From Gammaproteobacteria bacterium (GTDB lineage Bacteria > Pseudomonadota > Gammaproteobacteria > Steroidobacterales > Steroidobacteraceae): DNA of 49,018 nt. The notes under the pieces were generated by a model. It made no database searches. It had not been told where the DNA came from and worked only from the letters and a program-made list of their open reading frames with translations. Position numbers and translations under genes: made by a program. The stretch spans positions 1 through 49,018 of the forward strand of contig JASHTK010000109.1 in NCBI GenBank assembly GCA_030040575.1. The letters are read 5' to 3'. The first letter of the stretch is position 1; every line of letters begins with the position of its first letter. This document shows positions 1 through 49,018 of this stretch, one piece after another.

Positions 1-894
1 GCGGGTGCCGATATCGAGCAGCCCAATCCGGAAGGCATCACACCGCTGCTCAACGCCCTCGACAACCGCGCGTGGGACATTGCCATGTTCTTGCTGGACA
101 GGGGAGCCAATCCAGGCGCATGGGACATGTACGGCCGCACTCCGCTGTATGTCGCCGTGGACATGAACTCCTTCACCGGTCCCTGGGGCTTTGGGCCGCC
201 GGACCTCTCGTTCGGACACCAGCCCGACCGCAATCCGCCCCCGCCGGGTAAATTCAAAGGCATGGATGTGGTGAACCGTCTGCTGGCCATGGGAGTTGAT
301 CCGAACCACCAGCTGACCCGCATGCGGCCGACCACCAACGGCCGCGGCCGCTTCGCGGACTACATGCTGCGTGGTGGCGCCGGGCCGCTGCTGGTTGCGA
401 CGCTGAGCTACGACGATGTGGCGATCAAGGTGCTGCTGGCGCACGGCGCCGAGCCGGACCTGCCCAATGTCTTCCAGCTCACCCCTCTGATGCTGGCCGC
501 CGGCTCCAACGATGAAATCCGTATCATGCAGGGGAAGCAGCCGGATCTGCAGGCCCGCGCCATCAAAGTGGTTGACCTGCTGCTGGATGCCGGCGCCAGT
601 GTCAACTATCGGGTCACGGACAGCGAGACCCACACCGCGCAGGTTGCCGGTAGGCGAGGCGTCGAAGCGGAGGGCCAGACGGCGTTGATGGCCGCGGCAA
701 GACTGGGCTGGGACCAGATGGTGAAGCACCTGCTGGAACGCGGGGCGGATCCAACGCTGCGCGATGCCATCGGCAAGACCGCTCTTGACTTTGCGCGCAC
801 ACCTGCGCCGGAGGTCGGGGGGCGCCAGGGTCCAGCGGATCCGGGCCGCGCCGCGACCGTGGAAATTCTGGCAGCTGCGGCGCCCAAGTCCTGA
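1..894 (+). CDS. Ankyrin-repeat protein (5' end lies outside the window)
   Basis: Frame 1 is open from nt 1, so the listed ATG at 85 is internal. The translation shows serial ankyrin-type repeats: GITPLLNAL, GRTPLYVAV, LTPLMLAAGS, GQTALMAAARLGWDQMVKHLLERGADPTLRD and GKTALDFA. Stop is TGA 892-894. Confidence 0.85.
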   Translation, partial: AGADIEQPNPEGITPLLNALDNRAWDIAMFLLDRGANPGAWDMYGRTPLYVAVDMNSFTGPWGFGPPDLSFGHQPDRNPPPPGKFKGMDVVNRLLAMGVDPNHQLTRMRPTTNGRGRFADYMLRGGAGPLLVATLSYDDVAIKVLLAHGAEPDLPNVFQLTPLMLAAGSNDEIRIMQGKQPDLQARAIKVVDLLLDAGASVNYRVTDSETHTAQVAGRRGVEAEGQTALMAAARLGWDQMVKHLLERGADPTLRDAIGKTALDFARTPAPEVGGRQGPADPGRAATVEILAAAAPKS

Positions 895-1881
895 ACCGGG
901 AAGGATCAGGATTGGCTGATGTGGCTGGTCTATCGGCGCTGGAACCACGTCAACGACATCAACGTCTACCGGAGGCCGACCGAACCCGGAAACGCAAGGA
1001 TGTAACCGCGGGGTTTCCGTGGGAATTGCACCCTTTGGGCGTCCTGTCATCAGCAGCACCTCGCGAAGAATCCGGATGGGTATTGTCCGGATCACTCGTG
1101 CGGAGTGTCGTTTGGTTCTGCGAGGTTCCGCGGGCGGCAGAAGGCGTAGTTGAAGCTACGCCGAGTGTTCCAGGCACACCGACCAGCTGACCCCTGAAGG
1201 CGCAACGGCACGGGTGGCCGTGTTCCCGGTTTCCACGACACACGGGACGTCGATTACCCTTCAGTCGTGCATTGGGCGGGGGTCTGCGTGAGACACAGCG
1301 TGCGCACAGGTAGAGCGATGACATGTGCGCACGACTCGCACAGACTCCAGACATCGTGTTCTCGACATTCGATACGCGTCCGCCTTGCCGCGGGTTAGGG
1401 GGTGCCGTATGCGCCGTTTTGGCTCCAAGGGAGTTGTGCGGCGCAACATCGATTAAGACCGGTCGCTAAGTTCGACGCCCCTATTTAGTCGAGCCGCTTT
1501 GGCGCGATACACTCACCGACAACCAACCGTAGACTCAACCCGCACAAGAACAATTCTGCGCTTGCGCAACCGAAAGGGGTCTCTTGTACGTCATCGAGGC
1601 AGCTCACGGGCTCCAGCGCCCAAGACTTGCGAGGCCTTCGAGAGAGGCGGCGGCGTCGCGCTCGTCTGAAGGTCTGGACGCGCTTCGCGCAGTTGAAATC
1701 TCATCGCCCTCATCGATCCGCCCGTCTGCGACGTCGTCGTTCGGCACACCATCCGTGGAGAGGGTGGCTCCGCCGAATGCCCTCGAGAGGGTGTTGAGGA
1801 CTCGTGGCATCTGTATAGAGATCTCTGCCGATCCTTGCCGGGCTCAACGCCACGCCAATAGCCGCAGGGGGCACTCAGTTC

Positions 1882-4800
1882 ATGCGCTCGGATAACAAGA
1901 TAGTGCACGCCATGTGGGTCGGCGGGCCCTTGTCGCGGCTGGAACTGCTGACGGCACATTCGTTTCTGCACCACGGACACGAGTTTCATCTCTGGGCGTA
2001 CGATGATCTGTCCAATGCCGGCCTGCCATCATCGGTACGCATCCGCGATGCCGAGCAGATTATTCCACGCAAGGACGTGTTCGCCAAAAGAGGCAGAGAC
2101 CGGGAAACGGGCGTTGGTCGGGGCAGCTTCGGGGCACCGTTTTCCGACTTATTCCGCTACAAGCTTTTGTTTGAACACGGCGGCATTTGGGCCGATATGG
2201 ATGTGACCTGCCTGCGGCCATTCGAATTCAAGGGGGATTACGCATTTCGGCCCCACCGCCTGGGCGTCGTGGGCAGCATCATGAAATGCCCAAAGGGCAG
2301 TCGCCTGCTGAAGGCGGTGTACGAGGAAGCCGTCGCGACCGTGACGGCGGACAGTGATTATTTGGCTCCGAATCGGATTCTGTCCGCGCAGGTGATCGCC
2401 AACGAGCTGCTTCATTACGCAGTTCCGGAGATGTCCAACGCGGACAACTGGTTCAAGTTCATCCAGCCGCTGATCGAGCGGCGCGTGGCGATTCCGGACA
2501 CCTGGTACGCCATCCACTGGATCAACGAGCTGTGGAGGACGTTGCAGGCGGATGCCGGTCACTATCGCGGCAGAAAGCTCCTCGATCACGTGCCCGATAA
2601 GGATGTTCCACTGGAAGGCACGACGCAGTGGGAGCTGTACCGAAAATACGGCCTGATCGACGCGAGGTCCGGCTCGGCCGCGCGTCCAAGTCGCTGGTCG
2701 AGATTCGGCGAGCGACCGGTTGCCCAACCCATTGTTCAGCTGAAAGAGACGGCGACGCTTCCCTTTACCCTCAACATCCTCGTACCGGACCTCGACCGAG
2801 GAAGCGCGGAGCGGATCGTTGCTGAGACGGTCGCGGCGCTAAGGGGACTCCCGGGGCACAGCATCAATGTCTATGTTCTCAGCCGCTCACGACGCCAATA
2901 TGCGATCGAGAGCTCCGACCGGGTCCGAGTCCTCTATGGCCGGGACGGCGTCGACACCGCCGCGACACTGCGGGGGTTCGCGCTCGACATCATGCGCTCC
3001 GGAACGCCGCTCGCGATCGTGCACCGTCTGCCTCTGCAGCAATTACGGCCACTCTGGGGCATGGGCATCGCAACCGTCCCCGTCGTCCACGACGCGCATT
3101 CGTACGATGCCGCATCGCTGAATCTCGACAGTGCGAGCATCCCACTTGTCATCAGCGTTGCTGACGAGATCGCACGGTGGCTGCGAGCAAGCGGGTGTGT
3201 CAAACCCATCATCACCGTGCGGCACGAGCTACAGCGCGCTTTCCAGCCGGATGATTTGATGAGGCGACGGCGCGAGATACGCGATCGCTACGCAATCGGC
3301 GACGAGGTGCTTCTGATCGGCATGATAGGCGCATTCACGGCGCAGAAAGCCTATACGCGGGCGGTTCAGGTGCTCCACCGCTTGAAGCGGCACTCCGCGG
3401 CGAAGCTGATGATCCTCGGCGGCTGGGAGAGCGCATTCGGCGGCAGTCCGGTCGCCTACGAGGCGGCTTGCCGGCGCGCCGTCGAACTGGGCGTCAGCGC
3501 CGACCTGATCGTGATCGGAAGCGTGCAGCCGGTGGAATCATATCTGGCGGCGTTCGACGTGCTGTTGAACACGAGCATCGAGGAGGGCCTGAATATCTCC
3601 ATGCTGGAAGCGCGGCAGACGGGTTGTCCGATCGTCGCGGCCGCGATCGGCGCAAACAGAGAGGCCGTTCACGATGCCGGAATCCTCATCGACAATGGCG
3701 GGGATATCGACGCGTATGTGCGCGCCGTCATCGATGCGACGGGCAAGGCGCAACGCATGATTCCCACGCGTTCCACCGACGCCGGACTGGTGCCGCAGCT
3801 CTGGAGCCTCCTCGCCCAATACGGCTCCGACAGCGGTCGCGATCACGCCGCGCGCGAGGGAGTTCTGTTCGTCACCTCACAGCTGGCGACCAGAAACTCA
3901 GCACGCACTACATTGGTTGAGCTCGTGTCGGGACTTGCGCCCGGCTGCCGAGTGGGCATCTGCGTTCTATCGACGGGTGTCGATGGCCTCTACAAAGACG
4001 CCTTGGACGCTGCGCAGGTACAGATCTTCAGTGCCCATGCCGGCAGCCTCAGCGAGCGGTGTCGTCTAGTATTGCGCTGCGCCGAGTTGCTCAAGGTGCG
4101 CTCGATTTGCTTCTTCGATGCAGCCATGGAGGTGAAGCTGCTCGCGACCAAGGTGCTTGGCGGTCGAAGTATGCGCATCGTCGACGTGATCCGCGACCTC
4201 GCGGAGCTGGCGGCGCTGACCGCTCCGGCAGCGGAGGCGCTTCAGAGACGTGCAGCCTTCAGTGCCACGCAGTACCTGGAACGCCTGGATCACCTGGTGC
4301 TCACTGACGCCACGCTCGCTTCCAACGAGCTCGCGCGCGCCTGTCCTCGGGTGCAGGTGATTCAGGACGGCTTGCGGGCTCCGCCGATTTTCGTCCCGTT
4401 GCCGCTGCCCGCGTACCTGCCGCCGCCCGAATGGAATCCACAACTGCAGATCGGATCGGTCTGTCCCCTGACTCCACGGAATCATCTGGACTTCCTGCTG
4501 GAGACGATGCGGCAGCTGGACATGCAACTGCCCGGAGTCTTCTTGACGATTGTGGGAAGCGCGGACGACGGAAATGCAGAGTACGCGGCAAGTCTACGGA
4601 AGCAGACGAGCCTTCCGGGAGCCGGCAACATCTGGTGGGTCAATGGCGCTGACAGTACCCTGCCGAGCATCGCGCAATTTCAGGTGTTCATCACGGCCTC
4701 TCCGGATTCCACGAGCTTCCGGACACTGCTCGAGGCCGCGAGTATCGGCGTGCCGATCGTAGCAAGCCGCAATTCCGTGACCACGCGTTTGCTGCGGGAC

Positions 4801-5085
4801 GGCGTTAACGGGTTCCTGGTCAGCACCCCTCAGGAGATGGCCGCCCGCGTCATCGAATTGCTGACCCATAGGCCGCTCCGCCGGCGCATCGGCACAACCG
4901 CCCGACTGCACGCGGTCCGGCATTATTCCCTGCAGGAGATGGTGCAGTCGTATATGACCCTCTTCCAGCATGACGCGGGCATGCCTGTGCTGCCGAGACG
5001 GCATATGCGACGCAGGGCACCGGGGCGAATCGCAAGCCGCGCACGTTCCGGTGCTCGGATCGTGAGTCATGACCATGCGGGCTGA
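1882..5085 (+). CDS. Three-module glycosyltransferase fusion (GT32/OCH1-type DXD domain + two GT4-type GT-B modules)
   Basis: 1067-aa ORF with AGGGGG about 10 nt upstream of the ATG. The N-terminus has the sugar-binding DXD region FSDLFRYKLLFEHGGIWADMDV. Two separate GT-B C-domain signatures are present: EGLNISMLEARQTGCPIVAAAIGANREAV mid-protein and TSFRTLLEAASIGVPIVASRNSVTTRLLRDGVNGFLV near the C-terminus. Overlapping ORFs are Arg/Pro-rich shadows. Confidence 0.85.
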   Translation: MRSDNKIVHAMWVGGPLSRLELLTAHSFLHHGHEFHLWAYDDLSNAGLPSSVRIRDAEQIIPRKDVFAKRGRDRETGVGRGSFGAPFSDLFRYKLLFEHGGIWADMDVTCLRPFEFKGDYAFRPHRLGVVGSIMKCPKGSRLLKAVYEEAVATVTADSDYLAPNRILSAQVIANELLHYAVPEMSNADNWFKFIQPLIERRVAIPDTWYAIHWINELWRTLQADAGHYRGRKLLDHVPDKDVPLEGTTQWELYRKYGLIDARSGSAARPSRWSRFGERPVAQPIVQLKETATLPFTLNILVPDLDRGSAERIVAETVAALRGLPGHSINVYVLSRSRRQYAIESSDRVRVLYGRDGVDTAATLRGFALDIMRSGTPLAIVHRLPLQQLRPLWGMGIATVPVVHDAHSYDAASLNLDSASIPLVISVADEIARWLRASGCVKPIITVRHELQRAFQPDDLMRRRREIRDRYAIGDEVLLIGMIGAFTAQKAYTRAVQVLHRLKRHSAAKLMILGGWESAFGGSPVAYEAACRRAVELGVSADLIVIGSVQPVESYLAAFDVLLNTSIEEGLNISMLEARQTGCPIVAAAIGANREAVHDAGILIDNGGDIDAYVRAVIDATGKAQRMIPTRSTDAGLVPQLWSLLAQYGSDSGRDHAAREGVLFVTSQLATRNSARTTLVELVSGLAPGCRVGICVLSTGVDGLYKDALDAAQVQIFSAHAGSLSERCRLVLRCAELLKVRSICFFDAAMEVKLLATKVLGGRSMRIVDVIRDLAELAALTAPAAEALQRRAAFSATQYLERLDHLVLTDATLASNELARACPRVQVIQDGLRAPPIFVPLPLPAYLPPPEWNPQLQIGSVCPLTPRNHLDFLLETMRQLDMQLPGVFLTIVGSADDGNAEYAASLRKQTSLPGAGNIWWVNGADSTLPSIAQFQVFITASPDSTSFRTLLEAASIGVPIVASRNSVTTRLLRDGVNGFLVSTPQEMAARVIELLTHRPLRRRIGTTARLHAVRHYSLQEMVQSYMTLFQHDAGMPVLPRRHMRRRAPGRIASRARSGARIVSHDHAG

Positions 5086-5143
5086 ATCGTGGTCGGCTCG
5101 GAGTCAGGTCCAGTTGTCCGCGTCCGGAACATAGGGATACCCG

Positions 5144-6859
5144 ATGAAAGCCCTCGGCAGGGGAGCGGCGTTGAGTCGCTTGATCATTCAGCTTCCTGAG
5201 GATCGGGATTTCTGCGGCACCCTGAGTCTCCTCGATGCCCGTGGCACTGTAATGCTCGGCCCGTGGCCGGTCTGCGGCCGGTCTACCGATGAGCTGGCGA
5301 TCAGGTTCAACAACGCTCGTCGCGAGCGAGTGCTCCGATATGGTGACACGCCGCTCGGCGCGTACGTCGTGGCAGGCGTGATTCCCACCGGCAGCGGCAC
5401 AGCATTCAGTGCTGCCGAATTCGGCAGGGCAGGCGCTATCGCTCTGGAGCCGAAGGACGGAGAGGCCGCCATCGCCGAGGCTAACGGCCGCTTTAGCCTT
5501 CTCATTGTCGGGGGGCCTCCTTCGCGCGATGGGCGCCTGCGTTCCACGGCGGGCGCACTGCGCACTGCCGGCGCTGATCTGCGGCTGCTGATCGGGGCTT
5601 TGCGCCAGGGCGGCGAATTCTCCTGTGAGGTGCAACAGGCATCCAAGAAGGCCAGAGCGGGCAAGGTGTTCGTTGACCGCGACTTCCTCGCCGAGGATCC
5701 ACCGCCGCCACTGGGCACGCTCGGCCTGACTGTCCTGCGGGTTCGTCATTCCCGAACGGCACGCGCCGGCGCGCGGGCCGGTCGAGCCGCGAGCGCAATC
5801 ATCCTTGGGATCTCGGTCTCCTTCATCGCGATGGACCCCGCCGCGGCGGATGGTGGAGGCAGCCCATCATCGGGGATCAGCGACGCCGGTCCTGCCGTCA
5901 CACCGGCATCGTCCACCGGCTCGTCCGGCCCTGCGAGCACCGGTGCGCCCGGCTACGTTTCGAACGACCCGGCGGTGCTGCGCGATCGCTATATCGAGCT
6001 GAAGGCCCAGAAGGCAGTGTTCGACAAGCTCACGCCGGCGGACACGAGCGCCCTCGAGCAGCGCGTCCAGGCGTACGACAAGGCGATCAGCGATATCGCC
6101 TCCAATCTGCCGACACTCGAGAGCACCAAGAGCGAACTGGCGACGAATACGGCGTTGGCGCGCATCGGCAGCGCGATCGGTGTTCTCAAAGGTCTCGGTG
6201 ATATGGGCTCGGTGATCACGCAGCTGTATCCGGAAAGCAAGCCCGTGGGGAAGGCCTGGGACATAGGAACGGGCGCCGGTGAGGCAATCAACAAGGCGCG
6301 GGAGAACGATTACGTCGGAGCCCTGACCACGGCGGCGAAGGAACTGGGGCCATCATTGGTTCCCGAGAATGCCGAGGCCGGGGTCGAGGCGGCGACTTCG
6401 GGCGCCGCTGCGGGACATGATGCGGCTACCGCCGAAAACACCAGTAAGAAGGTGGACGTCATCTATGACGCCGTCGCCTCACTGGCGAAGATGGCCGGGT
6501 TTGATGACGTCGAAGCCGCGGCTAAGGCCGCCAAGGCGGCAAAAGCCGTGGGCGAGTCAGTCAACAACCTGCAGGAGGAGGGAGAGACGAAGGCGAGCAT
6601 CGACGCGCAGATCGATGCCAACGTCAGCAGCGCGGAGGGCATGATCCAGCGCCTCGAGAGCAAGGACAACGAGATCAAGAGCGTACTGAACGCACCCAAG
6701 AGCAGCGACAACGCTATCGACGACGAGATGCGGACGATTGAGATGAAAGTTCCGGGAATCGAGGAAGACACTTCGGCGGCCGTCGATGATCGCGCCTCGG
6801 CGATCTATGAAAATATGCAGCGAGAGAGCGCTATCGCCGTCCCCCAAGTGCCTTACTGA
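5144..6859 (+). CDS. Hypothetical membrane-anchored protein; N-terminal domain weakly resembles a catalytically degenerate L,D-transpeptidase fold; long helical Ala/Glu/Lys-rich C-terminal half
   Basis: 571-aa ORF with AGGGA 6 nt upstream of the ATG; it is the longest ORF in this interval. The N-terminal ~160 aa show GDTPLGAYVV ... GRFSLLIVGG ... RSTAGALRTAGADLRLL. This resembles the YkuD/DUF2778 pattern, but the usual His and Cys positions are replaced. There is one hydrophobic stretch (AASAIILGISVSFIAM), then a Gly/Ser/Pro linker and a helical repeat-like region. The family assignment is not secure. Confidence 0.6.
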   Translation: MKALGRGAALSRLIIQLPEDRDFCGTLSLLDARGTVMLGPWPVCGRSTDELAIRFNNARRERVLRYGDTPLGAYVVAGVIPTGSGTAFSAAEFGRAGAIALEPKDGEAAIAEANGRFSLLIVGGPPSRDGRLRSTAGALRTAGADLRLLIGALRQGGEFSCEVQQASKKARAGKVFVDRDFLAEDPPPPLGTLGLTVLRVRHSRTARAGARAGRAASAIILGISVSFIAMDPAAADGGGSPSSGISDAGPAVTPASSTGSSGPASTGAPGYVSNDPAVLRDRYIELKAQKAVFDKLTPADTSALEQRVQAYDKAISDIASNLPTLESTKSELATNTALARIGSAIGVLKGLGDMGSVITQLYPESKPVGKAWDIGTGAGEAINKARENDYVGALTTAAKELGPSLVPENAEAGVEAATSGAAAGHDAATAENTSKKVDVIYDAVASLAKMAGFDDVEAAAKAAKAAKAVGESVNNLQEEGETKASIDAQIDANVSSAEGMIQRLESKDNEIKSVLNAPKSSDNAIDDEMRTIEMKVPGIEEDTSAAVDDRASAIYENMQRESAIAVPQVPY

Positions 6860-6888
6860 ATCGGTGCGCCTGAGCGCGCGGCAGCCCC

Positions 6889-8517
6889 TTGGCCACTCCC
6901 TCCCACGGTGCTTTCTCGGACTCCGACCGGGGCGTGGTTTATATCGCTCTCGGCCAACGGTTCCGCGAGGAGGCCACGGCCTCGGCGCAGTCCTTGCGGC
7001 GCTGCTGCCCGCAGCTTCCCATCCTCCTGTTCAGCGATGATGCCGCTCCCGGCGGGGACTCGCCCTTCGATCGGACCGTGACGATTGCCGCCGATTTCGG
7101 GGACCGTCCGGTAGGCACGGAGCCGTGGTCGTCGCCGGGCTGGCTGACGCGTATCGACATTCTCGCCACGTTTCCGTTCTCGCGAACGCTGCTGCTCGAT
7201 TCAGATACCGAGGTGGTCGGCGACATCTCCGGGGTGCTGCAGACACTCGATCGCTTCGATCTCGCCGTGGCACATGCCCCCTTCCGAATGCGCCGGCAAA
7301 TCGCCGCCATTCCCGACAGTTTCCCCGAATTCAATTGTGGCGTGATCGCCCTGCGCCGCTCGCCGGCATCCCAAGCGTTTCTGCAATGCTGGCGCAAACT
7401 CTATCTGGAGCAGCCGGATTGCTGGCACCATGATCAGCATTCCTTCCGGCAGGCAGCCTGGCAAAGCGAAGTGCGCATCGCGACGCTTCCGCCGGAGTTC
7501 AATCTGCGGCCCTCCCGTCACGCAGGCGGCAATGCGGTGCGGATCCTGCATGGATTCCGCCGCGCCGGCAGGCCAGCGGCCACGGACGATCGCAAAATCC
7601 GTCTTCTCAGCTACGAGCATGGTTGCGCGCATCACCGCTCCGGTTGGGAATATGCGCAGAACGCGCTGCGCGGCTTTACCCACCCTGCCGGCATTCTGCT
7701 CGATGGACTCCTGGAGAATACGTTTGTGTGGCATCTGTCGAATTACCAGCGCTATCTGCCCATCCGGGAGCCGTGGATCGGGATCGCACACAATCCGCCC
7801 GCCATGCCGAGCGGCTACTTCGCGTCGGCACAGCCACAGAATTTCATGAACAGCGCGCCGTTCCTCGACAGTCTCCCGTGCTGCCTCGGATTTTTCACCT
7901 TGTCGCAATACCACGCCTCGTGGTTGCGGCGGCTGGGCAAGCCGGTGGAGGTCCTGTATCACCCGGTCGCCTTCGACGTCCCGCAGTTCTCGTTCGAGCA
8001 ATTCACGGCCCGCAAAGTGCGGGCTGTGCTGCACATCGGCTGGTGGCTGCGTCGATTTCAATCCTTTGATGATTTGCAGGCGCCCGGCTATCTGAAATGC
8101 CTGCTGAAGCTGTCGCGCGAGAACGCCCTGAGAGCCGTCGAAGCCGTTGCGTGGAAGAGCGCGGTGCGGTTCATCGATTACCTCGGCAGTGGCGAGTACG
8201 ATGAGCTCTTGTCTCGCAGCGTCGTATTCGTCGATCTGATGGATTGCAGCGCCAGCAACGTGATCATCGATTGCATTGCACGCGGTACCCCACTGCTCAT
8301 CAATCGACACCCCGCTGCGCAGGAGTATCTCGGGTCGGGATATCCGCTGTTCTACGACAGCCCGGAGATGGCGGAAGCGCTGCTGCGGGACGACGGCCGG
8401 CTGCGGGCGGCATCGTTGCATATGCAGTCGGACGCGGTGAGGCGCAGGCTTTCCGCGGACGCGTTCCGCAGCGCATTCGCGCACTCGGCACTGTACCGCG
8501 GGCTGCCCCAGTGCTGA
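6889..8517 (+). CDS. Two-domain glycosyltransferase (GT-A nucleotide-diphospho-sugar transferase N-domain + GT-B-like C-domain)
   Basis: 542-aa ORF starting at TTG 6889; an in-frame GTG at 6934 is an alternative start. GT-A features are VVYIALGQRF and the DXD-type LLLDSDTEVV. The C-terminal VVFVDLMDCSASNVIIDCIARGTPLLINRHPAAQEYLG resembles a GT-B C-domain. Confidence 0.75.
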   Translation: MATPSHGAFSDSDRGVVYIALGQRFREEATASAQSLRRCCPQLPILLFSDDAAPGGDSPFDRTVTIAADFGDRPVGTEPWSSPGWLTRIDILATFPFSRTLLLDSDTEVVGDISGVLQTLDRFDLAVAHAPFRMRRQIAAIPDSFPEFNCGVIALRRSPASQAFLQCWRKLYLEQPDCWHHDQHSFRQAAWQSEVRIATLPPEFNLRPSRHAGGNAVRILHGFRRAGRPAATDDRKIRLLSYEHGCAHHRSGWEYAQNALRGFTHPAGILLDGLLENTFVWHLSNYQRYLPIREPWIGIAHNPPAMPSGYFASAQPQNFMNSAPFLDSLPCCLGFFTLSQYHASWLRRLGKPVEVLYHPVAFDVPQFSFEQFTARKVRAVLHIGWWLRRFQSFDDLQAPGYLKCLLKLSRENALRAVEAVAWKSAVRFIDYLGSGEYDELLSRSVVFVDLMDCSASNVIIDCIARGTPLLINRHPAAQEYLGSGYPLFYDSPEMAEALLRDDGRLRAASLHMQSDAVRRRLSADAFRSAFAHSALYRGLPQC

Positions 8518-9242
8518 AGTACATCATCCTGTCCACTCCCCGCTGCGGGAGCTCGACACTCATGCAATGCGCGCAGTTGTGGCTGGCGCGCCCGTTCGTG
8601 CGCGAGCCCCTCAATCCCTGGGAGCGTCCGGAGTTTCACCCGCCGATTCTGCACGGCAAGAGTGTGCGGGAGCGCGCCATGGTCATCTGTCGCGCCGATT
8701 GGGCTCCGCCGGGAATGAAGCACGTGCAGGATCCATTCCTTGATGCGCCTAAGACGGAGGCAAGCCTCGTGGCACTGCGGCAGGTCCTGTCGGTCCCTGA
8801 CGTGAGGGTGATCCTGCTCAGGCGGAGTGTCCCAGAACAATTCATCTCAATGGAGATCGCGCTGCAGACACGCGACTGGTGGTCGCTCGGTGCCGACGCG
8901 TTGCCCGCTGCGCTCGCACCCATCCGGAGCGGGACCTCGCAGGCGATCAACGAAGAGGAAATCCAACGGCGGCTAGCGAAGCTGCAGGAAGCGACTCGGC
9001 AACTCGCGGAGATTTGCAGGGAGTGTGGTGCCGATTACATCGAGCGCAGCTATGAGGAGCTGTTTCGCGGCTCCTGTGCCGACGCCGCGGAAAACGTCGT
9101 GCACGCCCTCGGCCATTTCGATGCAAACGCGCGCGGAGATCTGAACGAGCTTCGCCGTCTGCTGCAAAGAGACCGGCGCTTTGAAAGCATGCAACGCATC
9201 TACGAGAGCGTAGCCGCGCGTTACCCCAGCCTGCGCCAGTGA
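8511..9242 (+). CDS. Sulfotransferase (Stf0-like family)
   Basis: GTG 8511 sits in GTGCTGA, overlapping the upstream stop (TGA 8515-8517). It has a 5'-PSB-like loop ILSTPRCGSSTL and a 3'-PB-like VILLRRSVPEQFIS. The longer listed ORF from 8244 would overlap the glycosyltransferase. Confidence 0.7.
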   Translation: MLKYIILSTPRCGSSTLMQCAQLWLARPFVREPLNPWERPEFHPPILHGKSVRERAMVICRADWAPPGMKHVQDPFLDAPKTEASLVALRQVLSVPDVRVILLRRSVPEQFISMEIALQTRDWWSLGADALPAALAPIRSGTSQAINEEEIQRRLAKLQEATRQLAEICRECGADYIERSYEELFRGSCADAAENVVHALGHFDANARGDLNELRRLLQRDRRFESMQRIYESVAARYPSLRQ

Positions 9243-9343
9243 TGGCAAAGACTTCCGGCAGGATGGCGCTTGCGAAGGCGCGGCACGCTCGCGCGGCTTC
9301 TTGCTCGACGGCAGCCACGGCAGCTCCTCGGCAGACCCCCGTG

Positions 9344-9372
9344 CGAATCCTGGGGGGAGCCGAATCCTGGGG
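9344..9372. repeat. Perfect 12-bp direct repeat CGAATCCTGGGG x2 (9344-9355 and 9361-9372), candidate regulator binding site
   Basis: Read directly from the sequence. Centre-to-centre spacing is 17 bp, and it lies about 220 bp upstream of the PEP-CTERM gene start. Function is unknown. Confidence 0.6.
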
Positions 9373-9413
9373 CGGGCCGGATCCGATAGCATCGTCGGAG
9401 GCCGCCTTCCCGG

Positions 9414-9455
9414 CCGCCACCCGCCACCTGCCACCCGCCACCCGGCACAGGGCAC
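9414..9455. repeat. Six tandem 7-mers (CCGCCAC, CCGCCAC, CTGCCAC, CCGCCAC, CCGGCAC, AGGGCAC)
   Basis: Read directly from the sequence in the 9243-9588 intergenic region. The heptamer periodicity decays toward the 3' end. Function is unknown. Confidence 0.6.
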
Positions 9456-9588
9456 CCTGACGCAGGCGCAGCGTGCACCGCAACACGGCGGCCGGTCACA
9501 GGATCGTCACGGAACGGATACATACGGGCCGGAACATTCCCGCGGGTGGTTGCCGCGCAGGGTCCGGGCGCGGGAGGACTCATCAATC

Positions 9589-10548
9589 ATGAAGCTTGCG
9601 CGCGCATGGCCGGTGGTGCTGGCGCTGGTCCTCGCCAGGACGGCCGCAGCGCAGATCCCTGGCCCGTCGAACGACTACAACGTCTTTATCTTCGGCACCG
9701 GCACCTTTACCGGTTTGGATGACGAGACGATCGGCAACCTCGCGGCGGGCGGGGCCGTCACGCTCACGAGCTACTCGATCGCCACCGGAATCGAGGGCAA
9801 CGGCTCCACCTCGATGTCGAGTCCCGATCCCGCGCGGCTCGTCGTCGGCGGAGCGCTCACGACGAACAACGGCGGTGAGGTGGGGGATAACGGCACCGGC
9901 ACGATCTATTACGGCACCATCGCGCCCACGTACAACAACGGCGGGTTCACTTCCGGCACCACCCCGGTGCCCAATCAAACGCTCGTGAACTTTGCCGCGA
10001 GCCAGACCTACTACACCAACTATTCGCAGCAGCTCGGAGCGCTCTCCGGCACCAACCTCACTTTATCGGGCAGCACCTCGCTCGATCTGAGCGGGCTGCA
10101 AAGCGGCCTGAATGTCGTCAACATCCAGGACGGGAGCACGGGGCTCAACCTGTCGAGCATCGAGATCAACGGTGCGACGAACGCGACGGTGCTGATCAAC
10201 ATCCTCGGCAGCGGGCCCGTGACCTTCATGTACCTCGGACAATCGGGCAGTCTCGACAGCGGGGCCGACGTGCTCTTTAACTTCGTCACGGCGACGTCGG
10301 TGAATGTGGAGGGCACCTTGAGTGCCTCGATTCTCGCGCCCTACGCCGGTGTGACGGCCGAGAACGGGGACATCAACGGGCAGCTCATTGCCGATTCGTT
10401 CTCGGGCAGCGAGGAATTCACCAACGTCGCCTTCGCAGGCACCCTGCCTGCGCCCGTGCCTTTGCCGGGGAGCGTCTTGCTGTTCGTGTCGGGACTGCTC
10501 GGCGCGGCAGTGATCCTGCGGCGGCGTCCGGCCACCCTGAGCGGCTGA
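9589..10548 (+). CDS. Secreted choice-of-anchor-A family protein with PEP-CTERM-type sorting signal
   Basis: GGGAGGA lies about 10 nt upstream of ATG 9589. The signal peptide is MKLARAWPVVLALVLARTAAAQ. Choice-of-anchor-A-type motifs are YNVFIFGTGTFTG, NLAAGGAVTL, VLINILGSGPV, VLFNFVTAT, ILAPYAGV and INGQLIADSF. The C-terminus VPLPGSVLLFVSGLLGAAVILRRRP has the motif, TM helix and basic tail of PEP-CTERM. Confidence 0.8.
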   Translation: MKLARAWPVVLALVLARTAAAQIPGPSNDYNVFIFGTGTFTGLDDETIGNLAAGGAVTLTSYSIATGIEGNGSTSMSSPDPARLVVGGALTTNNGGEVGDNGTGTIYYGTIAPTYNNGGFTSGTTPVPNQTLVNFAASQTYYTNYSQQLGALSGTNLTLSGSTSLDLSGLQSGLNVVNIQDGSTGLNLSSIEINGATNATVLINILGSGPVTFMYLGQSGSLDSGADVLFNFVTATSVNVEGTLSASILAPYAGVTAENGDINGQLIADSFSGSEEFTNVAFAGTLPAPVPLPGSVLLFVSGLLGAAVILRRRPATLSG

Positions 10549-10584
10549 GCGCGCTCCTCGGCCGCCGCCCTCGCGCGGCTCCTC

Positions 10585-11379
10585 TCAATTGACGTACTCG
10601 CCGAGGAAGTGGATGGTGCGTTGCCACGCATCGGCCGCCGCGGCGCTGTCGGCCGCACCGGTATCGCGGTCAAAGCGATGCCCCGCGCCATCGTAGAGCT
10701 GGATCTCGCAAGGACTGCCCGCTGAGCGGACGATGGCCGCAAGATGTCTGGCGGCCCCGACGGGGACCGTCGAGTCGTCCGTGCCATGCAGGATCAGCAC
10801 CGGAGAGCTCTCCTTACCGAAGAGGGAACGGAAGCGGGCCTGGTCCCGATCGGTGCCGGCACCCGACAGGGCGCCGTAGTAGCTGATGCCGGCCTGGACC
10901 TTCCCGGTTGCCGCGAGCCACACGGCGAAGTAGCCGCCGCTCGAGAAGCCAAGGGCCGCGATTCGTCGTCCGCCGACCTTCGATTCGTGCGACAGCGTGT
11001 CGAGCGCGGCGAGGAAGTCCGCGTAGATCGCCTCGGCGTCGCTCGTGAAGGCGCGCGCGCGCGTTCTCGCGCTGATCTGATAGGCGTCGAGGAACGCCGG
11101 CACGAGCACCACGTAGCCCGCGTGCGCTAGGCGCTCGGCGAAGGCGAGATCGGCCGGCTCCAGGCCTCCGCTCGTATGCAGCAGCAACACGCCTGGATAC
11201 GGTCCCCGGCCGTCGGGCGTCACGAGAGTCGCCGACATGCTCTGGCGCACTCCGACCTTGAGGGCCCGTTCCGCGGAGTGGACATCCGCGCCGATCAGGC
11301 CGAGAGCGCACAGCAGTGCTGCACCCACCGCCGCTGGGGCACGCGCTCGAAGGGCGGAACGCCGCATGCGATCCCTCAA
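10585..11379 (-). CDS. Secreted alpha/beta hydrolase, dienelactone hydrolase family
   Basis: It has an N-terminal signal sequence. Family motifs are GVLLLHTSGG, the nucleophile elbow GFSSGG, ILHGTDDSTVP and GAGHRF. Confidence 0.85.
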   Translation of the reverse strand: MRDRMRRSALRARAPAAVGAALLCALGLIGADVHSAERALKVGVRQSMSATLVTPDGRGPYPGVLLLHTSGGLEPADLAFAERLAHAGYVVLVPAFLDAYQISARTRARAFTSDAEAIYADFLAALDTLSHESKVGGRRIAALGFSSGGYFAVWLAATGKVQAGISYYGALSGAGTDRDQARFRSLFGKESSPVLILHGTDDSTVPVGAARHLAAIVRSAGSPCEIQLYDGAGHRFDRDTGAADSAAAADAWQRTIHFLGEYVN

Positions 11380-11435
11380 GTCTTGCCGCTGCCTGTCGCC
11401 GAGGGGGCCGACGCCGAAGAGGCCATTTCTCGCGG

Positions 11436-11454
11436 AATTGTAATTGATAATAAT
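11436..11454. promoter_or_regulatory. AT-rich island (AATTGTAATTGATAATAAT) in a divergent intergenic region; candidate promoter/operator
   Basis: These 19 nt contain only two G and no C, within an otherwise very GC-rich region. The island sits between the divergently transcribed hydrolase (start 11379) and sensor gene (start 11557). It contains a TGATAATAAT extended -10-like string. No transcription start-site evidence is available. Confidence 0.25.
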
Positions 11455-11556
11455 CCCGCATCCGTGACGTGCAAGCCCCGGGCGGGGATCCTACCGCGTG
11501 CGGGACAACTCTGGCACACTGCATCCGGTCATCTTCGGGGGGCCGGCTGCAAGGCG

Positions 11557-12423
11557 ATGAAGCTCATCGTCCGACTCAATCTCGTGCTGATCCCGGTCCT
11601 CGCGGCCGCCGCGCTCGTCGCCGGCGAGATCGGCTCGCACTTGCTCGAGCTCGATGCCCGCAACGGGGCGCTGCGCGAGGCCGGCCTCATGATGGACGCC
11701 GCGCTCACCGCCCGCGGCTACACCACCGAGCAGATCGTCCCGCTGCTCAAGGAGGGCATGAAGCAGGCCTTCCTGCCGCAGAGCATCCCCTCGTACGCGG
11801 CGACCGAGCAGTTCCTCGGCCTGCGCGCCCGGCACCCGGAGTACGCGTACAAGGAAGCGACGCTCAACCCGACCAATCCGCGGGATCGGGCGACGGACTG
11901 GGAAGCGGACATCATCCAGCGGTTCCGCAACGATCCGGGAACGACCGAGATCGTGGGCGAGCGCGAGACGCCCCTCGGCAGCTCCCTGTATCGGGCCCGG
12001 CCGATCCGGGCAGACGCCCCGTGCCTCGAATGCCACAGCGTGCCCTCGGCCGCGCCGGCGACCATGCTCGCGCGCTACGGCACCGACAACGGGTTTGGCT
12101 GGCAGCCGCAGGAGATCGTGGGCGCCCAGATCGTCTCGGTGCCCCTTGCGAGCGCGACGGCGAGCGCACGCGAGGCGTTCCGGGGAGTGATGGAGCTGGT
12201 CGCAGGCGCCCTTCTCGCGGTCCTCATCGCCGTCAACATCATGGTGCACGGGCTGGTCGCGAGGCCGCTCGAGCGCATGGCCGCGGCGGCCGATGCGGTG
12301 AGCCTCGGCAACACCTCGACGCCCATCCCCTCGGGCGGCAGCGCCGAGATGCGGGCGCTCGCCCGCGCATTCGACCGGCTGCGCGTCAGCATGGAGAAGG
12401 CGCTGAAGCTCCTGGACAGTTAA
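11557..12423 (+). CDS. Membrane sensor: Tll0287-like (DUF3365) c-type haem domain + HAMP, no output domain
   Basis: Starts at ATG 11557. TM1 is MKLIVRLNLVLIPVLAAAALVAG. The periplasmic domain carries the haem-c motif CLECH (APCLECHSVPSAAP). TM2 is LVAGALLAVLIAVNIMV. The HAMP domain reads ARPLERMAAAADAVSLGN...EMRALARAFDRLRVSMEKAL. The ORF ends (TAA 12421-12423) a few codons after HAMP. Confidence 0.8.
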   Translation: MKLIVRLNLVLIPVLAAAALVAGEIGSHLLELDARNGALREAGLMMDAALTARGYTTEQIVPLLKEGMKQAFLPQSIPSYAATEQFLGLRARHPEYAYKEATLNPTNPRDRATDWEADIIQRFRNDPGTTEIVGERETPLGSSLYRARPIRADAPCLECHSVPSAAPATMLARYGTDNGFGWQPQEIVGAQIVSVPLASATASAREAFRGVMELVAGALLAVLIAVNIMVHGLVARPLERMAAAADAVSLGNTSTPIPSGGSAEMRALARAFDRLRVSMEKALKLLDS

Positions 12424-12427
12424 GACC

Positions 12428-13096
12428 GTGCCGCACCAGGTGTTCGTCAGCTACTCCCAGCCCGACCGGATCTGCGCGATCGAGCTCGTCGCGCGCCTCG
12501 AGGCGCACGGCTTCGGCGTGTGGGTCGCGCCCCGCGACGTGGTGCCGGCGTCGGATTGGGCTGCCTCGATCATCACCGCGATCGGCAACGCGCGCCTGAT
12601 GGTCCTCGTGTTCTCCGGGCACTGCAACGAGTCCCCGCACGTGCGTCGCGAGGTCGAGTGCGCGGTGCACCGGCAACTGCCGATCCTCCCGTTCCGCATC
12701 GAGGACGTGCCGCCCTCGAGCAGCCTCGAGTACTTCCTCGGCACGCAGCACTGGATGGACGCGTTCGCGCTGCCGCGCGAGTCGCACTATGAGCGGCTGT
12801 GCGCGCACGTCGGCGCGCTGCTCGGGCGGGTGGCGGCGCCCGCCGTGAATCCTCCCCCGCCTGTCGCGGCCCCCTCGGAACGCGCGCCGGACGAGCGGGC
12901 ACTGCAGCACCTGACCCGCGAGCTCGCCCGGCACGTGGGACCGGTGGCCCAGCACTTGGTCGGGCGCGCCGCGAAGTCCACCGGGAGCTGGGAGCAACTG
13001 TGCCGGCGGCTGGCCGAGGAGATCGGACCGGAGGCGGACCGGCAGCGATTCATCGACGCCTGCCGCCTGCCGCCGCGACCGGAAGGCCGAGAGTGA
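12428..13096 (+). CDS. TIR-domain protein with uncharacterised C-terminal extension
   Basis: GTG 12428 lies 4 nt after the upstream stop. TIR_2-type pattern: VFVSYSQPD, GFGVWVAPRD, ARLMVLVFSGHCNESPHVRREVECA (candidate catalytic Glu), LPILPFRIEDV and TQHWMDAF. A ~90-aa tail carries ELARHVGPVAQHLVGRAA. Confidence 0.85.
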   Translation: MPHQVFVSYSQPDRICAIELVARLEAHGFGVWVAPRDVVPASDWAASIITAIGNARLMVLVFSGHCNESPHVRREVECAVHRQLPILPFRIEDVPPSSSLEYFLGTQHWMDAFALPRESHYERLCAHVGALLGRVAAPAVNPPPPVAAPSERAPDERALQHLTRELARHVGPVAQHLVGRAAKSTGSWEQLCRRLAEEIGPEADRQRFIDACRLPPRPEGRE

Positions 13097-13260
13097 GGCG
13101 GTGCATGAGGGTCGCGTGAGGATGTACCGCTAGCCGCTTGCAAACGCTGAGAATTCCGCGGCTCGAGCGCCGGGGTCTCGCGAGCGGCTGGCGCGGGGTG
13201 GCCCGGCCGGCGGCCTTGCAGCGAGCGCCGGCCGAAATGGGCCGAATCGGCCGTATTTCG

Positions 13261-13291
13261 TTCCGATCTGCCGCCCAAATGTGGTTAGAAT
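13261..13291 (+). promoter_or_regulatory. Possible sigma70-type promoter for the phosphonate operon (TTCCGA - 19 nt - TAGAAT)
   Basis: TAGAAT at 13286-13291 is preceded by TGGT, and TTCCGA lies at 13261-13266. The spacer is long and the -35 match is poor. It sits about 45 nt upstream of ATG 13337. Confidence 0.2.
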
Positions 13292-13336
13292 GACAGCCGA
13301 TTAGCGTACGGGCGGGCTCCTTTCGCATCGACCGGT

Positions 13337-14026
13337 ATGTCGAAGTCTGCTGACTTCTCCTCCGCGAGCCTCGCTGCCCGACCCTGGGACGCTCGGCTCG
13401 CGCGCCGGATCGTGGCGCCGCTCAAGGAGGGCCCCGTCACGCCGAATCACGTGACGACCGCCCGATTGGTGCTCGGGCTCGCCGGTGCGGCCGCCTTTAC
13501 CTGCGGAACGTATGGCTGGTCGAACCTCGCCGCGCTGCTTTATGTGGTCTCGAACTTCCTCGATCATGCCGACGGCGAGCTCGCCCGCCTGAGCGGCCAG
13601 TCCACCCGGATCGGCCACGTATACGACCTCGCGAGCGACGCCGCCGTGACGATCCTGCTGTTCCTCGCGATGGGGGTCGGGGTGGGCGCCGCGCCCGGGC
13701 CGGGACTCGCCCTGCCGGTGCCGCCGGCCGCGCTCGGTGCGATCGCCGGGACCGCCGTCGCGCTCATCTTCTTCCTTCGCATGCGCATCGAGGAGCTGGC
13801 CGGCAAGGTGGCGAGCCGCCAGGGCTCGTTCGGCGGCTTCGAGACCGAGGACATTCTGTACCTGCTTCCGGTCGTGACCGTGTGCAATGCGGTCACGCCG
13901 TACCTGATCGCCGCCTCGATCGGCGCTCCGCTCTTCGCCGTGTGGGTCGTGATCGACTACCGCCGCGTGATGCGCCGCGCGAAGCCGGCGGTGGCCGACT
14001 CCACCTCCGGGACGGGCCTCGCCTGA
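13337..14026 (+). CDS. CDP-alcohol phosphatidyltransferase family membrane protein
   Basis: It carries the signature D-x2-D-G-x2-A-R-x8-G-x3-D-x3-D as DHADGELARLSGQSTRIGHVYDLASD. Multiple hydrophobic helices are present. Confidence 0.85.
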   Translation: MSKSADFSSASLAARPWDARLARRIVAPLKEGPVTPNHVTTARLVLGLAGAAAFTCGTYGWSNLAALLYVVSNFLDHADGELARLSGQSTRIGHVYDLASDAAVTILLFLAMGVGVGAAPGPGLALPVPPAALGAIAGTAVALIFFLRMRIEELAGKVASRQGSFGGFETEDILYLLPVVTVCNAVTPYLIAASIGAPLFAVWVVIDYRRVMRRAKPAVADSTSGTGLA

Positions 14027-14109
14027 TCGCCCTGCCCGCGAGCTCGGCGCGCGAGCGCGGATCCCGGGCGGCAGGCGGATCCGATTCGCGGCCCGACGCC
14101 GATCGAGCG

Positions 14110-14823
14110 ATGACGGAGCGGCTGCGGGGCCTCGACACCCGAGCGCTGCGCCGGGACTTCGCGCGGCAGGGCGCGTTCCTCTACCTGCCTCAGTTCCTCG
14201 GGCGGGAGACCGTGGCGCAGCTCGCCTGCGCCGTCGAGGCCCTGCGCGACTCGGTCAACCGCAACTACCTGCCCGGTCACAAGCAAGGCGGCAGCGTGAG
14301 CCGCCACACGATTGACGAGCTCGCGCCCTTCGTCGCGGATCTGTACCGCTCATCCGCCCTCATCGAATGGCTGGGACAGGTCTCGGGCGAGCGCCTCGAG
14401 CCCTCGCCGCCCGAGGACCCGCACGCCTACGCCTTCTACTTCTACACGCGGCCGGGCGACCACATCGGCTGGCACTACGACACCTCCTACTACGCGGGCC
14501 GCCGCTACACGCTGCTCTTCGGCATCCTCGATGAGTCCTCATGCCGCCTCGACTACGAGCTGCACACGCGCGAGCGCGGCGTCGCGCCCGTCGCCGGCTC
14601 CCTGCAGATCCCGCCGGGGGGCCTCGTCTTCTTCGACGGAGACGCCCTGCGCCACCGTATCACGCCGCTCGGGCGCGGGGAGTCGCGCGTATCGCTCACC
14701 TTTGAGTACCTGACCGATCCGCGCATGCCCCTCGGGTGGCGGGTGATCTCGAACTTGAAGGACGCGCTCGGATACTTCGGGTTTCGCCAGGTGTTTCGCC
14801 GCGGCCGGCGAGGCGCGCCATGA
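14110..14823 (+). CDS. 2-oxoglutarate/Fe(II)-dependent oxygenase superfamily protein
   Basis: Starts at ATG 14110; the frame is open from 13882, but that start would overlap the upstream gene. Candidate HxD...H triad residues are GWHYDTSYY and ALRHRITPL, followed by RVSLTFEY. The subfamily is not recognised. Confidence 0.65.
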   Translation: MTERLRGLDTRALRRDFARQGAFLYLPQFLGRETVAQLACAVEALRDSVNRNYLPGHKQGGSVSRHTIDELAPFVADLYRSSALIEWLGQVSGERLEPSPPEDPHAYAFYFYTRPGDHIGWHYDTSYYAGRRYTLLFGILDESSCRLDYELHTRERGVAPVAGSLQIPPGGLVFFDGDALRHRITPLGRGESRVSLTFEYLTDPRMPLGWRVISNLKDALGYFGFRQVFRRGRRGAP

Positions 14824-15833
14824 GGCGGCCTGCGATCTGGCTGCTCACGGCCGGCGCATTGCTCTTTGCGGGCGTGCTGATCTCGCAGGGCCTCGGCCCG
14901 GTGTTCGCGACGCTCGCGACCGCGGGCTGGGGCCTGCTCCTCGTCGCCCTGTTTCACGTGCTGCCGCTCTCGCTCGATGCCGTGGCGATCCGCGTGCTGT
15001 TCGATGCGGCGACCGCGCGCGGCTCCGCGCGCGACGCCCTGCTCGCCCGCTGGATGGGCGAGTCCGCGAACAGCCTGATGCCCGTCGGGCAGGTGGCAGG
15101 ACCGGTGGTGATGGCCCGCTGCCTCTCTCACCGCGGGATGCCGATGCAGGACGCCGTCGCCGCGGTCACGGTGAGCACGACCTTGCAGGGACTCGCGCAG
15201 GTGATCTTTGCCCTCATCGGCCTCGCGCTCCTCGCGGCGCAGGCGGGCGCGGCTCCTCACGCCGCTCACTCGCCGCGGCTTGGCTCCTTCCTGCTCATCG
15301 CCGGCGTCGTGCTCGCGGTGCCGGTGGTGCTGTTCTACCTCGTTCAGCGCCGCGGCCTCTTCGGCCGGTCGATGCGCGCCATCGCTCGGCTCTGGGGCAC
15401 GCGCGACTGGTCGCGGCTCACGGGCCACGCCGAGGCGATCGACCGCGCCGTGGAGCGCACGTACATGCGGGGCGGACGGACGCTCGCGAGCTTCGTGCTG
15501 AGCCTCGTGGGCTGGCTCATCGGCACCGGGGAGGTGTATCTCATCCTGCAGTTGATCGGCTCGCCCGTCGGATGGGCCGATGCCCTGGTGCTCGAGAGCC
15601 TCGGGCAGGCGGTGCGCGGCGCGGCGTTCGCCGTTCCGGGGGCGCTCGGCGTGCAGGAAGGCGGTTACCTGCTGCTCGCCCCATTGATGGGGCTGCAGGC
15701 GGACGCCGCCCTGGCCCTCTCGCTCGCCAAGCGCGCGCGGGAGATTCTGCTCGGCTTGCCCGGGCTGCTGTCGTTGTACCTCACCGAGCGGGTCCGGCGC
15801 CGCCGCATCGCCTGCGCGGCCGCCGGAGACTGA
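14820..15833 (+). CDS. Flippase-like integral membrane protein (UPF0104 / lysyl-phosphatidylglycerol synthase TM-domain family)
   Basis: ATG 14820 lies in an ATGA overlap with the upstream stop. The protein is polytopic and hydrophobic. Family-like loops are SLMPVGQVAGPVV and AVPGALGVQEGGYLL. Confidence 0.7.
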   Translation: MRRPAIWLLTAGALLFAGVLISQGLGPVFATLATAGWGLLLVALFHVLPLSLDAVAIRVLFDAATARGSARDALLARWMGESANSLMPVGQVAGPVVMARCLSHRGMPMQDAVAAVTVSTTLQGLAQVIFALIGLALLAAQAGAAPHAAHSPRLGSFLLIAGVVLAVPVVLFYLVQRRGLFGRSMRAIARLWGTRDWSRLTGHAEAIDRAVERTYMRGGRTLASFVLSLVGWLIGTGEVYLILQLIGSPVGWADALVLESLGQAVRGAAFAVPGALGVQEGGYLLLAPLMGLQADAALALSLAKRAREILLGLPGLLSLYLTERVRRRRIACAAAGD

Positions 15834-15924
15834 GGACGAGCCGGCCCGCGGGTCCCGGGGGCCGATGAGGCGGCGCGCCGCGCATTTTTGTATAGTCCGA
15901 AGCCCGGGCGTTCCAGAGGGTCTC

Positions 15925-16668
15925 ATGCGCGCCATCATTCTCGCGGCGGGCCGCGGCTCGCGCCTCAAGCAAGCCGCGGACCGGCAACGGCCCAAGTGCC
16001 TGCTGCAGTTCGGTGGCAAGAGCCTGCTCGAGCGGCACTTGCTGCTCCTCAGGAAGGCAGGCGTCGCGGAGGTCGTTCTCGCGCTCGGCTTTCGCCATGA
16101 GCTGATCGAGGCCGAGCTCGACCGGCTCGGCTGGCGGCCACGCCCGCAGATCGTGTTGAACGCGCGATTCGAGCTCGGCAGCCTCCTCACGGTCCACACG
16201 GCCGCCGAGCCGCTGACGCGCGGCGGCGAGGTTCTGCTCATGGACGCCGACGTGCTCTACCACGAGCGCGTGATGGATGCGCTCGCCGCCGGGGACCGGC
16301 CCGCGAACCGGCTCCTCATCGACCGTGAGTTCGAGCCCGGCGAGGAGCCCGTCAAGCTCTGCGTGCGCGACGGCGTGCCGGTCGAGCTCGCCAAGCAGCT
16401 TCCCCCCGATCTGCGCTACGACACCATCGGCGAGTCGGTCGGCTTCTTCCGGTTCGCGGAGGCGGAGGCGCGACGGCTCGCGGCGCTCGTCGACGGCTAC
16501 GTCGCGGCGGGGCGGGCCCACCTGCCGCACGAGGAGGCGGTGCGCGATCTGCTGAAGGAGCGCGGCCGGGCCTTCGAGGTCGCCGACGTGACGGGGCTGC
16601 CCTGGATCGAGATCGATTTCCCGAACGACGTGGCGCGCGCGGCGAGCGAGGTTCTGCCCCAACTGTAG
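15925..16668 (+). CDS. Nucleotidyltransferase (LicC/sugar-phosphate nucleotidyltransferase-like)
   Basis: ATG 15925 begins [14 protein letters not shown] (nucleotide-binding loop), followed by [14 protein letters not shown]. The listed start at 15865 adds a non-homologous-looking leader. Confidence 0.8.
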
Positions 16669-16676
16669 TCGCCCTC

Positions 16677-18485
16677 ATGGCCGTACCGATCAAAGCCGCG
16701 CCCGATGGGTCCGCCGTCTCGGCGCTCAACCGCCCGCTCGCCCGCGAGGAGGCGACGACGCGCAGCGCGCGGCTGCGCCAGATGCTCGTGAGCGACCGGC
16801 TCGAGTTCCTGATGGAGGCGCACAACGGGCTCTCGGCGCGCATTGTGCGCGAGGTGGGATTCCGCGGCATCTGGGCGTCGGGGCTCAGCATCGCCGCGCA
16901 GTTCGGGGTGCGCGACAACAACGAGGCGAGCTGGACGCAGGTCGTCGAGATGCTGGAGTTCATGGCCGACGCGAGCGATCTGCCCATCCTGCTCGACGGC
17001 GACACCGGCTACGGCAACTTCAACAACCTGCGCCGCCTGGTGCGCAAGCTCGAGCAGCGCGGCATCGCGGGGGTGTGCATCGAGGACAAGCAGTTTCCGA
17101 AGACCAACAGCTTCTTGAACGGCGAGCGCCAGCCGCTCGCCGACATCGCGGAGTTCGCCGGCAAGATCACGGCCGGCAAGGACACGCAGCGCGACCCGAG
17201 CTTCTCGATCGTCGCCCGAGTCGAGGCGCTGATCGCCGGCTGGGGCATGGAGGAGGCGCTGCGGCGGGCCGAGGCGTACCGGCGTGCCGGCGCGGACGCG
17301 ATCCTGATCCACAGCAAGCTCTCGAAGCCGGATGAGATCGTCGCGTTCGCGCGCGAGTGGGCGGGACGCGCGCCGCTCGTGATCGTCCCGACGCGCTACT
17401 ACAGCACGCCGACCGCGGTGTTCCGCCAGGCGGGCATCAGCGTCGTCATCTGGGCCAACCACATGGTGCGAGCCGCCGCCGCCGCCATGCAGAGCGTCGC
17501 GAAGGAGATTCACTCGAGCGAGACGCTCGTGAACGTCGAGGACCGGATCGTGCCGGTCGCGGAGATCTTCCGCCTGCAGGACGCCGATGAGTACTCGGCG
17601 GCCGAGCGGCTTTACCTCGCCGCATGCGGCACTTCGCGCGCGGCAATCGTGCTCGCGGCGAGCCGCGGCCGCGGACTCGAGGCCGTGACGGTGGACCGCC
17701 CGAAGGTGATGCTGCCGATCGCCGGCAAGCCGCTGCTGCGCTGGCTGGTGGACAGCTTCAAGAAGGAGAGCATCAACGACATCACCGTCGTCGGCGGCTA
17801 CCGGGCCGATGCGATCGACACGGCGGGCATCCAGCTCGTCGTGAACGAGCGCTACGCCGAGACCGGCGAGCTCGCCTCGCTCGCCTGCGCGGCCGGCGCG
17901 CTCGAGTCGGACGCGGTGATCTCCTACGGCGATCTGTTGTTTCGCAGCTACGTGCTGCGCGACCTCCTCGAGAGCAAGGCCGACTTCTCCGTGGTGGTGG
18001 ACTCCTCCCCGACGGATGCGAGCAACCGCACGGTGCGGGATTTCGCCTACTGCTCGCGCGCGGACGATCGCGGCCTGTTCGGCACGCCGGTATTGCTCGA
18101 GCGGGTGTGCGGCGCGGCCGACGGGCGGCAGGTCGGAGCCGCGGCGCCGGGGGCGCCGCAGGCGGCCTCCCCGGGCGACGGCGCCCAAGGCCGCTGGATC
18201 GGGCTGCTCAAAGTGAGCGGCAAGGGGCTCGCATCGCTCAAGGCGGTGCTCGGCGCGCTGCGCGCGCGGCCGGATTTCGACCGGCTCGACGTCCCGCACC
18301 TCCTCAACGCGCTGATCGCCGAGGGAGCGCGGATCGAGGTCCTCTACGTGCATGGCCACTGGCGCGGCGTCAACGATCTCGAGGACTTCCACCGGGCGGG
18401 CGACTTCGCGCACGCGCAAACGCCGTTCGCGGCGGCGTCCGGCACGGGATCGGGCGCGGCACCGGCGGATCGGGGCGATGATTGA
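16677..18485 (+). CDS. pepM: Phosphoenolpyruvate phosphomutase fused to a C-terminal nucleotidyltransferase domain
   Basis: PepM/isocitrate-lyase-superfamily motifs are [23 protein letters not shown] and the PepM-diagnostic [11 protein letters not shown]. The C-terminal half carries [15 protein letters not shown]...[14 protein letters not shown], a nucleotidyltransferase loop. The gap to the upstream gene is 8 nt. Confidence 0.92.
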
Positions 18486-19665
18486 AGCGCGCGAGTTCGT
18501 GGAGGCGGCGGGCGAGCGCGGCTTCGAGTGGTACGCCGGCGTCCCGTGCTCCTTCCTCACGCCGTTCATCAATTACGTGCTGCAGGACGCCTCGCTCCGC
18601 TACCTGTCCATGGCGAACGAGGGCGATGCGGTCGCACTGATCGCGGGCATCGCGCTCGCGCGCGGCACCGGACCGGCGCGCCGCCGCGGCGTCTCGATGA
18701 TGCAGAACTCCGGGCTCGGCAATGCGGTGAGCCCGCTCACCTCCCTCACCTGGACGTTCCGCCTGCCGCAGCTGCTGGTCGTCACCTGGCGGGGCCAGCC
18801 GGGCGTTGCCGACGAGCCGCAGCACGCGCTCATGGGGCCGATCACCCCGGCGATGCTCGAGACCATGGAGATTCCCTGGGAGCTCTTTCCGACGCAGTCC
18901 GCCGCCATCGGCCCGGCACTCGACCGCGCGACGGCACACATGGATGAGAGTGGCCGGCCGTACGCGCTCGTGATGCAGAAGGGCAGCGTGGCCGCGTACG
19001 CCCTCGGCCCGGGACGCGCCGGTGCGGGGATGCGGTCGTCCGAGCGCACCTTCGCGGCTGCCGTGTCGAGCGGGGGGCGGAGCGCTCCGGAGGCGAGGCC
19101 CTCGCGGCGCGACGCGCTTCGTGAGATCGTGGCGCACACGCCGAGCGCATCGACCGTGGTGCTGGCATCGACCGGATACTGCGGCCGGGAGCTCTACGCC
19201 ATCGAGGATCGACCGAACCAGCTCTACATGGTCGGCTCGCTCGGGTGCGTGGTGCCTCTCGCCCTCGGATTCGCCCTCGCCCGGCCCGACCTGCGCGTGC
19301 TCGCGCTCGACGGGGACGGCGCGGCGCTGATGCGGCTCGGGGCGTTCGCGACCGTCGGCGCCTACGGCCCGCCGAATCTGACGCATCTCCTGCTCGACAA
19401 CGGCGTGCACGACTCGACGGGGGGTCAGGCGACGGTCTCCCCGAGCACCTCGTTCGCGCAGATCGCCGCCGCGTGCGGCTATGCCTCCTCGCTCGAGACC
19501 GACGATCTCGGCGAGATCGCCGCGTGGCTCGATGCCCCGCCGCGCGGCGGCCCGCGCTTCGCGCGACTGCTGATCCGTCCCGGAACCCCTCACGATCTGC
19601 CGCGCCCCTCCATCGCGCCGTTCGATGTGAAGCGCCGCCTGATGCGGCACTTCGGAGCCGGCTGA
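18478..19665 (+). CDS. ppd: Phosphonopyruvate decarboxylase (ThDP-dependent)
   Basis: ATG 18478 overlaps the pepM stop by 8 nt. The N-terminus is [19 protein letters not shown]. The ThDP-binding region is [14 protein letters not shown]...[14 protein letters not shown]. Confidence 0.9.
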
Positions 19666-20741
19666 TGCTGCTCCTGAACCCGGGACCCGTGTCCTTGAGC
19701 GAGCGGGTACGGCGGAGCCTGCTGCAGCCCGACCTGTGCCATCGCGAGAGGGAGTTCTTCGACCTGCAGGAGGAGGCGCGCGCGCGACTGCTCGGGACGT
19801 ACCGGCTCGACCCGGCCGAGTGGGCCGCCGTGCTGATCAGCGCATCGGGGACCGCGGCGGTCGAGAGCATGGTGGCCTCACTCGCGCCCTCGGCCGGCCG
19901 GCTACTCACGCTCGAGAACGGCGTGTATGGCGAGCGCATCGCGCAGATTTGCGAGCGGTACGGGATCGCGCACGAGCGGGTGATGGGCGCGTGGACCCGC
20001 GCGCTCGACCTCGAAGCCGTCGCCGCGCGGCTCGACGGTGCCGCCCCGAGCGCGCGCTTCACGCACGTCGCGGTGGTGCACCACGAGACGACGACCGGGC
20101 GACTCAACGAGCTCCAACGGCTCATGGAGCTGTGCGGCCGGCGCGGCGTGCGGCTGCTCGTGGACGGCGTCAGCAGCTTTGGTGCCGAGGCGATCGACTT
20201 CGCCGACGAGAGCCTCGCGGCGGTCGCCGCAACGGCGAACAAGTGCCTGCACGCCGTGCCGGGAGTCTCCTTTGTGGTCGCGCGGCGCAGCGCGCTGCGC
20301 GCGGCGGTGAGCCGCGCCTTCTATCTCGACCTCGGCCGGCTCGCGGACTTGCAGGATCGGCGCGACACGCCGTTCACACCCGCCGTCCACGCCCATTACG
20401 CGCTGGTCGAGGCCCTGCGCGAGCTCGCCGAGCAAGGCGGGCAGCCGGCCCGCCACCGGCGCTACGCCGCGCTCGCCGAGCAGGTGCGCGCAGGGCTCGC
20501 CGCGCTCGGCATCGCGGCGGTCGTGCCTCCCGAGCAGTCGTCGGTGGTGTTGCGCTCGTACCGGCTGCCGGCAGGTCTCGCCTACGCGGCCCTGCACGAC
20601 GCCCTGAAGGCAGAGGGCTTCGTGATCTACGCGGGGCAGGGGGAGCTCTCGCGGACGCTCTTTCGCATCTCGACCATGGGCGAGGTGAGCTCGGCGGACA
20701 TCGACCGACTCCTCCGGTGCATCGCGCCAGTCCTGCGATGA
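19665..20741 (+). CDS. phnW: 2-aminoethylphosphonate:pyruvate aminotransferase (class V)
   Basis: ATG 19665 lies in a TGATG overlap with the ppd stop. The N-terminus is [20 protein letters not shown]. The PLP-lysine region is ATANKCLHAVPGVSFVV. Confidence 0.88.
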   Translation: MLLLNPGPVSLSERVRRSLLQPDLCHREREFFDLQEEARARLLGTYRLDPAEWAAVLISASGTAAVESMVASLAPSAGRLLTLENGVYGERIAQICERYGIAHERVMGAWTRALDLEAVAARLDGAAPSARFTHVAVVHHETTTGRLNELQRLMELCGRRGVRLLVDGVSSFGAEAIDFADESLAAVAATANKCLHAVPGVSFVVARRSALRAAVSRAFYLDLGRLADLQDRRDTPFTPAVHAHYALVEALRELAEQGGQPARHRRYAALAEQVRAGLAALGIAAVVPPEQSSVVLRSYRLPAGLAYAALHDALKAEGFVIYAGQGELSRTLFRISTMGEVSSADIDRLLRCIAPVLR

Positions 20742-22099
20742 GCGAGGCGCCTCGGCGCACGCCGCGCGCAGCACCTCCTTGCCGTCTTGCCGCGGTGGTC
20801 GCGCTGGCGGTGGGCATCGCCGCGTCGCTTGACGCCGCGGGCGCTTGGGCGCAGGACCCGGCCGAGGTGCCCGGGGTGCCCCAGACGCAATCGCCCGCGT
20901 CGGCACCGAGTCCCCCGACCGCCCCGAGCTCGGCCCTCGCGCGCTGGTTCGACCCGGCGACCGCGCCGTTCATCCCCGTTCCGGAGATCGCGGTCGACCC
21001 GGACAGCGGCACGACGCTCGGGCTCATCCCGACGTGGCTCAAGACGGATGAGAACGGCGCGATCCGCCGCATCATCGCGCCGGATGTGATCTACAACCCG
21101 TACTTCGGCTGGGGAGTGCACGGGCGGCTCTACTCGTACCCCTCGGCCGACGAGCAATGGTCGGTGGTCGGCGAGATCAAGGAGCGCGTCGAGCGCGGGC
21201 TCAACGCGCAGTACCAGCAAGGGCTCCTGCGCCGGGAGCGCTGGTCGTTCTCGACGAGCGTGATCTTCGATCGCGACGGCACGCCGCGCTTCTACGGCAT
21301 CGGCAACGGGACCAAAGAGAGCGCGCAGACGAACTACACCAACCAGCAGGAGCTGTTCCAGGCGCAGATCGGACTCAACCTGAGTCACGCGTGGCAGCTG
21401 CAGTACACCGGGCGCGTGCGCATCGTGGACGTGCTCCCGGGCACGCTCTCGCACATTCCCTCGATCCAGGTGCTCTTTCCCGACGTTCCCGGGCTCGGCA
21501 CCAATCGCGAGGTGCTGAACCGCCTGTCGATCGTCTACGACACCCGCGACAATCTGACCGTTCCGACGCGCGGGGTCGAGTGGGTGGCTTACACCGGCAT
21601 CGCAAGCCGCGGCGGCGTGCTCAACGATTCCGAGGAGAGCGAGGCGGGCATCGATGGCCGCGCCTTCTGGCCGGTCACGCCCGCGACGGTTCTCGCGGCG
21701 CACATGGCCCTGCGGTACGTGCTGTCGGGCAGCGACCTGCCGTTCTGGGCGCTGAGCAGCATCGGCGGCGGTGAGAGCGAGATCGGCGGCGAGCAGCTGC
21801 TGAGAGGCTACGGCGAGGGGCGCTTCTACGATCGCAACTCCTTCGCGGCCTCCGTCGAGCTGCGACACAAGATCATGTCGATCCACGCCACCGCCACACC
21901 GATCGACATCGAGCTCACGCCGTTCGTGGACGCAGGCCGTGTGTTCTCGGATCTCGGTACTGTGCCGCTCACGCAGCTGCACAAGGCGGTGGGGGTGGGC
22001 TTCCGCGGCGTCGCCCGGCCGTTCGTCGTCGGCTACGTCGATATCGGCTACGGGAACGAGGGCGCGGCGGTGTTCACCGGCCTCAACTACCCGTTCTGA
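20738..22099 (+). CDS. Omp85/BamA-TamA-family outer-membrane beta-barrel protein, apparently without POTRA domains
   Basis: ATG 20738 lies in an ATGA overlap with the phnW stop. A signal-like AAVVALAVGIAASLDAAGAWAQ is followed by a Pro/Ser/Ala linker. The body has amphipathic beta-strand character and ends ...TGLNYPF with a terminal Phe. At ~450 aa it is about one barrel in size. Confidence 0.75.
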   Translation: MSEAPRRTPRAAPPCRLAAVVALAVGIAASLDAAGAWAQDPAEVPGVPQTQSPASAPSPPTAPSSALARWFDPATAPFIPVPEIAVDPDSGTTLGLIPTWLKTDENGAIRRIIAPDVIYNPYFGWGVHGRLYSYPSADEQWSVVGEIKERVERGLNAQYQQGLLRRERWSFSTSVIFDRDGTPRFYGIGNGTKESAQTNYTNQQELFQAQIGLNLSHAWQLQYTGRVRIVDVLPGTLSHIPSIQVLFPDVPGLGTNREVLNRLSIVYDTRDNLTVPTRGVEWVAYTGIASRGGVLNDSEESEAGIDGRAFWPVTPATVLAAHMALRYVLSGSDLPFWALSSIGGGESEIGGEQLLRGYGEGRFYDRNSFAASVELRHKIMSIHATATPIDIELTPFVDAGRVFSDLGTVPLTQLHKAVGVGFRGVARPFVVGYVDIGYGNEGAAVFTGLNYPF

Positions 22100-22305
22100 G
22101 TCCCCCCGCCGAGCGCGACCACGAGCAGCGCGGCCGCGAGGACGAGGAGCGCCACGCGCGTCCTCAGCAAGCTCCCGGGCGGCCGGCGCCGGACCGAGCC
22201 GAGCACCTGCGCGAGCTTGCGCTCCCCGCGCGGGCGCGGCCCGAGGGTGACGACGAGCAGCGCGGCCGCGATGCTGAGTGCCAACGGAAGCGTGCTCGCG
22301 ATCAT
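22087..22305 (-). CDS. Possible small two-helix membrane protein (72 aa) with an internal duplication
   Basis: Two hydrophobic segments (LPLALSIAAALLVVTLG and VALLVLAAALLVVALGG) are encoded by a 19-bp perfect direct repeat ACGAGCAGCGCGGCCGCGA at 22121-22139 and 22253-22271. No RBS or homology is recognised. It overlaps the 3' end of the Omp85 gene by 13 nt and may be non-coding. Confidence 0.25.
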   Translation of the reverse strand: MIASTLPLALSIAAALLVVTLGPRPRGERKLAQVLGSVRRRPPGSLLRTRVALLVLAAALLVVALGGGTQNG

Positions 22306-22481
22306 CCTGTCCCCCTTGTTGTTCGTGTTGTCGGCAGGACGGGGGCGGCTCGCGCGCCGCGCGGGTCGCTCGATCCCCCGGATGCAGTGACCGGAGCCTA
22401 CCTCATGCGCGGAGCTGCGTCGAGCTGCGGCGAGCGCGAGCGCCGCATTCGGTCAAATCGAGCGGACCGCCAAGCCGCGGG

Positions 22482-26251
<3,770 letters not shown>

Positions 26252-26253
26252 TC

Positions 26254-26652
26254 ATGAGAGGATCCACGTATCTCGCATTCGCCGGGGCGCTCGCCCTCTC
26301 GCTCCTCGGCGCAGCGCCGCGCGCGCAGGCTCAGATCAGCATCAGCATCGGTGTGCCTCCGGTGTGTCCCTACGGCTACTACGACTACCCGCCGTACCCG
26401 TGCGCGCCTTACGGCTACTACGGTCCGGAATGGTTCGTGAGCGGAGTGTTCATCGGCGCGGGTCCGTGGTTCCACGGTCCGCCGGGCTTCCACGGTCAGG
26501 TCAACAATCATTTCGATCCGCGGCGCGGCTACCGGGGCCCGAGGCCGAAGCCCGGCGCGCAGCGCGATCCGCGGAGGTCCGTCGCCCGCGTGGCGCACTT
26601 CAAGGGCAACGAGACACGCGACGGACGCGGTCACACGACGAGCAAGCGCTGA
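26254..26652 (+). CDS. Small secreted Pro/Tyr/Gly-rich protein, function unknown
   Basis: AGGAGGA lies 5 nt upstream of ATG 26254. The signal peptide is MRGSTYLAFAGALALSLLGAAPRAQA. The mature part contains VCPYGYYDYPPYPCAPYGYYGPEWF and a basic tail. Confidence 0.6.
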   Translation: MRGSTYLAFAGALALSLLGAAPRAQAQISISIGVPPVCPYGYYDYPPYPCAPYGYYGPEWFVSGVFIGAGPWFHGPPGFHGQVNNHFDPRRGYRGPRPKPGAQRDPRRSVARVAHFKGNETRDGRGHTTSKR

Positions 26653-27297
26653 TTGACCGATGCGGTTGAGCGCGGGCGGCGCGGTCGCGCGCCGCCCGTC
26701 CGCAACGTCATCTTTGATTTCGGCGGCGTCCTCGTGCGCTGGAAGCCGCAGGAGATCCTCGAGCGCTTCTACCGGGAGGAGGCGCTGCGCGAGCGGGTGC
26801 GGCGGGCCGTGTTCGAGCATCCGGACTGGGTGGAGATCGATCGCGGAACGCTCGCGGAGGAGGCGGCCGTGCGGCGCTTCGCCGAGCGCACGGATCGGCC
26901 GCGCGAGGAGATCGCCTCGCTCGTGCAGCACGCGAAGGATTCGCTGACGCCGATCCCCGAGTCCGTCGCGCTCCTGCGCGAGCTCTCCCGGCGCCGCGTT
27001 CCGCTCTACGGCCTGTCGAACGTCTCGGCCGAGACGTTCGCGCTGCTGCGCGAGCGGTACGACTTCTGGAGCGTCTTCGCGGGCATCGTGATCTCGGCCG
27101 AGGTCAAGACGGTCAAGCCCGAGCCGGCCATCTTCGAGCATCTGTGCCGGGCGCATGGCCTCACGCCGGCCGAGTCCGCCTTCATCGACGATCATCCGCC
27201 GAACATCGAGGCGGCGAGCCGGCTCGGTTTCCGGACCATCCTGTTCCGCGGCGCGGCCGAGTGCGCGGCGCAGCTCGAGGGCCTGCTCTCTCCGTGA
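26653..27297 (+). CDS. HAD-superfamily phosphatase (subfamily IA, YihX-like)
   Basis: Motif I is VIFDFGGVLV, and motif IV is FIDDHPPNIEAA. The start (TTG 26653) is uncertain. Confidence 0.8.
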   Translation: MTDAVERGRRGRAPPVRNVIFDFGGVLVRWKPQEILERFYREEALRERVRRAVFEHPDWVEIDRGTLAEEAAVRRFAERTDRPREEIASLVQHAKDSLTPIPESVALLRELSRRRVPLYGLSNVSAETFALLRERYDFWSVFAGIVISAEVKTVKPEPAIFEHLCRAHGLTPAESAFIDDHPPNIEAASRLGFRTILFRGAAECAAQLEGLLSP

Positions 27298-27465
27298 GGC
27301 AGGCGGCTCGGCGGGCGGCCCTCGCGATATTGCGACGCACATCGCATCAAGCCGCAAGGTGACCCGCCGATAAAGCCCGAGGGGCGATGCGCCGGCTCCC
27401 CCCTCGTCCCTGAGCAGGCGCCCGGAGCGGTCCGGCGAGAACCGGGCCGCGCGAGATTGCAGGTG

Positions 27466-29244
27466 ATGGCCTCGAACCCTCTTGCGCTCCTCGGTGGCTG
27501 GCTGCACGGCCTCGCATCGGGCGTGTGGCACTGCGCGGACATGCGCCGGCAGGTCGCCGCCTTCGGCCGGATGCTGCCCGTCATCGAGTTCGACCTGCAG
27601 GGCAACGTGCTCCGTGCCAACGAGAACTTCCTGAAGGCCTCCCAGTACTCGCGCGAGGAGCTGCGGGGCGCCCACCACCGGATGTTCGTGGACCCGCAGT
27701 ACGCCGATTCGGCCGAGTACCGCGAGTTCTGGGCGCGGCTGCGCCGCGGCGAGTGCCAGTCGGCGCACTACAAGCGCATGGGCAAGAAAGGCCGCGTCGT
27801 GTGGGTCCAGGCGACCTACTACCCGATCCTCGGACTGCTCGGCCGCCCGTACAAGGTGGTGAAGCACACGGTCGATGTGACCGACCAGATGATGAAGCTG
27901 TCCGACGGCGTCGGCCAGCTCGCCGCGATCAGCAAGGCTCAGGCCGTCATCGAGTTCGATCTCGACGGCACGATCCGCACGGCGAATCAGAATTTCCTCG
28001 CGATGACCGGGTACACGCTCGATGAGCTGCGCGGCCGACCTCACGGCATGCTCCTCGAGGCAGGCTCGCGCGAGAGCGAGGAGCAGCACGCGTTCTGGAG
28101 GCGGCTCGCTCGCGGGGAGTACGACGCGGGCCGCTACAAGCGCCTCGCCAAGGGCGGCCGCGAGGTGTGGATCCAGGCGAGCTACAACCCCATCCTCGAT
28201 GCCGAGGGCAAGCCGTTCAAGATCGTCAAGTACGCGACGGATATCACCGCGCAGGTGAGCTTCGCCGAGCAGCTGCGGCGCGCCGTGCAGGAGACCCATG
28301 CCGTCGTCGCGGCGGCGACCGAGGGCGATCTCACGCGGCGGCTGTCCCTCGAGGGCAAGACGGGCGAGCTCGCGACGCTCTCCGAGGGCGTCAACTCGCT
28401 CCTCGACGTGGTGGCCGCGCTCGTCGGGCGGATCAAGGACGTGACGGGCGAGGTGCAGAACGGCGCCGAGCAGATCGGCAGCGGCAACATGGACCTCGCG
28501 CACCACGCGGACGAGCAGGCCTCCCACCTCAAGCGGGCCGCGACCCTGATGGAGAACATGGCGGGCTCCGTCAAGCAGACCGCGCAGAACGCGGCGCGCG
28601 CGAACGAGCTGGCGACCACCGCGAGCGACCGGGCGCAGAAGGGCGGCTCGGTCGTCGGCTCCGCGGTCACGGCGATGGGCGGGATCAACGCCGCGGCGCG
28701 CAAGATCGCCGACATCATCGGCGTGATCGACGCGATCGCCTTCCAGACGAACCTGCTCGCGCTCAATGCGGCGGTGGAGGCCGCGCGCGCCGGCGAGCAG
28801 GGGCGCGGCTTCGCGGTGGTCGCGAGCGAGGTCCGCAACCTCGCCGGACGCAGCGCGACGGCCGCGAAGGAGATCAAGGCGCTGATCCAGGACAGCGTCG
28901 CGAGGGTCGGGGAGGGAAGCCGCCTCGTCGAGGAGTCCGGCCGCTCGCTCGCCGAGATCGTGGCCGCCGTGCGGCAGGCGACCGAGATCGTCGCGCAGAT
29001 CGCGAGCGCGAGCCGCGAGCAGTCCGCGGAGATCGAGCACGCGAGCCGCACGGTGATGCAGATGGAGTCGATGACCCAGGAGAATGCGGCGCTCGTCGAG
29101 CAGGCCGCGGCGGCGAGCGAGTCGATCGTCGAGCAGGTGCGCGCGCTCAATGCGATGGTCGCAGGCTACCGCCTCGAGGCGCTCGCGCCTCGGAATGCCG
29201 ATCTCCCGCAAGAATCGCCCGCGCCGCGCCGCGCGATGCCGTGA
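27466..29244 (+). CDS. Soluble methyl-accepting chemotaxis protein with two PAS domains
   Basis: Two PAS-like repeats are present: [17 protein letters not shown]... and [17 protein letters not shown]... The MCP signalling hairpin is [40 protein letters not shown]. No TM segment is seen. ATG 27466 is preferred over the in-frame TTG 27457. Confidence 0.88.
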
Positions 29245-29444
29245 GCCGAGCGGGCCGCCCGCGCAGCGTTATATACGGGTAAATATTTTCCCGCCGAGAC
29301 GGGCCATGATGATAGCGGAGCCGCCATCGGCCCGCCTTTCATTTCCGCCGGGGGCACGGCTACACTCGCTCCGCGGTCGGCTCGCCGATGAGCTCTGACT
29401 CGATCAACGTCGGCCGCCGACGAGGACTCGCTGCGGGAGCTCCC

Positions 29445-30689
29445 ATGAAGCGTTGGATCTGGGTACCGATCCTCATCGTGCTTGCGGGCGTCGTCGTGAC
29501 GTGGCGCGCGTTCACGATGAGCGTTCCCCATCGGCCGGACGTCGCGGCGACGCCGGAGACGGTCGCGCGCGGCGCGTACCTGGTGAGGGCGGCCGACTGC
29601 GTGAGCTGCCACACGGTGCCGGGCGGCACGCCCTTTGCGGGCGGCCGCGCCTTCGACCTCGGGCGCTTCGGCACGCTTTACTCGCCGAACATCACGCCGG
29701 ACCGGCAGACGGGCATCGGCAGCTGGAGCGACGATGACTTTCGCGCCGCGCTGCAGCTCGGCATCGGCAAGGGGGGCGTGCATCTTTATCCGGCCTTCCC
29801 GTATGCCTCCTTCACGTTGCTGAGCGACGCCGACGTGCTCGCCATCAAGGCCTACCTGTTCAGCCTTGCGCCCGTCCACTCGACGCCGCCCGCGGACGCC
29901 ATGCGGTTTCCGTTCAGCGAGCGTTTCCTCATGGCGTACTGGAGCTGGCTGTTCGACTCGAACCGCCGCTTCGCGCCCGATCGCACCCAGTCCGACGCAT
30001 GGAACCACGGCAAGTACCTCGTCGAGGCGCTCGGCCACTGCGGCGAATGCCACACCTCGCGCAACCTACTGCAGGCGGTCGAGCGGTCGAAAGCCTACGG
30101 CGGGGCCCTCACGCAGCAGTGGAAGGCCTACGACATCACCCCCGACCAGGCGGGCGGCATCGGCGGCTGGACGGATGACGATCTCGTCTCGTACCTGTCC
30201 ACCGGATTTGCGAAGGACCACGGCCCCGCCTCCGGCCCGATGGCGGAGGCCGTCTCGAACAGCCTGCGGTATCTGCCGCTCGAGGATATTCGCGCGATCG
30301 TGACCTACCTGCGCTCGCTCGAGCCGATTCCGAGCGTGGTGCCGGTCGAGGACGCCGCGCCGTCGACGGACGTCGCGAACCTCGAGTACGGACATCAGGT
30401 CTACGTGCGCGAGTGCGCCAACTGCCACCGCGCCGATGGGACGGGCACCCAAAGCCAGTACGAGGCGCTGCACGGCGCGGAGACGCTCGCCGATGCGCAG
30501 GCGATCAATCTCACGCAGGCCGTGCTCTACGGCTCCACGCTCGATACCGCGCAGGGCCATTTCTTCATGCCGCGCTTCGGCACGGGCCTCACGGACACGG
30601 ACCTCGCGGCCGTCATCGACTACGCGAGCCGCCAGCTCGGCGGCCACTCGGCGAACCTCACGCCGCAGGACATCGCCGCGCGGCGCTGA
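29445..30689 (+). CDS. Membrane-anchored tri-haem cytochrome c (alcohol/aldehyde/gluconate dehydrogenase cytochrome-c-subunit type)
   Basis: Three CxxCH motifs are present: CVSCH, CGECH and CANCH. The N-terminal anchor is WIWVPILIVLAGVVV. GSWSDDDFRAALQLGIGKGGVHLYPAFPY is typical of this subunit family. An alternative in-frame start lies at 29388. Confidence 0.85.
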   Translation: MKRWIWVPILIVLAGVVVTWRAFTMSVPHRPDVAATPETVARGAYLVRAADCVSCHTVPGGTPFAGGRAFDLGRFGTLYSPNITPDRQTGIGSWSDDDFRAALQLGIGKGGVHLYPAFPYASFTLLSDADVLAIKAYLFSLAPVHSTPPADAMRFPFSERFLMAYWSWLFDSNRRFAPDRTQSDAWNHGKYLVEALGHCGECHTSRNLLQAVERSKAYGGALTQQWKAYDITPDQAGGIGGWTDDDLVSYLSTGFAKDHGPASGPMAEAVSNSLRYLPLEDIRAIVTYLRSLEPIPSVVPVEDAAPSTDVANLEYGHQVYVRECANCHRADGTGTQSQYEALHGAETLADAQAINLTQAVLYGSTLDTAQGHFFMPRFGTGLTDTDLAAVIDYASRQLGGHSANLTPQDIAARR

Positions 30690-30796
30690 CGCCCTGGCCT
30701 TCCGCGGCCGCCCTCGGAGTGCCGGCACCTCGAGGTTCCTGGAACCTCGTGCGGCCTCCGGGGTAGCATCCCGCGCGGGTGTCGAGGAGAGGCGGG

Positions 30797-32389
30797 ATGT
30801 CCAGGCGGGGTTTTCTCAAGCAGGGTGCGGCTGCGCTGTCGGTCGCGGCCGCCGAGGCGTGGCTCCCGGCGCTCGCAGCCGAGACACGCCTCGGAGTGCG
30901 GCGGCTCGGAGCGCCCCAGCCGTTCGACTATGCGCGATTGAAGGGCGTCGCGCGCACGCTCGCCGCCGCCCCGTACCGTCCCGCGCCCGACCGGCTGCCG
31001 GCGGCCATCACGCGGCTCGACTGGGATCACTGGGAGGCGATTCGCTACCGCGAGGAGCGCTCGCTCTGGGCCGGGGAGGGGCTGCGCTACCAGATCCGCT
31101 TCGCCCATCTCGGCTTCAGCGTGCTCAAGCCCGTGCGGATGTACGCCGTCGAGAGCGGCGAGGCCCGCGAGATCGCGTACGACCCGGGGATGTGGGATTA
31201 CAGCGACGCCGGCATCAGCCCGCGCGAGCTGCCGGCGAGCCTCGGTTTCGGAGGCTTTCGCATCTTCTTTCACACCGACTGGATCCGCGACTGCGCCGTG
31301 TTCCAGGGCGCCTCGTACTTCCGCGCGGTGGACGGCGAGATGCAGTACGGGATGTCGCAGCGCGGGCTCGCCCTCGGCACGGGCTTGCCGGAGCGGGAGG
31401 AGTTTCCCGATTTCATCGCCTTTTACCTGGAGCGCCCGCAGCAGGACTCGAGCCTGCTCACGGTCTACGGCCTGCTCGATTCCCCGAGCGTGAGCGGAGC
31501 CTACCGGTTCATCATCACGGTCGCCGACACGCTCACCATGGACGTGGACGCGGCACTCTATCCGCGCAAGCCGATCGAGCGAATCGGCATCGCGCCGGGC
31601 ACCAGCATGTTCTTCGCCGGCAAGAGCGAGAAGGGCCTCTCCGAGGACTGGCGCCCCGAGATCCACGACTCCGACGGGCTGCAGATCTGGAACGGCACGG
31701 GCGAGTGGCTCTGGCGTCCGCTCGTCAATCCGAACGTCGTGCGCGTCAACAGCTTCGTCGATGAGAGCCCGCGCGGCTTCGGGCTCATGCAGCGGGAGCG
31801 CAGCTTCGCCGCCTACCAGGACGACAGCGTCTTCTACGAGAAGCGCCCGTCGGTCTGGGTGGAGCCGAGGGGCAACTGGGGCCGCGGGGCGGTGATGCTC
31901 GTCGAGATCCCGACTCGCGACGAGACGCTCGACAACGTCGTCGCGTTCTGGAATCCGGCGACCCAGCCCGAGCGCGGCGAGGAGCTGCTCTACGCCTATC
32001 GGCTCTCCTGGTGCCGCGACCCACCGGTGAGGCCCCCCCTCGCGACGACCGGCGCGACTCGCACCGGCATCGGAGGGGTGCTCGGCCAGCAGCGCACCTA
32101 TTTCTCGTGGCGCTTCGTGGTGGATTTCTTCGGCGGGGATCTGCAGATGCTCACGGACGCGGACCGCGTGGTTCCGGTGATCTCGGCGTCCCGCGGGCGC
32201 ATCGAGATCGCCTCGGCGCGCCCGCTGCGCCCGCTCGCGGGCTGGCGCGCGATGTTCGACCTCGTGCCGACCGACTCGAGCACGGAGCCGATCGATCTGA
32301 GACTGTACCTGTCGTTCGACGGCCAGCCGCTCACCGAGACCTGGATCTACCAGTACACCCCGCCCCCGCCCGCCGAGCGCCGATTCTGA
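30797..32389 (+). CDS. opgD: Periplasmic glucan biosynthesis protein, OpgD/OpgG (MdoD/MdoG) family, Tat-exported
   Basis: The twin-arginine signal is MSRRGFLKQGAAAL. Family blocks are PFDYARLKGVARTLAAAPY, WEAIRYREERSLW and FAHLGFSVLKPVRMY. Confidence 0.85.
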   Translation: MSRRGFLKQGAAALSVAAAEAWLPALAAETRLGVRRLGAPQPFDYARLKGVARTLAAAPYRPAPDRLPAAITRLDWDHWEAIRYREERSLWAGEGLRYQIRFAHLGFSVLKPVRMYAVESGEAREIAYDPGMWDYSDAGISPRELPASLGFGGFRIFFHTDWIRDCAVFQGASYFRAVDGEMQYGMSQRGLALGTGLPEREEFPDFIAFYLERPQQDSSLLTVYGLLDSPSVSGAYRFIITVADTLTMDVDAALYPRKPIERIGIAPGTSMFFAGKSEKGLSEDWRPEIHDSDGLQIWNGTGEWLWRPLVNPNVVRVNSFVDESPRGFGLMQRERSFAAYQDDSVFYEKRPSVWVEPRGNWGRGAVMLVEIPTRDETLDNVVAFWNPATQPERGEELLYAYRLSWCRDPPVRPPLATTGATRTGIGGVLGQQRTYFSWRFVVDFFGGDLQMLTDADRVVPVISASRGRIEIASARPLRPLAGWRAMFDLVPTDSSTEPIDLRLYLSFDGQPLTETWIYQYTPPPPAERRF

Positions 32390-32424
32390 GCGGCTGCGGG
32401 CCGCCCGGGCCTCGAGGCGCAGGC

Positions 32425-32445
32425 GGCTCGAGGCTCGAGGCTCGA
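32425..32445. repeat. Three tandem copies of GGCTCGA between convergent genes
   Basis: Read directly from the sequence. CTCGAG palindromes here and at 32410-32418 allow alternative hairpins. It is possibly a bidirectional terminator, but there is no T-run. Confidence 0.5.
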
Positions 32446-32456
32446 TGCGCCGGCGC

Positions 32457-33470
32457 TCAATGCACCGCTGCGGAGGGCTCCCAGCCGGTCTTCGAGTCGT
32501 ACGGCATCGTGAACCCCATGGCCTCGATCTCGTGGATCTTCCCGCCGCTCACCTTGAAGATGTGCGCGGCCGGCAGATCGAACGGCTTGAAGTTCATCGG
32601 AATCCGGTCGATGCCCGGCACTCCGACGATCTTCACGAACTTCTGCTTCATCGGCTGGCGGAACTGGGAGAGCCCAAAGACGAGCCCGTGCCGCACGTCC
32701 GCGATCCACACGCGCCGCGGCTCGATCCGCGTGATGTAGTCGAACGTGTGCGTGTCCATCTGCGCCGAGCAGCCGAGCGCGCCGAGCTTCGCCATCGGTC
32801 CGGCGGCCCCCGCTTGACTGATCGGCGTTTGCGCCGGACGCCTGTTCGAGGTCGTCTGCATGCCGTTCTCGTGGCGCACGCAGTCGTCCGCGAACGGCGC
32901 CGCATGGCCGTTGCCGGTCACGAGTGCCGTGTAATAGGAGTAGGCGATCTTCAGCATCGTCGCGCGCGGGCTGCGCTCGCTCGGCGGGACCACCGCGAGG
33001 AAGGCGGGACGCGGCGTCTCGAGGTTCTTCAGGGACGGCGCACGCAGGTTCCGGGCGATGAGATGCTCGATCTCCGTGATCTCGCCGTGGCGGACTTTCA
33101 GCCTCAAGGCAAGCTCGATCGGCTTGCCGTTCTCCTGCATCACGCCGAGGAAGCCGATCTGCTCGGCGACCGGATCGGGAACGTAGATCGCGAACGTCGT
33201 GGGCACCGCGCTCGCCGTCTGCCACAGTCCCTCTCCGGGCTTCAATCGCACCGTGTTCTCGACGAACCGGGCGTCCGCGGCGATCGGCACCTTCGAGGGA
33301 TCGTGGGCGACGAGCGCCGCGAGGTAGGAGTCGACCAGGCCCTTCAGGCAGGCGCTGTTGCAAGATGCCGTCGCGGCGTTTGCGCGGGCGCCGAGCGCCG
33401 CGCCGATCGCGAGGAAGGCCACCCCGAGCGCAGCCGGCAGGCTGCGTGTACCGGATCGTCGCATGTTCAT
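32457..33470 (-). CDS. Secreted hypothetical protein (337 aa)
   Basis: The signal peptide is SLPAALGVAFLAIGAALGARANA. The amino-acid composition is coding-like, and it is the longest ORF here. No family is recognised with confidence. Confidence 0.65.
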   Translation of the reverse strand: MNMRRSGTRSLPAALGVAFLAIGAALGARANAATASCNSACLKGLVDSYLAALVAHDPSKVPIAADARFVENTVRLKPGEGLWQTASAVPTTFAIYVPDPVAEQIGFLGVMQENGKPIELALRLKVRHGEITEIEHLIARNLRAPSLKNLETPRPAFLAVVPPSERSPRATMLKIAYSYYTALVTGNGHAAPFADDCVRHENGMQTTSNRRPAQTPISQAGAAGPMAKLGALGCSAQMDTHTFDYITRIEPRRVWIADVRHGLVFGLSQFRQPMKQKFVKIVGVPGIDRIPMNFKPFDLPAAHIFKVSGGKIHEIEAMGFTMPYDSKTGWEPSAAVH

Positions 33471-33626
33471 CCCCCCCGTAAGTCCTGCAGGCGGCAGGCT
33501 ACACGGACGGGGATGGGCCTTTCAAGCGGCGCGCCCGCAACACCCTGCGCGCGGCAACGCCCCGCGTGCGGCCACTCCCCGCACGCCGCCCCGAGGAGGT
33601 GGAGTCGCCGCGCGCCGCGGGGCAGA

Positions 33627-34532
33627 ATGCGCGCCATGCAGCTCGGCAAGCTCGGCGTCTGGGCGTTCACGGACACCCTGACGGCAGGGTCGGCGGCGGC
33701 GTTCGCCGCGCGTGCCGAGCGGTGGGGCTATTCTACCTTCTGGATTCCCGAGGCCTTCGGGCGCAATCCCTTTCCCTTCGCCGCCTGGCTCCTCGCCCGC
33801 ACGGACAAGCTCATCGTCGCGACCGGGATCGCGAGCATCTACGCGCGCGATCCCCTCGCGATGCGATCGGCGCAACTCGCGCTCGCCGAGCAGTCGGACG
33901 GGCGCTTCCTGCTCGGCCTCGGTGTCTCGCACGCTCACATGGTCGAGCGCGTGCGGGGGCACCTCTACGACCCGAAGCCGGTGAGCCGCATGCGCGCCTA
34001 CCTCGAGCAGATGGCCGAGGCGCCGTACCGGGCGCCGGCGCCGGCGGAGCGGCCGCCCATCGTGCTCGCGGCGCTCGGCCCGAGGATGCTCGAGCTCGCC
34101 GGCAGCATGGCGGACGGTGCGCACCCGTACTGCGTCACGCCGGAGCACACCGCGCAGGCGCGCCGCATCCTCGGTCCGGGCAAGTGGCTGTGCCCCGAGC
34201 AGAAGGTGCTGCTCGAGCGCGATCCGTCGAAGGCCCGGTCGATCGCTCGGCAAGCGCTCCGCCTGTATCTCGCCGCGCCCAATTACCTCAACAACTTCAA
34301 GCGGCTCGGCTTCGGCGACTCCGATCTGACGGACGGCGGCTCGGACCGGCTGATCGATGCGCTCGTCGCCTGGGGGGATCTCGAGGCGATCCGCAGGCGC
34401 ATCCGGGAGCACTGGGACGCCGGTGCGGACCACGTGTGCATCCAGGCGCTCAACCCCGACCCGGCCGAGGCGCGCGCGCCCGACGAGGCGCTCCTCGAGC
34501 GGCTCGGGCCGTGCGCTAGCGCGGCAGGATGA
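33627..34532 (+). CDS. Luciferase-like monooxygenase (LLM) class flavin/F420-dependent oxidoreductase
   Basis: Family motifs are MQLGKLGVWAF, GYSTFWIPEAFGRNPF, FLLGLGVSHAHMVE and LAALGPRMLELAG. The start is ATG 33627 or 33636. Confidence 0.8.
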   Translation: MRAMQLGKLGVWAFTDTLTAGSAAAFAARAERWGYSTFWIPEAFGRNPFPFAAWLLARTDKLIVATGIASIYARDPLAMRSAQLALAEQSDGRFLLGLGVSHAHMVERVRGHLYDPKPVSRMRAYLEQMAEAPYRAPAPAERPPIVLAALGPRMLELAGSMADGAHPYCVTPEHTAQARRILGPGKWLCPEQKVLLERDPSKARSIARQALRLYLAAPNYLNNFKRLGFGDSDLTDGGSDRLIDALVAWGDLEAIRRRIREHWDAGADHVCIQALNPDPAEARAPDEALLERLGPCASAAG

Positions 34533-35505
34533 GCTGCTTGCCGACGACGGCGCGATCGGCGAGCCGCTGAAGCGCGCGCCCCGTCTGCTCGAGGCCGAAG
34601 CGCCCGCCGACCTCGGCGGCGAAGGGCCTCGCGGCATGCAGCCGGAGGAGCCCCTCGATGACGGCCTCGACGGTCTCGGGCTGCTCCGCGAGGATGCCGC
34701 CGAAGCCGATCCCGATGACGGTGAGATTCTTGATCAGCAGGTATTCGGCCGGAGCCCGCGGGATCACGCCGCTCGCGAAGCCCACGACGAGCGTCCGGCC
34801 GCCGCGCGCGAGGCAGCGCAGGGATTCGTCGAAGAAGCGGCCGCCGACGGTATCGAGCACGAGGTCAACGCCCCGACCGTGCGTCAGGCGCGCGATGGCC
34901 TCGTGAAGGGCCTCGGCCTCGTAGTCGATGGCCTCGTGCGCCCCGTGGGCGCGGGCTGCGTCGAGCTTCTCGGGACGGCTCGCGGCCGCGATGACCCGAG
35001 CACCCAGCCGGCTCGCCACGTCAACGGCCGCGACGCCGACGCCGCCTCCGGCACCGCTCACGAGCACGGTCTCGCCGGGGCGGAGCCGGGCGCGCTCGAG
35101 CGCGAAGGCGGCCGTGCCGTGCGCCACCAGGAATTGCGCCGCAAGCTCGTCCGGCAAGCTCGGCGGAGCGCGGAAGGCCTGCTGTGCGGGCACGGCGACG
35201 TGCTCCGCGAAGCAGCCGGCGCCGAGGGGAGCGCCCATGACTCGATCGCCCGGACGCCACCGATCGACGCCGGCCCCGACGGCCGTCACGATGCCGCAGA
35301 ACTCGAGGCCCGGCACGAAGGGCAGCGGCGGCCTCACCTGGTAGCGTCCCGCCACCATCAGCAGATCGGCGAAGTTGACGCCGGCCGCGAGCACTCGCGC
35401 GAGGATCTCCCCCGGCCGCGGCGCGGGCTCCGGCCGCTCCTCGACGGTGATGCCCTCCGGGGAGCCGAAGGCTCGCACGACGGCTGCGCGCATGGCGCCG
35501 CTCAC
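34516..35505 (-). CDS. NADPH:quinone oxidoreductase / zeta-crystallin-type medium-chain dehydrogenase
   Basis: Family motifs are MRAAVVRAFG, AAGVNFADLLMVAGRY, PFVPGLEFCGIV and VLVSGAGGGVGVAAV. GTG 35505 overlaps the kinase stop by 4 nt, and ATG 35493 is an alternative start. Confidence 0.85.
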   Translation of the reverse strand: MSGAMRAAVVRAFGSPEGITVEERPEPAPRPGEILARVLAAGVNFADLLMVAGRYQVRPPLPFVPGLEFCGIVTAVGAGVDRWRPGDRVMGAPLGAGCFAEHVAVPAQQAFRAPPSLPDELAAQFLVAHGTAAFALERARLRPGETVLVSGAGGGVGVAAVDVASRLGARVIAAASRPEKLDAARAHGAHEAIDYEAEALHEAIARLTHGRGVDLVLDTVGGRFFDESLRCLARGGRTLVVGFASGVIPRAPAEYLLIKNLTVIGIGFGGILAEQPETVEAVIEGLLRLHAARPFAAEVGGRFGLEQTGRALQRLADRAVVGKQLILPR

Positions 35506-36932
35506 GCCTCTCCGACGGCTCCGGCCTGCTCGAGGCGCGGCCCGGGGTGCTGCTCGGGGAGCGGCTGCGGCGCGGCGCTCCCCTCGAGCGTCATCCGCGC
35601 GCGCAGCCCCGGATGGTTGTCCGCGAGCTCGAGCGAGCCGCCGTGCAGCTTGGCGATGGCCTCGACGAGGCTCAGCCCGAGTCCCATCCCCGGCGTCCCG
35701 CGGCTCGCATCGCCGCGGTAGAAGCGCTGCGTGACCTTCGGCTTCTCGGCGTCCGGGATGCCCGGGCCGTTGTCGGCGACGCTGAGGGTGACCGTGCCGT
35801 CCGGCCTGCGGATCGCCTCGACGGCGATGCGCCCGCCCTTGCCGACGTACTTGAGGGCATTGTCGACCAAGTTGTTGATCGCCTGCGCGAGCAGCACGCG
35901 ATCTCCGCGGACGAGGACCGGTCCGCCCTCGCGGAAGACGAAGCTGCGGTTCTCGAGCTCGGCGGCGGGCAGGTAGAACTCGACCGCCTTCGCGGCGAGG
36001 TCCGCCACGTCGACCTCGACGAAGCCCGACCGACGCGTGCCGGCGTCGATCTCCGCGAGCCGCAGCAGAGCGTTGAAGATGCGAATGACGTGGTCCACGT
36101 CCGAGACGGCAGCGTCGATCTCCTGGAACGTCTCCTCGGCGGCGGGACGCGTGAGGGAGAGCTCCTCGAGCCGCGAGCGCAGCTCCGCGAGCGGCGTGCG
36201 CAGATCGTGCGCGATGGAGTTCGAGACGTTCGCGACGCCGTGGACCAGCTGCTCGATCTGCTCGAGCAGGCGGTTGATGGTCTGGGAGAGGGTGTTGAGC
36301 TCGTCGCCGCTCGCGCGCACCGCGAGCCGGTGGCTCAAATCCCCCCGCATGATCGCCGCCACGGTCTGCTGGATGCCGTGGATGCGCGCGAGCAGCGCGC
36401 GGCGGATGAGGATGCCCCCGAGAAGCCCCGCGACCAGCAGGACCGCGACCGCCGCCGCAAGTCCGGACCAGAAGCGCCTCTCGATCGGAGCGAATCGCTC
36501 CACGTCCCGCCCGACGAGCAGGTTGTACCCGCCCGGCAGCGCGGTGCGCACGATCGACACCATGGTGCGCTCACCGCCCAAGTCGATCGGCACGGTGTAG
36601 TTGCCGGGCTCGCTCGGGATGCTGCCGGGCCAGGCCGGGAGATTCCCGGCGAGCGGGTGCAGGGAGCGGTCGGCGAGCAGCAAGATCCGCTCGCCGGCGA
36701 TCTGCAGGCCGACGCGCTCCTTGATGAAGGCGGAGAGCCCCGCGGGACCGCCGAGGCGGAACACCTCGGCGAAGCGCTGCGTATCCTCCTGCAGCAGCTC
36801 GATGCGGAAGTCCTCGACGGTCGCCTGCCAGGCATAGCGCAGGGGAGCGGCGAACAGGACGAGCGCCGCAAACCCGAGCAGCACGTACCCGGCTGCGAGC
36901 GTCACGGCAGAGGAGCGAATGACCCGGGCCAT
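35502..36932 (-). CDS. Sensor histidine kinase (2 TM + HAMP + HisKA + HATPase_c)
   Basis: The H-box is IAHDLRTPLAEL, the N-box is LVDNALKY, G1 is DNGPGIP and G2 is GMGLGLSLV. Confidence 0.88.
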   Translation of the reverse strand: MARVIRSSAVTLAAGYVLLGFAALVLFAAPLRYAWQATVEDFRIELLQEDTQRFAEVFRLGGPAGLSAFIKERVGLQIAGERILLLADRSLHPLAGNLPAWPGSIPSEPGNYTVPIDLGGERTMVSIVRTALPGGYNLLVGRDVERFAPIERRFWSGLAAAVAVLLVAGLLGGILIRRALLARIHGIQQTVAAIMRGDLSHRLAVRASGDELNTLSQTINRLLEQIEQLVHGVANVSNSIAHDLRTPLAELRSRLEELSLTRPAAEETFQEIDAAVSDVDHVIRIFNALLRLAEIDAGTRRSGFVEVDVADLAAKAVEFYLPAAELENRSFVFREGGPVLVRGDRVLLAQAINNLVDNALKYVGKGGRIAVEAIRRPDGTVTLSVADNGPGIPDAEKPKVTQRFYRGDASRGTPGMGLGLSLVEAIAKLHGGSLELADNHPGLRARMTLEGSAAPQPLPEQHPGPRLEQAGAVGEA

Positions 36933-36944
36933 CGGCTCGCCCGC

Positions 36945-37643
36945 TCAGCCGGCCGACGGCCGCGCCGGATCCGCGCTGATCATGTAGCCGGCGCTGCGGA
37001 CCGTTTTCACGAGTGGCCGCTCGAAGTCCGCGTCGATCTTCTGGCGCAGCTTGCTGATGTGCACGTCCACGATGTTGGTCTGCGGATCGAAGTGATAGTC
37101 CCACACGTTCTCGAGCAGCATGGTGCGCGTCACGACCTGGCCGGCGTGCCGCATGAGGTATTCGAGCAGCTTGAACTCGCGCGGCTGCAGCTGGATCGCG
37201 CGCGCGCCCCGGACGACCCGCCGCGAGAGCAGATCCATGCGCAGGTCGTCCACCTCGAGAGTGGTCTCGGCCGCGTCCTGGCGGCCGCGGCGATTCAAGG
37301 CGTCGAGCCGCGCGAGCAGCTCCCCGAACGCGAAGGGCTTGGTGAGATAGTCGTCCCCGCCGGCCCGCAGGCCGTTGATGCGCTCATCGACGTCGCCGAG
37401 CGCGCTCAGGATGAGGATCGGGGTGTGGTTCGCGGCCTTGCGCAGCGCCTCGATGATCGCGAGCCCGTCGATGTTGCCGGGCAGCATCCGGTCCATGATG
37501 ATCACGTCGTACCGCTCGCTCGCTGCGAGGAACAGGCCGTCCCGCCCGTTCGCCGCGTGGTCGGCCGTGTGGCCCGACTCCTTCAGGCCCTTGGTGATGA
37601 ACCGCACGACGCGTTCGTTGTCCTCGACGAGCAGGATCTTCAT
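36945..37643 (-). CDS. OmpR/PhoB-family response regulator
   Basis: The receiver domain reads MKILLVEDNE...DVIIMDRMLPG. The winged-helix C-terminus reads LQPREFKLLEYLM...VDVHISKLRQKID. Confidence 0.92.
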   Translation of the reverse strand: MKILLVEDNERVVRFITKGLKESGHTADHAANGRDGLFLAASERYDVIIMDRMLPGNIDGLAIIEALRKAANHTPILILSALGDVDERINGLRAGGDDYLTKPFAFGELLARLDALNRRGRQDAAETTLEVDDLRMDLLSRRVVRGARAIQLQPREFKLLEYLMRHAGQVVTRTMLLENVWDYHFDPQTNIVDVHISKLRQKIDADFERPLVKTVRSAGYMISADPARPSAG

Positions 37644-37656
37644 GGCGTGGCCCCCT

Positions 37657-40600
37657 TCAGGTCGCCCCCGGACCGGCGAGCGGCGCGGGAAGCGCCGCCT
37701 GCGCCGCCTGCGCCGCCGCTCCTTCGACGAGCGCGGGCTGCGGCTCCGCGCGGCCGAGGCCCGTGCGCCCCATCAGTCGGCTGTTGAGGCGGTCGAGGTA
37801 CAGGTAGATGACGGGCGTCGTGAACAGCGTGAGAGTCTGGCTGAGCAGCAGCCCGCCGACCATCGTGTAGCCGAGCGGCTGGCGCAGCTCCGATCCGGTC
37901 CCGCGGCCGAGCATCAGAGGCAGCGCGGCGAGCAGCGCCGACATCGTCGTCATCATGATCGGCCGGAAGCGCAGGATGCACGCCTTGCGGATCGAGGCGA
38001 TGGGCGGGAGGTGCTCCTCGCGCTCGGCCTGGATCGCGAAGTCCACCATCATGATGCCGTTCTTCTTGACGATGCCGATGAGCAGCAGGATCCCGACGAG
38101 CGCGATGACCGAGAGGTCGAAGTGGAAGGCCATCAGCATGAGCAGCGCGCCGACGCCCGCCGAGGGCAGCGTCGAGAGGATCGTGAGCGGGTGGATGTAG
38201 CTCTCGTAGAGCATCCCGAGAATGATGTACACGACGACGATCGCCGCGAGGATCAGGTACGGCTCGCTCTTGAGGGAGGCCTGGAACGCCTGGGCAGTGC
38301 CCTGGAACGTCGGGGTGATCGTGCCCGGCATGCGCAGCTCGGCGGCCGCCTTCTCGATGGCGTCGACCGCCTGGCCGAGCGCCGCGCCAGGGGCGAGATT
38401 GAACGACAGCGTGACGCTTGGCAGCTGGTCCTGGTGATTGATGGAGAGCACCGCCGAGTGCTGCGTGTCGTATCGCACCAGCGTCGAGAGTGGCACCATC
38501 TGCCCCGTGAGCGGCGATTTCACATAGAGCTTGTCGAGCGTGTTCGGATCCTGCTGCAGCTCGGGGGGCACTTCCAGGATGACGTGATAGGTGTTGAGCT
38601 GGGTGAAGTACTCCGTCACCTCCGCCTGACCGAACGCATCGTAGAGGGTCGCATCGATCTGCGAGGGCAGGATGCCGAAGCGCGAGGCCTGATCGCGATC
38701 GATGTCGACCTTCAGCTGCGTGCTGTTGGTTTGCTGGTCGGAGGCGACATCGCTCAGCTGCGGCAGCCTCTGCATGGCGGCGAGCATCCTCGGCGCCCAC
38801 GCGGAGAGCTCATCGAGATTGGCATCCTGCAGAGTGTACTGGTACTGGGTGCGTGCGGGACGGCCGCCCACGTTCACATCCTGCGCCGCCTGCAGGTACA
38901 GCGTCACCCCCGGGACCTTCGCGATCTCCCGGCGCAGCCGCGTGATGATCTGGTCGGCCGTCGCCGTGCGATCGTCGCGCGGCGTGAGGCCGATGATCGC
39001 GAAGCCATTGTTGAGCGGACGGCTTCCGCCGAGAAATGCGCCCCAGGTGGCGACGTCCGGATCGCGCCCGACGACGTCCATCACCTGCTGCTCGAGATGC
39101 TTCATGTGGCTGAAGGAGACGTCCTGGGAGGCATCCGTGACGCCCGTAATGATCCCCGTGTCCTGCTGCGGGAAGAAGCCCTTGGGCTCGATGACGTAGA
39201 GCACGCCGGCGAGCGCCACGGTGGCGAGGAACGCGCACAGCGTCGCGCGCTGGTGGCGCAGGACGAAATCGAGCCCGCGCTTGTACCGATCGAGCGCGCG
39301 CTCGAAGACCCGCTCGCTCGCCTGATACAGCCGGCCGTGACGCGCCTGCCGCTCATCGCGCAGGAACAGCGAGCACATGGTCGGCGACAAGGTGAGCGAG
39401 ACGAAGGCGGAGACCGCGATCGTGAGGGTCACGGTGATCGCAAACTCGCGGAACAGCCGCCCGACGATGCCGCTCATGAGGAGCAGCGGGATGAACACGG
39501 CCACGAGCGACAGGCTGATCGACATGATCGTGAAGCCGATCTCTCCGGCCCCCTTCAAAGCCGCCTCGCGCGGGGGCGTGCCGTCCTCGATGTGCCGGTA
39601 GATGTTCTCGAGCATGACGATCGCATCGTCCACCACGAATCCGACGGCGATGGTCAAGGCCATGAGCGAGAGATTGTCGAGGCTGTAGCCGAGCACGTAC
39701 ATGACCGCGGACGTGCCGAAGAGGGCAAGCGGCACGGTGATGCCTGGGATGACGGTCGCCCAGACGTTGCGCAGGAACAGGAAGATCACCGTGACGACGA
39801 GGCAGATCGTCAGCATCAGCGTGAACTCGACGTCATGCACCGAGGCGTTGATGGTGATCGTGCGATCGACGAGCTTGTCGACCCTCAGCGCAGGGGGTGC
39901 GGCCGCGAGCGCGCGCGGCAGCACCGCCTCGACGCGCCTCACCGTATCGATGACGTTGGCGCCCGCCTGCTTGTACACCTGCAGCAGCACGCCCGGCTTG
40001 CCGTTCTGGAACGCGGTCATCTGCACGTTCTCGGGCGCATCGATCGCGCGGCCGATGTCGCGGATCCGCACGGGGGCGCCGTTGCGGTAGGCGACGATCA
40101 CATCGTTCCAGGGCGCGGCGGAGAGCAGTTGATCGTTGTCGTAGATCGCAAAGTTGTGCAGCGTCCCGTCGATCGAGCCCTTCGGCGCATTGACGGTGGC
40201 GGTCGAGATTACGTCCGCTACGTCGGTGAGCTGAATGCCCATGTTCGCGATCTTCGCCGGATCGATCTGGATCCGGACCGAAGGCTTCTGCTGCCCGCCG
40301 AGGGCGACCTGCCCGACGCCCGGAACGCGCGACATCTGCTGCACGAGGATGTTCTCGGCGTAATCGTCCACCTCGGTGATGGGCAGCACGTCGGAGTGAA
40401 CGGCGTACATGAGGATCGGCTGGTCGGCCGGGTTCACCTTCTTGTACGACGGCGGGGAGGGCAGGTCCTTCGGCAGCTGTCCGGCCGCGGCGTCGATCGC
40501 CGATTGAATGTCCTGCGCGGCGGCGTCGATATTGCGATCGAGATCGAACTGCGCAACGATCTGGGTCGTGCCGAGCACGCTCGTCGAGGTGAGCTGCGTG

Positions 40601-40830
40601 ACGCCCGGAATCTGCATGAAGTAGTACTCGAGCGGCTGCGCGACCGAGCTCGCCATCGTCTCCGGGCTCGCGCCGGGCAGCTGCGCGGTGACCTGGATCG
40701 TCGGGAAGTCCACCTGGGGCAGCGGCGCGACGGGCAGCATCGGAAACGCGACGACTCCGACGAGCAGGATGCCCGCCATCAGCAGGGACGTCGCGATGGG
40801 CCGATGGATGAAGGGTGTCGAGATGCTCAT
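37657..40830 (-). CDS. RND efflux pump inner-membrane permease (AcrB/MdtBC-like, HAE1)
   Basis: The ORF is 1057 aa. The N-terminus FIHRPIATSLLMAGILLVG and its 12-TM / two-large-loop organisation are typical of the family. Confidence 0.93.
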   Translation of the reverse strand: MSISTPFIHRPIATSLLMAGILLVGVVAFPMLPVAPLPQVDFPTIQVTAQLPGASPETMASSVAQPLEYYFMQIPGVTQLTSTSVLGTTQIVAQFDLDRNIDAAAQDIQSAIDAAAGQLPKDLPSPPSYKKVNPADQPILMYAVHSDVLPITEVDDYAENILVQQMSRVPGVGQVALGGQQKPSVRIQIDPAKIANMGIQLTDVADVISTATVNAPKGSIDGTLHNFAIYDNDQLLSAAPWNDVIVAYRNGAPVRIRDIGRAIDAPENVQMTAFQNGKPGVLLQVYKQAGANVIDTVRRVEAVLPRALAAAPPALRVDKLVDRTITINASVHDVEFTLMLTICLVVTVIFLFLRNVWATVIPGITVPLALFGTSAVMYVLGYSLDNLSLMALTIAVGFVVDDAIVMLENIYRHIEDGTPPREAALKGAGEIGFTIMSISLSLVAVFIPLLLMSGIVGRLFREFAITVTLTIAVSAFVSLTLSPTMCSLFLRDERQARHGRLYQASERVFERALDRYKRGLDFVLRHQRATLCAFLATVALAGVLYVIEPKGFFPQQDTGIITGVTDASQDVSFSHMKHLEQQVMDVVGRDPDVATWGAFLGGSRPLNNGFAIIGLTPRDDRTATADQIITRLRREIAKVPGVTLYLQAAQDVNVGGRPARTQYQYTLQDANLDELSAWAPRMLAAMQRLPQLSDVASDQQTNSTQLKVDIDRDQASRFGILPSQIDATLYDAFGQAEVTEYFTQLNTYHVILEVPPELQQDPNTLDKLYVKSPLTGQMVPLSTLVRYDTQHSAVLSINHQDQLPSVTLSFNLAPGAALGQAVDAIEKAAAELRMPGTITPTFQGTAQAFQASLKSEPYLILAAIVVVYIILGMLYESYIHPLTILSTLPSAGVGALLMLMAFHFDLSVIALVGILLLIGIVKKNGIMMVDFAIQAEREEHLPPIASIRKACILRFRPIMMTTMSALLAALPLMLGRGTGSELRQPLGYTMVGGLLLSQTLTLFTTPVIYLYLDRLNSRLMGRTGLGRAEPQPALVEGAAAQAAQAALPAPLAGPGAT

Positions 40831-42053
40831 GAGGCCGCGGGTCCGGATGCGCGCGCGGGCGCCGCGCCGAGCGCCGGGTTCGGTCCGGAGGCTGCCCCGT
40901 TCACGCGCACCCGCGCGCCGGGCTGCAACCGGAACAGGTTGCTCGTCACCACCCGCTCGCCCTCCTTCAGGCCGCTCTCGACGACGGCGGTGGTCTCGCT
41001 GTCGTTCGCGACCTTGAGCGGCCGGGCCTGAACCGTCGAATCAGGCCCCACCACGTAAGCGAAGACGCCGTTCTGGTCACGCTGCAGGGCGGCAGCGGGG
41101 ATGGTGAGGACGTTCTTGTCGGTGCGCACGAGCACGCGGGCGTTCACGAACTCCCCCGGCCAGAGCCTGAGCTTCGGATTCGGGAAGGTCGCCTTCAGGC
41201 GGATCGTGCCCGTCGTCTGGTCGATCTGGTTGTCGATGAGCGCGAGGGTGCCGTGATCGAGCGCTTCCCCGTCGCCGCCGCGGGAGATGGCCGTGACGCC
41301 CACGGGACCGCCCGACATGGCGTCCGCGACCGAGGTGAGCGCATCCTCGGGCAGAGTGAAGATCACCGCGATCGGCCGCATCTGCGTGAGCACGACGATT
41401 CCGGTCGTGTCCGTTGCGTGCACGATGTTGCCCGGATCGACGAGGCGAATTCCCGTCAAGCCGTCGATCGGCGAGGTGATCCGGGTGTAGTCGAGCTCGG
41501 TCCTGGCGCTCTCGATGGCCGCCTCGTCCGCCTGCACCTGGGCGGCGAGCTGGGCGACGAGCGCACGCTGGGTGTCGAGCTGCTGCTTGCTCGCGAGATC
41601 CTGCGGGGCGAGCACGGTGTAGCGCTGCAAGTCGAGCTTCGCGTTCGCGAGCATCGCGCTGTCCTTGGCGCGCGCGGCGATCGCCTGGTCGAGCGCGGCC
41701 TGATAGGGACGCGGATCGATCACGGCGAGCAGGTCCCCTCGCTTCACCTGCTGGCCCTCGACGAAGTTGACCTTCTCGAGCTCTCCGTCCACGCGGGCGG
41801 TGAGCTTCACCGTGTAGAACGCCTGCACCGTTCCGAGGCCGTCCAGGTACACCGGCACGTCCTGGCGCGTGGCGGCCGCGACGTCCACGGGAATGGCCTC
41901 GGACATCTCCTGCGCGACGGCCGCGCCGCGCGACCGTCCGGGTGAGAGGAGCCAGGCGCAGAGCGCGAGCGCCGCGAGGCCCGCCGCGAGCATCGCGAGG
42001 CGGGTCCGGCTGAGCCACCTCGGGCGCCACGCCACGCTCCGTTGTTCCGTCAT
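40827..42053 (-). CDS. RND efflux periplasmic adaptor (membrane fusion protein)
   Basis: It shows lipoyl/hairpin/beta-barrel adaptor patterns: VKLTARVDGELEKVNFVEGQQVKRGDLLAVIDPRPYQAAL. It overlaps both neighbouring genes by 4 nt. Confidence 0.88.
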   Translation of the reverse strand: MTEQRSVAWRPRWLSRTRLAMLAAGLAALALCAWLLSPGRSRGAAVAQEMSEAIPVDVAAATRQDVPVYLDGLGTVQAFYTVKLTARVDGELEKVNFVEGQQVKRGDLLAVIDPRPYQAALDQAIAARAKDSAMLANAKLDLQRYTVLAPQDLASKQQLDTQRALVAQLAAQVQADEAAIESARTELDYTRITSPIDGLTGIRLVDPGNIVHATDTTGIVVLTQMRPIAVIFTLPEDALTSVADAMSGGPVGVTAISRGGDGEALDHGTLALIDNQIDQTTGTIRLKATFPNPKLRLWPGEFVNARVLVRTDKNVLTIPAAALQRDQNGVFAYVVGPDSTVQARPLKVANDSETTAVVESGLKEGERVVTSNLFRLQPGARVRVNGAASGPNPALGAAPARASGPAAS

Positions 42054-43432
42054 GGCTTCCAGCCCCCTCCGAGCGCATTGAACAGGCCGACGAGCGACTG
42101 CAGGTGAGCGAGCTTCACCTGGGCGAGCGTGCTCTGCGCGGTGAAGAGCGCCGTCTCCGTGCTGAGCACCGTCAAGATATTGATCGTACCCGCGTGAAAC
42201 TGCGCCTGGGAGAGCCGGTACGCGCGCCGCGCGGTGTCCACCGCGTTCTGCTCGCGCTGCTGCTCGTCGGCGGTCTCGCGCACGGCGACGAGCGCATCCT
42301 CCACGTTGCCGAGCGCCGAGATCACGGCCTTGTGATAGTCGGCGAGCAGCTCGGCGTAGCGGGCCTCGCTCAGGTGGTACTGCCCGAGGATCGCCCCGCC
42401 ATGGAAGACCGGCTGCGTGAGCCCGGCGGCGAGTGAGAAGATCCGGCTGCCCGGCTCGAGCAGCGTCTGCAGCGCCGTGCTCTCGTAGCCGCCCGAGGCG
42501 GTGAGATCGATCGTCGGGAAGAACGCGGCCCGGGCCACCTGGATGTCCGCGTTCGCGGCGATGAGCTCGGCTTCGGCCTCGGCCACGTCCGGACGGCGCG
42601 CGAGCAGCTCCGAGGGCAGGCCCGGCGAGGGTCGAGGCTCCCCGAGACCGGTGAGCGTGCCCGGCGCGAGCTTGAAGGCCTGCGGCGTCGCGCCGACGAG
42701 AATGGCGAGCGCATCGAGCGTCTGCTGGAGCTGCTGCTGCAGGGGCGGGATGCCCGCGCTCAGGGTCGCGACCTCGGCTTCCTGCTGCGCGACATCGAGG
42801 GACGTGGTGGTGCCCACGCGCTCATCGATGGTGAGTCCCCGCAAGGTTTCCTCGGCGCTCGCGAGGTTGTCCTGCGCGATCTTCAGCTGATCCTGCAGCT
42901 CGAGCGCCGTGAAGTAGGTGTCGGCGACACTCGTCATGACGGTGAGCTCCACCGTGACGCGGTCGGAGCGGCTCGCATTCGCAGTCGCGATCGCCGCCGC
43001 GCGCGCGGCACGGTTCGCTCCCCAGAAGTCGAGCTCGTAGGAGGCGCTGAGCTCGGGCAGGTAGGTGTTGTAGCTGAGCGTGCCCCCGCCGGGCATGGGG
43101 AGCAGCATCCTTTGCCGCGTCGCCGCGGCGCTCGCATCGAGCGCCGGCAGCAGCGGCGCGGTGGCGATCGCAACCTGCGCCTCCGCTTCGCGCACGCGCG
43201 CGATGGCGGCGGCAAGATCGTCGTTCGCGCGCTCGGCCTCGGCGATGAGCCCATCGAGCTGCGGCGAGCCGAAGCCGCGCCACCAGTCGGCGGAGGGCCA
43301 TGCCGCGGGCGCCGGCGCCGTGGACGCGATCCAGGCGGGCGGAGGGGGGATGCTCGGACGGTGATAAGCAGGTCCCACCGCGCAGCCCGCGAGTGCGAGC
43401 GTGAGCGCCGCCGAGGCCCGGAGCGCGGGCAA
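42050..43432 (-). CDS. Efflux outer-membrane factor lipoprotein, NodT family
   Basis: The lipobox is LALAGCAVGP. Two OEP/TolC-type repeats are present. Confidence 0.88.
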   Translation of the reverse strand: MPALRASAALTLALAGCAVGPAYHRPSIPPPPAWIASTAPAPAAWPSADWWRGFGSPQLDGLIAEAERANDDLAAAIARVREAEAQVAIATAPLLPALDASAAATRQRMLLPMPGGGTLSYNTYLPELSASYELDFWGANRAARAAAIATANASRSDRVTVELTVMTSVADTYFTALELQDQLKIAQDNLASAEETLRGLTIDERVGTTTSLDVAQQEAEVATLSAGIPPLQQQLQQTLDALAILVGATPQAFKLAPGTLTGLGEPRPSPGLPSELLARRPDVAEAEAELIAANADIQVARAAFFPTIDLTASGGYESTALQTLLEPGSRIFSLAAGLTQPVFHGGAILGQYHLSEARYAELLADYHKAVISALGNVEDALVAVRETADEQQREQNAVDTARRAYRLSQAQFHAGTINILTVLSTETALFTAQSTLAQVKLAHLQSLVGLFNALGGGWKP

Positions 43433-43696
43433 ACGGCAGGGCGCTCCGGCGCGGCTGCCGAGCCGGCGCGAGAGGTCAACCCCGCGCGAAGCGGTTGTGA
43501 GAATCGTGGCGATGGATCCCCCCGTGGGAGAGCTCGAGCGGCGGCCGCCGCGCCCGCAGGGGGCGCGTCCGCAGGCGGCCCGATCGGGCCCCGCCCGGTT
43601 GGGCAGGCTCGCAAGATAGTCGACCGCCGGTTCAGGGAAGGTGGGCGAACGATTAAATTCAGTTAATGGACCGCGCCGAGGCCCCCGCGCACCTGC

Positions 43697-44131
43697 TCAT
43701 CGCTCTGCGACACGCTCGAGATTCGGCAGCAGCCCGGCGAGCAGTCCGAGCGCCGGCAGGAAGGCGCACACCTCGTAGACGAACTCGACGCTGGTGCGGT
43801 CCGCGAGCTGGCCGAGCGCGGCCGCGCCGATGCCGCCCATGCCAAAGGCGAAGCCGAAGAACAGTCCGGAGATGGTCCCGGTCTTCCCGGGCAGCAGCTC
43901 CTGGGCGTAGACGATGATCGCCGGAAAGGCCGATGCAAGGATCAAGCCGATCGGCACGGTGAGCACGGCCGTCCACGGCAGGCTCACGTGCGGCAGCGCG
44001 AGCGTGAAGGGCAGGGTGCCGAGGATCGAGAGCCAGATGATGTACTTGCGGCCGAACCGATCGCCGAGCGGGCCGCCGACGATCGTCCCGAGCGCGACCG
44101 CTCCGAGGAAGACGAAGAGGTAGATCTGGGA
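43697..44131 (-). pseudogene. 3' fragment (about 144 codons) of an MFS transporter gene; the N-terminal half is missing
   Basis: My own in-frame translation upstream of the listed 96-aa ORF gives SQIYLFVFLGAVALGTIVGGPLGDRFGRKYIIWLSILGTLPFTLALP... This includes a loop 8-9 motif-A-like GxLxDRxGRK, and the frame closes at a stop at 44141-44143. No upstream half exists in the window. The boundary is uncertain within 44126-44140. Confidence 0.65.
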
Positions 44132-44633
44132 GGCCGTCGATCAGCGAGCGGTCGAGCACAGTGCTGGCAGAAGACTCCGTGGGGCGCAGTAGCGGCACGG
44201 TAGCGGTGACGGTTGAAGTATCGCCGCCGGCGCCGACCCGCAGCTTAAAATCCTGAATCGTCGTGTTCCCCACCAGAACCCGCACCAAAGCCACGACATC
44301 TCGAAAGCCCTCGTGGGTCACGGTAACGGAGTACGTTCCTGGCATCAGCGCCGAAAACTGATAAAAGCCAGCATGATTACTGGCGCTGTGTTGCTCCACT
44401 CCGGTAGCAAGATTGCGCAATGTGACCGGAGCACTGGGAATCACTGCTCCGCTGGGATCGGTCACGCGTCCGGAGATGGCGCCGGTCAAAACAACATTCT
44501 GCGCCGGTAACTCCGAGCAAGTTCCCAAGGCGAGCAAAATGCTGAACACCCACACCCAACGAGCACCAGGAATTCTGATGTTTGAAAAAATAGAAATCCT
44601 TGGTAGTAAAGGCAGAGATTGGGAGAGCATCAT
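44127..44633 (-). pseudogene. 5' fragment (about 169 codons) of a CarboxypepD_reg-type TonB-dependent receptor gene
   Basis: The fragment has a signal peptide (WVWVFSILLALGTCSELPAQ) and a carboxypeptidase-regulatory-like domain (GAISGRVTDPSGAVIPSAPVTLRNLATG...GFYQFSALMPGTYSVTV). The plug begins at STVLDRSLIDGLP, after which the reading frame becomes Arg-rich nonsense. Confidence 0.65.
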
Positions 44634-44966
44634 TGAACCCTCACACTGGATGCATCAGGCTTTATCGTCAAACAGACCCAAAAAGATAGTCGCGCGATGT
44701 TTATCAGTTATCACGGAAATGTGAACGCTTTATGAAAAGCCCGGGCCTTTGATCCCTTGTGATTGGGCTGACAAGAGACATTCTCCGTTCGCATGGGCTG
44801 TGGAAAACGATGAGTTGCTCAGCATGAAGAGTCTATCCACCTGCGCTTGTGAAGGATAGTGCCATCTGGCGTGGGAGGGTTAAGGATCGACGTGCCGGCC
44901 TCATATTTGTTGAGACAGGCACCTCCTGAACCATAGAGGAACAACGATTGCGGCGTGTTGCCCGCA

Positions 44967-45002
44967 AAAGACGAAAAAAGGAGGGGGACCTTTCGGTCCC
45001 CC
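44967..45002 (-). terminator. Rho-independent terminator of the downstream-facing TonB-receptor gene
   Basis: The minus strand reads GGGGGACC-GAAA-GGTCCCCC, a perfect 8-bp stem with a GNRA loop, followed by TCCTTTTTTCGTCTTTT. It lies 35 nt after the stop at 45037-45039. Confidence 0.8.
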
Positions 45003-45036
45003 GCTTGTTGCGAGTGAGATTTACAATGAGGCCCCT

Positions 45037-48000
45037 CTAGAAGCGAACCCGAGCTCCAACTTCGATCTGCCGTGGATTCGAGGCAAACTGGCCACCCTGA
45101 GCACCCCACTGGGCGGGATTGTAAAGGCCCGGATACCCGTCGCCCCACTCATCATGGTTGAGCAAGTTCGCGAACACGCCCTGGAATTCCAGACCAATGT
45201 TCTCTGCCACACGGACATTCTTCTTTATGCTGAAGTCCATGTTCCAGTAAGACAAGCCGGTGAGCGCTCCATAGCCTTCGTCCCTGAAGTCATCTACACC
45301 GAGAATCGGGTTACGCCAGTTGACGTAATCGTTGGCTCCGTTGCTGAACGCGTTGACGGGATACCCACCTCCGGCCGCTTGCCCAGGACAGGCAGCATAG
45401 TAATAACCGCCCGGCCCTACGGAGGCCGTCTTGCAGTAGTGGTTGGAGGTATGGAGGTCCTGCGGGCCGATCGGCACCGCATTCTCTGAATCGTAGTCCG
45501 CGCAACCAACTCCATCGCAGCCACCGTATGACTGGTAATCGGCAAACGTGGTAACGGTTTCGATTGGAATACCCGTTCCAGCCGTGAAGATGCTAGAGAA
45601 AGTCCATCCGCCGAGCACGCGTCCGATGAATCCGTTCTGCCCTTTGAAGAAGGGCGGCTCGTAGATAAAGAACGTGTTGAAGACGAGTCTGCGGTCAAAT
45701 GGCTGTACTCCGTACTGCTGGTTAAGGTTGAAGGGATCCAGTGTAGTAATCTCGCTGCCTGATTGCGCCTGCGATGCCATGCCCAGGGCCTTCGACCAGG
45801 TGAAGTTGGTCTGCATGGTCAGTCCTTTCCAGTCGGCCATCTTCAGGGACCAGAACAGCGCGTTATAGTTCGCATGCCCGATGCTGGCATTGTCGATCAC
45901 GCCTGACGTGTACTGACCAGAGGCGCCGTAGGGGCTGGAAAGAATCGGCGTGTTCTGCAGGCTGCGCGGGAAATTGAAGGCGCCTCCGTTTGTCGTCGTA
46001 CACCCGGCGGCTGGGCAGCCCACGCCTCTGTCCAAATCACTCCAGATGCCCCAAACTTGAGCATTCGTGAGGTTGCCGGTTCCGCTCGGACCCTCGTTGG
46101 CGATGACCGCCTGGGTGCAGTTCGTGTATCCGTTGCAATAGCCCGTTCCCGCCAGCGCGGTTTCGAAAAACGGTTGTGCACTGACAGCGCCCGGACTCGG
46201 CCCGACGCCCGGAGTGGGTAATGCTGAACCTCCGCAACCTCCGCCAGCGAGACCAGTGAGGCCGCCGCAGAGTTGCAACACCGTATTCGCATAAGCACTG
46301 GCGAAGTTCTGCCCGCCCTGCACCATCATGTAAGGAACCGCATTCAGCCAGACGGGCTGGTATTCGTGTTCAATTCTGCGTCCAATGTAGCCCACTTCCA
46401 AGGTCAGCCTGCGGCTGAGTTGTCGCTGAATGGTCAGATCGAACGAGTCAATCGAATTGGGCCGGAAATTCGGATCCAACCCTTCAGGCGAGGAGGATGC
46501 CGGGTTGTTGAAGCCGGGATAAACCGGCTGCGGCAAGGTCGGAGTTGCTAAATTGACCAAAGGTATGCTCGGACCACCCGCATTCGAAACGGTTGGCTCA
46601 ACCCGAAACACGTTGCTAAACGTGCCCTCTGAGCCGCAGCTCCAAGCACCGGCGGTAGAGATATTCGCGTTGCAACCGATCGGCTGCTCCAAGCCGAGAC
46701 CGAGCAGTGGTACGAGGACTTGCGCAACGCCGTTGGTACGGCCGTAGACGCGCCCGTAACCGCCACGAACCACCGTCGCGTCGTGGCCAAAGAGTCTGCC
46801 GCCGATTGAATCGGGATCAAACTTTGGGTTCCACGCGGCAGCTACGCGCGGGCTGAATTCCCCGTAGAACGGGTTGTAAGGATACTTGTTCCCCGAGGCG
46901 GCATTGCCAACCAGGGCAAAACCGAGTTCAGGATTGTAGACCTGCCCCTGCAACGCCGCCTTTTCGCGATTCGCGATGTAGGTTTTCTCCGCGACCGGTT
47001 CATCCGCGTCGTCCACAATCACGGTCTGCTTTCCATTTTGTTCCGTCGGCGGCATTTCCAGCGCATAGCCCAAGCCGTAGGTCAGTGTGAACGTCGGTTT
47101 CAGGTGCCAGGTATCGCTGAAATAGACGTTGTAATAAGGAATCGTGCTCTTGTCGAATGCGTTCGACAAGGGGGGATTCAAAGCTAGGCTCGCGCCGCTG
47201 CGAGTGAAGAGCTGGGATGCGACCGAGGTGGCGCCTAGCACGGCGGCCGCCACGGAGGCACAGTTGGCTATGCTGGTGGCTACGTTCTGGCTGTTCGTAG
47301 ACCCACAGGGTTGAAAACCTGTGGTAGAGATTAGCGCGTTAGTGTTGTTCCCGACGTCATAGACAGGATAAGCATTGATCCCGGCGCCGTTGTCGTCGCG
47401 CTGGTGGTAGTCGAAATTGTGCTGGTAGTATCCACCAAACTGGAACAGGTGGTTGCGATGCAGCATGGAAAGGTCGTCGCGAAGCATGCTGTCGTGCCCA
47501 TCCCAGAAACGGGATCGGATTTGCTGATTGTTCGAATTAAACGGGGTAAGATCCTGGGAATAACCACTACCTTGCCCGCTCATGATTTCGAGCGCACCAC
47601 CCAGTCCGCTGACCTGCGGTGGGGCTCCGGCGCGGTTCCACGCCCACCAGTTCCGCAGAAAACTGTAGTGGAAGTCGTTGGTGGTATTGTTGGTGATGTT
47701 CGTGGTCAGACCAGCAACCAGATACCAATCTTGAATCGGATCGCTGGCTGCCGAAGCTGGAGTCCCCTTTGTGTCGCCGGGGAAGAATCCGCCGATGTCG
47801 ACCTCACTATCGCTGGCCAGCTTCATGTTGTAATAGCGGTAGCTGACCATCAGATGTTGTTTGGTGGAGAAATCGTGATCAATACGGGCCACGCCGAAAT
47901 TGCTGCTGGTGGGCAGATCGAGGTTGGCTGAATAGCCTAAGATATTCGACCCGTCGCAGAGGCTCTGGCTGCAGCCCGCATTGGAAGCAGGTTCGTACTT

Positions 48001-49018
48001 GCTCCAGATCTGCGAAACGATGGGATTGAGTCCCAAGCCAAGGGGGTCACATACGGCACCGGTGCAGCCATAACCCACCGGGTACGTCGTTCCATTGTAG
48101 GTCACGGGAGCATTGGCCAGGTTGTAATCGATCTGGCCCGGAACTTTGGAATCGCTAAGCAACCCCAACTCCAATGCGGGTGAAGGAACGTTCCTGGTGA
48201 TGGTTTCCGCGCTCGGATACCGGAATCCTTCGTAGTTGGCAAAGAAGAATGTCTTTCCCCCAAGAAAATCTTTGGAACTAACCGGCCCACCGAACGCGCC
48301 GCCAAAGCGGCTGTAATGGTAAGAAGGAAGGTCGACGTGGTACCCGGGTATGTAATTCAGCCAGTTATTTTGCCAGGTATTGCCGGACCAGTTATTGTCT
48401 TTGTAGTATTCGTAGCCGGTGCCGTGAAAAGCGCTCGTGCCGCGCTTGGTAACGACCTTGATTTCTGCGCCAGCCGAGCTATTAAAGTCAGCAGTCTGAC
48501 CGGCCGTATTTACCTTGAATTCCTCAACGCTATCCTGCGGAGTCGGCATCACACCCGCCGGAACGCCCCAACCTTGGCCGTTTGCATTAGCTGCGCCGCC
48601 GGTTGGATCGCCAACAATGAGTGAAATTTGAGTTCCCAGATATACGCTGCCGTTGCCGTCCATATCGTTGGTGTTGTTGCCGCCGTCGAGCGTGAACGTG
48701 CTCTGATCGGTGACCGCGCCGGCAACGTCGCCGTCCGTACCCACGCCCGGCTGCAACTCGATGAACGTATTTACGTCGCGCCCGATGCTGGGCAGGTTAT
48801 TGATCGCCACTGCAGTAACTTCGTTCCCGACCGTCGCGTTCATGGTCTGCAGCTCGGTACCAGTAGCTTGGACTTCAACCACGACGTTCGTACCGCCGAC
48901 CTGCAGCGTGGGATTCACATTGAGCGCAACTCCCACCTTCACTTCCTGATCTGTGATCTTCGTAGTGGAGAAGCCCTGCTTGGCCACATCCATGTTGTAC
49001 GTTCCCGGATTCACGTCT
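45037..49018 (-). CDS. TonB-dependent receptor with N-terminal carboxypeptidase-regulatory-like domain (Acidobacteria-style, over 1300 aa); the 5' end lies outside the window
   Basis: The frame is open to the window edge. It begins within the CarboxypepD_reg-like domain (PGTYNMDVAKQGF) and continues into the plug (INNLPSIGRDVNTFIELQPGV). A long beta-barrel follows, ending ...EVGARVRF with a terminal Phe. Confidence 0.9.
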   Translation of the reverse strand, partial: DVNPGTYNMDVAKQGFSTTKITDQEVKVGVALNVNPTLQVGGTNVVVEVQATGTELQTMNATVGNEVTAVAINNLPSIGRDVNTFIELQPGVGTDGDVAGAVTDQSTFTLDGGNNTNDMDGNGSVYLGTQISLIVGDPTGGAANANGQGWGVPAGVMPTPQDSVEEFKVNTAGQTADFNSSAGAEIKVVTKRGTSAFHGTGYEYYKDNNWSGNTWQNNWLNYIPGYHVDLPSYHYSRFGGAFGGPVSSKDFLGGKTFFFANYEGFRYPSAETITRNVPSPALELGLLSDSKVPGQIDYNLANAPVTYNGTTYPVGYGCTGAVCDPLGLGLNPIVSQIWSKYEPASNAGCSQSLCDGSNILGYSANLDLPTSSNFGVARIDHDFSTKQHLMVSYRYYNMKLASDSEVDIGGFFPGDTKGTPASAASDPIQDWYLVAGLTTNITNNTTNDFHYSFLRNWWAWNRAGAPPQVSGLGGALEIMSGQGSGYSQDLTPFNSNNQQIRSRFWDGHDSMLRDDLSMLHRNHLFQFGGYYQHNFDYHQRDDNGAGINAYPVYDVGNNTNALISTTGFQPCGSTNSQNVATSIANCASVAAAVLGATSVASQLFTRSGASLALNPPLSNAFDKSTIPYYNVYFSDTWHLKPTFTLTYGLGYALEMPPTEQNGKQTVIVDDADEPVAEKTYIANREKAALQGQVYNPELGFALVGNAASGNKYPYNPFYGEFSPRVAAAWNPKFDPDSIGGRLFGHDATVVRGGYGRVYGRTNGVAQVLVPLLGLGLEQPIGCNANISTAGAWSCGSEGTFSNVFRVEPTVSNAGGPSIPLVNLATPTLPQPVYPGFNNPASSSPEGLDPNFRPNSIDSFDLTIQRQLSRRLTLEVGYIGRRIEHEYQPVWLNAVPYMMVQGGQNFASAYANTVLQLCGGLTGLAGGGCGGSALPTPGVGPSPGAVSAQPFFETALAGTGYCNGYTNCTQAVIANEGPSGTGNLTNAQVWGIWSDLDRGVGCPAAGCTTTNGGAFNFPRSLQNTPILSSPYGASGQYTSGVIDNASIGHANYNALFWSLKMADWKGLTMQTNFTWSKALGMASQAQSGSEITTLDPFNLNQQYGVQPFDRRLVFNTFFIYEPPFFKGQNGFIGRVLGGWTFSSIFTAGTGIPIETVTTFADYQSYGGCDGVGCADYDSENAVPIGPQDLHTSNHYCKTASVGPGGYYYAACPGQAAGGGYPVNAFSNGANDYVNWRNPILGVDDFRDEGYGALTGLSYWNMDFSIKKNVRVAENIGLEFQGVFANLLNHDEWGDGYPGLYNPAQWGAQGGQFASNPRQIEVGARVRF

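Follow-up and report, generated by a model that had tools for sequence, protein, structure and literature searches.

What does a haem sensor control when its own polypeptide ends just past the HAMP domain, and when the gene that follows on the same strand encodes a TIR protein? The question is raised by two genes in a stretch of 49,018 nucleotides from a member of the Steroidobacteraceae (the whole of the DNA analysed, called here the window). The features of the locus are collected in Table 1. The reading we favour, to which we give a probability of roughly 0.6, is that the two genes together make up a signalling unit, in which the TIR protein is the HAMP-docked output of a sensor for a haem ligand.

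Table 1. Features of the sensor-TIR locus, in window coordinates
Feature	Coordinates	Strand	Details
CHH-type sensor gene	11557..12423	+	288 aa: TM1, periplasmic Cache_haem/Tll0287-like domain, TM2, HAMP; without output domain
TM helix 1 / signal anchor, sensor	11566..11637	+	residues ~4-27 (hydrophobic segment ~3-27); hydropathy windows >1.8
Tll0287-like (DUF3365 / Cache_haem) periplasmic domain, sensor	11656..12144	+	Pfam PF11845, residues 34-196, E 4e-34
CLECH haem-c attachment motif, sensor	12022..12036	+	residues 156-160
TM helix 2, sensor	12178..12246	+	residues ~208-230 (hydrophobic segment ~207-238); hydropathy
Cytoplasmic HAMP, sensor	12247..12393	+	residues 231-279; Pfam PF00672, E 1.8e-10; AF1503 HAMP match
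Spacer, sensor TAA to TIR GTG	12424..12427	+	4 nt; GTG at 12428
TIR-DUF8082 gene	12428..13096	+	222 aa; Pfam; the encoded protein has a precomputed PF26309 annotation
TIR_2 domain	12440..12799	+	residues 5-124; Pfam E 7e-21; AF2 model resembles known TIR structures
Codon of Glu75, candidate catalytic Glu (RREVE)	12650..12652	+	aligned to the Glu of PdTIR KEL
Pro/Ala-rich flexible linker	12824..12889	+	residues 133-154; pLDDT <50 at 135-146; length varies in alignment
DUF8082 helical module, putative HAMP-docking domain	12890..13066	+	residues 155-213, ~60 aa; single copy; PF26309
Recognition-helix motif LARHVGPVAQHLV	12923..12961	+	matches IGPLARFLVRKSLN / IGPIARIVVSRALR, the HAMP-contacting kinase helices in the cryo-EM structure
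Terminator-like hairpin with T-rich tail	13240..13262	+	inside the 240-nt gap before the downstream phosphonate operon

The sensor terminates 9 residues beyond its HAMP domain, at a TAA codon (12421-12423). The two TM helices, the CLECH motif, the complete HAMP domain and this stop had all been described in an earlier reading made from the letters of the DNA (the sequence-only reading), and every one of them is confirmed at the coordinates given. The periplasmic Cache_haem domain and the CXXCH sequence that mark the CHH receptors are both present (PF11845; CLECH), and in a PDB sequence search Tll0287 (5b82) aligns with the sensor over the CxxCH region. The PDB sequence search for a receptor-kinase complex returned Tll0287 and the AF1503 HAMP only. 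The sequence-only reading had left room for the sensor being a truncated histidine kinase. This is rejected, because the best 120 sensor homologues are almost all 288-292 aa long and nearly all are aligned over 99-100% of the query, that is, end to end.

The association with the TIR gene is conserved. Homologues of each protein number in the hundreds, are of the same length and share 55-63% identity with it. In a species-level scan, with one genome per species, a TIR relative turned up in 208 genomes; 80 loci were taken for comparison. The adjacency check that the sequence-only reading had asked for was made on these loci: in 77 of the 80, the TIR gene is immediately preceded by a sensor gene on its own strand. 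Of the three exceptions, two (L031 and L075) have partial sensor matches only, and the third (L053) ends at a contig edge. The intergenic gaps in the relatives are mostly -4 to +17 nt, and the CxxCH motif is kept in all 80 related sensors. Clustering of all ORFs in the loci revealed no other universally conserved neighbour.

How a sensor of this kind can act on a separate polypeptide is indicated by a receptor-kinase pair. The Cache_haem-HAMP receptor of P. azotoformans, whose HAMP is uncoupled, binds NO (Deshpande, Xu, Dunleavy, Zhulin and Crane, May 2026 preprint, bioRxiv 10.64898/2026.05.25.727664). [quoted passage not shown] The HAMP contact is made by one conserved helix per bundle, IGPLARFLVRKSLN or IGPIARIVVSRALR, and by cryo-EM and BLI these IGPxAR helices of the kinase bind and order the receptor HAMP (Deshpande et al., 2026). 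TIR partners are not mentioned in that preprint.

The tail of the window's TIR protein belongs to the same family of helical modules. It is annotated as DUF8082 (Pfam PF26309, precomputed), contains LARHVGPVAQHLVGRAAK, and has one copy of the motif LA-H-(I/V)GP-A--LV; the consensus of the tails in the alignment of relatives is LA-H-IGPLAQHLV-RAA. With the 62-residue tail as sole query, 963 representative proteins were matched at E<=1e-3, mostly as dyad repeats on kinases. Among the best 150 of these 963 matches, the heads recognized by Pfam are Pkinase (59), Guanylate_cyc (12), TIR_2 (7), CHAT (1) and caspase (1), and the motif is present twice in 108 of the best 150. The tail is 44% identical to both repeats of P0258, a CHH-linked Ser/Thr kinase that is annotated DUF8082 and is encoded directly after a 290-aa Tll0287+HAMP receptor. 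The receptor paired with P0258 in turn shares 42% identity with the window's sensor from end to end (E 1e-73). In the loci sampled, a cyclase-DUF8082 protein is encoded directly downstream of a receptor of the Tll0287+HAMP type, and a TIR-DUF8082 protein with two modules likewise directly follows such a receptor. The number of docking modules is exactly one in all 81 TIR proteins of the family, and two in the kinases, the cyclases and some other TIR proteins.

The window's TIR gene thus has the form expected of a CHH partner gene, namely, adjacency to the receptor and a C-terminal IGPxA helical module. From the homology of the tail, and from the receptors that neighbour the kinase, cyclase and TIR proteins, the pair is assigned to a family of CHH receptors with docked outputs, here with a TIR head. 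Homology to the kinase module makes the role of the tail as a docking module well supported, and from the same comparison of sequences we infer physical docking in the window's own pair. The 77 adjacent pairs, the DUF8082 tail and the HAMP-binding helix motif within it give strong support to the main proposal of the sequence-only reading, in which the TIR protein serves as the sensor's detached output. That reading had not recognised the arrangement as a described one, which needs correction in part: docking of a partner on an uncoupled HAMP is already described for a kinase, and it is not described for a TIR protein. A literature search returned no paper on DUF8082 and none that joins Tll0287 with TIR.

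The head of the second protein is a TIR domain, as the sequence-only reading had it: the ORF from GTG 12428, 4 nt after the sensor, carries the TIR_2 pattern and is matched by the Pfam profile (E 7e-21). The AlphaFold model of the protein (pLDDT 74) is matched by Foldseek to SARM1, TLR1, RPS4, PdTIR and AbTir, all with probability 1.0. The TIR_2 profile and the Foldseek matches agree in giving the product of the second gene the flavodoxin-like fold of TIR domains.

A dimeric inner-membrane CHH receptor, with a c-type haem domain in the periplasm and a cytoplasmic HAMP that has no fused partner, would on the favoured reading be the platform for a soluble TIR enzyme. The enzyme would dock on the HAMP through the DUF8082 helix LARHVGPVAQHLV, with the Pro/Ala linker serving as a tether. 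Two TIR proteins are predicted per receptor dimer, one on each HAMP subunit; this 2:2 stoichiometry is suggested by the one docking module present here, as against the two modules with which the kinase grips both subunits. Ligand binding to the periplasmic haem would change the HAMP conformation, the ligand being NO or the stimulus a redox change. NO would be the ligand by analogy with the kinase-bound receptor of P. azotoformans, and it is to be read as an analogy since the window's sensor is just 42% identical to the receptor of P0258. With the change in the HAMP, the two TIR domains would differ in how close they lie or how they are arranged, and NAD+ cleavage via Glu75 would be switched in this way. 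Control of the TIR-TIR geometry by the HAMP is a plausible switch because TIR NADases, including SARM1 and plant and bacterial TIRs, generally require self-association for activity. The output would be either an ADP-ribose-derived messenger or a lowered level of NAD+.

A candidate receiver for a messenger is encoded in about a quarter of the relatives, where a SLOG-like/SLATT-like membrane protein, whose gene comes right after the TIR gene, may serve in that role. In 19 of the 80 loci this gene, coding for ~560 aa, comes immediately after the TIR gene, and in at least one case the two overlap. Two further loci (L086 and L087) are independent contexts with the same arrangement of TIR gene and third gene, and in two others (L069 and L078) distant copies of the third gene are nearby on the opposite strand. 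The presence of the third gene is phylogenetically clustered on the TIR tree. In the AlphaFold model of its product (pLDDT 78), an N-terminal alpha/beta domain is followed by long transmembrane helices. The best Foldseek matches of the N-terminal domain are DprA, ShosA and LOG, of the SLOG superfamily, with E values from 4e-3 to 0.4. The Pfam and NCBIfam matches, to YAcAr (SLOG), SLATT_3 and DUF4231, are consistent with this and all below cut-offs; a precomputed DUF4231 match is found on some relatives of the protein. A profile of the third gene product had no match among PDB sequences. The SLOG-like/SLATT-like third gene and the layout that it shares with type VII Thoeris suggest that the TIR protein of these relatives makes a nucleotide that is read by the SLOG domain.

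In the window itself, no homologue of the third gene was found by tblastn in the 49 kb, and an adjacent receiver gene is missing from the window, from its nearest relative, the metagenomic L005, and from all 26 loci of the Rhodanobacteraceae clade (two of them labelled otherwise). A messenger role in the window therefore needs an unlinked receiver. Such a receiver could be encoded elsewhere, since one genome (L088) has a third-gene homologue unlinked to any sensor-TIR pair. The fuller picture would be a non-immune, vertically inherited second-messenger pathway, in which a periplasmic haem receptor for NO or redox state gates two TIRs held on its HAMP and a SLOG-domain membrane channel reads an ADP-ribose-derived nucleotide, and in which DUF8082 is a universal plug for swappable kinase, cyclase, TIR, CHAT and caspase outputs. 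We offer this picture tentatively, as one that may well prove wrong.

The docked TIR might instead be a plain NAD+-depleting brake, which makes no messenger and slows metabolism when the periplasmic sensor registers nitrosative or redox stress. NAD+ depletion is the mode of action of SARM1-type TIRs and of several bacterial ones, and most loci (at least 58 of the 80) have the two genes and no receiver. Against depletion alone, a SLOG-type gene has been linked to the pair repeatedly and independently, both directly downstream (the 19 loci) and on the opposite strand (L069 and L078). Its repeated linkage in different orientations speaks for the readout of a diffusible product, and given the unlinked copy in L088 a receiver may lie elsewhere in the genome. 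We regard a pure brake as unlikely.

That the TIR domain is an enzyme at all has to be weighed against a role as a non-enzymatic adaptor, which would recruit or sequester a TIR- or NAD-binding partner on the receptor, or modulate the receptor. The sequence-only reading had placed a Glu in HVRREVECA at the expected catalytic position, and the alignment agrees: Glu75 aligns with the Glu of the 'KEL' of PdTIR and is invariant among 22 aligned relatives. It lies on the helix after strand C, where the catalytic Glu is expected, although the presence of the residue is by itself no proof of activity. Catalysis is not readable from the sequence of a TIR domain, because the non-enzymatic TIR domains of the TLR type also retain a Glu at this position, and it is such non-catalytic TIRs that are the closest sequence matches of the window's TIR domain in the PDB. 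The scarcity of linked receiver genes, which most of the genomes lack, also favours an adaptor. Against an adaptor, Glu75 and the RREVE-type motif around it are kept in 81 of 81 TIR proteins, and the other heads found on the DUF8082 module (kinase, cyclase, CHAT and caspase) are all enzymes. Moreover, most of the bacterial TIR proteins that have been characterised process NAD+. These considerations make the adaptor rather improbable, and we infer that the window's protein processes NAD+ through Glu75.

The third rival is a Thoeris-like anti-phage system of the abortive kind, a possibility also raised by the sequence-only reading. The sensor would detect envelope or redox damage induced by phage, and the TIR protein would make an alarm nucleotide or deplete NAD+, so that the cell is killed or arrested; the SLOG/SLATT protein, where present, would be a pore effector. 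The gene order is suggestive, as the published layout of type VII combines a TIR with a SLATT effector and a SLOG-like/SLATT-like gene does join the operon in the 19 loci. There is also similarity to models of ThsB, of pAgo-associated TIRs and of SAVED-TIRs, but it is weak: the ThsB_TIR score is 14.9 bits against a cut-off of 21.2, that of ThcB4 is 22 bits against 220, and the PADLOC ThsB match is partial and below cut-off (7e-4). No adjacent effector gene with a signal-binding domain was found in the 49-kb window.

The distribution of the pair is also unlike the patchy and mobile one, centred on defence islands, that would be expected of a Thoeris system. The TIR tree tracks taxonomy, with the Rhodanobacteraceae (Dyella, Rhodanobacter and Pinirhizobacter) as a clade of support 100/100. 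The Steroidobacteraceae fall into several clades, and the window and L005 form a long branch of their own. The flanks are ordinary genes that depend on the clade, coding for amino-acid permeases, a LysR regulator, a POT transporter, cation efflux and hydrolases, and no defence or mobile genes were found among them. A search of 72,556 plasmids gave 0 matches, and phage records gave a single match, of the TIR only; an origin in mobile elements is rejected on these counts. The pairing, the taxonomy-like tree, the ordinary flanks and the absence from plasmids together indicate a vertically inherited chromosomal signalling module rather than a mobile defence island. In addition, the outputs of the sister receptors are kinases and cyclases, enzymes of ordinary signalling, and a systematic survey of TIR defence mentions neither HAMP nor heme in its main text, and neither Tll0287 nor DUF3365 in the searched part of its supplements. 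Vertical inheritance, flanks of a housekeeping kind, the lack of matches in plasmids and the ThsB scores below cut-off all speak against a phage-triggered module, which we hold to be improbable.

Some further observations concern the surroundings of the pair. On the upstream side it is flanked by a divergently oriented gene for a dienelactone hydrolase. An AT-rich patch at 11437-11456 resembles half of a Fur box, and this identification was dropped because nothing of the kind is repeated ahead of the 70-odd related sensors. The window derives from a lineage of peat metagenomes; it is present in peat-metagenome DNA runs only, and no RNA runs contain it. The pair is also present in cultured Dyella and Rhodanobacter, which are soil genera.

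To our knowledge, nearly all that has been learnt of TIR domains in bacteria comes from phage defence and from effectors that target hosts. The pair described here appears to connect a TIR enzyme to an environmental haem sensor of gas or redox state, and not to phage defence, through a docking module with structural backing. The family occurs in culturable soil genera (Dyella, Rhodanobacter and Pinirhizobacter), which would make a housekeeping form of TIR/NAD+ signalling directly testable; the cultured Dyella and Rhodanobacter in particular make the experiments feasible. If the favoured reading is right, the mechanism of the CHH-kinase pair extends to a modular design, one receptor with many docked outputs, and the pair would offer a natural system for studying how receptor geometry switches TIR activity.

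Among known systems, the CHH-kinase pair is closest in design. Its receptor is like the window's sensor in having a periplasmic Cache domain with c-type haem, two TM helices, an uncoupled HAMP and a length of ~290 aa. Its kinase is like the TIR protein in being encoded immediately downstream and in consisting of an enzymatic head, a flexible linker and a helical DUF8082 region. The kinase linker, of ~30 aa, is paralleled by the Pro/Ala linker of the TIR protein (residues 133-154), and both tails have an (I/V)GPxA..LV helix, which in the kinase contacts AS-1 of the HAMP. The window differs in having a TIR head in place of a PknB-like kinase, one docking module in place of a dyad, and no PP2C phosphatase. 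The predicted output is NAD+ cleavage instead of phosphorylation.

The fused DUF3365/Cache_haem sensors comprise histidine kinases, MCPs, GGDEF proteins and cyclases; the paper that lists these fusion partners, a companion to the CHH-kinase preprint, makes no mention of TIR (bioRxiv 10.64898/2026.02.01.703092). The input domain and the HAMP relay are common to these proteins and the window's sensor. In the window, unlike in the fused sensors, the output is a separate polypeptide, putatively held non-covalently, and is a TIR domain.

In type VII Thoeris, the ThsB TIR is paired with a SLATT effector, ThsH, and the signal is cADPR (bioRxiv 10.64898/2025.12.03.692087). About a quarter of the relatives resemble this system, with a TIR gene followed by a membrane protein that has SLATT-like helices and is possibly nucleotide-responsive. 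The third gene of these relatives differs from type VII Thoeris in an extra N-terminal SLOG-like domain, and the family in vertical inheritance outside defence islands. The window differs further in being without a SLATT gene, in the receptor-docking tail carried by its TIR protein, and in the haem sensor that precedes it.

With SARM1 and other TIR NADases that act by self-association, the window's TIR protein has in common the fold and the Glu at the catalytic position. As in SARM1, activity is expected to depend on bringing the TIR domains together. The assembly would be set, however, by the dimer of a bacterial transmembrane receptor and not, as in SARM1, by ARM/SAM domains, or by phage sensing.

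Across the best 150 proteins from the tail search (P0244-P0393) and the genomic contexts L090-L093, DUF8082, the helical tail of the TIR protein, appears to behave as a portable docking module. In those best 150 matches, the heads joined to it are Pkinase (59), class III cyclase (12), TIR (7), CHAT (1) and caspase (1), and a few proteins carry three or four copies of the module (P0244, P0245). A gene for a Tll0287+HAMP receptor lies directly upstream of the DUF8082 gene in all sampled contexts (L090-L093), whether the latter encodes a kinase, a cyclase or a two-module TIR protein. In L090, the receptor gene is itself directly preceded by a caspase/PG-binding gene.

The third gene, encoding a SLOG-like/SLATT-like membrane protein, has a homologue in locus L088 that is solitary, with no sensor-TIR pair nearby (see table), so linkage of this gene to the pair is not obligatory. 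Two related loci retain only sensor fragments, which could reflect sensor decay or an assembly frameshift. Locus L017 (CAJCJD010000246.1) is labelled Candidatus Eremiobacteraeota, yet in the TIR tree it falls among the Rhodanobacteraceae, within their clade, and its branch is very short (0.075); the contig is probably mis-binned.

Features located in related loci and in the window
Feature	Location	Strand	Surroundings
SLOG-like/SLATT-like third-gene homologue	L088:5001-6683		solitary; mipA on one side, phosphoketolase gene on the other
Sensor fragment	L031:5578-5742		5' of intact TIR gene; rest of sensor not detectable
Sensor fragment	L075:5514-5840		5' of intact TIR gene; rest of sensor not detectable
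1325-aa ORF	window, within 44001-49018	minus	occupies the low-GC end

At about 44.1 kb in the window, GC falls from about 0.73 to about 0.56; 1-9 kb is likewise lower (0.61-0.66). About 120 nt 5' of the sensor start, 17 of 20 nt are A/T in the patch GAATTGTAATTGATAATAAT (11437-11456), within intergenic DNA that is otherwise 70% GC. No conservation of this patch was found upstream of related sensors; in its place, Rhodanobacteraceae have CTTTGTGTCATGATTTCC in common at about -118. The window patch partially resembles a Fur box.

Follow-up and report, generated by a model that had tools for sequence, protein, structure and literature searches.

An eight-gene phosphonate operon with an HpnL-family protein and an Omp85-type barrel, and its candidate lipid acceptors

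Which molecule receives the phosphonate that the operon at positions 13337-22099 of this DNA is predicted to make? Within the window, i.e., the whole 49,018-nucleotide stretch that we analyzed, this region carries eight co-directional open reading frames on the + strand, g1 to g8. A gap of 83 nt separates g1 from g2, g2 and g3 overlap by 4 nt (ATGA, 14820-14823), and g3 and g4 are 91 nt apart with a g4 start at 15925, or 31 nt with a start at 15865. The g4/g5 gap is 8 nt, and the remaining junctions are overlaps of 8 nt between g5 and g6 (18478-18485), 1 nt between g6 and g7 (TGATG, 19665), and 4 nt between g7 and g8 (ATGA, 20738-20741). Reading frames and junction positions thus bear out the co-directional genes and start/stop overlaps described in the first-pass annotation, whose four diagnostic motifs were all found in the translations, DHADGELARLSGQSTRIGHVYDLASD among them. 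A terminator-like hairpin after an upstream TIR gene (13240-13252, + strand; weak evidence from a consensus scan alone) possibly marks the 5′ boundary of the operon, and a consensus scan of the upstream region (70% G+C) found no sigma-70-like promoter.

The first seven genes match, in identity and order, the seven-gene core published for the “Burkholderiales_CDP-OH” group (Li & Horsman 2022, PMC8942020): CDP-alcohol transferase, Fe/2OG oxygenase, LPG_synthase_TM protein, free PntC, Ppm-PntC fusion, Ppd, and AEPT. These authors equate the group with the “Group 1 phosphonolipids” of Yu et al. 2013 (PMC8942020). The earlier remark that no characterized pathway with this full gene set was known therefore stands for the product, which is uncharacterized throughout the literature searched, but not for the gene set, which had already been published. 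Compared with the clusters of Burkholderia cenocepacia, Cupriavidus, and Mycetohabitans, g1-g7 are orthologous and colinear, at 54-84% identity. Unlike the published group, the window operon resides in a Steroidobacteraceae-like gammaproteobacterium and contains an eighth, translationally coupled gene; it is a Steroidobacteraceae-type version of the published cluster, extended by an Omp85 barrel without POTRA domains. Because the published survey began from Ppm, ppm-less versions lay outside its reach, and neither HpnL nor a link to hopanoids comes up in its treatment of this group (PMC8942020).

Supply of 2-aminoethylphosphonate (AEP) falls to g5-g7, for which the family evidence is strong. 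The g5 protein (16677-18485) matches TIGR02320 with 392 bits (cutoff, 320) and joins a PEP mutase (residues about 30-315, with the motif EDKxxxxxNS) to a LicC-like cytidylyltransferase domain (about 320-602; NTP_transf_3) whose best solved relative is LicC (1JYK, E = 4.5e-12). Fusions of this kind have been described (PMC6697681), and because g5 is one of them, the operon encodes two LicC/PntC-like enzymes. Downstream, g6 (18478-19665; 395 aa) is a phosphonopyruvate decarboxylase (TIGR03297, 431 bits; cutoff, 312) with the ThDP motif LDGDGAALM, and g7 (19665-20741; 358 aa) is a 2-aminoethylphosphonate aminotransferase (TIGR03301 PhnW-AepZ, 381 bits; cutoff, 361).

The genes preceding them encode the proposed transfer machinery. 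As the proposed head-group transferase, g1 (13337-14026; 229 aa) is a CDP-alcohol phosphotransferase (PF01066, 50 bits) in which the motif DxxDGxxARx8GxxxDxxxD is complete (residues 76-101) and invariant in 81/81 sequences compared, namely the window copy plus 80 related species-level loci, with the NCBI duplicate contig L001 not counted separately. The same 81 sequences all retain the H122-x-D124...H182 residues of g2 (14110-14823; 237 aa), an Fe(II)/2-oxoglutarate oxygenase of HalD/BesD type (PF23169 HalD, 44 bits; solved relatives HalD, 7U6H, and BesD, 6NIE), which is predicted to be a hydroxylase rather than a halogenase because the first His is followed by Asp and not by Gly. The polytopic membrane protein g3 (14820-15833; 337 aa; PF03706, 97 bits) belongs to the MprF-flippase-like fold family. 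It had been called LPG-synthase-type; judged by its sequence, it is instead a full HpnL-family member, aligning over its full length to TIGR03476 with 313 bits (cutoff, 196), as compared to 324 and 298 bits for HpnL proteins that adjoin hpnI. PF03706 also holds the MprF flippase domain and LPG_synthase_TM proteins, and g3 weakly matches a glucosaminyl-phosphatidylglycerol flippase model; unlike MprF it has no synthase domain, and it is a putative flippase. Last, g4 (15925-16668; 247 aa, or 267 aa from the 15865 start) is a free-standing LicC/PntC-like cytidylyltransferase (NTP_transf_3, 54 bits) with a full-length match to the characterized AEP cytidylyltransferase Tde1415 (PDB 6PD1, E = 9e-7). 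Its 15925 start coincides with an independent gene call on an NCBI contig.

Conservation separates this machinery from AEP synthesis. Relatives of g1 occur in at least 570 of 185,579 species genomes, and g1-g4 were colinear in all 77 loci long enough to show all four genes (80 retrieved, of which three end earlier), making the CDP-alcohol transferase, hydroxylase, HpnL-type protein, and free cytidylyltransferase an invariant module. By contrast, g5-g7 are absent from the locus in 21/80 cases, and AEPT alone in 5/80. In the g1-g4 tree, the loci without AEP genes are scattered among those with them, which indicates repeated loss or relocation. At the 21 loci, AEP would be made elsewhere or another substrate used; the absence of g5-g7 there counts against a hopanoid reading. 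The gene combination, which the first-pass annotation had proposed to survey for chance adjacency, is hence conserved in many genomes. Chance assembly of unrelated genes, to which we assign a negligible probability, is refuted by the four start/stop overlaps together with this colinearity and species count.

The last gene follows the module as well. An Omp85-superfamily outer-membrane barrel (PF01103, 60 bits), g8 (20738-22099; 453 aa) comprises a signal peptide, a Pro-rich linker, and the barrel, and a Pfam-type domain search returned no POTRA match. Its AlphaFold model (pLDDT 67) has a disordered N-terminus and barrel strands from about residue 94, with the TamA and BamA barrels as best structural matches (E about 1e-10). 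Since it has no POTRA domain, g8 is not an orthologue of either insertase, and its genomic partners, unlike theirs, are lipid head-group enzymes; POTRA-less Omp85 proteins are a further parallel. A g8-type barrel adjoins g1-g4 in 61/80 loci and, starting from barrel homologues, the module lay alongside in 4/5 contexts found. The barrel goes with g1-g4 and not with the AEP-synthesis genes; its presence and outer-membrane logic, as originally noted, are upheld, while its tie to phosphonate synthesis is not. It was absent from 9/9 Paraburkholderia/Burkholderia loci with adequate flank (in the tenth, L061, the flank is too short), lay nowhere within 20 kb of the core in B. cenocepacia or Cupriavidus, and had no Omp85 counterpart in the stretches examined on both sides of the Mycetohabitans core.

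Taken together, it is well supported by these family assignments that the operon would build a phosphonate polar head group and put it on a membrane lipid. The g5 PEP mutase domain, together with g6 and g7, would convert PEP via phosphonopyruvate and phosphonoacetaldehyde into AEP, which g4 and the g5 C-terminal domain may activate as CMP-AEP. As an HxD-type Fe/2OG enzyme, g2 could hydroxylate AEP or its CMP conjugate. Going by homology, g1 would then transfer the CMP-bound phosphonyl group to a hydroxyl of the lipid, releasing CMP, whereupon g3 may move the product across the inner membrane and g8 may act on it at the outer membrane. This enzymatic logic (AEP synthesis, activation as CMP-AEP, a transferase acting on an alcohol, then a flippase-like protein and a barrel in the outer membrane) had been proposed before and is supported here. 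The diacylglycerol acceptor proposed along with it is not established.

Linkage to hopanoid genes shapes our tentative preference, a little short of an even chance, for an extended hopanoid (a bacteriohopanepolyol, e.g., bacteriohopanetetrol) as the most likely acceptor, favored on comparative genomics over diacylglycerol. With such an acceptor, the product would be a phosphonate-capped hopanoid. Hopanoid gene clusters contain or adjoin the module in Alpha-, Beta-, and Gammaproteobacteria. Hopanoid genes are joined to it in 13/80 species loci, counts that are not independent because the linked loci are often related Steroidobacteraceae metagenome-assembled genomes. One locus (L020) reads, on one strand, idi-hpnH-FPP synthase-squalene synthase-shc-hpnG-hpnA-g1...g8. 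In Mycetohabitans endofungorum, the core is followed within 20 kb by dxs, an MMPL transporter, ispH, hpnH, hpnA, shc, and hpnD; g1 and shc co-occur in 9/9 Mycetohabitans replicons, ~20 kb apart in the seven with both positions tabulated. Roseomonas marmotae carries a rearranged orthologue set (34-65% identity) inside its hpn cluster. The hydroxylase is missing from this set, although the AEP genes, the transferase, and both cytidylyltransferases are there, so AEP has to enter as the donor CMP-AEP and cannot serve as the acceptor alcohol. Because several lineages join the module to hopanoid genes, a hopanoid acceptor is indicated at least as strongly as a glycerolipid. Furthermore, a Rieske oxygenase gene is linked in 35 loci, mostly immediately upstream of g1 and elsewhere further off or downstream; among named proteins, the oxygenase is strongly related only to the sterol 4-methyl monooxygenase SdmA.

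The g3 partnership has a parallel among the hpnI/hpnJ/hpnK/hpnL genes for the glucosamine and cyclitol-ether head groups of bacteriohopanetetrol. The glycosyltransferase hpnI, which puts the sugar head group on bacteriohopanetetrol, is immediately followed by another HpnL protein in three Burkholderiaceae replicons, so that a head-group transferase plus HpnL is a recurring pair. Both systems thus have a TIGR03476 protein directly beside the polar head-group transferase, whereas there that transferase is a GT2 glycosyltransferase and here a CDP-alcohol phosphotransferase whose donor would come from a phosphonate pathway, and g3 shares only 31-37% identity with the hpnI-linked proteins. Against a hopanoid acceptor counts that neither hopanoid nor Rieske genes occur anywhere in the 49-kb window. 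Adjacency could also mean a common envelope function and not a covalent link, and the literature searched held no phosphonate-bearing hopanoid.

The same enzyme set fits a glycerophosphonolipid, in which g1 would move CMP-(hydroxy)AEP to diacylglycerol in a Kennedy-type reaction, yielding a phosphonate analogue of phosphatidylethanolamine that g3 would flip and that would reach the outer membrane. Eukaryotic ethanolamine/choline phosphotransferases of the g1 superfamily use diacylglycerol, ciliates contain AEP glycerolipids, and hopanoid genes are missing within 20 kb of the core in both B. cenocepacia and Cupriavidus. Published reports moreover call the group phosphonolipid clusters and tie two of the genes to phospholipid biosynthesis, a prediction that counts against a hopanoid. 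Yet Burkholderia has yielded no such lipid, although the cluster is prevalent and expressed, and a glycerolipid leaves unexplained the membership of g3 in the hopanoid-restricted HpnL family, the position of the module in or beside hpn clusters of three proteobacterial classes, and the SdmA-like neighbor. We regard this outcome as possible, if less probable than a hopanoid. It is unlikely, by a further step, that g1-g4 (with or without g8) are indifferent to phosphonates and install whatever aminoalkyl-phosphate or -phosphonate is available, be it AEP made in cis, made elsewhere, or imported, or a phosphate ester such as phosphoethanolamine. The catalytic residues of g1-g4 are kept even where g5-g7 or AEPT are missing, the AEP-less loci are scattered in the tree, and LicC takes AEP as a poor noncognate substrate; characterized PntCs strongly prefer AEP. 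However, Paraburkholderia has separate AEPT neighborhoods (GCFs 880 and 865; PMC8942020), which make AEP supply from another locus plausible, and the window operon has a full, translationally coupled AEP pathway.

Polarity and target can also be questioned. If g1 were instead an ordinary synthase that uses CDP-diacylglycerol, it could, like PgsA or PIP synthase, join phosphatidate to the hydroxyl of the hydroxy-AEP that g2 makes, and a phosphatidyl-hydroxyAEP lipid would result. The best NCBIfam and PDB relatives of g1 (AIP, PIP, and DIPP synthases) do use soluble inositol-phosphate acceptors, and g2 accompanies g1 in all 80 loci. Such a reaction would leave both cytidylyltransferases without a role, and the Roseomonas cluster, having no hydroxylase, would provide no acceptor alcohol; we consider it quite improbable. 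Slightly more improbable still is a non-lipid target, with CMP-AEP going to a glycan, lipopolysaccharide core, lipid A, or protein, or a soluble phosphonate product. Glycans carry most characterized bacterial AEP decorations, and a large glycosyltransferase gene lies 8 kb upstream of the operon, but it is not conserved with the module. In keeping with the earlier observation that the operon has no glycosyltransferase or LicD-type transferase, neither of these nor an EptA-type transferase is present in the conserved module; a further argument against this target is that the transferase is an integral-membrane enzyme of the CDP-alcohol type with a flippase-like partner.

Known systems share parts of the scheme. 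The PntC/LicC systems of Treponema denticola (Tde1415, resembled by g4) and Streptococcus pneumoniae (LicC, resembled by the g5 C-terminal domain; Rice et al. 2019, PMC6697681) typically feature the Ppm-cytidylyltransferase fusion (PMC6697681). There, transfer to glycans is thought to proceed via LicD-type enzymes, whereas here a CDP-alcohol phosphotransferase is the partner and two cytidylyltransferases are encoded. A 1-hydroxy-AEP head group is found in the sphingophosphonolipid of Bacteriovorax stolpii, which has an AEPT-type cluster; in contrast to the present operon, that cluster belongs to the distant family GCF 761 and its acceptor is ceramide. The closest solved structures to g1 are AF2299 and IPCT/DIPPS, archaeal CDP-alcohol phosphotransferases with a paired cytidylyltransferase that rank first, among solved structures and NCBIfam models, for both g1 and g4. 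The shared logic is that a cytidylyltransferase forms a CDP-alcohol and a membrane transferase hands over to a hydroxyl, whereas the proteins here are separate, not fused, and their predicted substrates are phosphonates, not inositol phosphate. The closest NCBIfam models of g1 are inositol-phosphate-type synthases, with every score far under its cutoff (46 versus 180 and 58 versus 580 for these families), and these nearest characterized relatives, with inositol-phosphate-type substrates, are uninformative on a hopanoid.

The window has a G+C content of ~70%, and the eight open reading frames of the operon (13337-22099) coincide with + strand frames of high GC3. Every motif and gene junction quoted in the first-pass annotation, which had proposed a phosphonolipid operon with a diacylglycerol-type acceptor, was recovered by translation of the window. 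The second and third genes (g2/g3) overlap in an ATGA at 14820, g5/g6 by 8 nt (18478-18485), g6/g7 in a TGATG at 19665, and g7/g8 in an ATGA at 20738, and the remaining intergenic gaps are 83, 91 (or 31), and 8 nt. The same genes, with identical gene calls and 99-100% protein identity, are present on a 21-kb NCBI contig (L001; GCA_030044675.1, JASIDK010000240.1) that begins within g1; given its length, the 49-kb window must stem from another, longer assembly of this organism or of one almost identical to it. In Pfam and NCBIfam searches, g1 was assigned as a CDP-alcohol phosphotransferase, g2 as a HalD/BesD-type Fe/2OG oxygenase, g3 as an LPG_synthase_TM protein, g4 as a MobA-like nucleotidyltransferase, and g8 as an Omp85 barrel. 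Three genes scored above curated equivalog cutoffs: g5, a PEP mutase (Ppm) fused to a second nucleotidyltransferase, with an EDKxxxxxNS motif and a C-terminal NTP_transf_3 domain (TIGR02320, 392; cutoff 320); g6, a phosphonopyruvate decarboxylase (Ppd; TIGR03297, 431; cutoff 312); and g7, a 2-aminoethylphosphonate (AEP) aminotransferase (AEPT; TIGR03301, 381; cutoff 361), with overlaps between consecutive frames of the three. Conservation of the gene set, together with these reading-frame overlaps, rules out chance adjacency. A promoter scan of the operon DNA (70% G+C) yielded no usable promoter.

In gene content and order, g1-g7 correspond to a published core. Li and Horsman (2022; PMC8942020) described a "Burkholderiales_CDP-OH" group of 318 neighborhoods in 12 gene-cluster families, identified it with what Yu et al. 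(2013) had called Group 1 phosphonolipids, and remarked that no phosphonolipid of the group had yet been characterized; in the literature after 2022, we found no paper naming a product of these clusters. The other genes of this core are all in the window, i.e., the Fe/2OG oxygenase (g2), the free AEP cytidylyltransferase (PntC; g4), the CDP-OH transferase (g1), and the LPG_synthase_TM protein (g3), and by tblastn the loci of B. cenocepacia, Cupriavidus sp. P-10, and Mycetohabitans endofungorum are colinear with g1-g7, with identities of 54-84%. The first-pass annotation, which knew of no characterized bacterial pathway with the full gene set, thus overstated its novelty, and the locus alone is no surprise to a phosphonate specialist. 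What is new here is a conserved Omp85 barrel added to the known seven-gene cluster and a link to HpnL and hopanoid genes that had not been discussed before. The Burkholderia "flavophos" cluster, described in a preprint, is a different, four-gene system.

The head-group chemistry that had been proposed holds on the family assignments of g1-g7. Conversion of PEP to phosphonopyruvate, phosphonoacetaldehyde, and then AEP by g5, g6, and g7 in turn is a well-supported prediction from these assignments. The Ppm-cytidylyltransferase fusion and the cytidylyl activation of AEP were described by Rice et al. (2019). Residues 2-245 of g4 aligned to residues 4-236 of the characterized AEP cytidylyltransferase Tde1415 (6PD1; E = 9e-7), the C-terminal domain of g5 is closest to LicC, and CMP conjugates are the probable products of both. 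For g2, a hydroxylase is predicted from its HxD...H iron ligands (H122-Y-D124); HalD and BesD carry HWG at the aligned position, and a halogenase of the BesD/HalD type was rejected because g2 has HxD and not HxG. The hydroxylated product 1-hydroxy-AEP was predicted by Li and Horsman (PMC8942020).

As for the transfer step, the complete DxxDGxxARx7-8GxxxDxxxD motif of g1 (residues 76-101) was found in 81 of 81 sequences, i.e., the window's copy and those of 80 fetched loci, and hydrophobic segments are present. The nearest relatives of g1 are AF2299 and IPCT/DIPPS, with scores far under every equivalog cutoff. To ordinary CDP-diacylglycerol-using synthases (PgsA, PIP synthase, and AIP synthase), the case that the first-pass annotation had set against its own reading, g1 has no equivalog-level similarity: the best scores were 46, 26, and 19 bits, for cutoffs of 180, 170, and 109. 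Most plausibly, g1 would move the phosphonyl group from CMP-AEP onto a hydroxyl. The reverse arrangement, with CDP-diacylglycerol as the donor and hydroxy-AEP as the acceptor, is disfavored: both cytidylyltransferases are always there, and the cluster of Roseomonas lacks the hydroxylase, which argues that AEP sits on the donor side and not on the acceptor side. We consider the general scheme, in which an AEP-type head group is put on a membrane lipid, to be quite likely.

Close relatives of g1 number in the thousands in soil metagenomes, many of them labeled Steroidobacteraceae. When one genome was scanned for each species, a g1 relative turned up in at least 570 species, and all eight window proteins were compared by tblastn with the 80 fetched loci. 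The genes g1-g4 were colinear in every fetched locus long enough to display them, bearing out the expectation that the gene combination is conserved across genomes, and the catalytic residues of g1 and g2 were invariant in all 81 sequences compared. Complete g1-g7 sets occurred in 47 loci, with the barrel present in 44, absent in 1, and cut off in 2; AEPT alone was missing, and the barrel kept, in five loci (L019, L030, L035, L037, and L066). Another arrangement, g1-g4 without g5-g7, was found in 21 loci. Eleven of these are Steroidobacteraceae-like, with the barrel upstream or directly after g4, and in a tree of concatenated g1-g4 they are intermixed with ppm-bearing loci, a scatter that points to repeated loss or relocation of ppm. 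The other ten belong to Paraburkholderia or Burkholderia (L054, L058, L061, L063, L064, L067, L069, L071, L072, and L075); the barrel is absent in nine, and the flank of L061 is too short to call. By tblastn, an MFS transporter lies 3' of g4 in all ten and a gamma-glutamyltranspeptidase in six; only in L054 and L058 did Pfam confirm the two genes. Any survey seeded with Ppm misses this g1-g4-only arrangement. Separate AEPT neighborhoods in Paraburkholderia were reported by Li and Horsman (PMC8942020). Across the loci, g1-g4 are the invariant module, the barrel is a lineage-specific, tightly associated partner, and AEP synthesis is, at the level of the locus, the most dispensable part.

Some lineages display a piecemeal decay of the AEP-synthesis genes (the five AEPT-less loci, L013, and L023) with g1-g4 and the barrel intact, and in L013 a short stretch that resembles Ppd lies between g4 and the barrel. 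The window itself encodes an MFS transporter at 22482-23885 (- strand), convergent with the barrel gene and 36% identical to the Paraburkholderia MFS protein 3' of g4; this neighbor recurs in L001 and in a further related locus, L002.

The barrel protein g8 matched PF01103 at 60 bits (cutoff 24). Its predicted model, of only moderate confidence (pLDDT 67), contains a barrel that resembles those of TamA and BamA (Foldseek against TamA, E = 1.7e-10). No POTRA family was matched in Pfam, and residues 1-90 are disordered or of low confidence in the model; identification of g8 as BamA or TamA was rejected for its lack of POTRA domains. We examined five barrel contexts, namely the window's contig and long contigs bearing homologs with 62% identity or more, and found g1-g4 beside the barrel in four of them. 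The exception was a 5.03-Mb genome that carries a Rieske oxygenase and then only the barrel, which prompted the question of whether the barrel is a mere positional neighbor. We judge this unlikely, because the barrel gene is translationally coupled to g7 or g4, because it takes three different positions relative to the module, and because it is kept in 11 of the 21 loci without g5-g7, the other ten being Paraburkholderia or Burkholderia. By analogy only, g8 may act in transport. In the 5.03-Mb genome (L084 and L085, 8864-11332), the barrel gene directly follows the Rieske oxygenase gene with g1-g7 absent between them, and the flanking uvrC, pgsA, and Lactamase_B genes are the same as in module-bearing loci; the arrangement resembles an insertion/deletion polymorphism that spans the module as a whole.

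The membrane protein g3 scored 313 bits on TIGR03476 (cutoff 195.65), the model for the hopanoid-associated family HpnL, and covered profile positions 2-318 of 318. All homologs retrieved with g3 as the query were close relatives (at least 64% identity), and hpnI-linked HpnL proteins were found via a plasmid collection. These other HpnL proteins share 31-37% identity with g3 and reach 298-324 bits on TIGR03476. Their genes lie directly after hpnI, beside hpnJ and hpnK, in Burkholderia sp. PAMC 26561, Caballeronia zhejiangensis, and Paraburkholderia graminis. The product of hpnI is a glycosyltransferase that puts a sugar head group on bacteriohopanetetrol. The HpnL gene of P. largidicola is solitary, with no hopanoid genes nearby. 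As a member of the MprF-flippase fold family, g3 would, by analogy only, carry out inner-membrane translocation of the lipid. Phosphonates go unmentioned in the recent hopanoid papers in which HpnL is discussed.

The module g1-g4 is joined to hopanoid genes in 13 of the 80 loci. In L020, the whole series idi-hpnH-FPP synthase-squalene synthase-shc-hpnG-hpnA-g1...g8 is co-directional, and the scores of HpnH and HpnG exceed their cutoffs; in L014, a locus without ppm, squalene synthase, shc, hpnA, and hpnH lie on one side of the module and a Rieske oxygenase, dxs, and an MMPL transporter on the other. After the seven-gene core of Mycetohabitans endofungorum come dxs, an MMPL transporter, ispH, hpnH, hpnA, a glycosyltransferase, an hpnG-like gene, shc, and hpnD; g1 and shc occur together on nine of nine Mycetohabitans replicons in the plasmid collection, with a spacing of ~20 kb in the seven that have both positions tabulated. 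The alphaproteobacterium Roseomonas marmotae has a rearranged set at 34-65% identity (PntC, Ppm fusion, Ppd, HpnL-type protein, AEPT, and CDP-alcohol transferase), with no 2OG oxygenase, flanked by an MMPL transporter and a polyprenyl synthase on one side and by ispH-hpnH-hpnG-shc-hpnE-hpnD on the other. The dxs copies beside the phosphonate cluster in Mycetohabitans (L082:15969-17802) and Roseomonas (L092:2066-3947) both appear split across frames, are absent from the annotated genes, and are possibly pseudogenes or sequencing frameshifts.

A Rieske/VanA_C oxygenase, absent from the window, adjoins the module in 35 loci (L041:8726-9970, L014:14925-16022, L086:5675-6742, and ~32 others), mostly immediately upstream of g1, with 82-86% identity between loci and a gap to g1 of 3 nt in L041. 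Its only strong named relative is SdmA, a bacterial 4-methylsterol monooxygenase; as the score (148 bits) is well under the equivalog cutoff of 600, the Rieske oxygenase is a relative and not an ortholog. It may oxidize a hopanoid.

These observations bear on the lipid that receives the head group. With a hopanoid, the acceptor would be a bacteriohopanepolyol hydroxyl, which is favored by the recurring pair of head-group transferase and HpnL, by the hopanoid linkage in three classes, and by the sterol-oxygenase-like neighbor; we place a hopanoid acceptor slightly short of an even chance. Against it stand the lack of hopanoid genes in all 49 kb of the window and near the B. cenocepacia and Cupriavidus cores, the nonindependence of the metagenome-assembled genomes, and the fact that such a lipid has never been reported. 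Diacylglycerol as the acceptor we regard as rather unlikely. Of the earlier interpretation, the chemistry and the conservation stand. In the literature, "phosphonoterpene" and "terpene-phosphonate" occur in passing remarks on Nitrosococcus and Acetobacteraceae that are based on antiSMASH region labels, and a search for bacteriohopane and phosphonate chemistry together found no paper.

Group 1 phosphonolipid clusters occur in hundreds of soil and Burkholderiaceae species and are the most abundant bacterial phosphonate clusters, at about one-third of the ppm neighborhoods in the RefSeq set analyzed, and their product has not been found to date. The present locus and its relatives tie that product to the role of HpnL, two questions that are years old and that are both directly testable. 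Taken jointly, it is possible, if doubtful, that Group 1 clusters make an undescribed (hydroxy)AEP-capped bacteriohopanepolyol, that HpnL proteins are inner-membrane translocators of modified hopanoids, and that the POTRA-less barrel is a dedicated outer-membrane factor. If true, the phosphonate-capped hopanoid would count as a new membrane lipid, would provide a new soil sink for C-P phosphorus, and could serve as a new hopanoid biomarker; if the product is an ordinary glycerophosphonolipid, the finding would add one more routine case to a family that has already been predicted.

Elsewhere in the window, just upstream of the operon, the gene for a Tll0287-like/HAMP sensor protein (11176-12423, + strand) ends 4 nt before that for a TIR-domain protein (12428-13096, + strand); the two may form a signaling or defense pair, and their association with the operon is not conserved elsewhere among the loci. 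Positions 1-9000 have a lower G+C (0.61-0.66) and encode an ankyrin-repeat protein, a protein of 1067 aa that contains three glycosyltransferase domains, and two proteins (571 and 542 aa) that matched nothing in Pfam; next comes a pAdhesive_15 protein at 9301-10548. At the other end, across 44001-49018, the G+C falls from ~0.70 to ~0.56 and a 1325-aa outer-membrane beta-barrel protein (PF25183; - strand) reaches the window end, and this stretch may be horizontally acquired DNA.
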